Shown: piece by piece, positions 1-56,088 of the stretch | Layout of the letters: every line of letters starts with the position of its first letter | How positions within the stretch are numbered: the stretch's first letter is position 1 | NCBI GenBank assembly: GCA_043821445.1 | Contig: JBDRCT010000012.1 | Location: 1-56,088 of the forward strand | Reading direction: 5' to 3' | DNA from: Candidatus Omnitrophota bacterium | GTDB lineage: Bacteria; Omnitrophota; Omnitrophia; Omnitrophales; Aquincolibacteriaceae | Length of the DNA stretch: 56,088 nt | Program-made: the position numbers and the translations under genes | The notes under the pieces: model-generated | Seen by the model: only the letters and a program-made list of their open reading frames with translations | The model's database searches: none | Told to the model about the DNA's origin: nothing

Positions 1-155
1 AAAGCATCTAAGCGCCAAGCCAACTCCAAGATAAGATTTCCCAACCGGTTTTCGGTTTAGAAGACCCCTTGAAGACTACAAGGTTGATAGGCAGGATGTG
101 TAAGGGCCGTGAGGCCTTCAGCTTACCTGTACTAATCGGTCGTTCGGCTTGACAA
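1..155 (+). rRNA. rrl: 23S rRNA, 3' end (partial)
   Basis: Conserved 23S 3' motifs AAAGCATCTAAG, GTTGATAGG, GTACTAAT and GGCTTGAC; followed by a 5S rRNA. End position approximate. Confidence 0.95.
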
Positions 156-388
156 TCTTTACATTCGCCACATATCGCGGCGGATGGCATTTATTTTTGA
201 TTGCCGGGACCTATTCACTCCGTTAGACTTTCAAATCCGGTTATACCTGTGTGCCCATTTTGCAAATCGCATACACGCATAATTCGGGATGAATTTTAAG
301 GAAGTAAAAGTCTAACGGGGTTCACCCCCATGGTCAGATCGTAACATTTGCACGTGAAGCGCAAAACAGCGCGACTTCACGCATCGTC

Positions 389-506
389 TTCCGGTGGCCA
401 TAGGAGAGGGGCAACACCCGTTCCCATTCCGAATACGGAAGTTAAGCCCTCTACCGGCGATGGTACTAACGGAGCAATTCGTTGGGAGAGTAGCAAACTG
501 CCGGGA
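389..506 (+). rRNA. rrf: 5S rRNA
   Basis: CCCGTTCCCATTCCGAATACGGAAGTTAAG, GATGGTACT and GGGAGAGTAG motifs; terminal stem CCGGTGG/CTGCCGG; about 118 nt. Confidence 0.96.
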
Positions 507-515
507 TTTATTATC

Positions 516-553
516 AAAAACCCGCATTGATTAACCTCGGTGCGGGTTTTTTA
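516..553 (+). terminator. Rho-independent terminator of the rRNA operon
   Basis: AAAAACCCGCA...TGCGGGTTTTTT stem plus U tract directly after the 5S gene. Confidence 0.85.
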
Positions 554-628
554 TTTCCAGCCAAAGGATTTGTCAGGTCATGGGAAGCGTGGTAAGATTT
601 GCCCATCCTCGAGATGGAAAGGGTAAAT

Positions 629-1021
629 ATGCCGATCCAGAAACAGCTTTCCGTGTTCCTTCCAAATCGTCCCGGCGTGATGGCGCGAACCTGCTCCACG
701 CTCTCGGATGCGGGTATCAACATTCTCGCCATGGCCGTTCACGACACCGTGGATAACGCGGTGATCCGTTTTATCGTCGATCATCCCACTAAGGCGACCC
801 TCCTTCTTGAACAAGAAGAACTTTACGTGATGGAACAAGACGTCGTCGTCGTGGAGATCGACAACAAAACCGGGACCCTCGCGCGCGTCTGTCAAACTCT
901 CGCCGAGGCGGATATTAATATCGCTTACGCCTACTGCACCGCAACGCCAAATCAGGAATGCGGCTGCCTCGTGATCCGGACCGACCAGCCCGAACGCGCC
1001 CAAGAAATCTTGGGCAAATAA
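629..1021 (+). CDS. Tandem ACT-domain protein
   Basis: QLSVFLPNRPG...LSDAGINI and second repeat DNKTGTLARVCQTLAEADINIAYAY; ATG 629 chosen. Confidence 0.85.
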   Translation: MPIQKQLSVFLPNRPGVMARTCSTLSDAGINILAMAVHDTVDNAVIRFIVDHPTKATLLLEQEELYVMEQDVVVVEIDNKTGTLARVCQTLAEADINIAYAYCTATPNQECGCLVIRTDQPERAQEILGK

Positions 1022-1032
1022 ATTCCACGCGC

Positions 1033-1803
1033 ATGACCCTTAAAATCCTCTCCTGGAATGTAAATGGAATTCGCGCCATTCAGAACAAAGGGTTTTTGGA
1101 ATGGCTCGAGAGAGAAAAACCGGACATCCTGGGCGTTCAGGAAACTAAGGCACACCCGGACCAGCTCGATACTTTTTTGATACATCCTACCGGATACGAG
1201 ACTTACTGGGCATGGTCTACGGTTAAAAAAGGCTATAGCGGTGTCGCGATTTTTACGAAAGAAAAGCCTCTTGGCATGAAACGCGGATTCGGCGTCAAAC
1301 GATTTGACGACGAAGGGCGCGTTCTCGTGGCTGAATATCCGGACTTCGTTTTTCTCAACATCTATTTCCCGAACGGAAAAATGAGCGAGGAGCGCCTTCA
1401 GTATAAAATGGATTTTTACCATGAAACAATGAAGTTCACGAGGACGCTCAAGGCGGAAGGCAAAAAGGTCGTCATCTCCGGGGATTTCAATACCGCGCAT
1501 CAAGAGATCGATCTCGCCCGGCCTAAAGAAAACGAAAATGTTTCGGGATTCTTGCCGGTCGAACGGGCATGGCTTGACCGTTGGGTTGCCGACGGGCAGG
1601 TGGATATTTTCCGGAAATTCCATAAAGAGCCCGGACATTATAGCTGGTGGGATATGAAGTCGGGGGCCCGCGACAGGAATATCGGTTGGCGCATTGACTA
1701 TCATTTTGTGACCGGAGATCTTGTGTCGCGCGTGAAGAGCGCCACGATTTTACGCGATGTGGTAGGATCCGACCACGCGCCTGTGGAAATACAACTAAAA
1801 TAA
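1033..1803 (+). CDS. xth: Exodeoxyribonuclease III (AP endonuclease)
   Basis: SWNVNGIRA, QETK, GYSGVA, GDFNTAH, GWRIDY and SDHAP motifs. Confidence 0.95.
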   Translation: MTLKILSWNVNGIRAIQNKGFLEWLEREKPDILGVQETKAHPDQLDTFLIHPTGYETYWAWSTVKKGYSGVAIFTKEKPLGMKRGFGVKRFDDEGRVLVAEYPDFVFLNIYFPNGKMSEERLQYKMDFYHETMKFTRTLKAEGKKVVISGDFNTAHQEIDLARPKENENVSGFLPVERAWLDRWVADGQVDIFRKFHKEPGHYSWWDMKSGARDRNIGWRIDYHFVTGDLVSRVKSATILRDVVGSDHAPVEIQLK

Positions 1804-1867
1804 CGCAACGTACTACGCGCAACACGCAACGAAAAGGTTTAGACGTTGAGCGTTGCGCGAAGGAAAA

Positions 1868-2311
1868 ATGAACTCACTCACTAAAAAAATTCTGATTGAT
1901 GCACCTTTGGAAAAGATCTGGGCCATTCTTGCCAACGTCGCCCGTACGCCTGAATGGGTCGATGGGGTCAAGGAAAGCGAACGGACCGGAGCCGTTTGTA
2001 AAGGAAAGGGAATGAAGTGGCGCGAAAGTTGCGTTTTGGACCGCCAACACATTGAGGTCGAACACGAAATGAAGGTTTGGGAGCCCATGAGCCGCGCTGT
2101 GATCCAAAGCGTTCTTCCCATGAACGGTTCGATGACGCGAACGCTTGCCTTTAGTCCAAAACCGGGAGGCGTCGAAGTCGCGGTGGAATTTCTTTGGGAC
2201 CTCGGGATCGCGGGGATGCTCCTCGGGGAAGAAAAAGTCCGGAACATTCTCGATCAAAGCTTTGAGAACACGCTCACGAACTGGAAGGATCTGGCTGAAA
2301 AAAACGGATAA
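1868..2311 (+). CDS. SRPBCC/polyketide-cyclase-like (START fold) protein
   Basis: N-terminal IDAPLEKIWAILANV..TPEW pattern and C-terminal helix; AAGGA RBS. Confidence 0.75.
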   Translation: MNSLTKKILIDAPLEKIWAILANVARTPEWVDGVKESERTGAVCKGKGMKWRESCVLDRQHIEVEHEMKVWEPMSRAVIQSVLPMNGSMTRTLAFSPKPGGVEVAVEFLWDLGIAGMLLGEEKVRNILDQSFENTLTNWKDLAEKNG

Positions 2312-2360
2312 CGGGTGGAAGATAAAATTTTTACATGATCCGCCATCCACCGTCCGATTT

Positions 2361-4628
2361 TTAGACGGATTTTTTGGGGAGTTCCTGCGACAAGATTTCC
2401 GTCACAAGATCTTCTAAGAGGGCCAGAAAGGCGGGGTCCTTGGCCGCCCGGTAGAGGCTGGGATTCAGAGTGATGATCCTGAAGAGGACAAGCGACACAG
2501 GTTTTTCCGGCAAGACGACATAGGCCCCTCTCGGGTGACCGTTCTTCATGATCGCAAAAGGGTGCTTTTTTGCGAGCCGTTGGAAACGCGGCATTTTTTC
2601 GATCATCATGACAATGTCCACCGCTTCAAACCGGTCGATCCCGCGAATAGAAGAGAGGGCTTCCGGCATTTCCGTTGCCGGGACGTCCTGAGCCAGCGAG
2701 ATGATATCGCCGTTACTGACGGCCTCCTCAAGAAGTCTTACGGTTTTTTTCTCCGAAAGCATTTTGGTGAGGATGCTGACCGAAGAGACCAGCATCGCTT
2801 TTTCCCGCCGTTCCTGTCCTTGTGCCAGCCAGTCCCGCACGGTTTGGCGCTGTTCCCCACGGGGCTTTGCCATAAACTCATTGACCCGCAATCCCGAAGC
2901 GCTGACCTCAACTCCTGCTCCGGGTCTCGGGGCGGCCTTTCCTTCGTTGGGAAGATGGGCAATCCTGGCGGGCTGTGATACGACAACCACGTCTCCCACA
3001 AAAACTTTTTTGGCTTCTCGAACATCACGGGTCTGCATCAACACCTTATAACTTTCCGAAAACCTATCATCGATCCAGGCAATGGCGTTACGAAGCTCCG
3101 AGAGGGTATCGGAGTCGGGTGAAGAATGAGGGGTGGAGGAGGGCGTCGAAATCGATGACAACTTTTCATCAGCCGCCTTCTGCTCCCCGCCTTCCGCCAT
3201 CCTGGATTCATAAAGTTTTTCATTCATGGTGGTGCCGCCCAGCTCGGGAGCGACCGTCATGTAGGGAATTCCGGTATCGCGGAAGCGTTGAGAGAGTCCG
3301 TTCGTGTGGAAACCGCCCGTGACGATCGCGATATTCCCGGCCAGGGAGGGATCGTTTACGATCCTGTCAAAAAAGATCTCATCGCGTTTTTTAACCACCT
3401 CATAAAAATCAACAGACAAGGAAAGCGCTTCCGAGAGACCGGTGATGGCGAGCTCGAACTCAAAGAGAAATTTTTCGATTTCATAAGCTTTGATATCCGC
3501 AGGCGATGCCTGCAATAAAAGAATGCGACGCGCGAGATAAAACCGTTCGGTTTTCTCCCACAGAGTGTTCTCCTCGGGGGCATGGACAAGTTTTCCAAGG
3601 ATGCGGCCGGTCAAGGTTTCGATCTGCTCCGTCAATTCGGTCAGAGAAATTTGATCGCGCAGCCGATAAAGATGCGTCAATTTCTTGATCTCAGGATAAA
3701 ACCCGAGCTTTTCCGGAGGGATCTTGCCTCCGCGAACCAGCTCCTCGAGCGTCCAGGGTGTGTTCTTGTATTCCCGCATCAGAAGTTTCACCTCCTGCTG
3801 CAGGCGCTCCTTCTCGAACTGTTTCTCTAAGGCCATGATATCTCGCATCAGCATCATCTGAGCAAGGTCCGAAGAATCGACGCCTTGCGCCTCGGCGGTT
3901 TTTAAAAGCGCCGGGAAAAATTTTCCGAGGTCCGAAGTTTCCCGGAATTTAAAAAAGCCGTTTCCAAAAATCATAAGTTCCGGCCCCCAAGCGGATCTTT
4001 GCGATCCCTCAAGGGAAGCTCCGTAAGTCCGGAGTTTTTCGGTGATCCCTTCTGTTTTTTCGAGATGATCCAGAAAAAGAGCCCTGTTTTTTTCATAGGA
4101 CGTCTCGTCTTCCATTCCCACAAGCGCGATCGATTTTGGGCACATGATCGCGGCATAGCTCGGTCCCGAGATCCTGGCGTCGTCCAGCAGAGTCCCGGCG
4201 AGAAGTTGCTTTTCACGCGAGGTCGGGATCGCGTGACTTTTGGGAAGGGAAGTAGAGGTCCAGGCGCCTTCGAGCGCAACTTTCTCAATGCCAAATACCG
4301 TGCAAAGCCGCTCCAGAATAGCCGCGATGTTCTGCTGGGCGATCGTGTGCGCATGAACATCCTGGATCTGAAGGATCGTTCTGGGGCTTTTGCCAGCCTG
4401 CGAATTAGCGAGGCTTGCTCTTTCTTCCGGTCGGCCGGCGAAACGTTCCCGGACTTTCCCGATCTCTTCGGGGAATGCGAGGTTCCATAAGGCGACGGAA
4501 GTGTCGGTGCCGGTCTCAGGCGTTTCAGATCTCGACAAGATGGGGGCGGCGGTGAATACGAAGATCAGAAAAAAGGCAGTAACGAAGAACCTTTTTATCG
4601 GCATAGCGCTCATTTCCCATTTCTCCAA
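2361..4628 (-). CDS. Signal-peptide protein, cargo-less paralog of the giant protein (EreA/TIKI-like N-terminal domain plus C-terminal domain)
   Basis: Hydrophobic N-terminus (FFVTAFFLIFVFTAA); IQDVH, ALEG, KRDEIF and IVTGGFHT are collinear with the 5091-aa protein. True start may be 4613 or 4604. Confidence 0.8.
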   Translation of the reverse strand: MEKWEMSAMPIKRFFVTAFFLIFVFTAAPILSRSETPETGTDTSVALWNLAFPEEIGKVRERFAGRPEERASLANSQAGKSPRTILQIQDVHAHTIAQQNIAAILERLCTVFGIEKVALEGAWTSTSLPKSHAIPTSREKQLLAGTLLDDARISGPSYAAIMCPKSIALVGMEDETSYEKNRALFLDHLEKTEGITEKLRTYGASLEGSQRSAWGPELMIFGNGFFKFRETSDLGKFFPALLKTAEAQGVDSSDLAQMMLMRDIMALEKQFEKERLQQEVKLLMREYKNTPWTLEELVRGGKIPPEKLGFYPEIKKLTHLYRLRDQISLTELTEQIETLTGRILGKLVHAPEENTLWEKTERFYLARRILLLQASPADIKAYEIEKFLFEFELAITGLSEALSLSVDFYEVVKKRDEIFFDRIVNDPSLAGNIAIVTGGFHTNGLSQRFRDTGIPYMTVAPELGGTTMNEKLYESRMAEGGEQKAADEKLSSISTPSSTPHSSPDSDTLSELRNAIAWIDDRFSESYKVLMQTRDVREAKKVFVGDVVVVSQPARIAHLPNEGKAAPRPGAGVEVSASGLRVNEFMAKPRGEQRQTVRDWLAQGQERREKAMLVSSVSILTKMLSEKKTVRLLEEAVSNGDIISLAQDVPATEMPEALSSIRGIDRFEAVDIVMMIEKMPRFQRLAKKHPFAIMKNGHPRGAYVVLPEKPVSLVLFRIITLNPSLYRAAKDPAFLALLEDLVTEILSQELPKKSV

Positions 4629-4923
4629 AGGGTTGCTGGAGATGCGTCCTTAATATATAGCCCAGAACCTGTTTTTAATCAATATTTTCTCCAGAACGTG
4701 GCAATACTTTGTTGGCTTGATGTTAAACTGCGGAAGTCTCAGGATTGTCAATCGCTATCAATTTATAGCAAAGAATGCTAAAGAGAAACATGGTTTTTTG
4801 CCGAAAAAAGATGTTAAACATACTGTAATAAATCCTTTTCCAATGGGTTGAAATTTAAAGAATATGTGTTAGGCTTCCCCTAACTAGACGGTTTGAAAAT
4901 TCTGAAAGGAAAATGTCCATTTC

Positions 4924-7900
4924 ATGAATTGTCTCAAGCAGTTACGAAGATTTTTTTCGGGTATGATCGCTGTCACTTTCTTCGTGACCAACACGCTTGT
5001 TCCAGCTCCCATCGCCCACGCTGCCAACGTGGAGTCCCCGGCATTTATCTCCTCTTTCACGATTCCTGTGGAATTCGGCAAGGTTACGGACAGGATCAAA
5101 GGCTTTGAAAGCGGTTCCCTTCTCATCCACATCCAGGAAGCCCATGCCAATTACGATGCGCAAAAGAACATCAAAAATATTCTAGAGCATCTTTCTAAGA
5201 ATTACGGTATCCGGTTGGTGCTTCTGGAAGGCGCAGGGAATAAGCTCGACGCGACATTATTTAAATTTTTTCCCAAGGAACTCGAGCTCCAGGAGGCAGT
5301 AAACGAGAAACTCATGCAAGCAGGTGAGCTTACGGGTGCTGAGGTTTTTTTAATGGATCAAACATTGTCCGGAGTAAGAAGTGCGGAGTACGGCGGCAAG
5401 AAAGAAACAAACTCCGTACGCCGTACGCAAGACGCCATTCTAGCTGAAGGCTATGGCGTTGAGAAAGCGGAAGCGTATGCTAAAAACCGGGAGGCTTTCA
5501 AGCGGGTTTTTGAAGGACGCGAGCTTGCGCAGGACTTTTTAGAGACCTTTTATCGTCAGTGGCAGAAATACGCCTCGCTTTTACCGAACAAACCCCTGAA
5601 GGAATTCTTGATTCGCGAGACAGCTTTCGAAGAAGGACGGTTACCGCTCGCGGATTGGATGATCTTCTTGAAAACGGCAGCGGCCCGCAATCTCAGGCTC
5701 GATCTGGATCATGTCTTGGAACAAAAGGATTGGCCGGTTCTTGTCCGGTATTTTCGGTTGAAGGCGATCGATCCCAAAATAGATACGACAAAAGTCAAAA
5801 TAGAGCAAGAAAAGTTTTTAGCTGAAATCAACGCCTTGGAGGGTGAAAGGCGGAGGGTGGAAGGCGCCCGCCTGCCGGACGGGCAGGTAAAAACCGAAGC
5901 CCCATCCCCCATCCTCCATCTTTCACCCATCGTTAAAGAGGTTACTGATATTTTTGAGCAGTCAAAAAAGAACGATCTCCCAGCTTACAAAACCCGCTTT
6001 GTTCTTGAAAAATTGCTCGATCGGCTTCCCAAAGATTTTTCGTTCGATGCTTATCCCAACCTTAGACTCTACCTTCAACAGATCATTCTCTTAAGCGAAA
6101 TACAGGGCGACGCCCTGCAGGATGAGATCAAATATCTGACCGGAAAACTGACAGCCCGTCTTATCAAGACCGAACAAGACCGTCAATTCGCGGAGATCCT
6201 GCATGATTTCCGTCTTGTCAAAAAACTTTTTGCACTCGAACTGAGCCGCAGTGAATATCAAACCATCCTTTCTGACAAGATCACGCTCGAGAAACTGCTC
6301 CAGGAGCTTCAGGCGCAAGACCCGGAAGCGAAGGTCCTCAACAAGAACCCTTCACCCAAGCTTTTGCGCCTCCAGTCTCTTTACGGGACGGCAATCCGCT
6401 TTTACGAAGGAGCGATCAAACGTGAAAATTGGATGATGAAGCAAGCGTTTGTGCGCATGCAGGAACGTAAGCAGACGAAGGCCGTGCTCATCACGGGAGG
6501 GTTCCATACGGAAGGCCTCAAAGAAAAAGTCCTTAGCACCGGCAGTTCCTATGTTGAGATCACGCCGCGTATCGGCGAAGTCGCTTCCCAAGACCGGGAA
6601 AATTATTTAAGGGCGTTGCTCGGAGGAAACTTCAGCACAACGCGCAACGCGCAACGCACAACGCAAGACAAAACCGTTGCGCATAGAACGTTGAGCATTG
6701 AGCGAAGTGAGATCGCAGCGTTGGTGCGAAGCGATATGCGTTTTTTGAAAGAGGTTTTTCCGAAAAATTGGCGCAGAGAATTAGCAGAGTTTGGAACAAA
6801 CCTTCGCGGCAAGTTGCGACAAGTCGTCAGCTCTGACAGGGCGCAAAAGACAGTGAGTGATTTTCTTGCAGCGGCTATGGGCGTCCCGGCTTCGCAGCCG
6901 GCCGCCGCCCGCTCGGAGATGCGGCAAGCCATGCAAGACGTCGCCAGCGCAAAACCGGACCTTCCGGGACTGACGCTGGGGCTTTCGTTGGATATCGGGT
7001 CCGAGAGGCGAGGGGCCGGGCTCGTCGAATTCGGCGCATTTAAAAAAGCGGCAAGATTGCTGGCACCTCTTAAGGAGAGTTTCGGGATGGGCCGCGTCTA
7101 TCCCTATAACAGTCTTTTTGAAATGAGCGATATCTCACGAGGTGTCCACCAAGTCCCCGACAGGGGAGAACATTTTATAACCTCCCCGGACGGCAAAACG
7201 ACCGTGAGGGTCGTGAATTATGAAACCAAGCGCGAGGAGGTTAGCGGAGTGACCCTCCGGGACGACAAAGGGAACTCTTTCTCCATTTTTAGTATGTTGA
7301 AACTTAATCCCCATTTATCCGATTCGAATGCCGGAAACGGGACCGCCGAAAAAACGCAAAGAGACGTTATAGCCTTCAACAAAAAGGCCCACAAGCTCGG
7401 GATTAAGACCGTGGCCGATTTCATTCCCTGGCTTGCGCCTGATGCCATCGATGAAAATAACCTCGACTGGGTTTTCCACGAAAAGCTAATCCCTGAAGAA
7501 AACCAGCATTTTCGCAACCTTTCCCATGGCGACAAACAAGCTTATATCAACAGTCTTATAAGGGAAAAAGGGGGAGCCTTTTTTGTCCGGAGAATAGGTC
7601 GGGGGGACAATGAAGAAGTCGTGCTGATCCGGCATCTTCCCGGCATGGGCATCTATAACGTCGATCAAGCCCTGCTGAATGTCTACTCGCCGAAGGTCCA
7701 GGATTATTTCAAACGATCGCTCAGGTTCCTCATCGATCTCGGGTTCGATACGATCAGGGTCGATACGGGATCTTTGCTGTTGAAGGAGAATTTGTCTGGA
7801 TTTCTTGCCGGGGCCGGTTTAAGTCCCGAAACCTCAACCCAAGGGGACCCGCTGCGGGAGATCATGCGGGACGCCTCGGGATACGCAAAACAAGAAGGCC

Positions 7901-10900
7901 GTTCTTTCGAACCCATATTCGAAACCTACGGCTGGGACGATCAAAAGGCCCTGATCGAGGCCGGCGATCAATCCGGCGTCGCCGTTTATGAAGACGGTCT
8001 TTTTTGGGCACTGCTCGAATTCGCGCGCAATCCCGCCGTTGGAACCTATAAGATCGCGGAAAAGATCAAAGAAGTCCTCCTTTTCGGTGTCCAGCATCCC
8101 GGGGAAAAGAAAAAGTTTCTTTTGTATCCAACTAATTTTGATCAAAATGCTCTCCAAGCGATGGGGAAGATCGGGAATGGATTTTCGGTCGCCGGCGTGC
8201 TCGCCCTTTCCCTTGTCACGGCGTATCTGGCGGGGGATTTTGGCGTTGTTAATGTTTTTCTAATCCTTCGGGACATGTTAGGTCAGAGCGGAGATGTCCA
8301 CCCGATCGTTGGCGGAGATATCCTGGACAATCACGCTTCCTTGGGAGGGGAACATGCCCATCCCTTTGTAAGAACTTCGGAGGAACTCGCCGCCAGGACC
8401 GATATCCGGAGACTGGAACAGGCGATCCGCGAAGCTTCTTCCGCGAAGTTTTTGAAGGCCCTTTTTTCAGCCACAAAAGAATCCCACCAGACCTACATCC
8501 AGTTCCTCGATAACGCGGATCGACAGCGTGTCATCAGCCTAGGGTGGAAAAATGAAAAAGAGGAATGGGTGGTTTTCGCGGTGAATCTCAGCCCCCGTCA
8601 AGGACCGCTCGACCTTCGATTCATCGAATTTCCTTCCCAAGCAACGGAAAATATCCCGCTGGAAGGTTGGGAAGCCAAAGACGCCCTGACGGGGGAGCTT
8701 TTTTCGATTGTGAAGGAAATAGCCGACGGGAAGGAATTTCCAAGGATCCTGGGCGTCTCTTTCAAGGATGAGGACTATCGCCTGATCGTTCTTGCTCCGA
8801 AAGAGGAAAAAAACCGCTCGGAGGCGAGAGGGGTTACGGCACGGTCCGAAACGAGAACTCTTGACGAAATTGCCACGGCAGCGTTTCGGCATTATCGCAC
8901 CCATTTGACCGGTTATGTGGAAATAGGGGGGAGTGAGTTTTTGATAAATCCGCGGATCAGCAACAGTCTCGTGCTTCTTATCAAGCCTTCCATCGGTCCT
9001 ATTACCCAAAAGACGATCGCCGAGATCCTGCGGGCGGCTAAAACGCGCGGCTATTTCGCGAACGCCATTCGCGTGGTTACCTCGCATGACATCCGAGAAC
9101 AGAAGATCATGGAAAGGCATTACCCCCGACATACGGACGTCGCAACAAAGGGCTGGGCGATTCTTAGCAAGAGAGAACAAGATGTCCTTAGAGAGCATTT
9201 GGCCGGTTTATCTTTTTCCAAGGAATTACTAGAGGCAAGCCATCCCGTACTTTCTGCCTCGGAATTCATGGAAAAAACAGGACTTTCGGCGGAAGTGCTG
9301 GCGAAACTCTGGGCGGCTTCCAAAAACGTCCGGAAGCTCAGCCGCGGGGCAAGGGCATTTCGCGTAGGTCTCATCACACTTTCTCGAAATGCAAACATTC
9401 CGGCGCGTTACCGCGGGGCGACCCTGCCGGTCCTTAACGGATTTTTGCCGGCACTTACGGAGGATTTTACGAAGGCCAAATATCCCACGGTCGCGATCTG
9501 GTTTAAAAAAGACCCGGAGGCGACGGGTGCGGCCACATTGCAGCAAATGCAAGAAGAATTTGCCGGCGAAATCAATCCAGAAGAAGCGGCACAGAAGCAT
9601 CCCGACAGTTTACGCGGGCGTGCCTTCCGAAAAGACCATAGGCTCGGACTTTTAGGCGAGAAGATGACCCCGCGGAAGAACTTTATACACTTAACAGCGC
9701 CTGAAGATATAGCGACCTGGGCCAAAAAAAATGGATTCTACTCCGAAGGGGAATTCCACGCTTGGTTTAACGATCTTTCAAACTATAAACCAAGAAAATT
9801 TCCGGCCAAAGGGCTCAAGAAAATTGCAGACGGCGAAGCGAAGGGATTCGAATATTTTGGGGCCCGTGAAGCCCGGGACTATATGAACGGCGCAGCGTTT
9901 CATCTGAGCGGGTTCGAATTAACAGACAAGACCGAGCTCGCCTACGATTTCATAACAGGATTCCAAGTCCGTACCGCTCAATTGAAAAGAATTTCGGATA
10001 AAAGGAGAGAAAAGGCACTCTTTTATTACAGCAAGGCGGATTTCAAAGGTTTTGAGGGAATGAAGCCCTCAGAGTTTCTTAAGGCAAAAGGGGTCTCTTT
10101 GGAGCAAGTGAGGGGGAAAAACATCCATGTTATCGACAAGTATTCCGGGATGCCCTTTCACAGAACAATTCCTCACAAGGCCACGGACCTCGCGAAAGAG
10201 TTAAAGCCGTTCGAAGGATTAAATGTTACGACAGTTTCGGATCTCGATTTGCTCTGGGTGGAAAAAACTAGCAACGACTCCGAGGAACAGGATGAAGCCG
10301 TCGATAAGACAAGCCGTTCCGAGATGCGGGCAGCTTCGGAAAAAGCAGGGCTTGAGGCGTATACCGTGGTCAGCCGTCAACTGGAGGCCGGTCTTGACCG
10401 CAGTATTTTGGAAGCACTCAACCGGAAATTAACCCAACGTTTTCAAGGGATGGGAAGCATGATCCGGCGCTATGTCGGTCTGGTCGCTGAAACCACGTTG
10501 ACCGGAGGGCTAGGCGCGCTCATGCATGACCTTTTTCCGGCATGGGCTCAAAATCTGGGGTTACAAAACAAGCCCAAAAAGGACCTTCTCGCTATCAACG
10601 TGATTTATGATCGAATTAAAGGACAACAGTACGCCAAACATCTTCCGGACGAGGTGCGGCAAGGGAAGGCGACCTTAGGCGATTACTTGCGCAGTGTTTT
10701 AAAAATGGATAAAAGCTTACGGCTTTCCTTTAAATTGGAGATTGAAGATGACTTCCGTCACAAGGCCGCAGATGAAAAGGCGTGGGCGGAACAAAACGGA
10801 TCCCCCGATTACAAAGAGGCGACCCGTAAGGCGAAAAGTATTATCGGCAAAAAGATCTATGTGGACATTTATCCAACCGAAACGCACTTTAATCAGGCTC

Positions 10901-13900
10901 CTAACTATTATATTGATGCGTACTTTTATAACGAAAAGAAAGAAAAGATTCGCGTTTTTGACGAAATTTATCCGGATGCCCCGTACGGCCATCCCAACCT
11001 TTGGCGCGATGTCCATATGGCGGTTTACGGCTGGGCGACCCAGCACCTGGTCCGGGAGCTCCAAAAAAAAGGAGTGGTTAAAAATAAGATCCTATTCGTG
11101 GATAATGAAGTGTTCGTTAGTACGCCAACTCCGATGTTCCCCGATGCAGTTCACCACCACGTCAACCATACAGTTTTCCGGCCCGGACTTTATATGCCGG
11201 ATGAAGCGTCCTACGAGATGCTGGGATATCCCGAGACCCAACGTAAATTCATCACGCAAAACGGGAAAATCAACGTCGTGGATGCAGTGGGGATCTCTTC
11301 GCGTCTGATCACGGGCGTCGCGCTTTACGAACATACGGCGGTTTTGGCCGACGATATCATGGCCGCATATCCTCATAAATTGGTCGGGTACAACGAGAAT
11401 GGGGTCCGCAATACGAACGGTGTCCTGCTTGAACAGTGGCAATCTCCTATCCTGAGGAGCCTGATCGACCAATACAAACGGCAACTCGGTATACAGCCGG
11501 AAGTTCCCGACAAAGAATTCTTTGAGCTTTTAAGTTCTGCCCCCCACGCGGCCGCTTTGGAATCATTCAAACAAAAAGCAGAATTCACAAAAGCGGTCGG
11601 AATCATCGAAACTCTTCTTTGGCTCACAGAAGACCAAAATTTCCCGGGATGGCTTGATGCTGTTGCGGCGGCCTACAAGGAAAAGGCCGGCCTTGAAAGG
11701 GTCGACGAACAAAAACTTATTGAGGATTTCCGGCGTGCCGTTGAATTGGCGATGGAGGACCCCGAGGCATGGCAGGCATTGACCCAAAGAGAAGATCTTG
11801 TTTTCCTAAAAGAATTCCTATTCAAAGATCCGATCCTTGCCAATGTCCGCCGCCAGGTATCGTATAAGGGACCGGACAAATGGATTGAGATCCTTGAAAA
11901 GTTGAAAAGCGATCCTCAGGCCCTGGCGGAATTTAAGGCAAAAGCCCCGCGCGTGATTATCGGAGGCCGAGAATTCGGTGATGAGGCCCACTGGATGTTC
12001 TTAAGGATCCAGTCACTCATCGGGGAATTGGGGCTCCAGGACAGGATTGCTACCATCGATGACTACAATATTTATATTGCGCCAACCATTGCTCAAGGCG
12101 TTTCCGGGGCCGTGATGCTTTCCGATGAGAAATTAGAGGCCGCATCCACTTTCACGATGAAAGTCATGACCAATATGGGCGTCCTGATCGGTGTTTGGGG
12201 TGGCGCGGATCCCGAGCTTTTCACAATCGTTGACATGAAGGCCGGACGCGAAATAGACATTTTCAAAGAAAAGGTGACCCATGACATACTGGTTGCCAAA
12301 TTGGAAAGTAAAGAGTGGAAAATCACAAACGGATTCCTTGTTGCGTACAGTAATACCGAACAAAGCACACAGGTAGGCGGAGGGCGGCGACCTTCCGCAG
12401 CGTCCCTTTTGCAAGATCTTTACGATTTGAATGACAGCTATCAGGACCCATCGGGCCGCCGCGACCTGCAGTTCGCTGTTCTTCGATCCACGCCCAAAGT
12501 GGATATGGCTCGGGGGCAGGCCGCAGCGCTTAAAACTTTGTGGGAAAGGACGATTCGGATCCTGCAAGAAGAAGACGAGCTTTTTGACGGGCTCGAAGTC
12601 GCAGCAGAAGACACAGAAAAATTCTTTAAAAAATCCCTTGCCCAAAACAGACAGCCGGAGTTCATCTGGCATGGCACGGCTCAAGACGCTTGGGACATTG
12701 CCGGTATTTTAGGATTTATCCAAGGGTTCCGCTATCTCAAGATGAAAGGCAGGGAAAGTTATAACAGCATCGCCCATCATGCCACGCAGGGTGAAAAAGG
12801 GGACATTTTTTCTTACTTGGAAAATTTTTTCGAAGGGTTTAATGCGACGCTGACACCCGTGATCAACAAAATTCACGAACTTGCCAGGCAAGCGCAAGCG
12901 GCCCAAACGATGGAAGAAAAAGTCAAAGCGAATCTGGAAGCCTTAGAGATCGTCGAACGAATGGCCGTCGAAATCTCGTACCATCTCCTGGAACATTACA
13001 TCAGGACCCAGGATAAAAAGATCGAAGCCTATTTAGCAAATCCTGTGGTTCGAGAAAATATAGCCATTTATCTGGAACGGCATGCGGTTCCTTTCAGGTC
13101 GATCGCGAAAAAGATCCGGGGATATGCCGTGGATATCAATGGCCAAAAATACCTCGTGGCACTGAATCTCGGTGAATACGATTTTCCCAGCGAAAAAGGT
13201 GAGAAGGCATGGGGCTCTCTCTACGGCCGCGAGGCCGCAGAAGGTCTCGTGGGCAGCGACGATGATTTCCGGATTTATCAGGTCGTCGATGCGATCTCCG
13301 GGGAGTCCCACGGGAAATATTCTTTATGGAAAATGGCGGAGACGATTCCCGTCGGAGTTCCTTTCCCGGGCGTTCAGGTCATGAAGCTGGTGGATTCCGG
13401 CGAGAGGACCGAGAAGCAAGAGATCTCGCTGGGGAAAGATGTGGTGGATTATCTCGAGGCCCTGACGAACGGGCGTCTTGTCAGCGATGAAAAACCGATC
13501 ACGCAACTCCTTTTTCAAAAGGTTAAAGACAGTATCGACGATCCCGAAAAAATGACGCGTTTGTTAAGAGGACTAACCAACCTTTCGCGCGATGAGGCCG
13601 TCGCAAAATTTGGCGAAAAGGGGGTCCCGGCCGTCATGGCGTTTGTTACCATCCTCTCGCCCGGACGATTGGAAAAAATCAAAGATTGGAACAGCGAGGT
13701 CTATGAGGCGTTGAGCGGAATGATCCAACAACCAGACCTCGAAGGTCTTTTTAGGACGGGAAAAACATGGTTCCATCGCGTAGACCGCGACAGCGCGATC
13801 GTTATTTCAAGAAGTCTTTCAGGCAAAAAGGTGGTTGTGCCGATCCACTTCTCCGCAACGCCCTTTCGTTCCGATGATGGAAAAGCATGGTTCCGCGTTC

Positions 13901-16900
13901 TTGATGTTGATCGTCTGGGCCTTCCGCTTTCTGAAGATGCCAGATACCAGGTTTACAACGTTCTTTCGGATACGATCTATCCTTTAGAGCATTCCGGAAA
14001 GGAACTTTCCGACGAAAAATGGTCCATCGGTGTTCCCGTGGAAGTGCCGCAAGACCCCACCGTTCTTCGCGAGCCCCCCTATCGCTTTCAAGCCCTGGAA
14101 GTGATTCCCGCAGGTTCTGTAGCGTCCCAACGCTCGGAAATGCGGGCGGAAAACGCATGGCCGCAACATGAAGCCCAAAAGATCGCCGTGATCGGCACCG
14201 GGTTCGTCGGCGCCACGAAAGCGATCCTGCTTGTGACCGATTGGGGCCATGATGTGATCGCGGTAGACATCCAGCCGCAGATCGTCGAAAAACTATCCAG
14301 TGGAAAGTTGACCTTTCACGCGAATGACCTTCAAGAACTCCTGACCGAAGGGCTCAGGACCGGCAAACTCAAATTTACCACCGACTACACGCAAGCGATC
14401 GAGGGGCGGGAGATCATTTTCTTGGCAGTCCAAACACCGCAGAGTGAGACCGGGCACGCAAACATCAATTATCTCAAAGATTCCGTCCGGGAGATCGCCC
14501 GACTTGTCCATCCCGGGGAATCCAAGATCCTCATCGGCAAGAGTACGGCCCCGCCGCGGGACACGGTGGCGACATTGAAAGCGGTTGTTGCGGAAGAATT
14601 TCAACGGCGCGAAGCTGCCGGAGAGGACCTCCAAGGCGCTACGATCCATTTCGCATGGGAGCCGGAGTTCCTAAGGGAAGGCAAAGAAGTCGAAGATGAC
14701 CGTGGCGTTGCAGGGCGCGTTGTGATCGGCGCGGACGATCCGGAGGTTGCCCTCAAGATCAAACAACTTTATGCGCACGCAAATCCCGATCCGGGACACG
14801 CCCGCACGAACGTGCCGGTCGTTCTTACGGACCTGACGAGCGCTCCGCTTGTCAAATATGCCGCTAACGGTTACCGCGGGATGAAGATCTCCTACATCAA
14901 TTTTATCAGCTGGCTTACGGAAGCCTTGGGCCTTAACATCGATCAGGTCGCTCATGACATTGCGACGCGAGCAGATTCCGGAGAAGAGGATCGCCGGATC
15001 GGCCGGGCGTTTTTAAGCGCAGGTCTGGGATTCGGGGGATCCTGTTTCCCGAAGGATCTTGCGTCGGCAGTCCAGATCTCGCGGGGTCTTGGGGTGCTCC
15101 CGGGGCTTGTGCTCGACGCGCTCGCGGTGAACGAACTTCAGTGGAAACGTTTTGTCGAAAAACTGGTCATCCATGAGCTCCAGAACGTTCAAGGCAAAAC
15201 GATCGTGGTTCTGGGCGCTTCTTTTAAACCCGGGACCGATGATATCCGAGAATCGCGCGCCGTGAAGGTGATCTCGAAGCTGCTGGGGCGCGGGGCCAAG
15301 ATCCGCGTCTATGATCCCGTCGCGGTCGAGCGCCTCCGGGACCCGAGGATCGGGCCTTTTAAGGACGATACGGCCATTGAATATTATTCGGACCCGTCAC
15401 AGCTCAACGCGATGCTGGAAAATTCGGATGCGGTGATCCTTGCGACAGAATGGCCGGATTTTGACAGGATCAATTTCGAGAATCTCCGTCACTGGTTCGT
15501 GGATCATAAAAAGGCTCTCCCCCCGATCTTTGATGGACGGAATTTCTTTAAGGAAAGTAAAGTGAATGATCCCGAACTGATCCGGCAGCAGCAGCGCTAC
15601 GCGCTCGGGCTAGATGAGAAGAGCCTGAAATTCCCTTATTTTAATATCGGACACGGCGAAATGCACAGCAAACCGCTTGTGCCTCACAATGAATTCGTGG
15701 AACGCGTCCGGGAATCTTTTCTGGCTTTGCGTATTTCTTATATCAATATGATCGCGGAAATCGCGGAGCGGGTCGGGGCGAACATCCGCGATGTCAAACG
15801 AGGTTTAGGCTTGGATTTCGTGGTGGGGGAGGAATATCTCGCGCCCGGGATCGGTTGGGGGGGGAACAAATTAAGCACCGCACTTGAAGATCTGGAAGGT
15901 TATGTAGAGCAATACTTGTCCGAGCAGCTTCTTCAAGAGTTCCAGAAGACTCGTCAAGCCATCCAGCAAAAATTCGAATTTCCTCGAGATACCGCTCAGA
16001 GCGAAGCGTTACCCGTTCCTTTTATTACCACGGTCAGGAAAATCAACGACCAGCAGATTGCCCTTTATCTTGAAAAAGCCAAAAAAGCCGCCGGGGGCGA
16101 TCTCCGGGGTAAGATCGTCGCGGTCCTGGGTCTGGCGTACAAGCCGGGAGAATTCGCGACTTACCAGTCACGGGCCTTGAACCTTATTGAGGCCCTTCTG
16201 CAGGAAGGAGCGATCGTTCGCGCGACGGACGTGGACCGACAAGCTGTAACAAACGCCCGGCGCGACTTGGATGAAATGCATGTTCCGCGCTCCGAAAATC
16301 TGACGCTTGTCCTGGAGAGCAGAACGGCGCAGGAAAACGCCCGCGAGACCGTACGGGGTAGCGAGATCCAGATCTTGGTGACGGCGTCTTCCGCTTTCGC
16401 GAATGTCGTCCCTATTTTCTTTGATGAGGAGAAGCGACCGGTCGCGAAAGCATCCAAGATGGTGGACGGCAGGCATTTTTATGATCCGGCAGACCTGAAA
16501 AAACAAGGCATCGAATATTTTGCCGTCGGAGTTCCCTCACCCGCCAGCGGGAAAGAGACTGTTCTTGAAGACCGGGAACAAGCCAAAGTCCTGGTGGCTC
16601 TTAAAGAGTCCGTTTCATTTCCCGAGAAATCCATAAAGGTCCGTTCTCAGGAGGACGGTCGTATTCTTGCAAGTCTAAAAGTCCGGATTAACCCCGGCAT
16701 GCTCGGGAAGGTCAGGTTCTTTTCCCATTTTGGTTTTTATGCGGGGGATGAAACTCCATGGCAAGATCAAGAAGTGGATGCCGAAAGAGAGATGACTCTC
16801 CTGAATCAAGAGGGAGACTGGGAAAACTATGAGATCCATGCGGTGATCGATCCCAGGAAATCCATTCCCGGAAGAAGCGGTGAGCTCGGGGTCACGTTCT

Positions 16901-19900
16901 TCGCATCGCCGGCAGCTATTTCCAGACAAGAGGCGAGCTTTATCACACAAAGACTAAAGGCCGGGGACCAGGGTGTGCATGATGGAAAGATCGAAGTGAA
17001 ACCCGAAGCCGCCATGCGCTCAGAAATGCGCCGGGACGGCAGTGAAAAAGTAACAAGAAAAGGAATGGCGGCATTGCACGCTCTGGCCGTGCAGCATCAA
17101 GGAGGAAAGATCGATGATACCCAGTTAAATATCGCGCTTGATCTCGAGGTGTCCCAGACTAGCATTTCGAAGATGTTTCGCGAATTTAATGTTGAGACAA
17201 GAGGACTTCCCCCAAAAGAAAAAAATGCCGCCGTTATTCAAGCACAAAAATTACAAGTGGAATTGGCAGAACGTCTAGGGGTGTCGCTGAAGGTCGCCGG
17301 GGAGATCTTAAGGAAGCCGGGCGGGGAGGAAAAAGAACGAATCATGGCGTTTTACATCTGGATCAAAGGATTGAAGAAGGGCCAGGAAATCCCGCAAAGC
17401 ACGCGCGAGATCGCGTTGAAATATGGGGTGGCCCAGTCTACCGTTCAAAACAATTTAGAAAGGAAAGAAGTCAAGGCGGGCGGGCTCACACTCCGGCAAA
17501 GGCACGCGAATTTCAAAACCTGGGTCATGGCTCACAGCGGACAAAGAATCTCCGGTACGGTTTCGGCGATTGCCCAAGACCGCGGATTGTGGAACAGGCT
17601 CGTTGCTTCGACTCTCAGGCGTTATGGCATTGCGCTCGTCTCGGCTCCTGCCAGCGCTGAAAAGACTGATCTCGAAAAGGGAAAACTTGTTGCCGTCCGT
17701 TCCGAAATGCGAACAGAATTGCCGCAGGGCATCCGGTACCAGGACCAGGTCCGGGTCGTGGAATCGGCAAATTGGTTTTTTCAAGGCATTGTTCCTCAGG
17801 ATAGAAAGGTGAAGGATTCCATTGACCGCACGATAGAAAGACTCAGTGAAATCATTCGTGAAGCGGTGCGAGACCAAAAACCCGTTTTATTGAGCGGGGT
17901 CGCCGTTTCCAGCGACGACGACCAGCTGTTTGAGATGCTCGGATTCGCTCCAGCTACAACGCGCCAAGATGCAGAGCGCGAAACCTTGTTCGCGATCAGC
18001 GATGCTGTTCGAAATGATCCGGGGATCGAATTTTGGAGATCCGAAAGGAGACTGCATTTTTTTGCAGCGGGAGAAAGAAGAGAGCTGATTCTAAAGCAAG
18101 ACCGAGGGGAATATTCCAAACTTTTTAAGGATCTCATCGGTAATCGTCTTAAGGGCCAAGAGGATCGGTTAAGGGGCGCCAATAGTTTTGATGCGGCGGT
18201 CCGGCTGAACAAGATCGCCGTGGCCAGTTCCGTGAAGGTGGAATATGGGCTCCGTGACCTTGCGGCCTTGGCGAATTGGCTCTCTCTCGATCCGGAAGTT
18301 GTAAGGGGTGCCGTCATCACGCAGGCGGAGTACAAAAACCTTCCGGCCACAAAACCCGCCGAAAAAGCGATTACCGCACCGAAACCCGTAACACCGCCGT
18401 CTCCGGAAATGTTATTCCTTTTAGAAGTTTTGAGCCAGATACAGACGGTTTGGGCGGAGCGCGAAGCTCATTGGGCGGTCCAGCAAGTCCATGAAGAAAC
18501 CGCCGCGTTGGCCGCGTGGGACCAGCCATTGAAGTTCGGGAACAATCATATTCAGAAAGAGGAGCGGGATGCAGTCCGTCAATATAGTGAAACTGCCGCA
18601 GATATTTATTTCGCCAAGACCGGGGTTTTCCCTAAGCAAGGGCTGAAAAAACTCATAAAACAAGAAACGAAAGAAGTTAATGGACGAAGATTTCTCGATG
18701 AGACTCCTTATCGAAAGATCTTAGAACGCGAATCTGCCCTGAGGACCTTGATAAACAGCCCTATCGAGGCGGAGGGGAATGCTACCGGGCCGGTCCGCAA
18801 ACGGATCGAAAGGATCTTTAGTACCATGATCGAACTGCGGGAGCTCCTCGGAAAGAGAGTTTTTTCCATTTCCAAACTTTATGAAATGAAACCCACTCTG
18901 GGGATATTCCGCCAACCCCATTCGGAAGTGCAACATCTCTTTGCAAAGCACATCGCGCACCTTCTTTTTGTAAGAAAAACGGGTTCAAGGGCCCTTAATG
19001 ACCAGGGTCAAGGGTTCGCCGGTTTTGTGGACGAATTATTTAGAAGTAAAGACATTCCCCTTGAGAGAGAGGGACAGAACAGAGCAGTTCCGTCCTCGGT
19101 TGCCAGGGGAGCCCTTGCGGATCTTCGGGCTTCCATCGAACAGCGTAAGGATTTTTATGACGCTAAAACAACGATCCTTGCGGACACGATCGGCAGGATG
19201 TATGGCGATATTCTTCGGCAGATCGAAGAGATCTCCGGGATCGAAGAAGAGCAAGCCTTTATGTCCAAGTTCCGTCAAATGCTAAACGATCTCGGGATGG
19301 TGTTGGCCAATGATGATCTGAAGCGTTGGTTTACGGGAATCGGTGAACCCTCCGCGGGACAGGAGATAGCAAGCATCGCACAAATGGAAGTGATCGGGGC
19401 GGTCATGGAACCTTTTTTTGCCGATGTTTCAGAAAAAAGCGCTTCTTCAGCACCACGAAGCGAAATACGAACTGTTGCAGCGGTAGCTACTCTAATGCCA
19501 ACGGAAACGATCACGGATAGCCAACTCATTGAAAAGAACAGGCTTTTTGGCGGCGGAGGGTTACAAGGGTTTCGTGGCGTAACGGAAAAGATCACGGACG
19601 GTATCTGGTCGCTTGTAGTGCATACGGTTAACGCGGTCAATGCCGTTGCGGCTTTCTTCGGCATGGCGGACTCCAAGGGCGAAATGCTGGATGTTACGAC
19701 GAAACCCCGGAGCGCTTTCGAAAAAACTAGGACCGCTGCGGCTCGAAGCGTTCTTGGTCTCAAATCGCTTACGTCCTCCGACGGATTTGTTCTGGGCAAG
19801 GACTTGGCTTTCAAGGACGGCGCTCTGATCGTGATGCGTAAAGTTTTTGGAGAAACTCCTGCGGCGGTTCTTGCTTCGTATGAATCCCTGAGTTCCGCCG

Positions 19901-20199
19901 ATCGAAGACTTTTTGACGGGATTAATGCTCAACTTGTTCGGGCTCACCGACCGCCCATCTTGATGGCTCCTTCTCTGGAAGAAGCGCGAAAACTGCTCGT
20001 AGCGTCAACGCCTTCGTTAAATCTTAAAGCCCTCGTCAACGTCACAGAGTCTTCCGCCATAACGCTAAAGCAACAGCTGGGTGATAATGCGATCCTGGTG
20101 ACGTCGCAGCATTTCCGCGCGTTTCTAGCTTCGGCCGGTGTCGCAGCCCTTGTTGAGAAAATGCAAAATGAGTATCTCGCGACCGCGCGGTCGGCGTAA
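4924..20199 (+). CDS. Giant 5091-aa modular secreted protein (putative polyprotein with RSExR-delimited modules)
   Basis: Uninterrupted 15.3-kb ORF; signal peptide ending AHA-A; recognisable GH13, NDK-like, GT35, UDP-glucose dehydrogenase and HTH modules. Confidence 0.92.
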   Translation: MNCLKQLRRFFSGMIAVTFFVTNTLVPAPIAHAANVESPAFISSFTIPVEFGKVTDRIKGFESGSLLIHIQEAHANYDAQKNIKNILEHLSKNYGIRLVLLEGAGNKLDATLFKFFPKELELQEAVNEKLMQAGELTGAEVFLMDQTLSGVRSAEYGGKKETNSVRRTQDAILAEGYGVEKAEAYAKNREAFKRVFEGRELAQDFLETFYRQWQKYASLLPNKPLKEFLIRETAFEEGRLPLADWMIFLKTAAARNLRLDLDHVLEQKDWPVLVRYFRLKAIDPKIDTTKVKIEQEKFLAEINALEGERRRVEGARLPDGQVKTEAPSPILHLSPIVKEVTDIFEQSKKNDLPAYKTRFVLEKLLDRLPKDFSFDAYPNLRLYLQQIILLSEIQGDALQDEIKYLTGKLTARLIKTEQDRQFAEILHDFRLVKKLFALELSRSEYQTILSDKITLEKLLQELQAQDPEAKVLNKNPSPKLLRLQSLYGTAIRFYEGAIKRENWMMKQAFVRMQERKQTKAVLITGGFHTEGLKEKVLSTGSSYVEITPRIGEVASQDRENYLRALLGGNFSTTRNAQRTTQDKTVAHRTLSIERSEIAALVRSDMRFLKEVFPKNWRRELAEFGTNLRGKLRQVVSSDRAQKTVSDFLAAAMGVPASQPAAARSEMRQAMQDVASAKPDLPGLTLGLSLDIGSERRGAGLVEFGAFKKAARLLAPLKESFGMGRVYPYNSLFEMSDISRGVHQVPDRGEHFITSPDGKTTVRVVNYETKREEVSGVTLRDDKGNSFSIFSMLKLNPHLSDSNAGNGTAEKTQRDVIAFNKKAHKLGIKTVADFIPWLAPDAIDENNLDWVFHEKLIPEENQHFRNLSHGDKQAYINSLIREKGGAFFVRRIGRGDNEEVVLIRHLPGMGIYNVDQALLNVYSPKVQDYFKRSLRFLIDLGFDTIRVDTGSLLLKENLSGFLAGAGLSPETSTQGDPLREIMRDASGYAKQEGRSFEPIFETYGWDDQKALIEAGDQSGVAVYEDGLFWALLEFARNPAVGTYKIAEKIKEVLLFGVQHPGEKKKFLLYPTNFDQNALQAMGKIGNGFSVAGVLALSLVTAYLAGDFGVVNVFLILRDMLGQSGDVHPIVGGDILDNHASLGGEHAHPFVRTSEELAARTDIRRLEQAIREASSAKFLKALFSATKESHQTYIQFLDNADRQRVISLGWKNEKEEWVVFAVNLSPRQGPLDLRFIEFPSQATENIPLEGWEAKDALTGELFSIVKEIADGKEFPRILGVSFKDEDYRLIVLAPKEEKNRSEARGVTARSETRTLDEIATAAFRHYRTHLTGYVEIGGSEFLINPRISNSLVLLIKPSIGPITQKTIAEILRAAKTRGYFANAIRVVTSHDIREQKIMERHYPRHTDVATKGWAILSKREQDVLREHLAGLSFSKELLEASHPVLSASEFMEKTGLSAEVLAKLWAASKNVRKLSRGARAFRVGLITLSRNANIPARYRGATLPVLNGFLPALTEDFTKAKYPTVAIWFKKDPEATGAATLQQMQEEFAGEINPEEAAQKHPDSLRGRAFRKDHRLGLLGEKMTPRKNFIHLTAPEDIATWAKKNGFYSEGEFHAWFNDLSNYKPRKFPAKGLKKIADGEAKGFEYFGAREARDYMNGAAFHLSGFELTDKTELAYDFITGFQVRTAQLKRISDKRREKALFYYSKADFKGFEGMKPSEFLKAKGVSLEQVRGKNIHVIDKYSGMPFHRTIPHKATDLAKELKPFEGLNVTTVSDLDLLWVEKTSNDSEEQDEAVDKTSRSEMRAASEKAGLEAYTVVSRQLEAGLDRSILEALNRKLTQRFQGMGSMIRRYVGLVAETTLTGGLGALMHDLFPAWAQNLGLQNKPKKDLLAINVIYDRIKGQQYAKHLPDEVRQGKATLGDYLRSVLKMDKSLRLSFKLEIEDDFRHKAADEKAWAEQNGSPDYKEATRKAKSIIGKKIYVDIYPTETHFNQAPNYYIDAYFYNEKKEKIRVFDEIYPDAPYGHPNLWRDVHMAVYGWATQHLVRELQKKGVVKNKILFVDNEVFVSTPTPMFPDAVHHHVNHTVFRPGLYMPDEASYEMLGYPETQRKFITQNGKINVVDAVGISSRLITGVALYEHTAVLADDIMAAYPHKLVGYNENGVRNTNGVLLEQWQSPILRSLIDQYKRQLGIQPEVPDKEFFELLSSAPHAAALESFKQKAEFTKAVGIIETLLWLTEDQNFPGWLDAVAAAYKEKAGLERVDEQKLIEDFRRAVELAMEDPEAWQALTQREDLVFLKEFLFKDPILANVRRQVSYKGPDKWIEILEKLKSDPQALAEFKAKAPRVIIGGREFGDEAHWMFLRIQSLIGELGLQDRIATIDDYNIYIAPTIAQGVSGAVMLSDEKLEAASTFTMKVMTNMGVLIGVWGGADPELFTIVDMKAGREIDIFKEKVTHDILVAKLESKEWKITNGFLVAYSNTEQSTQVGGGRRPSAASLLQDLYDLNDSYQDPSGRRDLQFAVLRSTPKVDMARGQAAALKTLWERTIRILQEEDELFDGLEVAAEDTEKFFKKSLAQNRQPEFIWHGTAQDAWDIAGILGFIQGFRYLKMKGRESYNSIAHHATQGEKGDIFSYLENFFEGFNATLTPVINKIHELARQAQAAQTMEEKVKANLEALEIVERMAVEISYHLLEHYIRTQDKKIEAYLANPVVRENIAIYLERHAVPFRSIAKKIRGYAVDINGQKYLVALNLGEYDFPSEKGEKAWGSLYGREAAEGLVGSDDDFRIYQVVDAISGESHGKYSLWKMAETIPVGVPFPGVQVMKLVDSGERTEKQEISLGKDVVDYLEALTNGRLVSDEKPITQLLFQKVKDSIDDPEKMTRLLRGLTNLSRDEAVAKFGEKGVPAVMAFVTILSPGRLEKIKDWNSEVYEALSGMIQQPDLEGLFRTGKTWFHRVDRDSAIVISRSLSGKKVVVPIHFSATPFRSDDGKAWFRVLDVDRLGLPLSEDARYQVYNVLSDTIYPLEHSGKELSDEKWSIGVPVEVPQDPTVLREPPYRFQALEVIPAGSVASQRSEMRAENAWPQHEAQKIAVIGTGFVGATKAILLVTDWGHDVIAVDIQPQIVEKLSSGKLTFHANDLQELLTEGLRTGKLKFTTDYTQAIEGREIIFLAVQTPQSETGHANINYLKDSVREIARLVHPGESKILIGKSTAPPRDTVATLKAVVAEEFQRREAAGEDLQGATIHFAWEPEFLREGKEVEDDRGVAGRVVIGADDPEVALKIKQLYAHANPDPGHARTNVPVVLTDLTSAPLVKYAANGYRGMKISYINFISWLTEALGLNIDQVAHDIATRADSGEEDRRIGRAFLSAGLGFGGSCFPKDLASAVQISRGLGVLPGLVLDALAVNELQWKRFVEKLVIHELQNVQGKTIVVLGASFKPGTDDIRESRAVKVISKLLGRGAKIRVYDPVAVERLRDPRIGPFKDDTAIEYYSDPSQLNAMLENSDAVILATEWPDFDRINFENLRHWFVDHKKALPPIFDGRNFFKESKVNDPELIRQQQRYALGLDEKSLKFPYFNIGHGEMHSKPLVPHNEFVERVRESFLALRISYINMIAEIAERVGANIRDVKRGLGLDFVVGEEYLAPGIGWGGNKLSTALEDLEGYVEQYLSEQLLQEFQKTRQAIQQKFEFPRDTAQSEALPVPFITTVRKINDQQIALYLEKAKKAAGGDLRGKIVAVLGLAYKPGEFATYQSRALNLIEALLQEGAIVRATDVDRQAVTNARRDLDEMHVPRSENLTLVLESRTAQENARETVRGSEIQILVTASSAFANVVPIFFDEEKRPVAKASKMVDGRHFYDPADLKKQGIEYFAVGVPSPASGKETVLEDREQAKVLVALKESVSFPEKSIKVRSQEDGRILASLKVRINPGMLGKVRFFSHFGFYAGDETPWQDQEVDAEREMTLLNQEGDWENYEIHAVIDPRKSIPGRSGELGVTFFASPAAISRQEASFITQRLKAGDQGVHDGKIEVKPEAAMRSEMRRDGSEKVTRKGMAALHALAVQHQGGKIDDTQLNIALDLEVSQTSISKMFREFNVETRGLPPKEKNAAVIQAQKLQVELAERLGVSLKVAGEILRKPGGEEKERIMAFYIWIKGLKKGQEIPQSTREIALKYGVAQSTVQNNLERKEVKAGGLTLRQRHANFKTWVMAHSGQRISGTVSAIAQDRGLWNRLVASTLRRYGIALVSAPASAEKTDLEKGKLVAVRSEMRTELPQGIRYQDQVRVVESANWFFQGIVPQDRKVKDSIDRTIERLSEIIREAVRDQKPVLLSGVAVSSDDDQLFEMLGFAPATTRQDAERETLFAISDAVRNDPGIEFWRSERRLHFFAAGERRELILKQDRGEYSKLFKDLIGNRLKGQEDRLRGANSFDAAVRLNKIAVASSVKVEYGLRDLAALANWLSLDPEVVRGAVITQAEYKNLPATKPAEKAITAPKPVTPPSPEMLFLLEVLSQIQTVWAEREAHWAVQQVHEETAALAAWDQPLKFGNNHIQKEERDAVRQYSETAADIYFAKTGVFPKQGLKKLIKQETKEVNGRRFLDETPYRKILERESALRTLINSPIEAEGNATGPVRKRIERIFSTMIELRELLGKRVFSISKLYEMKPTLGIFRQPHSEVQHLFAKHIAHLLFVRKTGSRALNDQGQGFAGFVDELFRSKDIPLEREGQNRAVPSSVARGALADLRASIEQRKDFYDAKTTILADTIGRMYGDILRQIEEISGIEEEQAFMSKFRQMLNDLGMVLANDDLKRWFTGIGEPSAGQEIASIAQMEVIGAVMEPFFADVSEKSASSAPRSEIRTVAAVATLMPTETITDSQLIEKNRLFGGGGLQGFRGVTEKITDGIWSLVVHTVNAVNAVAAFFGMADSKGEMLDVTTKPRSAFEKTRTAAARSVLGLKSLTSSDGFVLGKDLAFKDGALIVMRKVFGETPAAVLASYESLSSADRRLFDGINAQLVRAHRPPILMAPSLEEARKLLVASTPSLNLKALVNVTESSAITLKQQLGDNAILVTSQHFRAFLASAGVAALVEKMQNEYLATARSA
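6925..8814 (+). other. Giant-protein module 1: GH13 alpha-amylase-like domain with C-terminal beta domain
   Basis: KAHKLGIKTVADF (region I), LGFDTIRVD (region II Asp), IFETY (region III Glu), TNFDQ (region IV Asp), VVFAVNLSP...KDALTGE. Confidence 0.7.
8857..10314 (+). other. Giant-protein module 2: nucleoside-diphosphate-kinase-like domain plus unknown region
   Basis: LVLLIKP, IMERHY, INPEEA...PDSLRG and KNFIH match the order of NDK motifs (IKP, HY, NPxxA.PGTIRG, NxxH), with an insertion. Confidence 0.6.
10330..14130 (+). other. Giant-protein module 3: GT35 alpha-glucan phosphorylase-like domain plus two amylase-C-like beta domains
   Basis: TGGLGAL, VNHT, TNGV, VRRQVSYKG, IIGGR, DYNIYIA and EAASTFTMK (cf. 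EASGTSxMK, PLP lysine). Confidence 0.8.
14146..17016 (+). other. Giant-protein module 4: UDP-glucose/GDP-mannose dehydrogenase with duplicated C-terminal half
   Basis: KIAVIGTGFVG, KST, PEFLREG, KYAAN...KISYIN, GFGGSCFPKD, FKPGTDDIRES and DGRN. Confidence 0.92.
17032..17697 (+). other. Giant-protein module 5: multiple helix-turn-helix-like repeats
   Basis: IALDLEVSQTSISKMF, ELAERLGVSLKVAGEIL, STREIALKYGVAQSTVQ and TVSAIAQDRGL. Confidence 0.55.
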
Positions 20200-20219
20200 T
20201 AAAACGGGATAACAGATAA

Positions 20220-20267
20220 GGGAGGGTGGATGAAGCAAGTTTCTTACCATCCTCCATCCACCATCCG
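20220..20267. repeat. Heptamer-periodic inverted repeat, GGAGGGT/CCATCCT family
   Basis: Other copies at about 2313-2355, 3116-3200 and 5838-5928. Confidence 0.7.
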
Positions 20268-20282
20268 TATTAACTTGAATAG

Positions 20283-20311
20283 TTGACCGCTTTCTTGAGT
20301 TTACGTATAGT
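20283..20311 (+). promoter_or_regulatory. Sigma70-like promoter of mqnD (leaderless)
   Basis: TTGACC-17 nt-TATAGT, 6 nt before ATG 20318; no SD sequence. Confidence 0.65.
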
Positions 20312-20317
20312 CTCCCC

Positions 20318-21196
20318 ATGTCGAACACATCCACGAAATTAATTCGAGTCGGCCACAGTCCCGACGCCGACGATGCCTTCATGTTCTACGCGCTTGCCAA
20401 AAAAAAGATCCCGATGTACGGATTCGAGGTCGAACATGTCATCGAAGACATCGAAAGCCTGAACCAGCGTGCACTTCGCGGCGAACTTGAAGTCACGGCG
20501 GTTTCCTGTCACGCGTACGCTTTTTTGGCGGACCGTTACGCGGTGATGCGTTCCGGGGCGAGCGTCGGCGACCAATATGGGCCGATCCTTGTAAGCAAGG
20601 GACTCGGGACTCGTTCCTCGGGGCTTGATCTCGCGGGAAAGCGGATCGCCATTCCGGGAAAACTCACAACCGCTTATTTAACTTTGCAGCTTTATTCATT
20701 GACCGTTGCGCATTGCGCGTTGCGCGGATTCGAGCCGGTCTTTATACCCTTCGACAAGATCATTGACGCCGTAAAAAACGGAGAAGTCGATCTTGGCCTT
20801 GTCATTCATGAGGGCCAGATCACGTACGCGGAGCACGGTCTCGAAAAGGTTCTGAATCTCGGCGCATGGTGGCATGAGAAAATGAAGCTGCCGCTGCCGC
20901 TCGGGATCGACATTATCCGGCGCGACCTTAGCCAAGACGTCATGAGATCCTTTGCGGGACTTTTCAAGGAAAGCATCGAATACGCCTTGTCTCACCGTCA
21001 GGAAGCTTTAGAATACGCGCTCCAGTTCGGCCGCGGGATCTCCGGGGACTTGAACGACCGTTTTGTTGCCATGTATGTGAACGACCGTACGGTCGATATC
21101 GGCCAAGACGGGGAAGCGGGATTCCGTAAATTACTTGACGAAGCTTTTCAGGCCGGGATCATACCGAAAAAGGTGAATTTGGAATTCATAGGATGA
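20318..21196 (+). CDS. mqnD: 1,4-dihydroxy-6-naphthoate synthase (futalosine menaquinone pathway)
   Basis: GHSPDADDAFMFYAL, DIESLN, GASVGDQYGP, IHEGQITY, LPLPLG and MYVN motifs. Confidence 0.9.
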   Translation: MSNTSTKLIRVGHSPDADDAFMFYALAKKKIPMYGFEVEHVIEDIESLNQRALRGELEVTAVSCHAYAFLADRYAVMRSGASVGDQYGPILVSKGLGTRSSGLDLAGKRIAIPGKLTTAYLTLQLYSLTVAHCALRGFEPVFIPFDKIIDAVKNGEVDLGLVIHEGQITYAEHGLEKVLNLGAWWHEKMKLPLPLGIDIIRRDLSQDVMRSFAGLFKESIEYALSHRQEALEYALQFGRGISGDLNDRFVAMYVNDRTVDIGQDGEAGFRKLLDEAFQAGIIPKKVNLEFIG

Positions 21197-21200
21197 ACCG

Positions 21201-21263
21201 GCACAACGCGCAAAGCGCAACGCCCTGACCTTGCGTTGCGCTTTGCGCGTTGATCGTTGCGCG
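21201..21263. repeat. Heptamer-periodic inverted repeat, CAACGCG/CGTTGCG family
   Basis: Other copies at about 1801-1859, 6636-6702, 20703-20726, 21874-21953, 36897-36976 and 39535-39606. Confidence 0.8.
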
Positions 21264-21272
21264 AGGAGTTAT

Positions 21273-21872
21273 ATGGCTGGTGATGAACTAAGAGAAAAAA
21301 CCCTAGAAATCGCCAAGAAACATAAAGCAAGCTGGATCCAGCTTGGCCAGCACCTGTTCTCCATTTACAAAAACAAACTTTACAAAGAATGGGGCTTCCA
21401 GGCGTTCGAGACTTATTGCAGAAAAGAACTGAACATCAGGGAAACGACGGCTTCCAAACTCATCAAGTCCTACACCTTCCTTGAAAAAGAGGAGCCTCGC
21501 ATCGCGAAGCCGGCCTTTGCAGAAGAAGAGACCCCCCGGAAGATCCCCGATTACGAATCCGTTAATCTCCTAAGACTTGCAAAGAATAACAAGAATATCC
21601 CCACCCATGAGTTCGCGGAACTTCGTAATGACGTTCTCAATGAGGGCAAGGAGTCTAAGGAGGTCCGGGCGGCCGTGAAAAAGCTCCTCGAGACACATGC
21701 GCCGAAAGACACGCCGGAGATGAAAGATCAGAAAAGAAGCTCGGTCCTCAGACGGCTGATCGGTTTTTTGAATTCTGCGAAGACCCAGCTCGAGGAAGAG
21801 GATCTTGTCCCGGACTATCTTTTAAAGCAGATCGATGCCTTGACGCAGAAACTCGAAGATCAGCTGAACTGA
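21273..21872 (+). CDS. Hypothetical protein (DUF3102-like helical, possibly DNA-binding N-terminus)
   Basis: GAGGAG RBS; WIQLGQHL...LYKEWGFQAFETYCRKELNIRETTASKLI pattern. Confidence 0.6.
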   Translation: MAGDELREKTLEIAKKHKASWIQLGQHLFSIYKNKLYKEWGFQAFETYCRKELNIRETTASKLIKSYTFLEKEEPRIAKPAFAEEETPRKIPDYESVNLLRLAKNNKNIPTHEFAELRNDVLNEGKESKEVRAAVKKLLETHAPKDTPEMKDQKRSSVLRRLIGFLNSAKTQLEEEDLVPDYLLKQIDALTQKLEDQLN

Positions 21873-21890
21873 CCGCGCAACGCACAACGG

Positions 21891-22292
21891 TCAACGCTCA
21901 ACGTAAGAATTAAGCCGATCAGTTTTTCGTTGTGCGTTGCGCTTTGCGCGTCGTGCTGGCTTTGGAGACTTGCCTTGTTGGTTTATCAGAGCCACTTTTT
22001 TTGTGCGCGGCCATTCCTTCACTTCACATTCGCGTATCAAAGCGCGGGAGCGATCGCCGCACGTTTCGGAATAGAGCATTTCCACGGGTCTGCGGGTCCG
22101 GGTATAGCGGGAAGCTTTGCCGTCTTGATGCATTTGGAGGCGTCGCTCGAGATGATTCGTGATGCCGGTGTAAAACGATCCATCGCGGCATTGTAAAATA
22201 TAAAGCGACCAGTCGTTTCCGGTCTTCTTCCCGCGTCCGGAGATTTTTTCTTTTTTAAGACCCACGAGCATTCTTTTATAGACGGGATGCAT
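21891..22292 (-). CDS. GIY-YIG nuclease family protein (UPF0213/YazA-like)
   Basis: WSLYILQCRDGSFYTGITNHLERRLQMHQDGKASRYTRTRRPV. Confidence 0.88.
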   Translation of the reverse strand: MHPVYKRMLVGLKKEKISGRGKKTGNDWSLYILQCRDGSFYTGITNHLERRLQMHQDGKASRYTRTRRPVEMLYSETCGDRSRALIRECEVKEWPRTKKVALINQQGKSPKPARRAKRNAQRKTDRLNSYVER

Positions 22293-22379
22293 TTTTAAAA
22301 ACCGTAAGGGGTGCGGCGTTGCGCATACGGCGTGAAAGATCTTTTATTTTCGCCGCATACCGTACGTCTTCGGCCATGC

Positions 22380-22649
22380 TCATTTCTTGAATTTATGGTG
22401 ATACTTCACGGTCACGAACACGACCACGGTGAAGAACACGACGTTTGTCCAGCCAAAAGCGCGGAAGGCCATGTTCGGTGAAGCTACGACCGCAGGAGTC
22501 ATAAGGAGGATGCAGATCCAAACTCCAAAAAGCCAGACCAAACTGATATCGTCGGCCGATTTGCGTTTGACGATCCGCATAATGAGCGGGATATTGAAAA
22601 GGGGAAGAACCGCACTCGCCCACGCACTGATCTTATAAAGAATATCCAT
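22380..22649 (-). CDS. PQ-loop/SemiSWEET-like three-TM membrane protein
   Basis: IPLIMRIVKRKSADDISL followed by two hydrophobic helices. Confidence 0.75.
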   Translation of the reverse strand: MDILYKISAWASAVLPLFNIPLIMRIVKRKSADDISLVWLFGVWICILLMTPAVVASPNMAFRAFGWTNVVFFTVVVFVTVKYHHKFKK

Positions 22650-22654
22650 AAGGT

Positions 22655-24076
22655 TCAATCCTCCGGCGCAAGATTTTTCAAGGAGGTTTCCCGAAGAAAA
22701 GGCGCATTTTCCGTGGAAGTCACAAAGAAAAGTTCGTCCATCCGCAAATATTTTCTCATGGTTAAAGCTCCTTTCCAGTGAAGGTAAAGGGATTGCAGAG
22801 CGTTGGGCCAGGGTTCGGTGTTTTGTTGTGGAGAGAGGAAATAGACAGGCCGGATGTCGTGCATATCATCGATAGCAAAAAATTTTCTAATGTAAACATC
22901 CAGTGGCAAATGAAGAGAATAGATCTTCTCAAAAAAGGGAAGTTTGGAAAAAAACGGCGGAAGCGAAACGACGCTTTTCGCTGTTCCGAAGGGCCAGCGA
23001 GCGGCGTAAGCAGCATGGACAGTGTACAGGTAGAGATTTCCTTTAACAGCAGGAGTTCGTTGCAAAGCCTCAAGCAATGCAAGGGTGGTATATTGATGGT
23101 CTGGATGTCCGTCCGTTAAAGGGTTGGGAGTAACAATGATCGATGGGTTGATCTCGTTCAGGAGGAGCACCAGGTCTCCGACCAGATTGTTCCAAGTGGG
23201 TTCTTGCACAGTATATCTGGGAAGCAGATCTGACAAGTTATATTGACGAAAGGTGTTCAGATCGGAAGTTTCCGCCAAAGACGAAAACGCTTTCCGCGCG
23301 GGATCATAGAACATGGCTTTCAGTGTTCCGTCAAAATAACCCAGGTTGAAGCACTTTTGAGGAGAGATGCCGCCCCAAAAAGGGAGCACAAGGCTATCCC
23401 AGGTCCGGACTTTTCCCTGAAACAGGGAATGTTTCTTCAAATCCTTGAAAAATTTTTTATATTTCGTCTTTCCTCCCTCACCGGCGGAAAGGGTAATAAT
23501 GTAAGCATCTTGATCGTTATAAAGGCCGAAGGTCGCGATCTCGGCATCGTCCGGATGCGGCGAGAGGATGAGGATCCTGGCTTTTTTCAGCTCGGAATTT
23601 TGAAAACAATAAAGCTCGGAGGGGCCTTGGTCCCAGGAGATGTGATGCTTTTTAATAACAAGCTCGTCTCCTTCGGTTAAGGGCGGGACGGCTTTTAAAA
23701 CCGGGCTCAGATTCAAGTAACGGACCCCGCGGCATGTTTTTTCAAAGTATTGTTTTACCACGATCCCGCGGTAGCGGATCTCAACGTAGGGAAGAAAAAA
23801 AATACTCGTCCAATCCGCCCGGACCGGGATCTTAAGAAAAGCCGTGTCAGCGCCGGTCTTGGACAAAGGCCATTGGAACCCATTTTCTTTCAATGTGACG
23901 GGAGAAGCGGAGTTCTGCGGGAAAGCGTAGTGGTAGTCGGCCTGCAGGTTATACTGAAAGCTCTCATAATAACGTTGCTCGGAATCAACGTAGAAGAAAA
24001 TGGCGATGCATGCTGGGAGGAGGATCAATCCCCAAAAAAGAGCGACCTTTTTTTTAGACCTCTGCGGCGTTTTCAC
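22655..24076 (-). CDS. PIG-L family deacetylase with N-terminal membrane anchor
   Basis: LILSPHPDDAE and DGHPDH zinc-binding motifs; N-terminal TM segment. Confidence 0.85.
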   Translation of the reverse strand: MKTPQRSKKKVALFWGLILLPACIAIFFYVDSEQRYYESFQYNLQADYHYAFPQNSASPVTLKENGFQWPLSKTGADTAFLKIPVRADWTSIFFLPYVEIRYRGIVVKQYFEKTCRGVRYLNLSPVLKAVPPLTEGDELVIKKHHISWDQGPSELYCFQNSELKKARILILSPHPDDAEIATFGLYNDQDAYIITLSAGEGGKTKYKKFFKDLKKHSLFQGKVRTWDSLVLPFWGGISPQKCFNLGYFDGTLKAMFYDPARKAFSSLAETSDLNTFRQYNLSDLLPRYTVQEPTWNNLVGDLVLLLNEINPSIIVTPNPLTDGHPDHQYTTLALLEALQRTPAVKGNLYLYTVHAAYAARWPFGTAKSVVSLPPFFSKLPFFEKIYSLHLPLDVYIRKFFAIDDMHDIRPVYFLSPQQNTEPWPNALQSLYLHWKGALTMRKYLRMDELFFVTSTENAPFLRETSLKNLAPED

Positions 24077-24173
24077 GGAGTTTTTACCTGAGCGATGTAA
24101 TGCGTTAGGATGTCGGGCTATTTTAGGGTGCCTTCCGACTTTGTAAAGCTAATTAGTAGGACGTAAACGGCAG

Positions 24174-25298
24174 TTAAATCTCTAGCAATCGCGGGAATTT
24201 TGTGAGGTTCTTGCAGCCTTTTTTTGTCACGACGATCACGTCTTCCAGGCGCACACCTCCCACGCCTTTGTAATAAAGGCCTGGTTCCACGGTGATGACC
24301 TGCCCCTCTTTTAAAATATCCTTGCCTGCCCCGATGCGCGGCGGTTCGTGTAATTCCAGGCCCAGACCGTGGCCGGTGCTGTGGAAAAATCCCTGCATAC
24401 GGCCGTCTTTAAGGCCTGTCTTAAAGCCAAGTTGTGCGAACCTGGTTTGAATGGCTTCATGGATCTTTTGGCCAGCAATCCCATGCCGGATCATTTTGAA
24501 AGCGATGGCCTGACCTTCTTTGACCGCTGCGTACATTTTTTTAAGTCTTGGCGATGCTTTGCCGCGGACCACAGTACGTGTGAAATCCGCGTAATAAAGC
24601 GTTTTCTCACTGCGCGGGAAAATATCCATCATGACCGGCTGATGGGCGTAGACCGGACCGGATTCTTGATCGTGCGGGTCGGTCGAATGACGGCCACAGG
24701 AAACGATCGTGTGTTCGCCGAAGCAACCTTCCGCCAGGAGCGTTTGGTGGATGGCGGTCCGGAGCATTTCGCTCGTAAGGATCTTTCCCGAGAAATAAAG
24801 TTTGTTCTTCCGGATCACGGATCTTTTCAGGATCTGAATGGCCTTGGCGGCAGCTTTCTCCGTGGCGCGTAACGCCCGCGTGATCGCTGCGATCTCGGCG
24901 CTGTCTTTTATCAGGCGCTCTTTGAAAAAGACTCCGCTTTGATAACGGATGCGGAGGCCGGCGCGTCTCAAGGGCTCGTAATACTGGACCGGGAAATTTC
25001 CGGGGACAAGAACGCTTTTAACTTTTTTCTTTCTCAGGAAATAAAGGACAAGCTCCGTGAAGGAACAAGCCTTCTTGCGCTTTTGTTTGTATTCGGAGGC
25101 GAGACGGGAAGTCGATAAGACTTCGTGGACACAGGCCTGCTTTTTGGCCCGGTCGATCTCAAGATCGCTTACCAGGAGATATTTCTTTCCCCGGATCTCG
25201 GCAAGAACGAACGGGTCCGGCGCCATGAACCGGGTCGCGTAATAAAGGTCCGCGTTCTTTTCACTTGAGGCGATGATTAGAAGACTCTGCTTGGACAT
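24174..25298 (-). CDS. Xaa-Pro peptidase (M24B family)
   Basis: YYADFTRT, HSTGHGLGLELHE, TVEPGLY and GGVRLED. Confidence 0.92.
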   Translation of the reverse strand: MSKQSLLIIASSEKNADLYYATRFMAPDPFVLAEIRGKKYLLVSDLEIDRAKKQACVHEVLSTSRLASEYKQKRKKACSFTELVLYFLRKKKVKSVLVPGNFPVQYYEPLRRAGLRIRYQSGVFFKERLIKDSAEIAAITRALRATEKAAAKAIQILKRSVIRKNKLYFSGKILTSEMLRTAIHQTLLAEGCFGEHTIVSCGRHSTDPHDQESGPVYAHQPVMMDIFPRSEKTLYYADFTRTVVRGKASPRLKKMYAAVKEGQAIAFKMIRHGIAGQKIHEAIQTRFAQLGFKTGLKDGRMQGFFHSTGHGLGLELHEPPRIGAGKDILKEGQVITVEPGLYYKGVGGVRLEDVIVVTKKGCKNLTKFPRLLEI

Positions 25299-25304
25299 GA
25301 AGTA

Positions 25305-25333
25305 AGAATATCACGCTGAGGTTTAGGCTTCAA
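25305..25333 (-). promoter_or_regulatory. Sigma70-like promoter of the M24 peptidase (leaderless)
   Basis: Minus strand TTGAAG-17 nt-TATTCT with TGn extension, 6 nt before ATG. Confidence 0.55.
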
Positions 25334-25536
25334 TCTGCAAAACAGAAAAATCAAAGTGTCTTGGTATCAAAGTATCAAGGTGTCAAAACTTCGGGGGTCG
25401 TTTTTCTTTGATACTATGACATACTGATACTTTGACGCTTTTTAGTTTTTATTCATTGACGGCATTCGGGAAAGTCGTTAGACTCCGCTGTCTTTTTCCT
25501 CTATACAAATGATGAAACTTTAGGCATTCATAATTA

Positions 25537-26355
25537 ATGGAAAAGCTTTCCATAGAACAACTTAAGGCGAGAGCAAAATTAGTTCGTCGCCACATCGTTG
25601 AGATGACAGGGGCCGCGGCTTCGGGGCATCCCGGCGGCTCTCTCTCCGCCACCGACATACTGGTAGCTCTCTATTCCAACCTCATGGAGCACAATCCCCA
25701 AGACCCGCGATGGCCGGACCGTGACCGATTGGTCCTCAGCAAAGGGCACGCTTCGCCCGCTCTTTATGCCACTCTCGCCGAATCCGGGTATTTTGATCCC
25801 AAGACCCTTACGGACTTCCGCAAGCTTGGTAGTCCATTGCAAGGGCATCCGGACCGGCGCAAACTTCCCGGGGTGGAGGCTTCCACCGGATCGCTCGGGC
25901 AGGGTCTTTCGATGGGGATCGGCATGGCGCTTGCGCGGCGTTTAGATAATAAAAGTTACTACACCTATGTTATCACAAGCGACGGAGAGATGAACGAGGG
26001 CCAGACCTGGGAAGCGGCCGCGATGGCCGCGCATCACAAGGTCGATCATTTGATCGCATTTTTGGATTACAACAAATTCCAGCTCGATGATTCCACAAAG
26101 AATATCTGCGACATGGAACCTGTCGTTAAAAAGTGGAAGGCTTTCCGTTGGCATACGTTTGAGATCAATGGGCACGATGTCAAACAGATCCTTAACGCGG
26201 TGAAAAAAGCCAAAAAGATCCGGGGGCGACCGGTTATGATCATCGCGCATACGATCAAGGGCAAGGGCGTTTCCTTCATGGAAGGGAACAACGCTTTCCA
26301 CGGCGTTGCACCGACCCCGGATGAAGTGAAGCGTGCCCTGGAAGAATTGAAATAA
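25537..26355 (+). CDS. Transketolase, N-terminal (TPP-binding) subunit
   Basis: GHPGGSLS, DRLVLSKGHA, STGSLGQG, DGEMNEGQTWEA and TIKGKG. Confidence 0.95.
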   Translation: MEKLSIEQLKARAKLVRRHIVEMTGAAASGHPGGSLSATDILVALYSNLMEHNPQDPRWPDRDRLVLSKGHASPALYATLAESGYFDPKTLTDFRKLGSPLQGHPDRRKLPGVEASTGSLGQGLSMGIGMALARRLDNKSYYTYVITSDGEMNEGQTWEAAAMAAHHKVDHLIAFLDYNKFQLDDSTKNICDMEPVVKKWKAFRWHTFEINGHDVKQILNAVKKAKKIRGRPVMIIAHTIKGKGVSFMEGNNAFHGVAPTPDEVKRALEELK

Positions 26356-26358
26356 ACC

Positions 26359-26443
26359 GAAAGTGTTGAAACTTTAAAGTGTCAAAGTGTCAAGGTATCA
26401 GAAAAAACGCGTTGTCACCTTGACACTCTGATACCCTGACACG
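26359..26443. repeat. Octamer-periodic inverted repeat, AAGTGTCA/TGACAC family
   Basis: Second copy at about 25351-25439; the two copies flank the transketolase N-subunit gene. Confidence 0.75.
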
Positions 26444-26467
26444 TCTTTTAAAGAGGGATTTCAAGAG

Positions 26468-27409
26468 ATGGAAAAGAAACTGGGCAAAGCCACGCGGGAC
26501 GCTTATGGGGAGACGCTTGTCGAGATCGGCAAAATGAATCCGGATGTGGTTGCGCTAGATGCGGATCTTTCCAAATCCACGAAGTCCGCTCTCTTTTCCG
26601 AGAAATTCCCGGAGCGGTTCTTTAACGTCGGAATCCAGGAAGCGAACCTGGTGGGAGTGGCCGCAGGGCTTGCCTCCTGCGGGAAGATCCCTTTTATCTC
26701 CAGTTTTGCGTCCTTTTTGGTCAGCAAGGGCTTCGATCAATTCCGCATGGGCGTTGCGTTCTCAGAACTCAACGTGAAGGTGGTCGGTTCCCACGGCGGT
26801 ATTACAGTCGGGGAAGACGGCGCTTCGCAGATGGCGATCGAGGATGTCGCTCTGATGACGAGCCTTCCGGGTTTTGTGGTGATGGTCCCGAGTGATGAGA
26901 TCTCCACGCGGGCATTGGTCTTTGAGGTCGCAAAGCATTCCGGCCCTGTTTATATTCGCACATGCAGACCGAAAGCACCGGTCGTCCATCAAAACGGTAC
27001 GGATTTCAAGATCGGGAAAGGGGTCCGGTTGCGTGAAGGCAAGGACCTGACGATCCTCGCTAACGGTTTGGAAGTTTTCGAAGCGCTTGAAGCGGCGGAG
27101 CGTCTCGCCGAAGACGGCATCAGCGCGAGCGTCATTGATATGCATACCGTGAAGCCGCTGGATACCGAACTCCTCCTGGAAGAGGCCAAGCGGACCGGGC
27201 ATGTTCTCGTCGCAGAAGAGCACCAGATCTGGGGCGGTCTCGGCAGCGCGGTCGCGACCTTCCTCGCAAAGAAACATCCTTGCAAGATGGGTTTTGTGGC
27301 CATTCAAGACACCTTTGCGGAGTCCGGCAAGGCGGAAGAACTTTTGGAAAAGTACGGTCTCACCCATCCCCATATTGTCAAAGCCGCGAAAAAGATCCTG
27401 GGCCGCTAA
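26468..27409 (+). CDS. Transketolase, C-terminal subunit
   Basis: ATRDAYG, DADLSKST, GIQEANL, GEDGASQ and EEHQIWGGLG. Confidence 0.95.
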   Translation: MEKKLGKATRDAYGETLVEIGKMNPDVVALDADLSKSTKSALFSEKFPERFFNVGIQEANLVGVAAGLASCGKIPFISSFASFLVSKGFDQFRMGVAFSELNVKVVGSHGGITVGEDGASQMAIEDVALMTSLPGFVVMVPSDEISTRALVFEVAKHSGPVYIRTCRPKAPVVHQNGTDFKIGKGVRLREGKDLTILANGLEVFEALEAAERLAEDGISASVIDMHTVKPLDTELLLEEAKRTGHVLVAEEHQIWGGLGSAVATFLAKKHPCKMGFVAIQDTFAESGKAEELLEKYGLTHPHIVKAAKKILGR

Positions 27410-27444
27410 AACACGCACGCGTTTCGAATTTCCGGGGTTCTAAA

Positions 27445-29139
27445 ATGTTCTTCAAAAAAACTCTCACCCTTTTTTGGAGCTTCTCGCTTTTTTCTTTGGG
27501 TATTTTCTCTTCTCTTCAGGCTGCTACGGGCGAAAAAGCCATGGTCATCAGTCCGGACCTCCGTGCAACACAAGCCGCTTTGGAAGTATTGAAGCAGGGT
27601 GGGAACGCGGTGGACGCGGCCGTCGCCGCACAATGGATGCTGAACGTGGTTGGGCCGCAGGCTTCGGGGATCGGGGGTGGCGGCTTTTTTCTTTTTTATG
27701 ACATCGGCACGAGACGTATTCTTTCTTTCGATGGAAGTGTCAAGGCCCCTGCAAAAGCCTTCCCCGAGATGTTCCTTGATGAAAATAAAATCCCCCGTCC
27801 TTACCAGCCCGAACGAAATACAGGCGGGCTTCCGGTCGGTGTTCCTGGACTGTTAAAGCTCATGGAAGAAGTTCATGCCAAATACGGGACTCATAAGTTT
27901 CCTTTTGCGAAATTGATGGAAACGGCCATTCAGCAGGCGGAAGAAGGGGCGGAAGTATCCGCGGTCCTGGCTCGGGCGCTTCGAGAAAATACCGAGAGGC
28001 TAGAGCTTTTGGATCCCCCAAAGGAAGTTTTTTCCAAAAACGGCGTTCTTTTTGAAGAAGGACAAAAATTCTCCCAGCCCGAACTTGCAAAAGCTCTGCG
28101 TCTGATCCAGGCTAAAGGGGCGAAGGTTTTTTATGAAGGCGCGATTGCAAACGCGATCGCGCGCGCCGTCTACAAAAACGTTTATAGCGCGGGTCTGTTA
28201 AGCAGAAGGGATCTTGAAGATTATACGATTGCGACGCGCGACCCTGTTCATGCGACTTACCAGGGATACGATCTTTTTAGCGCGGGACCTCCGGCAGATG
28301 GGGGCGTGATGTTGTTCCGCGGACTCAACCTTCTTTCCCATTTCGGTCTTCCCGGCCTCGGACAGGTTCCGGAGACCTATCATCTTCTCGGAGAAACACA
28401 AAAGATCGCTTTTTCGAACCGTTCAGGAGTGGCCGACCCGGATCTTTTTGATATCCCGCTCGAAAAACTCCTTTCGGAAGCGTGGGTACAAGACCGGATG
28501 AACGCCATCCAATTCGATCAAATTTTAAAGTCGGATGAAATGACAGTGGAAGGGCCGGAGGAAGGGAAGAAGCGCGTCGGTTCTTCGATCATCGTTGTGG
28601 ACCCGCAAGGAAACATCGTGATCCTCACGGCGACTCTCGGAGACGAGTTCGGTTCGGCGTTGAGAGTGCCGGGCTACGGTTTTTTCCTTAACGACCTCCT
28701 CACTGATTTTATCGCGGATCCATCATCCGTTAAGGATCCAGATTCGGCAGCAATCATTTCCGGAGGACAAAGACCGCGCGGACCGGAAGCGCCTGTATTC
28801 ATTTTCAGAGATGGAAGGCCTTCTCTTTTGCTGGATGCTTACGGTTCGGACGACCCGGCGGCCGTGCTTTTGAACGTGGTGGTGCAGAAGATCGATCTTG
28901 GAGCGTCCTGTTCCGGAGCCGTGGGGTCCCCAAGGCTTTTGGTCCGGGGCAGGGCCCTTCGCATGGAGTCCGGACTTTATGACCAGGAGATGATCCGATT
29001 GAAGCTGGCTCTTTTTGGGCATGATATCGAGAAAGAAGATCCGGTCGGATTTGCGCAAATAGTTTGTTTTGACAGGGGTTCTGGTAGAATAGAGGGCAGC
29101 AGCGATCCCAGGGGGAATGGAGAAGCCGCTGGTTTTTGA
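27445..29139 (+). CDS. Gamma-glutamyltransferase-family protein, probably catalytically inactive
   Basis: GGNAVDAAVA, SGIGGGGF, VGVPG and GSSDPRG; signal peptide; nucleophile Thr and substrate motifs replaced. Confidence 0.85.
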   Translation: MFFKKTLTLFWSFSLFSLGIFSSLQAATGEKAMVISPDLRATQAALEVLKQGGNAVDAAVAAQWMLNVVGPQASGIGGGGFFLFYDIGTRRILSFDGSVKAPAKAFPEMFLDENKIPRPYQPERNTGGLPVGVPGLLKLMEEVHAKYGTHKFPFAKLMETAIQQAEEGAEVSAVLARALRENTERLELLDPPKEVFSKNGVLFEEGQKFSQPELAKALRLIQAKGAKVFYEGAIANAIARAVYKNVYSAGLLSRRDLEDYTIATRDPVHATYQGYDLFSAGPPADGGVMLFRGLNLLSHFGLPGLGQVPETYHLLGETQKIAFSNRSGVADPDLFDIPLEKLLSEAWVQDRMNAIQFDQILKSDEMTVEGPEEGKKRVGSSIIVVDPQGNIVILTATLGDEFGSALRVPGYGFFLNDLLTDFIADPSSVKDPDSAAIISGGQRPRGPEAPVFIFRDGRPSLLLDAYGSDDPAAVLLNVVVQKIDLGASCSGAVGSPRLLVRGRALRMESGLYDQEMIRLKLALFGHDIEKEDPVGFAQIVCFDRGSGRIEGSSDPRGNGEAAGF

Positions 29140-29689
29140 TCGCATATCGAAGGTGGGCACGGAATTTGTGGGGAGGGGAAATATGATCCTGCATAAAGGC
29201 AAATATCTCGATCTGATCTGCGAGGATAATTGGGAGTACGTCAAACGGACCCATTGCAACGGCATCGTGATTATTGTACCGATGACCAAGGATGGAAGGG
29301 TCATTTTGGTCGAACAGTTCAGGAGACCCGTCGAAGCCCAGGTGATCGAATGGCCCGCGGGACTCGTGAACGACAAGACGTCGCACCCTTCCGAGACGCT
29401 GGAGGCGGCCGCCCGGCGCGAACTTCTGGAGGAAACGGGCTATGAGGCGGAGCATTTGTCACTTTTGGTGGGGGGGCCCGTCTCAAGCGGTTTGAGTTCC
29501 GAGATCATCACTTTCTTTCAGGCTTTGGACGTGGTCAAAAAAGGTTCCGGAGGCGGAGACACCACGGAGTCGATCAAAGTCCACGAAGTGCCGCTCAAGG
29601 AAGCGGATCTTTGGCTTTATGAGATGGAACAAAAAGGATTTCTTGTGGACCCGAAGGTCTATGTGGGATTGTATTTCTTAAAACATTAA
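29117..29689 (+). CDS. NUDIX hydrolase (ADP-ribose pyrophosphatase-like)
   Basis: VEQFRRP...EWPAGL...AARRELLEETGY Nudix box; start may be 29183. Confidence 0.88.
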   Translation: MEKPLVFDRISKVGTEFVGRGNMILHKGKYLDLICEDNWEYVKRTHCNGIVIIVPMTKDGRVILVEQFRRPVEAQVIEWPAGLVNDKTSHPSETLEAAARRELLEETGYEAEHLSLLVGGPVSSGLSSEIITFFQALDVVKKGSGGGDTTESIKVHEVPLKEADLWLYEMEQKGFLVDPKVYVGLYFLKH

Positions 29690-29699
29690 GGATTTTAAA

Positions 29700-30134
29700 A
29701 TGGCTGACATCACGATCTATCAAAAACCGTCCTGCACGACCTGCAAAGAGGTCTTTCAGATCTTAAAAGAAGCGAACGCGGATTTTGACGCGGTGGATTA
29801 TTTCACCGACCCGATCCCCAAAGCGAGGTTCAGGGAACTCATTCAAAAAATAGGGCTGCCGGTCGAGGCACTGATCCGCAAAAAAGACCAGCTCTACTCG
29901 GACCTCCGGCTTGGTGAAAAGCAACTCACCGAAGACCAATGGTTGGACCTTTTGGCGATCTATCCCGATCTTCTTCAGCGCCCCATTGTGGAAAGAGGCG
30001 ACAAAGCGATCGTCGCGAGACCGGCCAGAAAGATCCGCGAATTTTTGGCACCCTCTGTCCCTGCGAATGCGCTTGAATCCGGAGCAGTACAGGACGCTCA
30101 AAACGTAACGGAAAAGCCGAATGACACATGCTGA
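29700..30134 (+). CDS. ArsC/Spx family protein
   Basis: IYQKPSCTTC and LLQRPIV. Confidence 0.85.
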   Translation: MADITIYQKPSCTTCKEVFQILKEANADFDAVDYFTDPIPKARFRELIQKIGLPVEALIRKKDQLYSDLRLGEKQLTEDQWLDLLAIYPDLLQRPIVERGDKAIVARPARKIREFLAPSVPANALESGAVQDAQNVTEKPNDTC

Positions 30135-30199
30135 GCGTTGCCTGACGCACATTTTTCAGATAAGATGCTTTTAATTTATTAACAAAATAGGAGGTTCCC

Positions 30200-30886
30200 A
30201 TGGACGATCCCAAAAATCAGCCATTCTCATATTCCCAGGAAGCTGTTTTCTCAAATTTCATGCAGCGGGTATATCAATGGATGGCCATGGGACTCGCGCT
30301 TACAGGTCTTGCGGCTTTTGTCACGCTCGGCAACCCCGCACTGCTGCGATTTCTCTTGCATGGCGGAATGTGGCTTCTCTTCATTGCGGAGCTCGTTTTG
30401 GTCATCTGGCTTTCCGCAAGCATCCGGAAGATCTCGGCCCAGGCGGCGACCCTTGGATTTCTGGCTTATTCCGTCCTAAATGGTATTACGCTGTCGAGCA
30501 TCTTTCTCGTCTACACTGCCGCATCGATCTCCTCGACCTTTTTTATCACGGCCATGACGTTCGCGGGCGTGAGTCTGTACGGTTGGGTGACCAAGCAGGA
30601 TCTGACCTCGGTCGGAAGTTTTTGCGGGATGGCCCTTTGGGGTGTGATCATTGCCAGCATCGTGAATATGTTCTTTCATGCGCCGGCTTTTAACTGGATC
30701 GTTTCCTATTTCGGCGTCGCGGTTTTTATCGGTTTGACAGCTTACGATACGCAGAGGCTCAAGGCGATCCATCAGAACATGTCGAACGCACCGGAACAGC
30801 TGGCGATCTTTGGGGCGCTGATGCTTTATCTGGACTTCATCAACATGTTCCTGTTTCTTCTGCGCATTTTCGGAAGAAGACAATAA
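30200..30886 (+). CDS. Bax inhibitor-1/YccA family membrane protein
   Basis: FMQRVYQWM, LTAYDTQRLK and ALMLYLDFINMF; GGAGG RBS. Confidence 0.92.
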   Translation: MDDPKNQPFSYSQEAVFSNFMQRVYQWMAMGLALTGLAAFVTLGNPALLRFLLHGGMWLLFIAELVLVIWLSASIRKISAQAATLGFLAYSVLNGITLSSIFLVYTAASISSTFFITAMTFAGVSLYGWVTKQDLTSVGSFCGMALWGVIIASIVNMFFHAPAFNWIVSYFGVAVFIGLTAYDTQRLKAIHQNMSNAPEQLAIFGALMLYLDFINMFLFLLRIFGRRQ

Positions 30887-30967
30887 TTTAAAAAAATCTC
30901 AACTGGATCCTATGCCTTTTCAACTGTCACGCGGTACTCCGTACGGCGTACGGCGTACGGAGAATAA

Positions 30968-31720
30968 ATGATCGACGTTCAATCACTCACCATGCGTTAT
31001 GGCCCGGCGATCGCGCTGGAAAACGTTTCCTTTCAGGCGAATCCGGGCGAGGTCCTGGGGCTTCTCGGCCCCAACGGGGCGGGAAAGACGACCGCTATGA
31101 GGATCCTTACGACCTATCTTTATCCTTCCTCCGGAACCGCAAAAGTCGACGGGTTCGACATCCTTGAAGATCCCATCGAGGTCCGTAAGCACATCGGCTA
31201 TCTGCCCGAGACGGTCCCGCTTTACGGCGATATGCGGGTTGATGAATATTTAACGTTTGTGGGCAAGGCGCGTGAGCTTCAAGGAGTCCCACTCGCGGAA
31301 CGGCTCGCGTGGGTTCAAAATGCCTGTCAGCTCAGGCCCGTTTGGAAACATCTTTTATGCGAACTTTCCAAAGGGTATGGTCAAAGGGTGGGGCTTGCGC
31401 AAGCTTTGATCCATGATCCTAAAGTTCTCATCCTGGATGAACCCACTTCGGGGTTGGACCCGATCCAGATTATCGCGATTCGCTCACTCGTGAAAAGCCT
31501 TGCCAAGGAAAAAACCGTCGTTTTTTCCACGCATATCCTGCAGGAGGTCGAAGCCCTGGCCGATCGTATCGTGATCATCAATGAAGGAAAGCTTGTAGCG
31601 CAGGGCACGAAGCAGGAATTGGCAGAAAAAGTCCAAGGCTCCGGGAAAGCGGCGCGGGACCTGAGCTTGGAAGAGATCTTTATCCAGTTGCTTATGCCCC
31701 CACAGGAAGTGAGCGTATGA
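30968..31720 (+). CDS. ABC transporter ATP-binding protein (GldA-like)
   Basis: GPNGAGKTT, LSKGYGQRVGLAQA and ILDEPTSGLDP. Confidence 0.92.
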   Translation: MIDVQSLTMRYGPAIALENVSFQANPGEVLGLLGPNGAGKTTAMRILTTYLYPSSGTAKVDGFDILEDPIEVRKHIGYLPETVPLYGDMRVDEYLTFVGKARELQGVPLAERLAWVQNACQLRPVWKHLLCELSKGYGQRVGLAQALIHDPKVLILDEPTSGLDPIQIIAIRSLVKSLAKEKTVVFSTHILQEVEALADRIVIINEGKLVAQGTKQELAEKVQGSGKAARDLSLEEIFIQLLMPPQEVSV

Positions 31721-34224
31721 GAAAACGCTCCAAGCTTCTCGTGATCCTGAGCAGGGAACTCGCGGCCTATTTCAATTCTCCCATTGCTTATATCTTCATG
31801 ATCATCTTCACGCTCCTGAACGGTGGGCTTTTCATGACACAATTTTTTCTCATCGGCCGCGCGGATATGCGGGCCTTCTTCTACACGCTCCCGTTCTTTC
31901 TCTCAGTCTTTTTGCCGGCGGTTTCCATGCGTCTCTGGGCCGAAGAAAAACGCGGAAATACGCAGGAGTTGCTTCTGACCTTTCCCATACAATCTCATGA
32001 ACTGGTACTCGGGAAATTCTTTGCAAGTTTCCTTTTCTACCTTATTGCGCTCGCCTGCACGTTCCCGATCCCGGTGAGGCTGGCCGCGCTCGGCCGACCG
32101 GATGTCGGCGTGATCTTGAGCGGCTATATCGGTGCGGCGTTTCTGGGCGGGTTCTTTCTGGCGATCGGGACGCTTGTGTCGGGTTTTTACCGGGACCAGA
32201 TCGTCGCGTTCATCCTTTCTATGATGATCTGCTTCGGGCTTTATCTTACGGGTACGGAATTTGTGGCCTCTTCCATCGACGGGTGGGTCGGGGGACTCGG
32301 GACCTTTCTCCGGCATTTCCTCGGCTCCGCGGACCATTACGTTACGTTCGCAAAAGGAGTGATCGATAACCGTGACGTGCTTTATTTCGGGGTCGGCAGT
32401 GCGGTAGCGCTTGTGCTGAACGGGTTTTGGATCGAAGGACGGATGCGGCCCAAGGCCGCATCGATCTTCACGACAGCGGCGCTGATCTTAGCCGGGATCT
32501 TCCTTTTGAGCAATTGGCTCGTCGCGGGGGTCCCTCTCGGTCGTTTCGATATGAGCGAAGGCCAGACCTACACGATCTCTCCGGCGACCCGGAAGATCCT
32601 GAGAAGCCTCCCATCGCCTGTCACCGTCAAGTTCTACGTGTCTTCCGTGGACAAAATGCCGACCGCCATGAAAACGCTTGAGCAGGACGCGCGCGACAAA
32701 CTGGAAGAACTTCGCGCCGTATCCGAAGGCCATTTTCAGTACCAGGTCTTTCACATGGATGCCGCGACCGCGGTTGAGGGGGCAAAAAAAGAGGACACGC
32801 TGGAAGAGCGGCTTTCCAAGAAGGGTATCCAGCCTTTCCGTGTCGAGTCCATCCAATCCGACGAAGTAGGGGTCCGTCTTATTTATTCCGGGGTCGTGAT
32901 CTCCTACAAGGAAAAGCCTGAGGAAGTCCTGCCGCAGATCCATCCCGGAAATCTCGACGATCTGGAGTACGCCATTATTTCCAAGCTTTATCGCATGACC
33001 CTCCCTGAGATCCCGAAGATCGCGCTCATGGCGCCTTACAAGGAACGCATGGTCGATCCCAATCTTATGATGTTGCTCCAGCAGCTCGGGGGACAGGTCC
33101 CGTCGAGCTACCGGGACGATCCTTACGAATATCTTCAGTTCGGGCTCGAATCCGAGGGATATCCGGTGGCGCGCATTTCGCTGAATGAGAAGTTTAGAAT
33201 TCCGGAAGGAACGAAGACGCTCGCGGTGGTCCAGCCGGACCGATTGAGCGAGTGGCAGAAGTATGAGATCAACCGCTTCCTTTGCCAAGGAGGTTCTGTT
33301 TTTATGGCGGTGCAGAATTACGAGTACAATTATAAACCTCAGGAATCGGGCTCCGTCGAGCTCGTTCCGAGCGAAAAAACCCCGGCCGTGAACGATCTGC
33401 TCTCGGCCTGGGGGTTCCAGGTCGACACAAGTATTCTGGCGGATGAACAAAGCGAGGCCATCTCTGTCATGGGGAGCGGGCGCTCCGGACTTCTGGGAGT
33501 CTCCTTTCCGATCAAATTGCCGATCCAGATCCTTTTGACGGATTCCGAGATGAACACGCAAACTTCGATCACCGCGCGTCTTTCGGCGTTCTTTTATCTT
33601 TGGGGCAGCACGATCACGATCGATGAGAAGAAGATCCAAGCGCAAGGGCTCAAGGTGCAGACCTTGCTTCACTCCAGCAAACGTTCCTGGACCGTGCCGT
33701 TCAAGCCGGGGAGCCTGATGCCCCAGGCGCTGGAGCGCAACGCACAGAGCGTTTCGGGGCCGTTCCCGTTGGCGGTGTTGGCCGAAGGACAATTCGCGAA
33801 CGCATTTAAGAATAAGAAAGTCCCGGAATGGACCCCGGAGGCATCTGCCGGCGCGGAAGCCCCCCAGCCCTCGGAAGAAGTGAAAAAAGAAACAACGCCC
33901 GAGCCTCTCCGGCCAAAGCCGGGGAAGCTTTTGCTGATCGGCGCGGCGATTCCTTTTCAAAAACAGCTCATGCAGAATGGCGGGCATCTGAACTTTTTTC
34001 TGAATGCCACGGATGTCTTAACGCTGGGAGATGCCTTGATCGGTATCCGTTCGAAAGGACAGGTGAGCCGCGCGCTTCCCAAGGTTTCGGCCCCGGCGAA
34101 AGTGGCATGGCGGCTCTTTGTCATGTTCCTGGTGCCGGTCCTTATCGCCCTTGCGGGTTTTGGACGGGCGTACATGCGCCATCGGACCAAACAGCTCTAT
34201 CTGAAAAGCTTGACCGTCTCTTAA
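31717..34224 (+). CDS. Fused ABC-2 permease (GldF-like) and GldG-like auxiliary domain
   Basis: RELAAYFNSPIAY and SMRLWAEEKR..TQELLLT, then RFDMSEGQTYTISPAT; C-terminal TM. Confidence 0.85.
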   Translation: MRKRSKLLVILSRELAAYFNSPIAYIFMIIFTLLNGGLFMTQFFLIGRADMRAFFYTLPFFLSVFLPAVSMRLWAEEKRGNTQELLLTFPIQSHELVLGKFFASFLFYLIALACTFPIPVRLAALGRPDVGVILSGYIGAAFLGGFFLAIGTLVSGFYRDQIVAFILSMMICFGLYLTGTEFVASSIDGWVGGLGTFLRHFLGSADHYVTFAKGVIDNRDVLYFGVGSAVALVLNGFWIEGRMRPKAASIFTTAALILAGIFLLSNWLVAGVPLGRFDMSEGQTYTISPATRKILRSLPSPVTVKFYVSSVDKMPTAMKTLEQDARDKLEELRAVSEGHFQYQVFHMDAATAVEGAKKEDTLEERLSKKGIQPFRVESIQSDEVGVRLIYSGVVISYKEKPEEVLPQIHPGNLDDLEYAIISKLYRMTLPEIPKIALMAPYKERMVDPNLMMLLQQLGGQVPSSYRDDPYEYLQFGLESEGYPVARISLNEKFRIPEGTKTLAVVQPDRLSEWQKYEINRFLCQGGSVFMAVQNYEYNYKPQESGSVELVPSEKTPAVNDLLSAWGFQVDTSILADEQSEAISVMGSGRSGLLGVSFPIKLPIQILLTDSEMNTQTSITARLSAFFYLWGSTITIDEKKIQAQGLKVQTLLHSSKRSWTVPFKPGSLMPQALERNAQSVSGPFPLAVLAEGQFANAFKNKKVPEWTPEASAGAEAPQPSEEVKKETTPEPLRPKPGKLLLIGAAIPFQKQLMQNGGHLNFFLNATDVLTLGDALIGIRSKGQVSRALPKVSAPAKVAWRLFVMFLVPVLIALAGFGRAYMRHRTKQLYLKSLTVS

Positions 34225-34255
34225 GATCACTTGAGCAAAGCCCGGTTCAAATCCT

Positions 34256-35050
34256 ATGAAACAATATCTGGATCTTTTAAAACATATTCTTGATCACGGC
34301 ACCGAGAAGAAGGATCGCACCGGCACCGGGACGCTCAGCGCGTTCGGCTATCAAATGCGTTTTGATCTGGCCCGGGGGTTCCCGCTCCTTACCACCAAAA
34401 AGATCTATACCAAGGCCGTGATCTACGAGCTCCTTTGGCTGCTCCGTGGCGATACGAATATCAAGTTCCTGAAAGATAATGGCGTGACGATCTGGGACGA
34501 GTGGGCGGACGCCCACGGGGAGCTTGGGCCGGTGTATGGCGCTCAATGGCGTGCGTGGAAGCGCCCGGACGGCACTGTGGTGGATCAGATCTCGCAGGCC
34601 GTGGAGACGATCAAAAAAACTCCGGATAGCCGCCGGATCATCGTGAGCGCCTGGAATGCCGGAGAGATCGAGAAGATGAAGTTGCCGCCCTGCCACGCTT
34701 TTTTTCAGTTCTATGTGTTGAACGGGAAGCTTTCCTGCCAGCTTTATCAGCGCAGTGCCGATGTTTTCCTTGGCGTGCCGTTCAATATCGCCTCTTACGC
34801 GCTCTTGACCCTGATGATGGCGCAGGTCACAGGTCTTCAGCCCGGCGAATTCATTCACACCTTCGGAGACGTTCATATTTATTCGAATCACATGGAACAA
34901 GTGAAACTTCAGCTTTCACGCGAGCCGCGCCCCTTGCCGGACATGGTCCTAAATTCTGACATCAAAAGTATTTTTGATTTTCATTACGAAGACTTTTCGC
35001 TCAAACATTATGACCCGCATCCGGCGATCAAAGCGCCGGTCGCGGTTTGA
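34256..35050 (+). CDS. thyA: Thymidylate synthase
   Basis: [12 protein letters not shown] and [18 protein letters not shown]. Confidence 0.97.
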
Positions 35051-35148
35051 CAACCCGGAAGCAAGAAGCCAGAAGCAAAGAGGCATAGAAAATTTTTTTC
35101 TTGCTTCTTGATTCTTGCCTCCGTGTTTCTTTTAGAGAAGGATTGCTT

Positions 35149-35625
35149 ATGCTTTATCACATTGTCGCAGTAGCCAATCATCATGTCATCGGAAAGGGGA
35201 ATCAGCTTCCCTGGCATTTTTCCGTCGATCTACAGCATTTCAAGGCGATGACCATGGGTCAAACGGTGATCATGGGACTGAAGACATTTGAAAGCCTGGG
35301 CTGCAAGACCTTGCCCGGCCGCACGAATCTGATCTTGGACCGGAGCGGCCAAAAACCGTATCCGGGGCAGACTTTCTTTGCTTCCCTGGACGAGGCCTTG
35401 AAGAACGTTAAGACCGAGCATGCCTTTATCATCGGAGGGGCAGAGCTTTACCGGACCACGATCGATCGTGTGGATGCGATCTATCTGACCCGGATCCATG
35501 CCGATTACGAAGGGGACGTTCTTTATCCGGAGATCCCGCCTTCTTTTACAGAAATACGGCGGCATAAAATTCAAGAGAACCCAACGCTTGAAGTGATCTA
35601 CTATGAAAAGAAACAAGAAGCATAG
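35149..35625 (+). CDS. folA: Dihydrofolate reductase
   Basis: VIGKGNQLPW, DLQHFK, LPGRTN and IIGGAELY; adjacent to thyA. Confidence 0.93.
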   Translation: MLYHIVAVANHHVIGKGNQLPWHFSVDLQHFKAMTMGQTVIMGLKTFESLGCKTLPGRTNLILDRSGQKPYPGQTFFASLDEALKNVKTEHAFIIGGAELYRTTIDRVDAIYLTRIHADYEGDVLYPEIPPSFTEIRRHKIQENPTLEVIYYEKKQEA

Positions 35626-35680
35626 AAGCCAGAGGCAAAGATTTTTCTTTCCGTCTTTGCTTCTGGTCTCTTGCTTCTCC
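35608..35680. repeat. Heptamer-periodic inverted repeat, GCAAGAA/TTCTTGC family
   Basis: Other copies at about 35057-35122 and 36322-36387, in consecutive intergenic gaps. Confidence 0.75.
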
Positions 35681-35716
35681 ATTGATCTATGGGACGGCAA
35701 GTAAGGGAAATTTTCA

Positions 35717-36319
35717 ATGAATGATAATTTGTATTTCAAACAAATCCCTGTGGGTCATATGGGAAATTTCGTCTATTTGATCGGCGACAAAAACAAAAAA
35801 GAATGCGCGATGGTGGATCCGGCCTGGGACGTGGACGTGGCGCTCAAGCAAGCTGAGAAAGACGGCATGAAAGTTGTAGCGGGGATCCTTACGCACACAC
35901 ACTTTGATCATTCGAATGGCGTTGAAGCGTTGATCCAAAAGACCGGGGTGAAGATCTACGTTCACGAGAACGAGGCGAAATACCTGAAAGAGATCAAGAA
36001 GCATCTTGTGGAGACAAAGGAAGGTTTCCAGCTTCGTGTCGGGGATCTGGAGATGACCTTTCTCCACACGCCGGGTCATACCGAAGGAGCACAGTGCATT
36101 CTGGCCGGAAATAAGATCGTGACGGGCGACACGCTTTTCGTGGGGGCCTGCGGCCGCTGCGACCTTCCAGGCGGCGATGAGAAAAAGATCGCGCAGAGCC
36201 TTAAACGTCTCGCCTTGCTGGACGGAACGCTGCAGGTTTTTCCCGGCCATGCTTACGGAGACGCGGATTCTTCCACGATCGAGCACGAGCGGCACACGAA
36301 TCCTTTCATGAAATTCTGA
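35717..36319 (+). CDS. Metallo-beta-lactamase-fold hydrolase (glyoxalase II-like)
   Basis: THTHFDH, HTPGHT, TGDTLF and PGH. Confidence 0.9.
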   Translation: MNDNLYFKQIPVGHMGNFVYLIGDKNKKECAMVDPAWDVDVALKQAEKDGMKVVAGILTHTHFDHSNGVEALIQKTGVKIYVHENEAKYLKEIKKHLVETKEGFQLRVGDLEMTFLHTPGHTEGAQCILAGNKIVTGDTLFVGACGRCDLPGGDEKKIAQSLKRLALLDGTLQVFPGHAYGDADSSTIEHERHTNPFMKF

Positions 36320-36405
36320 ACGAGAGGCAAGAAGCAAAGAAACAAGATGCAAAGATCTTTCTTGCTTCTCTGTCTCTTTGATTCTTGTTTCAAGGCGGAA
36401 ATACT

Positions 36406-36897
36406 GTGACTGACTTCGATAATGACAAATCAGATGAAGCAAGCCGGTTCTTGCGGGAAGCCTACGAAATGCAAATGTCTGGGAAGATCGATCTGGCCAT
36501 TGATCTTTATCTCAAGTCCCTCGCGTCCCAGCCTACGGCCGAGGCGCACACCTGCCTGGGATGGGCGTACAGCGTCAAGGGACGGTACGGGGACGCGATC
36601 CGCGAGTGCGAGAAAGCTGTCCGCTTGGATCCGGCATATGGAAATCCTTACAATGATATCGGGGCGTACATGATCGAAACGGGACGACTGGAAGAAGCGA
36701 TCCCGTGGCTTGAAAAGGCGACAACGGCTGAACGCTATGACGGAAGATTTTACGCCTGGTATAACTTAGGACGCGTCTGGGAACGCCAGGGAGACTGGGC
36801 CAGGGCGCTTGAGGCTTACCGCCATGCTCTCGAACAAAACCCCGAGTATTCCCTGGCGGGAAAAGCCATTTCAAGAATGCAGGCGATGCTGAATTGA
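36406..36897 (+). CDS. Tetratricopeptide repeat protein
   Basis: About four TPR-like units (AEAHTCLGWAY, GNPYNDIGAY, AWYNLGRVW); GTG start inferred. Confidence 0.85.
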   Translation: MTDFDNDKSDEASRFLREAYEMQMSGKIDLAIDLYLKSLASQPTAEAHTCLGWAYSVKGRYGDAIRECEKAVRLDPAYGNPYNDIGAYMIETGRLEEAIPWLEKATTAERYDGRFYAWYNLGRVWERQGDWARALEAYRHALEQNPEYSLAGKAISRMQAMLN

Positions 36898-36975
36898 ACG
36901 CGCAATGCTCAACGGGCAACGCACAACGTAAAAATGCAAAGCCAATTCGTTGAGCATTGCGCGTAGTGCGTTGCG

Positions 36976-37557
36976 CTAGCTTTGCAGATTTTTTGCCACA
37001 AACTCCCAATTCACAAGATTCCAGAACGCCTCCACATATTTCGCGCGGGCATTTCGGTAATCAATATAGTAAGCATGTTCCCACACATCGCAGGTCAGAA
37101 GGGGCGTTTGGCCGTTTACGAGGGGATTACCGGCATTCGACATGGATTCGATCCCGACCGTTCCATCCTCATCTTTGACCAACCAAGCCCAACCGGACCC
37201 GAAGAGACCGGTCGCCATGTTCGTAAAAAGCGTCTTAAACTCCTCGAAACTTCCAAAGGAGGCATTGATCGCTTCGAGTAAGGCGTCGGTGGGAAGTTCT
37301 CCGCCCTGGGGTTTCAAACAGTTCCAGTAGAACGTGTGATTCCAGACCTGCGCGGCGTTATTAAAGACAGGCCCCTTGATGGTCTTGATGATCTCCTCAA
37401 GGGATTTGCCGCCTTCGGGTTTTCCTTCCGTCAGCTTATTAAGATTCGTGACATAAGCCTGATGATGTTTGCCGTAATGATATTCGAGCGTTTCTTTGCT
37501 GATATGCGGGGCAAGGGCATCCCAGGCATAGGGAAGTTCGGGGAGTGTAAATGGCAT
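36976..37557 (-). CDS. sodB: Fe/Mn superoxide dismutase (Fe type likely)
   Basis: HYGKHHQAY, FNNAAQVWNH, FGSGWAW and DVWEHAYY. Confidence 0.93.
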   Translation of the reverse strand: MPFTLPELPYAWDALAPHISKETLEYHYGKHHQAYVTNLNKLTEGKPEGGKSLEEIIKTIKGPVFNNAAQVWNHTFYWNCLKPQGGELPTDALLEAINASFGSFEEFKTLFTNMATGLFGSGWAWLVKDEDGTVGIESMSNAGNPLVNGQTPLLTCDVWEHAYYIDYRNARAKYVEAFWNLVNWEFVAKNLQS

Positions 37558-37814
37558 GATGTTTCCTCCTTTTGCTTATGATTTTCATTTAAAAACCTCA
37601 TTATAGCACGAGATTTTCACCTGCCAAGCAGGGACACTTTTCCCCAGTCACGTCTACTTGAGACGGACAGCAATCCCAATGCGAGGAGGTACGCTTGCGA
37701 GGCAAAACGTATTGGGATTGTCGAACATCCCAGTAGCGATAAACTAGAGAAAAGTAGAAATTAATTGGCATTGGGATGGTGGTCTTTGCTGTGCGGAGAG
37801 GTTATAATCCTGCC

Positions 37815-39632
37815 ATGCCTAAAACAGACCGGAAAAATTTTCTTCCTATATCCCAACAAGATCTTGTAGAGCGAGATTGGGACGCGTGCGACATTATCCT
37901 GGTGACGGGGGACGCGTACGCGGATCATCCTTCCTATGGCGCGGCGCTCATCGGACGGGTCCTTGAAGATGCGGGCTATAAGGTCGGGATCATCGCGCAG
38001 CCCGACTGGACAACTTCCGAAGATTTTCTCGCGCTTGGGCGTCCCCGGCTTTTTTTCGGAATTACGGCTGGCAATCTCGATTCTATGGTCAGCAATTACA
38101 CCGCGAGCAAAAAACCGCGGCGTAGGGACGATTATTCACCGGGCGGGCGGCCGGGCCTGCGGCCTAACCGCGCAACGATCATTTATACGAATAAAGTAAA
38201 AGAACTTTTCCCAGGAGTGCCCGTGGTGCTTGGCGGCGTTGAGGCGAGTCTCCGGCGTCTCGCACATTTTGATTATTGGACCGAGGACGTGCGCCGCTCA
38301 ATCCTTGTGGACGCGAAAGCGGACATGCTGGTTTACGGCATGGGGGAGAACCAGGTCCGTGAGATCGCGAGGCGTCTTTATAACGGAGAGGACATTAAGA
38401 AACTGAAAAATATCCGGGGCACAGTGATCCTCCGGAGCCATAGCGAAAGTTTTGAGAGCGCGGTCCCGTTACCTTCTTTCGAGGAGACGAGCACCGATAA
38501 GGATAAGTTCAATGAAGCGTTCAGGCTCGCTTATCTGGAAGGGGATCCGGTGCGCGGGAAACCCGTGATCCAGAAACACGGTACTCGCTTCGTGATCCAG
38601 GAGCCACTCCCATTGCCGCTTACGACGGCCGAGCTCGATCATTATTACGGCCTGCCCTTCACTCGTGAATGGCATCCGGTTTATGAGAAGGCAGGCGGTG
38701 TTCCGGGGTTTGAAACGGTGCGTTTTTCCATCACGGGGCATCGAGGCTGCGCCGGAGAATGCAATTTTTGCTCCCTTTTTGCGCATCAGGGACGGATGAT
38801 CCAGAGTCGCAGTCAACAGTCGATCTTAGAGGAGGTCCGGATCTTGGCCCGAAAGCCAAGGTTCAAGGGCACCATCACCGACATCGGGGGCCCGACCGCA
38901 AATCTCTATGGGGCCACATGCGAACAATGGGAACATTCGGGCGCTTGCAGGACGAAGCAGTGCATGATGCCCGTGAAATGCAAAAGCTTGAAGCTCGGGT
39001 ACGAAAAGTCCATAGACCTCTGGAAAGAAGTTCTGGCTGTCCCGAAGGTAAAGCATCTTTTTATTCAAAGCGGTCTCCGGTATGACCTGCTCGTAGAAAA
39101 AGAATCCGACGCGTACCTCGAGGCCCTTTGCAAAAGCCATGTAAGCGGTCAGCTGAAGGTCGCTCCGGAGCACGCCTCGAACACTGTACTCAAGATGATG
39201 AATAAACCGCCGATCGAAGTCTACGAACGATTCGCCGGAAGGTTCAAGGCCATGAACCGGAAGGCCGGCAAAGAACAATATCTTGTGAATTATTTCATCA
39301 GCGCGCATCCGGGGTGCACGGACGGGGATGCCAGGGCGCTTGCCGCGTATTTGTCCGCGAAGCGAATGCATCCGGAGCAGGTGCAGGATTTTATGCCGCT
39401 TCCTATGATGCTTTCGACCTGCATGTATTACACGGGAAAGCATCCGATGACCGGCGAGCGGGTCGTAACCGCAAAAACTTACAAAGAACGACAAATTCAA
39501 CGAAAATGGATCCAACCGAAACAAAAGACAACTTTCGCGCAACGCGCAACATACAACGCACGACGAAAAGGCGAAGCGTTGCGCATTGATCGTAGATCGT
39601 TGCGCGTGAAAGGTGATTATGGCTCAGTATGA
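37815..39632 (+). CDS. YgiQ/UPF0313 family radical SAM protein
   Basis: GDAYADHPS, GGVEASLRR, RGCAGECNFC, DIGGPTAN and LKVAPEH. Confidence 0.92.
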   Translation: MPKTDRKNFLPISQQDLVERDWDACDIILVTGDAYADHPSYGAALIGRVLEDAGYKVGIIAQPDWTTSEDFLALGRPRLFFGITAGNLDSMVSNYTASKKPRRRDDYSPGGRPGLRPNRATIIYTNKVKELFPGVPVVLGGVEASLRRLAHFDYWTEDVRRSILVDAKADMLVYGMGENQVREIARRLYNGEDIKKLKNIRGTVILRSHSESFESAVPLPSFEETSTDKDKFNEAFRLAYLEGDPVRGKPVIQKHGTRFVIQEPLPLPLTTAELDHYYGLPFTREWHPVYEKAGGVPGFETVRFSITGHRGCAGECNFCSLFAHQGRMIQSRSQQSILEEVRILARKPRFKGTITDIGGPTANLYGATCEQWEHSGACRTKQCMMPVKCKSLKLGYEKSIDLWKEVLAVPKVKHLFIQSGLRYDLLVEKESDAYLEALCKSHVSGQLKVAPEHASNTVLKMMNKPPIEVYERFAGRFKAMNRKAGKEQYLVNYFISAHPGCTDGDARALAAYLSAKRMHPEQVQDFMPLPMMLSTCMYYTGKHPMTGERVVTAKTYKERQIQRKWIQPKQKTTFAQRATYNARRKGEALRIDRRSLRVKGDYGSV

Positions 39633-40809
39633 TGTGATCATCATCGGAGGCGGCGCGGCGGGAATGATGGCAGCAATCACCGCCAGGCGCCGGGGGGCGT
39701 CGGTCCTTGTGTGCGAAAAGATGCCAACGCTCGGGAAAAAACTGCTCATCACGGGCGCGGGCCGCTGCAATCTTTCGAACGATGCCCTCAACGCCTCTTT
39801 TTATAATCCGGGAAGCCAAACGCTTGTCCGCTCGGTCCTGGGCCAGTTCGGCAAAGAGGCCGTGCTCGGATTTTTCAAAGAACTGGGCCTCGCGACTTAC
39901 GCAGATGAAGCGGGCCGGATCTTCCCGGTGACGAACCAGGCGGCCTCGGTGCTCAAAGTGCTTGAGATCGAGCTCGAGAGGCTCAAGGCGGCGATCGATC
40001 TCGGCTGTGAAATAAAAAGCATTCGTGTTGTAGAGAATGGATTCGAGATCTCGGCGGGAAGCGGAGAGCGGGAAACGGGCCGCCAAGTCATCTTGTGCGC
40101 CGGAGGGAGATCTTACCCAGCGCTTGGCGCGGACGGGAACGGATACGCGCTTGCCGCGATGTTCGGGCACAGGATCATTGAGCCGGTTCCGAGCACTGTG
40201 CCCTTGCTCGTGAAGGATCCGTGGTGCCACTCGCTTCAGGGACAGAAGCTCCGGGTTTCTGTGACAAGCCACGTTCGTGGGAAAGAGGTTCGCACGGCGT
40301 CCGGCGAACTTTTATTTACCCAGTACGGACTTTCCGGCACCGCGATCCTGGATGTGAGCGACGAGATCTCGGTCGCTTTGAACCGCGATCATGAGACGAA
40401 TGTTTCCGTGACCGTAGACCTTATTCCTTTCATGGACGAAAAAGAACTGATCGCGGAATTGTCCGGAAAATTGACAAAAGGCATTGCCTGCGAAAATCTC
40501 GTGGAAGGACTATTACCTCATAAACTGTCCGGCCTGCTTCGCGGAACGCTGCAAGGTTCCGACGCTGCCACGATCGCCAGGTTGCTCAAGCGAAAAGAAT
40601 TCAAAGTGATCGGTACACGAGGCTGGAATGAAGCGGAATTCACGGCGGGCGGGATTCCGGCAAAAGAAGTGGATCCTTTGACGCTGGAGTCCAAGCTCCA
40701 AAAAGGCCTTTATTTTGCCGGGGAAGTGCTCGATGTGCAAGGGCGGCGAGGCGGCTATCATCTCGCCTGGGCTTGGGCCAGCGGCGCGGTGGCCGGAAAA
40801 ACAGCCTAG
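39619..40809 (+). CDS. HI0933/YhiN-family flavoprotein
   Basis: IIGGGAAG, GKKLLITGAGRCN, GELLFT and GEVLDV.G..GGY. Confidence 0.92.
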   Translation: MAQYDVIIIGGGAAGMMAAITARRRGASVLVCEKMPTLGKKLLITGAGRCNLSNDALNASFYNPGSQTLVRSVLGQFGKEAVLGFFKELGLATYADEAGRIFPVTNQAASVLKVLEIELERLKAAIDLGCEIKSIRVVENGFEISAGSGERETGRQVILCAGGRSYPALGADGNGYALAAMFGHRIIEPVPSTVPLLVKDPWCHSLQGQKLRVSVTSHVRGKEVRTASGELLFTQYGLSGTAILDVSDEISVALNRDHETNVSVTVDLIPFMDEKELIAELSGKLTKGIACENLVEGLLPHKLSGLLRGTLQGSDAATIARLLKRKEFKVIGTRGWNEAEFTAGGIPAKEVDPLTLESKLQKGLYFAGEVLDVQGRRGGYHLAWAWASGAVAGKTA

Positions 40810-40967
40810 CACCGTTTGACATTCGATTTTAGGGGTTAACGATACAGTCCAAGTCTCTTGTTTCATCTTCAGAGGGGTCGACTTGGACAGCCCCAATTTC
40901 CGCTGTGCGGAAATTGATAAGTATTGGGACAGTGCTGCGAACCCTTAAAATTAATCGAAGCGCAGCA

Positions 40968-42173
40968 CTAGATTTTAGCGAGCCAGACAAGCACCTCGAT
41001 GTGCTTTGTACGGGGGAACATGTCGAAGGGAATGACTTCCCGGACCTTGTAGCGGCCCCTTGCGAGGATCTGCCTTAGGTCCCGCAAAAGGATCTGAAGA
41101 TCGCAGGCAAGATAAAGAATGTTCTCCCCGGCGTCTTCTTTAGCTAAAAAGTCCGCAAGGGACGACGCGATCCCTTGTCGCGGCGGATCCATGAAGATCA
41201 GCGTTCCGGGTTTGGGGCTCCGAAGGATAAAACGCGGAAAGGTTTTTTCGACTTTTCCCGAGAAGATACCCGCCAGGGGCAATTCCCATTCTTTAACATT
41301 TCTCCTGAGGCAGCCCGTGCTGTAGGGATTGTCTTCAAAACAGTGGATCTCCGGGATACCACAGGCCGCCTCCAAATCAGGCGAGCCTCGTTTCGGAGGG
41401 TGGGTCGCAAGGAGCGGAAAAGTCCCGACACCGGCGTAAAGATCCAAGAACCGGGAGGGTTTTAAGGCTTCGAGATACTCCGCCAATTTTTGTGCGATAA
41501 GTTCGGTCACTTCGATATTGTTCTGGAAGAATCCCATGGAGCTCGCCCAGAGCGACCGGCCGCCGATACTGATGCGATAAAGTTTTTCTTCATCATTCGT
41601 GAAGATCCGTCCCTTTTCGTCCAGCTTGAAACCTCTTTTTTCTTCGCGCCGGTTGAGCTTATGCTCGGCGGTAAAGATCTTTTTGAGCCGCTCGTCGGCG
41701 AGCATGCAATAATCGATCAGGACCTTGGAATAATTGTCATGCCCGATGAAACCGAGGCGTTGGGGTTTATGGTTCTTCTCCGTCGTGCGGTGGATCGTGA
41801 TGCTCGTTCGATAGCCGTATTCCTTGGGGCCATGTTGGATCGGAAGAGTGGGGATATCTTCTCCCTTGAAGACCTGTGAAAAACTTTCATGCACCTGGCA
41901 TTCTTTCCATTTCAATTCTTCGAGGTAAGGGAGATCCTGATACTGGCAGCCGCCGCAGCGTTCGATATAAGGACAAGGCGGAGGGATACGGCATGGGGAA
42001 GCCTCCAGGACGCGGAGGAGTTTTGCTTTCATGAAGTTCGGTTTGTCGCTTAAGATCCTGGCGAGGATCTTTTCGCCCGGCAAAGCTCTTTCCACGAAGC
42101 AGGCCTTTCCGTCAACGAACCCCAGGCCGTCGCCACCGAACACCAGCTTTTCGATCTTGAGTTCGATGTCCAT
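40968..42173 (-). CDS. TRAM-domain RNA (uracil-5)-methyltransferase (RlmD/TrmA family)
   Basis: CPYIERCGGCQ, LDLYAGVG, MDPPRQG and DMFPRTKHIE. Confidence 0.9.
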   Translation of the reverse strand: MDIELKIEKLVFGGDGLGFVDGKACFVERALPGEKILARILSDKPNFMKAKLLRVLEASPCRIPPPCPYIERCGGCQYQDLPYLEELKWKECQVHESFSQVFKGEDIPTLPIQHGPKEYGYRTSITIHRTTEKNHKPQRLGFIGHDNYSKVLIDYCMLADERLKKIFTAEHKLNRREEKRGFKLDEKGRIFTNDEEKLYRISIGGRSLWASSMGFFQNNIEVTELIAQKLAEYLEALKPSRFLDLYAGVGTFPLLATHPPKRGSPDLEAACGIPEIHCFEDNPYSTGCLRRNVKEWELPLAGIFSGKVEKTFPRFILRSPKPGTLIFMDPPRQGIASSLADFLAKEDAGENILYLACDLQILLRDLRQILARGRYKVREVIPFDMFPRTKHIEVLVWLAKI

Positions 42174-43090
42174 CAAGCCGACCGGAGATTGTTGGGTTTA
42201 TTTTTCCACCGGCGATGGCCCCAGAGCCATTGCTCGGGATGCGCTAGTATCTGGCGCTCAAGGACCTGGTTGAGGTCTTTCGTGACCGTATCTTCCCATC
42301 CCGGTTGGTCCATATCATGAACAAGAGGTTTTTCGATATGGATCTCATAATGCCCCGGGGCTTTCCGGAGGCAATATGCGGAAACGAGTGCGCAGCCGGT
42401 CTTCTCGGAGAGACGGGCAGGGATCGAAGTAGTCGAAGTCTTAGCGTCAAAAAAATCGACCCAAAGGCCTTCATCGCCGGCCCACTGGTCGACCAGAATG
42501 GCGACCCCATGACCGGCTTTAAGTTCCTGAAGGATGGCCTTGACCGAACTATCCTTAGCGATCGGATTAACGGTCATGACGCGACGCATCGTGTCAATCG
42601 CCTTGTCGAGATAGGGGTTTTTGATGTCCTTGACCACGACCGACCACGGCCGTTTCGTGAAATAGGGAAGGAATGAAAGATATTCCCAGGAACCCAGATG
42701 GGAAATGACCAGTACGACACCATGCTTCCTCAAAAAAGCCTCTTCCAGAAATTCATTTCCGAACAGCTCAAAACGCGTTGCCGCCTCTTTTTTGATCTTT
42801 TCAACCGTGAAAAGTTCCATCATGGAAAGCGCCGCACTTTGGAATGCGGAGCGGGCGATCTCTTTTTTTCTTCGCTCCGGCAGGGAATTGCCAAGCGCGT
42901 TCGCAATATTTTCAAGCGCGATCTTGCGGCGCTTTCTCAAGATCCAATAGGACAAGGTCCCGAATCCGCAGGCGATCTTGTGTGAAACTTCCACAGGAAG
43001 CGCTGTTGCGAGCAGAGCCAAAAAACGGACAACGAAATACTGAAGCCAATAGCTGAAAGAAGGTTTTTTGTGCACGGGGCATCCTAGCAT
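42173..43090 (-). CDS. Lipid A late acyltransferase (LpxL/HtrB family)
   Basis: HLGSWE, ILVDQ and HPEQWLWGHRRWK. Confidence 0.88.
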   Translation of the reverse strand: MLGCPVHKKPSFSYWLQYFVVRFLALLATALPVEVSHKIACGFGTLSYWILRKRRKIALENIANALGNSLPERRKKEIARSAFQSAALSMMELFTVEKIKKEAATRFELFGNEFLEEAFLRKHGVVLVISHLGSWEYLSFLPYFTKRPWSVVVKDIKNPYLDKAIDTMRRVMTVNPIAKDSSVKAILQELKAGHGVAILVDQWAGDEGLWVDFFDAKTSTTSIPARLSEKTGCALVSAYCLRKAPGHYEIHIEKPLVHDMDQPGWEDTVTKDLNQVLERQILAHPEQWLWGHRRWKNKPNNLRSA

Positions 43091-43131
43091 AAAATTTAAA
43101 AAAATAAACGACGTCCTTTTTCAGAAAATTC

Positions 43132-43375
43132 AATCACAGAATTTCTTAGGATCCTTCGGCACCGCTCGTTTTTCCCCAGCGAGGAAAAACTCACTCGCGC
43201 CTCCGGAGCCCTTTGGAGCTTGGCGCCGCTTTTCGGATCCAAAGGGCGAGAGCCGCAAGCGGCCGTTTCTCACTGGAAGAAACGGACCGCTGGTGACGAC
43301 GCCCAGTCCTGCTTGTCACCATGCTCGCTCGGCCTCCGGAGCGTGCTTCAGGATTCCAAGAAATTCTGTTTGATT
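43132..43375. repeat. MITE-like structured element bounded by terminal inverted repeats
   Basis: ACAGAATTTCTT (43136-43147) and AAGAAATTCTGT (43358-43369) within imperfect TIRs of about 24 bp; internal hairpins. Confidence 0.55.
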
Positions 43376-43419
43376 AACTCCAAAATAACCGTCTGAAGAG
43401 GGCTGCGTTACTCGGCTGT

Positions 43420-44535
43420 TTAAAAGATCTCTCGGAGGAGGTATTCGACGTCGTCCCTAGTGACGGGCTTGGGGTTCGCGGCGGTGGAGCCGGAATGGAG
43501 CGTCTCGGAAATAATTTTTTCTTTGTCGAGCAAAGGTTTCCCTTTGAAAGGGGAAACGATCTTGAGCGTTTTCTGGAGCTCATGGACTTTCTGAAGGAGG
43601 TCCATGCCGACGGCCTGGCTCATAATCGAGTATTTCTGATTGCCCATGGCTTCGAGATTGAGTTTGATGGAAGGCGCGAAACAGATCGAACAGATCAGCC
43701 CGTGCGGGACATCATAGAGTACGCCTAGGGGATGCGCGAGGCCGTGGATCACGCCAAGGCGTGAATGGGAAAAGGCGAGTCCCGAAAAAAAACTTCCGAG
43801 CATAAGCCCGCCAAGATCTTCATCGCGGCCTGCGTTAAGCGCCGGTACCAAGTGACGGCTGATCAATTGCATTGCCTTGAGCGCGAAGTTTTCGCTGAAC
43901 CAGGTCGCGCTCTTTGAGATGAACGATTCATAAGCTTGGACCCAAGCGTCCATTCCCGAATGGCACATGACGGCGAACGGCAGGCCCTTGAGAAGGTCCG
44001 GGTCGAGAAGGACCTTGCGCGCGAGAAAATCTTTATGACGGATGGAGAGCTTCACCTTTTTTTCCGGATTGATGATCACGGAATTAGGCGACGCTTCCGA
44101 ACCGCTGCCTGCGGTCGTTGGGACCGCAATGAACGGGATCCCCGGTCTCTCAAGCGAACCCCCTTCCTGGTAATAAGCCGGATTTTCTTTGGCATGAAAA
44201 AGCCCGGCTGCGGCCTTGGCGAGGTCGAGGACGCTGCCGCCGCCGATCCCGACGACCCATTCTATTTTCAACCCGCGCCCCTTTGTGATCACTGCGTTGA
44301 TCTCATCCAGGGTGGGCTCGCCTTGCAGACGGCAGAAGAACTCGGTAAAAAGCCCTGCTTTTTTAAAGTCGTCCGCGATCTTTTCTTTGAGGCAATTTTT
44401 TTCGAGGGATCTGCCGTGAACAATCATGCCGCGGATCCCAAACCCCACGGTTTCCCCGGCGAGTTCCGAAAGCCCGCCTTTTTTAAAAAGGACCCTGGGT
44501 GGCAAAAGAGTTTCCTGCGGGAAAATAGGAGGCAT
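43420..44535 (-). CDS. Iron-containing alcohol dehydrogenase
   Basis: GIGGGSVLD, PTTAGSGSE, HGLAH and VPHG. Confidence 0.9.
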   Translation of the reverse strand: MPPIFPQETLLPPRVLFKKGGLSELAGETVGFGIRGMIVHGRSLEKNCLKEKIADDFKKAGLFTEFFCRLQGEPTLDEINAVITKGRGLKIEWVVGIGGGSVLDLAKAAAGLFHAKENPAYYQEGGSLERPGIPFIAVPTTAGSGSEASPNSVIINPEKKVKLSIRHKDFLARKVLLDPDLLKGLPFAVMCHSGMDAWVQAYESFISKSATWFSENFALKAMQLISRHLVPALNAGRDEDLGGLMLGSFFSGLAFSHSRLGVIHGLAHPLGVLYDVPHGLICSICFAPSIKLNLEAMGNQKYSIMSQAVGMDLLQKVHELQKTLKIVSPFKGKPLLDKEKIISETLHSGSTAANPKPVTRDDVEYLLREIF

Positions 44536-44696
44536 CAGCGCTGTTCTCTGTTTAATTTTAAAGGGTTAACAGCACTTGTTCTCAAATTAAAATTTGAAGG
44601 ATAACAAGTGCAGTCCAAATCATCCTTCAATGAAAATAAAACAAGGATTTGGTCAGCACCATACCGCAATCCCTTGTATTTTAATGTCATGCGGTA

Positions 44697-45044
44697 TCAG
44701 TATTTGATGATCACGGCGGTGACGACAAGGTCCTCAGCGCCGGTGTTCTTAATGGAATGAGAGGCGCCCTGGCCCGTAAGAATGGCATCACCGGTTGCGA
44801 CCGGAAATTCCCTGCCGTCGTCGGTCACGAGCCCTTGGCCTTTTTGGATGAGATAGATCTCATCCTCGTCCACATGATCGTGAAGGCCGATACTTGTGCC
44901 TGGGGGGAGGATGAGTTCCGCGCAAAGCCGTGTGCGGGCCTTGATCTCTTCGGGTTTCAAATAATGACGGACCGTGACCGCGCCCGCACCGCCGCGCATA
45001 TTCGCGCGTCTTTCGATAGCTTGGTCGTTCTTTTTTTTGATCAT
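44697..45044 (-). CDS. Cupin domain protein
   Basis: SIGLHDH..EDEIY and GASHSIKN. Confidence 0.85.
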   Translation of the reverse strand: MIKKKNDQAIERRANMRGGAGAVTVRHYLKPEEIKARTRLCAELILPPGTSIGLHDHVDEDEIYLIQKGQGLVTDDGREFPVATGDAILTGQGASHSIKNTGAEDLVVTAVIIKY

Positions 45045-45122
45045 TTTAAAATCGCGTTCCTTGGGGAATGGGCCATGGAAAAAAATTCTCGCCTACGGTT
45101 ATCCGCAGAATACTTTCCAAAG

Positions 45123-46583
45123 TCATTCTTTAAATAAGAAGTTCTTAAAGCACCAGGGATTTTTTTTGTCCAAGTGCGAACTCTGATTTTCCTGGAAGAA
45201 GACCTGATAATTCTTGAAGGGGGTCCAGTCGGATGGTTCCGAGACCATCGTGCCGAGATAAGGTTTCGCGATGGCGAGGATCTCTTTGTGCGGGAGATCG
45301 TCCGGGACCGAGACGCCTTTATTGGGATGTTCGATCATCCACATGGCCGCAGCGACCACGCCGATCGCGACCTGGATCGTGGTGGCGTTCTGATGCGGGA
45401 CAAGTTTGCGCGCTTCATCGATCGTGAGGATGCTCCCGGTCCACCAGGAACTGTATTTATGTCCCATGATCAGGGCTCCCAGGATGTCCGCGCCTTTCGT
45501 GATCTCGTCCGACATAATGCGGCATTTGGGCTGAAGTTCGTAATTGCGGCAGCGGAGCTCGTGGACCGAGGACAGGGTTTCATTGCACGGCATATAAGCG
45601 TAATGGACCGTCGGACGGTAGATGGGTTTTCCATTTCTCCAGACCGTGAGTTTTTCGGAAATGCTGAACGCCTCCCCGTGACGGATCACCATGCCGACGA
45701 TCTCATAGTTCGGGACCCAGGAGCGCACCCAGGTGTTCATACCCATCTGGGAAAGAAAGATCTGATTCTGGGGGCCATAGTCCGGCACCGTGGTCAAAGG
45801 AGGCAATTCTTTTTCATGCGTGCCCCATCCTATTTCCGAGGGGGAGATCGCTTCTTCCCGAAGGCCCTCGATCGACCAGGTGCCGACGAATTCGTCGACT
45901 TCTTTCGGCTGGTCCGTGATCTGGGTGTCGCGCTCGCTCACGTGGATCGCTTTCACGCCAAGCTTCATGGCCAGGCGGTGAAATTTTTCCTCACGGATCA
46001 GGTGTTCCAGGGATTTCCTGTCTTTTTTGGAAGTGGCCTTGTCATGGGTCATTTTCTCGGCGATGTCGAGAAGTCCCTGTTTTGTGAAGTGGCTAATGAG
46101 CCCGGGGTTGGCACCATGGTCCAGCACCGCCGTCGTGGAATCATGCGCCCACTTGGCCGTCATCTTGCGGAGCCCCATCTGTTTGAAATAGAGCGATTTT
46201 TCAAGCGGGGTCCTTTTTTCGATATTGGCGTACGGGTCCCATTCCTCGACAGAGGTGTTTACGTAAAGCACTTTGTTCTCATGGCACCAGGAAAGCATGT
46301 CGAGCGAGTCGACGTTCCAGGACAGGTCGATGATCATGCCGCCGGAGGAAACATATTTGGAAAGCGTCCGCGCGATATTGACGGGAGTGAGTTTTTCCTG
46401 GGAGTAACGAATGCCTTTTTTGATCCAAGGCGCGAGTTCCTTGCGTTTGTCCGCGAAGTCGAGCACGGTGATGTTTTTATAAGGAATGCGGATGTGTTCG
46501 AGAAGGATCGGCAGGGCGCACTTGCCCACGGAGCCAAAACCGATGCAAAGAACTTTCCGTTTGAATTCCAACATGATCGCCAT
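45123..46583 (-). CDS. hss: Homospermidine synthase
   Basis: IGFGSVG, NTSVEEW, HGANPGLISHF, ERDTQ, TWSIEG, RPTVHYAY and NATTIQV; AAGGAG RBS. Confidence 0.9.
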   Translation of the reverse strand: MAIMLEFKRKVLCIGFGSVGKCALPILLEHIRIPYKNITVLDFADKRKELAPWIKKGIRYSQEKLTPVNIARTLSKYVSSGGMIIDLSWNVDSLDMLSWCHENKVLYVNTSVEEWDPYANIEKRTPLEKSLYFKQMGLRKMTAKWAHDSTTAVLDHGANPGLISHFTKQGLLDIAEKMTHDKATSKKDRKSLEHLIREEKFHRLAMKLGVKAIHVSERDTQITDQPKEVDEFVGTWSIEGLREEAISPSEIGWGTHEKELPPLTTVPDYGPQNQIFLSQMGMNTWVRSWVPNYEIVGMVIRHGEAFSISEKLTVWRNGKPIYRPTVHYAYMPCNETLSSVHELRCRNYELQPKCRIMSDEITKGADILGALIMGHKYSSWWTGSILTIDEARKLVPHQNATTIQVAIGVVAAAMWMIEHPNKGVSVPDDLPHKEILAIAKPYLGTMVSEPSDWTPFKNYQVFFQENQSSHLDKKNPWCFKNFLFKE

Positions 46584-46769
46584 AATCTCCTTAATTTAAA
46601 AACAAACGGGCAATAATGACTGCCCAAGCCGCCATTCAAGAAAAGAAAACAAAGACTCGGACCATATCTCCCGTAAGAAAATTTTCTAATGGGTTCGAGA
46701 ACTTTCTGAGATTATAGAGACTCAGGCTTGTCCGGGTCAACTTTTTCCTGAGCAGAGTTCTTGCGACTT

Positions 46770-47465
46770 CTATTTGGGGGAATATTTTTCGCGCAAGCGT
46801 TCAAAAAATGTGATGTGAAGGCGGCTGACAAAGATTCGCTCAAGTGCCAGCGCAAGCACCAGGATCACGGTGGCGATGATCAGAGGCATTTGATGGGCCA
46901 CCGGTTCTTTAGCGAGGAAGAGTTCATCATAAAGATGGATCATCATGAGCATGAGGAAGATGCCGGCGACCGTGATGTATTCGTGGTGCTTGATGATGCG
47001 ACCCCAAAGGAACGAATCTTTTTCAGGCGCTGTGTAAGGCATCAATCGCGGAAAGAAGGAGGGGACATTTTTGCAATAATCCTCGTAAGGCCTACCGAAC
47101 ATCTCCCGCAAATGTTTCTCCTCGCCGCGGATGGTTCCCGTATAGATCCCTAAGAAGCCGGCAAGGAAAAGGACCAGGATGATCCAGTTCCAGACGATCA
47201 CGGCGACGCCTAACCCTAAGAAAAAATTACCGACATAAAGGGGATTGCGCACGAAGGCATAAGGGCCGCTTGCGGCAAGTTTCTCGCCCTTTCTTTCCAC
47301 GAATCCGAGCGCCCAAAAACGGATCAACTCGCCAATGACAATAAGAACAATGCCCCAGCGGAAGGTCCGGTCGTTCATGTTGGAGCACAGAATCAGAACA
47401 GGGATCGAACCCCAGGCCAGCAGCAACCTGATCTTTTTGAACTTGAACCACCCGCGTACGGCCAT
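46770..47465 (-). CDS. Isoprenylcysteine carboxylmethyltransferase/PEMT family membrane protein
   Basis: GPYAFVRNPLYVG and EEKHL...FG..YEDY...VP. Confidence 0.85.
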   Translation of the reverse strand: MAVRGWFKFKKIRLLLAWGSIPVLILCSNMNDRTFRWGIVLIVIGELIRFWALGFVERKGEKLAASGPYAFVRNPLYVGNFFLGLGVAVIVWNWIILVLFLAGFLGIYTGTIRGEEKHLREMFGRPYEDYCKNVPSFFPRLMPYTAPEKDSFLWGRIIKHHEYITVAGIFLMLMMIHLYDELFLAKEPVAHQMPLIIATVILVLALALERIFVSRLHITFFERLREKYSPK

Positions 47466-47521
47466 AATTCCCCTTAATCAAAGATAAATCGATTCCTATG
47501 CTGCCGAGGTCTCGGCCCTCT

Positions 47522-48778
47522 TTAAAGCGACGAAGGATTATACTTTAGCTTGCTCCAAGATGCAGAGATTTCTTTTTTCATCGCAAAGAAAAAAGGCAGC
47601 GAAGCGAGTTCCAGTACCGCGACGCTGATCATGAGCGTGAGGAGCGAACGGTCGTAGAGGAATCCCATCACGACGCCTCCGGCAAGCATCGCAAGACCGT
47701 AGGCCACATTCAGGATGCCGTAGCCGGTGCCGCGTTTCTTGAGCGGCGTGATGTCCGCGATCGCGGATTTCATGATGGTCTCATGTCCTGCCATGACAAT
47801 GCCCCAGAGCATGATGCTTACAATGACGATCCAGGGCGTGACAGTGAAACAAAGGAACGGGATCACGGTGGAGAGGACCGGGATCATGAGAAGCGTTCCG
47901 ATGCCGGCCCACTCGTGTTTTTGTTTCTCTTTCATCCGGTCATAAATTTTTCCGATCACGAGCGCCGCGGCGCCGTCGACGCCCATGGCGACCGCATAGA
48001 AAAAAGGGATCTGGGCGTCGGAAAGCACATGCCTGGCTTTAAAATGATAGGCCATCAAGATAAAGCTTACGAAGCCCGCGGTGGCGAAGAAACTGAACGC
48101 GGTGTAAAGCCAGAAGATCTTCGGAAGTTTTTCAGATTCGTTCTTCGTGACCGCGGTTTCGAGTATTTCAGGGTTGGGTGTTTTCCAGTAGGCGAAAAGA
48201 ACGCAGGCCATGAGGAAAAAGAAGGGCAGCCAAAGCAGGTGATAACCCGCCTGATAATCCCGGAGGCCTTTTTCGGCCTGGGTGGTTCCCATGAACGCGA
48301 CCGTAAAAAGAAGAGGCCCGATAATCGCCCCGATCTGGTCCATGGCTTCATTGAGGCCGAAACCGAACCCCGTACCGACCTGCTTGGTGGCTTGAGAGAG
48401 GATCGTGTCTTTGGCGGGGCTTCGGATGGCTTTTCCGATGCGCTCCATTACGATCAGGAGTGCCGCGATCTTCCAGAAGCCGGTGAGCGCCAGGAGAGGG
48501 ACGCTGATGAGCAGGGCATAACCCAGGATCGTGAAGAACCAATAGGACTTCGTTTTATCCGAAAAATATCCGGACAAAAGACGTATTCCGTAGCCCATGA
48601 ATTCTCCAAGTCCCGCGATAAATCCGACGACAAGGGCATTCGCCCCGAGGACTTTGAGATACGGACCATTGACGCTTCGCGCCCCTTCATAAATGATATC
48701 TCCAAAGAGACTTACGAGGCCAAAGAGCAGGATGAGTCGGAGGGCTTGCCTCTTGGGGTCGGCTATTTTAACGGTCAT
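47522..48778 (-). CDS. MFS transporter
   Basis: About 12 TM; VSLFGDIIYEG, ERIGKAIRSP.KD and RGTGYG. Confidence 0.9.
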   Translation of the reverse strand: MTVKIADPKRQALRLILLFGLVSLFGDIIYEGARSVNGPYLKVLGANALVVGFIAGLGEFMGYGIRLLSGYFSDKTKSYWFFTILGYALLISVPLLALTGFWKIAALLIVMERIGKAIRSPAKDTILSQATKQVGTGFGFGLNEAMDQIGAIIGPLLFTVAFMGTTQAEKGLRDYQAGYHLLWLPFFFLMACVLFAYWKTPNPEILETAVTKNESEKLPKIFWLYTAFSFFATAGFVSFILMAYHFKARHVLSDAQIPFFYAVAMGVDGAAALVIGKIYDRMKEKQKHEWAGIGTLLMIPVLSTVIPFLCFTVTPWIVIVSIMLWGIVMAGHETIMKSAIADITPLKKRGTGYGILNVAYGLAMLAGGVVMGFLYDRSLLTLMISVAVLELASLPFFFAMKKEISASWSKLKYNPSSL

Positions 48779-48865
48779 TTTCTCTTTCCACCCAATTCCA
48801 GACCCGGTCTGGAATTGGGTTAAGGAAAGCTTACTGATTTTAAACGGGAAATCAAATACAATATC

Positions 48866-48938
48866 GCGTCAAGCGTACGGAGTACGGCGCCAGCGCTTTT
48901 TTCTGCGCACGCCGTACTCCGTACACCTTACGTCTTAC
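48866..48938. repeat. Heptamer-periodic inverted repeat, GTACGGC/GCCGTAC family
   Basis: Other copies at about 5370-5436, 22302-22372 and 30931-30962. Confidence 0.75.
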
Positions 48939-48961
48939 TAAACTCAGCAACAAAATTAAAA

Positions 48962-50227
48962 ATGCAAAAAAACCGATTTCTAAAAAACTATTTTTTCTCG
49001 TTCATCCTGCTTTGCTCGATCGCCCTCGGGGCGGGGTTAGGGGTCCTTTTTAAGGAAAAAATCGCGTTCGTAAAACCACTCGGGGATATTTTTCTAAACC
49101 TGCTTTTCACGGCCGTGGTGCCGCTTGTCTTTTTCTCGATCTCGTCGGCGATCGCTGAAATGTCCGACCTCCGCCGCCTTGGAAAGATCATAGGCGGGAT
49201 GCTCTTTATCTTCATCGCGACCGGCATTCTTTCGTCGCTTCTTATGGTCCTCGGTGTGAAGATTTTCCCGCCGGTCATGACAAGTCATCCCGCGTTGAAC
49301 CTGCCCGCGGAGGTTGTGCAAACAAAAACCTTCGGGGATATTCTCAAGGCCTTTACCGTGCCGGATTTTGCGCACCTTCTTTCAAAGCAGAACATATTGG
49401 CCTTGATCGTGTTCGCCATCCTTGTGGGGCTCGCGGCATCGCTCGCCAAGGAAGACGGAAAACCGTTCGTGAGTTTTCTGAGTTCCGCGAATAAAGTGAT
49501 GATGAAAGTGATCCATCTCATCATGTTCCTGGCGCCGGTCGGTCTTGGCGCGTATTTTGCATACCTTGTGGGGACGCTTGGGGCCGATCTTCTGGGTTCT
49601 TATCTTCGCGCGGTGGCGATTTATTATCCGCTCGCGATCCTTTATTTTTTCATCGGGTTTTCGATCTATGCATTTCTTGCGGGCGGCCGGGACGGATTTA
49701 AACGGTTCTGGGGAAATATCTTCACGCCTGCACTTACAGCCTGGGGCACAGGAAGCAGTCTCGCGGCCGTTGCCGCGAACCTTGAAGCCGCGGACAAGAT
49801 CGGCGTTCCCAAAGACATCAGCCGGATCGTGATCCCGATCGGCGCCACGGTCCATATGGACGGCACCTGCATGTCCGCTATTTTAAAGATCGCGCTTCTT
49901 TTCGCCTTTTTCGGGATGCCGTTCGCCGGTGCGGGTACGATCGTGACGGCCATAGGCATCGCGATCCTGAGCGGTATGGTGATGAGCGGTATCCCGGGCG
50001 GAGGATTTTTAGGGGAATTATTGATCGTCACGCTTTACGGTTTTCCCGCGGAGGCCCTGCCGCTTATTTCGATGGTGGGGACTTTGGTGGATCCGCCCGC
50101 CACCATGGTCAATGCTTCCGGCGATACCGTGGTCTCCATGCTTCTTGCCCGGGTTCTCGGCAGCCCCAATTTTTTAACTAAAGAGAATAATAACAGGGAA
50201 AAACGTCTTAATGAAAGCCCGGATTAA
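48962..50227 (+). CDS. Dicarboxylate/amino acid:cation symporter (DAACS)
   Basis: KPLGDIFLNL, TGSS, PIGATVHMDG and TMVNASGD. Confidence 0.9.
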   Translation: MQKNRFLKNYFFSFILLCSIALGAGLGVLFKEKIAFVKPLGDIFLNLLFTAVVPLVFFSISSAIAEMSDLRRLGKIIGGMLFIFIATGILSSLLMVLGVKIFPPVMTSHPALNLPAEVVQTKTFGDILKAFTVPDFAHLLSKQNILALIVFAILVGLAASLAKEDGKPFVSFLSSANKVMMKVIHLIMFLAPVGLGAYFAYLVGTLGADLLGSYLRAVAIYYPLAILYFFIGFSIYAFLAGGRDGFKRFWGNIFTPALTAWGTGSSLAAVAANLEAADKIGVPKDISRIVIPIGATVHMDGTCMSAILKIALLFAFFGMPFAGAGTIVTAIGIAILSGMVMSGIPGGGFLGELLIVTLYGFPAEALPLISMVGTLVDPPATMVNASGDTVVSMLLARVLGSPNFLTKENNNREKRLNESPD

Positions 50228-50346
50228 GCCGAAAAGAAGGTAGCGCTACAAAAGTTTTTTTCTTAGAATACGTACAGCCTTTTGACGCGATGTCCTTGTT
50301 TGAAAAATAAACCGAGTGGGCAGGAGCGATCGGCAAAGGAGACGGT

Positions 50347-50724
50347 ATGGCGGCGAAAAAGATATTGGTCATTGACGATGATGGGGACTACACGAAAATG
50401 CTCGGCTTGCAACTGGAGTCAAAAGGTTACGAAGTTGTAGTCTCCAATGACGGGGAGGAGGGGTTCCAAAAGGTCCTGACCGAAAAGCCGCACCTGATCC
50501 TGCTGGATATCAAAATGCCGGAAATGGACGGGTTCACTTTTGTGCGGCGGTTGAAAACCAACGAAGCGATCAAGAAAATACCCGTCATGATCCTGACCGG
50601 CTATGAAGGGATGAGAGATCTGTTCCGGTTCGAGGGGATCGCGGGTTATTTTGTAAAAGGGGGCGATAGGGACGCCCTTCTTAAGAGTCTGGCAGATATA
50701 CTTTTGGCCGCAGAATCCGCCTGA
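50347..50724 (+). CDS. Single-domain response regulator (receiver)
   Basis: ILVIDDD, ILLDIKMPEMDG and YFVK; AAGGAG RBS. Confidence 0.9.
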   Translation: MAAKKILVIDDDGDYTKMLGLQLESKGYEVVVSNDGEEGFQKVLTEKPHLILLDIKMPEMDGFTFVRRLKTNEAIKKIPVMILTGYEGMRDLFRFEGIAGYFVKGGDRDALLKSLADILLAAESA

Positions 50725-50927
50725 TTTTCCATTAAGAAAAACATCGGGAAATCAGTGCTGTCCAAGTCATCATTCCTGAAGAGGAAACCAAAACTCAGGC
50801 GCCTGATTTTCTAGAGCAAAGCATCAAATCAAAGCTCTTCCACCGGAGAGCGAGTGGCGGCGCCAAGCGTTTTCCGTTCCCCGCTTTACATTTTCCGGCA
50901 TGATCGTATTTCTTATATAATATTGCC

Positions 50928-52073
50928 ATGCGCGGCCTCTACATTCACATCCCTTTTTGTCAAACGCGGTGCCATTATTGCAATTTTGTAACCACGGCGG
51001 AACATTCTTCAGGTTTGCATGAGCAGTTCTTGGATGCGGTCTCAGCGGAAATAAAACACGCCCGCGGCCGTTATGAACACCTTTCGTTTGACACACTTTA
51101 TCTCGGTGGCGGGACACCCTCAAGCCTGAGCGTTCCGAAACTGAGGCGGCTGGTCAAAGAGGTCCGTTCAGCCTTCGAGTTCAAGGAAGGATATGAATTT
51201 ACCTGCGAACTCAATCCGGGCGACGGCGATGAGACAAAGCTAAAAGCGTTTCGCGAGATCGGCGTGAATCGTATCAGCCTCGGCTGCCAGTCGTTCCGGG
51301 ACGCGATCCTCAAAAAGCTCGGTCGGAGGCATACGGCCCGGGATATCACGAAAACAGTTTCGAAAATAAGGCGGGCCGGGATCCCCAATATCAGCTTCGA
51401 TCTCATGCTGCGATTACCGGACCAGACTGTCGAGGATTTCCGAGATTCCGTGCGGCAATGCGTCGAACTTAAGGCCTCGCAAGTTTCGCTTTACGATCTG
51501 GAGGTCCATGAAGGAACTCCGTTCGGGCAATTTCTTAAAGACGGAAAACTGGATCTGCCGGGGGAAGAAGATCATGCCCGGATGTACGAAGATGCGATCG
51601 AGATGCTCACGGGGGCGGACTATGAGCATTACGAGATCTCGAATTTCGCGAAGCCGGGCCTGGCGTCCCGACATAATCTCATCTATTGGCGCAATCAGGA
51701 ATATCTGGGTCTGGGTCCCGGGGCTTTTACTTATTTGAACGGGATCCGCTCGCAGTTCGCATGGGATCTTGCGAGATATCTTGAAAAATGCGGGGCCAAG
51801 GATTGGAAGAACGATAACGAGGACCGGCTCTCGGAAGAGGAGAAAGAAACCGAGACACTGGTCACAGGCCTCCGGCTTTGCGAGGGTATCGCGCCCGCCT
51901 CATTTCCGAAGATTCAGAACGCACTTAAGGAGCGTCTGGAAATACTTTGCGGTGAAGGACTTATGGAGAGAGCCTTGGAGAATATCCGCCTGACGGTCCG
52001 TGGGAAATTCCTTTCCGAAGATGTTTTTGCTTTTTTACTTCTCAAAGGCGCTTCGCCAAAACCGGTCCCTTAA
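50928..52073 (+). CDS. hemW: Radical SAM heme chaperone HemW (HemN-like)
   Basis: LYIHIPFCQTRCHYCNF, GGGTPS, YEISNFA and HNLIYW (HNxxYW). Confidence 0.9.
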   Translation: MRGLYIHIPFCQTRCHYCNFVTTAEHSSGLHEQFLDAVSAEIKHARGRYEHLSFDTLYLGGGTPSSLSVPKLRRLVKEVRSAFEFKEGYEFTCELNPGDGDETKLKAFREIGVNRISLGCQSFRDAILKKLGRRHTARDITKTVSKIRRAGIPNISFDLMLRLPDQTVEDFRDSVRQCVELKASQVSLYDLEVHEGTPFGQFLKDGKLDLPGEEDHARMYEDAIEMLTGADYEHYEISNFAKPGLASRHNLIYWRNQEYLGLGPGAFTYLNGIRSQFAWDLARYLEKCGAKDWKNDNEDRLSEEEKETETLVTGLRLCEGIAPASFPKIQNALKERLEILCGEGLMERALENIRLTVRGKFLSEDVFAFLLLKGASPKPVP

Positions 52074-52096
52074 TAGTCACCGCAGCCCAGGAAGGC

Positions 52097-52846
52097 CTAT
52101 TTTTTGGCTTTTCCCTGGTTTGCCACCGCGTTCATGGCGGCTTTGATCTTCTCGGGGTCACCCAGGTAATAATGCTTAATGGGCTTGAGATCTTTATCCA
52201 GTTCATACACAAGCGGGATGCCGGTCGGGATATTCATCCCGAGGATCTCCTGCTCCGAGATATTGTCCAAATATTTCACGAGCGCGCGGAGACTGTTACC
52301 GTGAGCGGCGATAAGGACTTTCCTCCCGGCCCGGATCATCGGGGAGACGACGTCATGCCAAAAGGGAAGGACACGAGCGACCGTGTCTTTGAGGCATTCC
52401 GTGAGCGGAAGATCGCTTTTTCTGAAACTCTGATAGCGCGGGTCCTTGGCCGGATTCCGGGGATCTGTTTCCTCAAGTGCTGGCGGGGGAATATCATAGC
52501 TCCGGCGCCAGATCTTGACCTGGTCTTCGCCGTACTTGGCCGCGGTCTCGGACTCGTTCAGCCCCTGCAGGGCACCATAATGGCGTTCGTTCAAGCGCCA
52601 GTCCCGGATGACCGGGATCCACATAAGGTCCATTTGATCGAGAACGATCCAGAGCGTCCGGATGGCGCGTTTCAGGACCGAGGTGAATGCGATATCGAAA
52701 ACATAGCCTTCTTTTTTAAGGAGCTCGCCGCCCTCCCTGGCTTCTCCGAGGCCTTTTTCCGAAAGGTCCACGTCAGTCCATCCGGTGAACCGGTTCTCTT
52801 TGTTCCAGATACTTTCTCCATGACGGAGCAAAACGAGTTTATGCAT
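52097..52846 (-). CDS. gpmA: 2,3-bisphosphoglycerate-dependent phosphoglycerate mutase
   Basis: LRHGES, RFTGW, LNERHYG and AAHGNSLR. Confidence 0.96.
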
Positions 52847-52940
52847 AAAAGGCGTCTCCTGATACCAGGGTTAATAAATGACGAACGACCGATGGAAATA
52901 TATCAGCTGGAAGGCGGAAAGCAAAGGCCAAAAACACCCA

Positions 52941-52968
52941 TTGACCCTAAGACGGTAATCTCTATAAT
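52941..52968 (+). promoter_or_regulatory. Sigma70-like promoter, probably of the tRNA-Asn locus
   Basis: TTGACC-16 nt-TATAAT. Confidence 0.6.
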
Positions 52969-53044
52969 TGGGGCTTCCAGAAGTGGTTTTTTCGCGAATC
53001 AAGAAAAGTGACCGGCGTATCGGTTACATGTTCTTTCAAAAGTC

Positions 53045-53438
53045 ATTCCCCTGTTCCGCCTCGCTTGAGGCGAGGACGGATCCGCCCTCGAATTACAAAA
53101 CAATTCAAGGCGGAAGCTTTCGCCTTACCATAGGTAAGGACGAACCCGACTCCGAAGGAGGCGGGCTGATGGTATGATTTATTACGTCTATATTTTAAAA
53201 AGCATCAAGAATGGGAAAAGATACACAGGCTTTACAAGAAAGCCTCTAGCAGTTCGTTTGGCCGAGCATAACAAAGGTGTTAACCGCTGGACAAGACAGA
53301 ATCGGCCATTCGATCTTGTTTATTTTGAAAAATTCCGATCGAGAAAAGATGGCTTAAATAGAGAGAAGTATTTTAAAACAGCTGCCGGAAGACGGTGGCT
53401 GGATGAAAAGTTTGCTCTTTAACATGGTATTCCCCTGT
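53045..53438 (+). mobile_element. Hairpin-array plus GIY-YIG cassette bounded by 10-bp direct repeats of the tRNA 5' end
   Basis: ATTCCCCTGT at 53045-53054 and 53429-53438; four tandem hairpins 53055-53165; GIY-YIG ORF. Confidence 0.55.
53174..53422 (+). CDS. Small GIY-YIG nuclease
   Basis: YYVYILKS...RYTGFT...RLAEHNKG..WTRQNRPF...REKYFKT..GR. Confidence 0.9.
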   Translation: MIYYVYILKSIKNGKRYTGFTRKPLAVRLAEHNKGVNRWTRQNRPFDLVYFEKFRSRKDGLNREKYFKTAAGRRWLDEKFAL

Positions 53439-53781
53439 AGCTCAGCTGGTAGAGCATGCGGCTGTGCACGATAGTAGCAGCCCCTGAGGGAAACCTCAGG
53501 GTGGATAAGCAGGCTAAGTCAGGGAAACCCTTGATTCATGCGCGGGTCAGCTTGGACAAAAGCGTCAAAATTTTGCCGAAGCAGTCCTTACGCAGTGGGC
53601 GCAAGGGCAATCCTGAGCTAGCACCTGCGCCGTAAGGCGTGGGGGGCAAGTGCAGAGACTTTACACCTGCTGCCTAAGTCCTTGAATGTTGGATATGGCA
53701 AAGAGAAAGTCCGACTCTTCAGGCAACTGAAGTCAGACCGTAACCGCAGTGTCCCTGGTTCGATCCCAGGCGGGGGAGCCA
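53431..53781 (+). tRNA. tRNA-Asn(GTT), split by a group I intron (exons 53431-53465 and 53741-53781)
   Basis: Joined exons fold into a canonical 76-nt cloverleaf: acceptor TCCCCTG/CGGGGGA, anticodon stem TGCGG/CCGCA, loop CT-GT|T-AA, GGTTCGATCCC, discriminator G and encoded CCA. Confidence 0.93.
53466..53740 (+). ncRNA. Group I self-splicing intron (IC3-like), 275 nt, no ORF
   Basis: Exon GGCTGT pairs with IGS GCAGCC (U-G at the splice site); P2 CCTGAGG-GAAA-CCTCAGG; P3 GCAGG/CCTGC; AATCCTGAGC; GTGCAGAGACT and AAGAGAAAGTCC (P7); P9 CTTCAG-GCAA-CTGAAG; terminal G. Confidence 0.92.
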
Positions 53782-55466
53782 TTCAACACGCCCGTGCGAA
53801 CCAAGTATCTGGTTCGCACGGGCGCTTCTACACTTGATCCACCGGAGCTTTTAGGAGTGTAGGGCGCATCGCCATCATCGGGCGGCGGAGTCCAATCCGG
53901 CGGGTTTTTCAGATCAAAGTTCATTTCAGGAATATCCCCCCAAAACAAAACTCTTACCTTCTCCGGCGTATAGATCACTTCCTTTACGAGCAGTAAGATC
54001 AGATTTCTTTTTTCATCAAAAGAGAACGTCTCAAACACCTTCGGGAATTCCTTAAAGAGTCTCGAAAAGGTGTCCGCATCGATCACATGCTGGCTCAAAT
54101 GCTGCATATTGGTTTCGATCCGGCGGATCTCGTCTTCCAGTTTCTCCTTCGCTCCTTCCAGATCGGACATTTCCTTCACGATCCCACGCGATCGCTTCTT
54201 GTCCATATCCGCCGTTTTGACGAATTCGATAAGGTTCTTTAATTGCTGGTTGACCTTGGTCAGCTGCGCTCCCGCGCGTTCCTTTTCCTTGCGCAAGGGT
54301 TCCAGCCCCTGCTTGGCGTGGACATTGGCCTTCTCGATGGATCTTTTGAGAAGGGTCTGGTTCTCCCCGAGTGCTTTGAACTTCTGGATAAGAAAATCTT
54401 CCAGTTCATCCGCTGAAACTGTCCGGACCGGGCACGCCTTCTTGTCCTTAATGACCGCGGCGGTGCACCGGTAATAAAGGTACATCTTGCCCTTTTTCTC
54501 CTTTGACGAGTTGGTCATGGTGCTCCTGCAATGCCCGCATGTCACAAGACCCAGGAAGAGCATTTCATATTTATTCTGCTTGAAGGTTTTATGGGTCTCC
54601 CGGTTGCTCACCAGAATATTCTGTACGCTGTCCCAAAGCTTCTTGTCCGTGATGATCGGCTTGTGCTCTCCGTCAAAAATATACTGTTTTCCGTCCTTGT
54701 CCTTGAACCGGACCTTCCCGATATAAAAATGATTGGTCAGGATGTTCGAGATCTTTTTCTTGTCGAATTTCGTGCTCCCCGCCGCGTCCTTTCCACGGAC
54801 GTAGAATTTCTTGGTTCGGTAACCCATTTCGTTAAGCTTCTCGGCGATCGTTCCCATGGAAGCCAGCTTGGGGTAAAGCTCGAAGCAGAGTTGCACGATC
54901 TTGGCTTCTTCCTTGTGGATCACAAGTTTTTTTTTCTTCACGATATATCCGAGAGGGACAAATCCTCCGCACCACATCCCCCGTTTGGCCATGGCGTAGC
55001 GTTTATCGTAGGTCCGTTCCTGCGACATTTCCCGTTCAAATTGGGCGAATTCCAGCATGACGTGAAGAAGGAGCCGCCCTGCCGGAGAGGCCGTATCAAA
55101 ATGTTGGGTGGTGGAAACAAATTTGACGTCATGTTCATTGAAAACTTCAAGAAGGGAGTAAAAATCTTTGTGGTTGCGGGTAAGGCGGTCGATCTTGTAG
55201 ACGACGACGGTCTGGATGCGCTTCCTCTTGATATCTTCGATAAGCTGTTTCAAGGCAGGGCGGTTGAGCGATCCCCCGGATTGCCCGGCATCTTCATAGA
55301 CCTTGAAGACCTTCCATTCGAGGGATTTCTGGCTTTCGATGTAGGCGACGCAGCTGTCCCGCTGGTTATCAAGCGTGGAATAAGCCTGCGTCTCCGCCCG
55401 CTCGTCCACCGAGACCCGCGTATAAACCGCGCAATTAATGGCATTATCTTTCGTGGTTGGGTGCAT
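53733..55466 (-). CDS. Large serine recombinase (integrase) of a tRNA-Asn-targeted element
   Basis: AVYTRVS, EDAGQSGGSLNRPAL, YKIDRLTR, recombinase domain (PLGY, ILTNHFYIG, GEHKPII), zinc ribbon CGHC...YYRC...C, coiled coil; start set at MHPTT (55466). Confidence 0.93.
   Translation of the reverse strand: MHPTTKDNAINCAVYTRVSVDERAETQAYSTLDNQRDSCVAYIESQKSLEWKVFKVYEDAGQSGGSLNRPALKQLIEDIKRKRIQTVVVYKIDRLTRNHKDFYSLLEVFNEHDVKFVSTTQHFDTASPAGRLLLHVMLEFAQFEREMSQERTYDKRYAMAKRGMWCGGFVPLGYIVKKKKLVIHKEEAKIVQLCFELYPKLASMGTIAEKLNEMGYRTKKFYVRGKDAAGSTKFDKKKISNILTNHFYIGKVRFKDKDGKQYIFDGEHKPIITDKKLWDSVQNILVSNRETHKTFKQNKYEMLFLGLVTCGHCRSTMTNSSKEKKGKMYLYYRCTAAVIKDKKACPVRTVSADELEDFLIQKFKALGENQTLLKRSIEKANVHAKQGLEPLRKEKERAGAQLTKVNQQLKNLIEFVKTADMDKKRSRGIVKEMSDLEGAKEKLEDEIRRIETNMQHLSQHVIDADTFSRLFKEFPKVFETFSFDEKRNLILLLVKEVIYTPEKVRVLFWGDIPEMNFDLKNPPDWTPPPDDGDAPYTPKSSGGSSVEAPVRTRYLVRTGVLNGSPAWDRTRDTAVTV
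53789..53824. repeat. Perfect 15-bp inverted repeat just 3' of the tRNA (terminator-like or att-associated)
   Basis: CGCCCGTGCGAACCA-AGTATC-TGGTTCGCACGGGCG; no clear U tract. Confidence 0.7.
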
Positions 55467-55554
55467 AGTGGATAAAATGATACATCCGTTCACCGCAAAA
55501 GAAAAGTTTTTTGTCTTTTGCCCACCGGCAGGTGCGGCCGGTGCGACGGGGGAT

Positions 55555-56088
55555 ATGCTGTATGCGTTGAATACGCTGGACGGTCTTTCTTTAGAGGATC
55601 TTGGAAATGCCCTGGATACGATGGTGCCGGATGTGAGTTCGGGAGTGGCAGATGTCAGCCGTGCGCTGACGGAGAATTCGTTCACGATGATCAGCAACCG
55701 GTTAGGCGGTGCGAGGAACGGCTCGGCTCCTTCGGGCGTTTCAAGCGGGGATATGACGAATGGCGTAGGGGTCTGGATGCATGGTCTCGGAAGTCATATC
55801 GAACAGGATACGTGCAAGGGGATCGAAGGTTACAAGGCGAACACTTGGGGAACCACGATCGGTGTGGATAAGATGCTCGATAACCATTGGCGCATGGGTC
55901 TTGCTGGCGGTTATGGTTGGGCAGGTGTGAAATCAAAAACGCCGGGTAGTCCCTCCGATGATATCAATAGCTATCAGGCGACGATTTACGGGAGTTATGA
56001 TTCCCTGGATCTCAACAAAGCGCGCCAGGGCGGCAAGAAGTCCTATGAGGCGGTGCGCAGCCAGGTCGAGAACTCCTGGTACGTGGAC
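55555..56088 (+). pseudogene. Autotransporter linker and beta-domain fragment (runs off the window), no signal peptide or passenger
   Basis: Open frame absent from the ORF track: ...LDTMVPDVSSG...ISNRLGGAR...GVWMHGLGSHIEQD..KGIEGYKANTWGTTIGVD...GLAGGYG...INSYQATIYGSY; frame opens at about 55477 with no signal peptide. Confidence 0.7.

Follow-up and report, generated by a model that had tools for sequence, protein, structure and literature searches.

A giant, almost cysteine-free Omnitrophota protein as a candidate exported polyprotein carrying alpha-glucan and sugar-nucleotide enzymes

The locus considered here lies in a stretch of 56,088 nucleotides (the window; contig JBDRCT010000012.1) and raises the question of why enzymes of alpha-glucan and sugar-nucleotide metabolism should stand behind what looks like an export signal. 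In a suspected parasite, a signal-peptide-led and almost cysteine-free protein suggests that metabolic enzymes are exported to act outside the cell's own cytoplasm. We give an about even chance to the reading that 6925-17697 encodes the cargo of an Omnitrophota polyprotein exported via Sec, and that the enzymes released from it act beyond the producer's cytoplasm. The assignment to Omnitrophota, on which the earlier note had made its interpretation depend, is supported by the related loci, 19 of 28 of which are labelled Candidatus Omnitrophota or Omnitrophica. The features of the locus are as follows:

2361-4628, minus strand: divergently transcribed, free-standing paralogue of the N-terminal carrier domain, with its own signal-peptide-like start (BLASTP)
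4924-20199, plus strand: giant ORF of 5,091 aa that holds the whole region 6925-17697 (open-frame reading)
4924-5022, plus strand: Sec-type signal-peptide-like N-terminus, aa 1-33 (read from the sequence)
5023-6909, plus strand: conserved N-terminal carrier domain with motifs IHIQEAHA and TGGFHT, present in 18 of 28 related loci
6910-6924, plus strand: first junction, R-S-E-M-R (motif scan)
6925-8814, plus strand: GH13-fold module, predicted to be alpha-glucan-active (homologue alignment and model)
8857-9786, plus strand: NDK-fold module with an insertion of ~100 residues (homologue alignment and model)
9787-10314, plus strand: sub-module of 176 aa with no assigned function, a separate RSExR-bounded module in one relative
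10330-14130, plus strand: alpha-glucan phosphorylase module of family GT35, divergent and extended at its C-terminus by ~550 aa (profile search, homologues)
14146-15630, plus strand: complete UDP-glucose 6-dehydrogenase (UGDH; GxGxxG at aa 3091, K..N at 3310, catalytic Cys3374)
15631-16593, plus strand: second, incomplete UGDH copy that lacks the NAD-binding domain and has the catalytic Cys replaced, an inactive half-copy (sequence comparison)
16594-17016, plus strand: tail of the UGDH module, 141 aa, no recognised fold, conserved in three relatives (loci comparison)
17032-17697, plus strand: module with four weak HTH-like segments (sub-threshold matches)
17713-19455, plus strand: module of 581 aa with no assigned function, beyond the region 6925-17697 (between junctions)
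19471-20196, plus strand: end domain at the C-terminus, conserved in the carrier family; it closes the giant ORF in 14 of the 28 loci and is also present in several relatives
8815-8829, 8842-8856, 10315-10329, 14131-14145, 17017-17031, 17698-17712 and 19456-19470, plus strand: remaining R-S-E-x-R junctions (motif scan)

The features that the earlier note had placed in 6925-17697 are present there and lie within the single frame 4924-20199 (+), which is open for 15.3 kb, has no alternative start upstream and shows no TM-like segment outside the enzyme cores. The modules of this ORF are separated by a pentapeptide, R-S-E-[MAVIT]-R, which occurs eight times (aa 663, 1298, 1307, 1798, 3070, 4032, 4259 and 4845), whereas 2,000 shuffles of the sequence gave 0.05 occurrences on average and never more than 2. 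Motifs 1 and 7 bound the cargo region. Because the codons vary synonymously at each motif position, this is a peptide-level motif and not an internal ribosome-binding site. The carrier domain matched only Omnitrophota hypothetical proteins in an Atlas search, and 7 of 14 homologues gave weak matches to PF04187 (ChaN/Tiki superfamily; best E 0.0084). The paralogue on the opposite strand aligns with it in two segments (BLASTP E 1e-10 and 5e-10), has the motifs IQ(E/D)xHA and TGGFHT in common with it and contains 2 Cys in 756 aa; the same arrangement of stand-alone paralogue and giant ORF was found in one relative. No secretion-system gene was found adjoining the giant ORF, the neighbours being housekeeping genes, and the RNA runs that were searched held no match to it.

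The GH13, NDK-fold, GT35 and UGDH modules are additional copies of ancient origin and deep divergence in which the catalytic residues are retained. The first three all fall below the Pfam curated thresholds, the GH13 module giving a single-sequence Pfam match at E 0.044 only, but the best 50 Foldseek rows for its AlphaFold2 model (pLDDT 74) were all GH13 enzymes (top E 2.5e-15). The Asp/Glu/Asp positions that had been read as retained proved to be invariant, together with an arginine, in 5 of 5 homologues (R945, D947, E1000 and D1073). The module lacks the histidines normally found in GH13 regions I and IV, and this, like the sub-threshold Pfam scores, weighs against the export of working enzymes. 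With an 11-sequence profile, the GT35 module matched alpha-glucan phosphorylases (E 2.3e-7); its PLP lysine noted earlier, K2413, is invariant, with E2405 and T2409 also present. For the C-terminal extension, the Atlas search gave no more than a weak pointer towards the C-terminal domains of amylases (score 0.77). If the module is exported, PLP loading would have to follow export, a point against that reading. The model of the NDK-like module (pLDDT 86) superimposed on NDKs over 125-138 residues (Z 11.7, rmsd 2.4 A), and K1354, H1399-Y1400, N1505, T1522 and R1564 are conserved along with the active-site His1589 (codon 9688). The module is a member of a distinct long-NDK family that is uncharacterised, and 8 of 10 sampled stand-alone relatives link by sequence to PF00334. 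The identity of the UGDH is the clearest (TIGR03026, E 1.9e-121), and its catalytic Cys3374 is the cysteine previously marked at codon 15043. The HTH repeats were recovered as segments but with sub-threshold matches only (best E 3e-4 to 2e-3), and the module has no homologue among 40 relatives or the 28 related loci; the suggestion that the cargo alters transcription depends on this weakly supported module.

The N-terminus has the Sec layout that had been proposed for it (n-region K5/R8/R9, a hydrophobic core without charge, and A-H-A ahead of the predicted cut), and this layout is kept in a 14-homologue consensus. The cysteine content lends export further, independent support. Of the 5,091 residues of the giant protein, only 2 are Cys: the signal peptide contains one, and the other is the catalytic Cys of UGDH. 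The catalytic Cys is preserved in the UGDH modules of 7 of 7 related giants, although these have just 3-8 Cys in 3,055-6,234 aa. By comparison, the genome's own housekeeping enzymes contain 0.7-2.6% Cys, and the median for other ORFs of at least 300 aa is 1.13%, a baseline of crude ORF sets that include spurious frames. In a similarly crude signal-peptide screen, signal-peptide-like ORFs had a median of 0.60% (n=222) versus 1.21% (n=1,291). All 11 of the genome's R-S-E-x-R giants are Cys-poor (0.04-0.22%), and 10 of them have a signal-peptide-like start. Neither DsbB nor VKOR was found in the genome (93.7% complete); a DSBA-family match (42 bits) was, and it counts against the export reading.

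The genome also encodes canonical GlgP (1,105 bits), NDK (142 bits) and UGDH (234 bits) and many GH13 genes, and the modules of the giant ORF are therefore extra copies. The earlier interpretation is thus partly supported: the N-terminus looks like an export signal and the modules appear to be active, both judged from sequence alone, and they are not the only housekeeping copies. Export of active enzymes appears well supported on this basis. The predicted polyprotein would run from the signal peptide through a carrier domain of ~630 residues, enzyme modules bounded by R-S-E-x-R and the 581-residue module to the end domain. The chain would pass the inner membrane unfolded and be cleaved at R-S-E-x-R, and the freed enzymes would carry out reactions of alpha-glucans and sugar nucleotides beyond the cytoplasm of the producer. 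They would require phosphate, NAD+ and nucleotides, the likeliest source being an attached host or prey cell, through its cytoplasm or the contents that leak from it. The cargo may be delivered into a host or prey cytoplasm, as the earlier note proposed. NAD+- and NTP-dependent enzymes outside the cell are, however, hard to square with known periplasmic biochemistry, which weighs against this reading.

The related loci give the cargo a theme. In 28 of 28, the GT35-like module is part of a giant ORF poor in Cys, and it recurs only within such giants, often near other alpha-glucan or sugar-nucleotide enzymes: UGDH is present in seven, each time adjoining the GT35 module, GH13 in three and an NDK-like module in two. 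Among the seven scanned relatives with the GT35 module, a GT5 glucan synthase lies alongside in two and PPDK-type dikinase modules in three. Given such companions of the GT35 module, the proposal that the cargo mobilises storage glycogen of a host is too narrow; a glucan synthase with ATP-dependent dikinases looks like balanced metabolism and not attack, which also speaks against our preferred explanation.

The same synthase and dikinase modules favour an alternative that we consider unlikely, in which the protein is a cytoplasmic polyprotein that is either cleaved at its R-S-E-x-R sites, ahead of export or with no export at all, or tethered by a signal anchor that stays uncut, with the N-terminal domain alone exported and the co-expressed enzymes working on the cell's own glycogen. 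It would also suit the enzymes' need for NAD+, NTPs, PLP and phosphate and the heavy genomic investment in alpha-glucan genes, which are abundant and include a GH13 cluster on C53, and a cytoplasm-facing reading has been considered for giants with TM segments only (Nielsen and Lui 2026, bioRxiv 10.64898/2026.06.07.730766). However, it leaves unexplained the cysteine loss across modules relative to the housekeeping paralogues, which already cover these functions. In addition, the positive n-region predicts that the chain, and not the N-terminus, crosses the membrane; reading of the sequence found no signal-like segments after any of the 8 junctions.

A comparably small chance attaches to periplasmic or surface glucan processing, in which exported GH13 and GT35 modules degrade the alpha-glucan of lysed neighbours using phosphate only, and the UGDH, NDK-like and HTH modules have non-canonical or binding roles. 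The signal peptide and Cys depletion fit this, GH13 is cofactor-free, and GT35 with its PLP in place requires phosphate alone; secreted multi-domain CAZymes acting on extracellular polysaccharide are among the surviving hypotheses of Nielsen and Lui (2026, bioRxiv 10.64898/2026.06.07.730766). Against it, the only cysteine retained is the catalytic one of UGDH, in 8 of 8 proteins when this one is included, and the NAD-binding and K..N motifs are intact, which argues for real dehydrogenase chemistry requiring NAD+ and UDP-glucose; the His and partner residues of the NDK-like module are likewise conserved.

That the modules are pseudo-enzymes with a binding or scaffolding role in a giant surface protein is improbable: the divergence of GH13, GT35 and NDK-like modules beyond Pfam thresholds, the two absent GH13 histidines and the inactive UGDH half-copy in the same chain would suit it, but across homologues 25-60% identical the catalytic residues (Asp/Glu/Asp of GH13, the PLP-binding Lys of GT35, the His of the NDK-like module and the Cys of UGDH) are invariant or nearly so. 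A fusion of separate genes by mis-assembly or read-through is barely credible, despite a metagenome-type assembly of 57 contigs and the low depth of the supporting contigs, given the continuously open frame, contigs from other runs that span junctions 10315, 17017 and 17698 with 0 differences, and a relative (L046) with the same order of N, GH13, GT35, UGDH and end domain.

Export of enzyme cargo in one giant chain would have parallels. MARTX toxins are giant exported proteins with conserved ends, a strain-shuffled mosaic of cytoplasm-acting enzyme modules and cleavage between modules. The giant ORF resembles them in its size, conserved end regions and variable enzyme mosaic, with cleavage predicted here. 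MARTX toxins use type 1 secretion, contain repeats rich in glycine and carry a cysteine protease domain within the chain, and Pfam searches detected none of these hallmarks in the giant ORF; their cargo is cytotoxic, whereas the cargo here is metabolic. CdiA and related two-partner-secretion proteins have a Sec signal, a conserved N-terminal transport domain and a short motif that opens exchangeable cargo acting in the target cytoplasm. The giant ORF likewise combines a Sec-type signal, a conserved N-terminal domain and a short peptide motif at the start of the cargo, but domain searches found no TPS domain or filamentous haemagglutinin repeats, and CdiA carries one terminal toxin instead of many enzyme modules. 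The secreted nucleoside diphosphate kinases of pathogens, which act outside the producing cell, are canonical NDKs of ~140-150 aa, unlike the long-NDK module with its insertion.

A further parallel is Chlamydia, which belongs to the same PVC group of phyla as Omnitrophota. As described by Gehre et al. (2016, eLife, PMC4829429), Chlamydia trachomatis GlgA, GlgB, GlgX, GlgP and MalQ are type 3 secreted into the inclusion lumen, where they run glycogen synthesis and breakdown in a host-derived space using host UDP-glucose. In Chlamydia, as is predicted here, cytoplasm-type glycogen enzymes are exported to act outside the bacterium; the chlamydial enzymes are separate housekeeping-type proteins with type 3 secretion signals and no signal peptide, whereas here they are diverged extra copies in one Sec-signal-led chain.

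Giant "multi-enzyme metabolic cluster" proteins of Omnitrophota are already known (Nielsen and Lui 2026, bioRxiv 10.64898/2026.06.07.730766; West-Roberts et al. 2023, bioRxiv 10.1101/2023.11.21.568195). As far as the searched text of these surveys goes, they include a sugar-metabolism set (starch synthase, GT1 and phosphoglucomutase), both surveys raise metabolic content on the outer face as a puzzle, and West-Roberts et al. state that the cleavage points are unknown. Those proteins and the present one come from the same phylum, are very long, have signal peptides and tile many metabolic domains; the surveys were Pfam-based and covered proteins of at least 10,000 aa, whereas this one has 5,091 aa and GH13, GT35 and NDK-like modules below Pfam thresholds. 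Their searched text does not mention a junction motif, cysteine or glycogen analysis, although the supplements may list such proteins. The present analysis adds the theme of the cargo and the cysteine evidence.

The enzyme modules noted previously at 6925-17697 are all enclosed in a single open frame of 5,091 aa at 4924-20199 on the forward strand, and translation could begin no earlier than the ATG at 4924, as the preceding stop leaves the frame open only from 4906. The parts of the predicted protein, together with a related neighboring gene, are as follows:

2361-4628, reverse strand, stand-alone paralogue of the N-domain
4924-20199, forward strand, giant ORF
5023-6909, forward strand, N-domain
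6925-8814, forward strand, GH13-fold module
8857-9786, forward strand, nucleoside diphosphate kinase (NDK)-fold module
9787-10314, forward strand, 176-aa module
10330-14130, forward strand, GT35 phosphorylase module
14146-15630, forward strand, UDP-glucose dehydrogenase (UGDH) module
15631-16593, forward strand, UGDH half-copy
16594-17016, forward strand, tail
17032-17697, forward strand, helix-turn-helix (HTH)-like module

Separating these modules is a pentapeptide, R-S-E-[MAVIT]-R (hereafter R-S-E-x-R), that occurs eight times in the giant ORF (residues 663, 1298, 1307, 1798, 3070, 4032, 4259 and 4845), whereas 2,000 shuffled versions of the protein averaged 0.05 copies and never had more than 2. 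The first and seventh copies of the motif are the limits of 6925-17697. Each position of the motif varies synonymously in its codons across the 123 copies in the giant ORFs of this genome, which implies that it is the peptide that is constrained, rather than an RNA signal or internal ribosome-binding site. As such, a reading of R-S-E-M-R as an internal ribosome-binding site with a start codon was discarded, the more so because x is often Ala or Thr.

The proposal that this protein is exported was based on a Sec-like signal peptide, and the layout of the N-terminus agrees with it: K5, R8 and R9 are followed by an uncharged hydrophobic core and by A-H-A before the predicted cut. The same layout is preserved in the consensus of 14 homologous N-domains, and as judged from these sequences the N-terminus has the features of a Sec (type I) signal peptide. 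There was no lipobox at the N-terminus and no further transmembrane-like segment in the giant ORF outside the enzyme cores. A twin-arginine reading (L-R-R-F-F) was rejected as a family feature, there being no such pair in the N-termini of the 10 sister giants encoded by the same genome.

The Cys composition of the protein is evidence for export that is independent of the signal peptide. It is an established pattern that bacteria without a disulfide-forming pathway avoid Cys in exported proteins; neither DsbB nor VKOR was found in this 93.7%-complete genome, which has one DSBA-family match (42 bits). The median Cys content of the genome's ORFs of >=300 aa is 1.13%, and a crude signal-peptide screen gave medians of 0.60% in 222 signal-peptide-like ORFs versus 1.21% in 1,291 others. 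The giant ORF has two Cys in its 5,091 residues, namely the UGDH catalytic Cys and one within the signal peptide, and the genome's own housekeeping GlgP, NDK, UGDH and a GH13 contain 0.72-2.6%. The catalytic Cys, in the segment GGSCFPKD, is kept in 7/7 relatives that have UGDH in a giant ORF, these ORFs having 3-8 Cys in 3,055-6,234 residues, and by our count it is the only Cys kept in the mature chain (8/8 proteins, including that of the window).

UGDH was the only module confirmed by single-sequence Pfam and NCBIfam scans, exceeding the Pfam cut-offs (PF03721, 132 bits; PF00984, 125.6 bits; PF03720, 117.6 bits) and matching TIGR03026 at 405.7 bits (E 1.9e-121). Alignment of this first copy with the genome's own ugd showed that GxGxxG, K..N and GGSCFPKD are all kept, and the catalytic Cys that had been placed at codon 15043 is Cys3374 within the last of these. 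The module is 36% identical to the genome's own ugd, versus 43-80% among giant-borne copies. The half-copy at 15631-16593 consists of only the central and UDP-binding domains, without the NAD-binding domain, and its catalytic Cys is replaced; it may take the place that a second subunit has in the usual dimer of UGDH. The pairing of an active UGDH with a half-copy is kept in five relatives.

With single sequences of the GH13, GT35 and NDK modules as queries, PDB and Pfam had no significant match, and profiles and models, built from homologues collected from related genomes, were needed. For the GT35 module (1,267 aa, including a tail of about 540-550 aa) the single-sequence scans reached E 0.024 and 0.0024, the latter to TIGR02094, and PF00343 scored 13.4 bits, below its cut-off of 27. 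An 11-sequence profile, by comparison, matched alpha-glucan phosphorylases in PDB, those of plant and yeast at E 2.3e-7 and 1.4e-6, with nearly all of the 49 matches listed being phosphorylases. The match is centered on the pyridoxal phosphate (PLP) site (E-A-S-G-T-x-x-M-K), in which K2413, E2405 and T2409 are invariant, in accord with the earlier note, which had recognized a GT35 phosphorylase with its PLP lysine. A link of the GT35 tail to an amylase C-terminal domain was set aside, as its Atlas scores of 0.77 were too low for use.

The GH13 module scored E 0.044 in the single-sequence Pfam scan (PF00128, 13.5 bits, below the cut-off of 22), but its AlphaFold2 model from a 5-sequence alignment (pLDDT 74, pTM 0.81) had GH13 enzymes in all of its best 50 Foldseek rows against PDB (E 2.5e-15 to 2.6e-13), including trehalose synthase, GlgE, neopullulanase and amylases. 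The model predicts the (beta/alpha)8 barrel and C-terminal beta-sandwich of the family. R945, D947, E1000 and D1073 are invariant in 5/5 homologues, bearing out the D/E/D catalytic positions reported from the sequence; region II (R-x-D) aligns with GH13 chains, and what we take to be regions III (Glu) and IV (Asp) were assigned from the known motifs of the family. The His residues of regions I (DxxxNH) and IV (NHD) are replaced, the module reading DFIPWL and NFD.

For the NDK-like module, PF00334 gave no match at E up to 5 in the single-sequence Pfam scan. Its model from a 12-sequence alignment (pLDDT 86) superimposes on NDKs with Z 11.7 and rmsd 2.4 A, with 125-138 of about 130-150 residues aligned, and the best 50 structural entries are all NDK or NDK-domain proteins; the Foldseek E values are only 1.3e-3 and weaker, and the module carries an insertion of ~100 residues. 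Lys, His-Tyr, Asn, Thr and Arg are retained in the module, and so is the histidine of N-x-x-H; the latter, His1589, corresponds to the active His previously assigned to codon 9688 and is present in 10/10 aligned sequences reaching that position (2/12 end earlier). Positions K43, Y89, T211 and R253 of the alignment are invariant or nearly so, and the Lys, Tyr, Thr and Arg presumably have the partner roles that they have in NDKs. Searching 1.84 billion representatives with the 12-sequence profile uncovered a large uncharacterized family that shares the ~100-residue insertion; 1,108 representative clusters reached E 1e-3 or better and 544 of them E 1e-10 or better. The family includes many stand-alone members from other phyla, about 335-345 aa long, as well as some giants in which up to seven copies lie in tandem. 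The eight stand-alone sequences inspected have no signal peptide and most contain Cys; PF00334 matches stand-alone relatives weakly in 8/10 cases (E 2.7e-7 to 0.014, one above the cut-off), and the sole recorded name in the family is 'hypothetical protein', from a Spirosomataceae MAG. The module is better filed in an NDK-related family of its own.

The HTH repeats described in the earlier note were recovered in part: four HTH-like segments are present, but their family matches are all below cut-offs (HTH_10, E 0.002; MntR, 3e-4; TyrR-HTH, 3.7e-4). The best PDB match of the module was at E 0.63, and it had no homologue among 40 relatives or 28 related loci.

The modules are not the genome's only copies of these enzymes; had they been, this would have told against the earlier proposal. 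Canonical genes are present for GlgP (1,105 bits), NDK (142 bits) and UGDH (234 bits) on contigs C31, C50 and C7, respectively, and GH13 matches that exceed the cut-off number at least eight in the genome. Comparison by hhalign with these copies gave probabilities of 87% for GT35 versus GlgP (61 columns only), 82% for the NDK-like module versus ndk (69 columns alignable) and 56% for GH13 versus a single housekeeping sequence. The modules are, as judged by alignment, deeply diverged from the housekeeping genes, to which they are extra.

Eleven ORFs of the genome have three or more R-S-E-x-R motifs, with a total of 53,826 aa, or 6.9% of the genome; all are Cys-poor (0.04-0.22%) and 10/11 have signal-peptide-like starts. 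The giant ORF shares the attributes of such carriers: a signal peptide, conserved N- and C-terminal domains, a Cys-poor chain and motif-bounded modules. A scan of species-representative genomes with a pattern from the GT35 alignment found 28 loci, of which 19 are titled Candidatus Omnitrophota or Omnitrophica, eight 'uncultured bacterium' and one Eisenbacteria. In 28/28 the GT35-like module is within a giant Cys-poor ORF (887-7,348 aa inside the fetched 10-kb flanks), and we have found this GT35 lineage only inside giant proteins. The same ORF also contains UGDH, always adjoining GT35, in seven loci, GH13-like modules in three and NDK-like modules in two, while 14 loci have the C-terminal end domain in it and 18 the N-domain. 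As many ORFs extend past the ends of their loci, these counts are minima. One locus (L046) has the order N-domain, GH13, GT35, UGDH, UGDH half-copy, tail and end domain. The 7,348-aa Cys-poor ORF of the locus titled Candidatus Eisenbacteria (L060) has no R-S-E-x-R, and L057 lacks the motif as well, so it is not universal among carriers of the GT35 module.

Pfam scans of the cargo upstream of GT35 in seven relatives identified GT5 starch/glycogen synthase modules in 2/7 and dikinase modules (PPDK_N with PEP-utiliser) in 3/7, the latter possible glucan-water dikinases, and a receiver domain, a subtilase and CofD with NUDIX in one each. The GT5 and PPDK-type modules lie directly upstream of the GT35-like module at the following positions:

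L056, 8129-9379
L052, 7673-8488
L055, L052 and L066, upstream of 10001

The earlier note had the cargo mobilizing storage glucan. The alpha-glucan theme does recur across species, but the synthase and dikinase modules indicate alpha-glucan and sugar-nucleotide metabolism in both directions, and breakdown alone is too narrow.

Among homologues of the N-domain, 7/14 weakly match PF04187 (ChaN, Tiki superfamily; best E 0.0084), and in their alignment (A5) H69, Q71, H74 and G525-G526-F527-H528 are invariant or nearly so. The 14-sequence profile found no relative in PDB (best E 0.1), and in the Atlas the domain retrieved nothing but Omnitrophota hypothetical proteins. The ChaN/Tiki link is at present a weak lead. 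Some members of the Tiki superfamily are proteases, and we speculate that the N-domain might cut R-S-E-x-R. The paralogue at 2361-4628, which has a signal-peptide-like start and is transcribed divergently from the giant gene, is a candidate partner or processing factor, and a genome of the same genus has this arrangement too (L032, 2452-4827). Among the 10 flanking ORFs scanned none was a secretion or pilus gene; flanking genes are housekeeping, including menaquinone synthesis, transketolase and gamma-glutamyltranspeptidase.

Three DNA runs, from two studies, yielded contigs with 0 differences among the matches listed. These bridge the junctions at 10315, 17017 and 17698; they are short, of low depth and none spans the whole ORF. 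No RNA run was listed as matching the giant gene. Near the end of the N-domain, at 6635-6662, the giant ORF has four heptamer units (GCRCAAC), on either side of which contigs of the three runs diverge. The heptamer occurs in >=2 copies at 47 sites in the genome, some as inverted pairs 40-55 bases apart (e.g., 21875/21929), and slippage at a 7-base repeat within a coding frame could shift the frame.

From its sequence, then, the giant ORF is a predicted signal-peptide-led, Cys-purged chain of four recognizable enzymes with active-site residues intact and a member of a recurrent carrier family. We envisage that the chain would be exported through Sec and cut at R-S-E-x-R, and that its enzymes would act where NAD+, NTPs and phosphate are on offer. 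There are two main alternatives. Early cleavage may leave the enzymes at work in the cytoplasm of the producer itself, a reading under which the Cys purge is unexplained, or they may process glucan extracellularly, with odd roles for UGDH and NDK, which leaves unexplained the retention of the UGDH catalytic Cys as sole cysteine. Possible action in a host cytoplasm would fit both the cofactors that the enzymes need and the way of life suspected for the Omnitrophota, which are widespread, uncultured, ultra-small and suspected of living off other cells. The most specific form of this reading, a 'metabolic take-over kit' in which the exported Cys-free chain would be cut at R-S-E-x-R in, or at the breached surface of, the host and its enzymes would turn host storage glucan and the sugar-nucleotide pool into compounds for uptake by the ultra-small parasite, we consider doubtful, at roughly one chance against several. 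With its four recognizable enzymes and clear module boundaries, the giant ORF is a concrete testable case, and the retained catalytic Cys is a built-in activity marker. Although giant genes of Omnitrophota have been catalogued, their cleavage points are, to our knowledge, unreported, as is any evidence on the activity of their enzyme domains.

Literature searches returned only unrelated papers for R-S-E-x-R motif strings and nothing for Omnitrophota with 'glycogen phosphorylase' and 'secreted'. In the portion available of West-Roberts et al. (2023, bioRxiv 10.1101/2023.11.21.568195), the cleavage points of Omnitrophota giants are stated to be unknown. The accessible text of Nielsen and Lui (2026, bioRxiv 10.64898/2026.06.07.730766) catalogues 'multi-enzyme metabolic clusters', a sugar-metabolism Pfam module and signal-peptide/transmembrane topologies; the terms 'cleav', 'motif', 'cysteine' and 'glycogen' are absent from that text, and the supplements of both papers may list related proteins.

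The giant ORF differs from MARTX toxins in that no Pfam family for their hallmarks (glycine-rich RTX-type repeats, cysteine protease domain, type 1 secretion signal) was matched in eight segments at E up to 5. It likewise has no Pfam match to the marks of CdiA/TPS exoproteins (N-terminal TPS hemagglutination activity domain, FHA repeats), from which its N-domain differs in its weak resemblance to PF04187 instead. If the take-over scenario were true, the giant ORF would parallel MARTX and other multi-effector toxins, with metabolic cargo, and would amount to the secreted glycogen enzymes of Chlamydia in polyprotein form. More generally, if the enzymes act outside the producer, they would represent a bacterial polyprotein strategy for metabolic-enzyme delivery, and exported glycogen metabolism, for which Chlamydia is the precedent, would also occur in free-living relatives. 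The Chlamydia enzymes are, on the part of the literature consulted, the closest functional precedent: in Chlamydia trachomatis, type 3 secretion exported chimeras of GlgA, GlgB, GlgX, GlgP and MalQ (5/6 tested), and the enzymes act in the inclusion lumen, according to the sections available of Gehre et al. (2016, PMC4829429).
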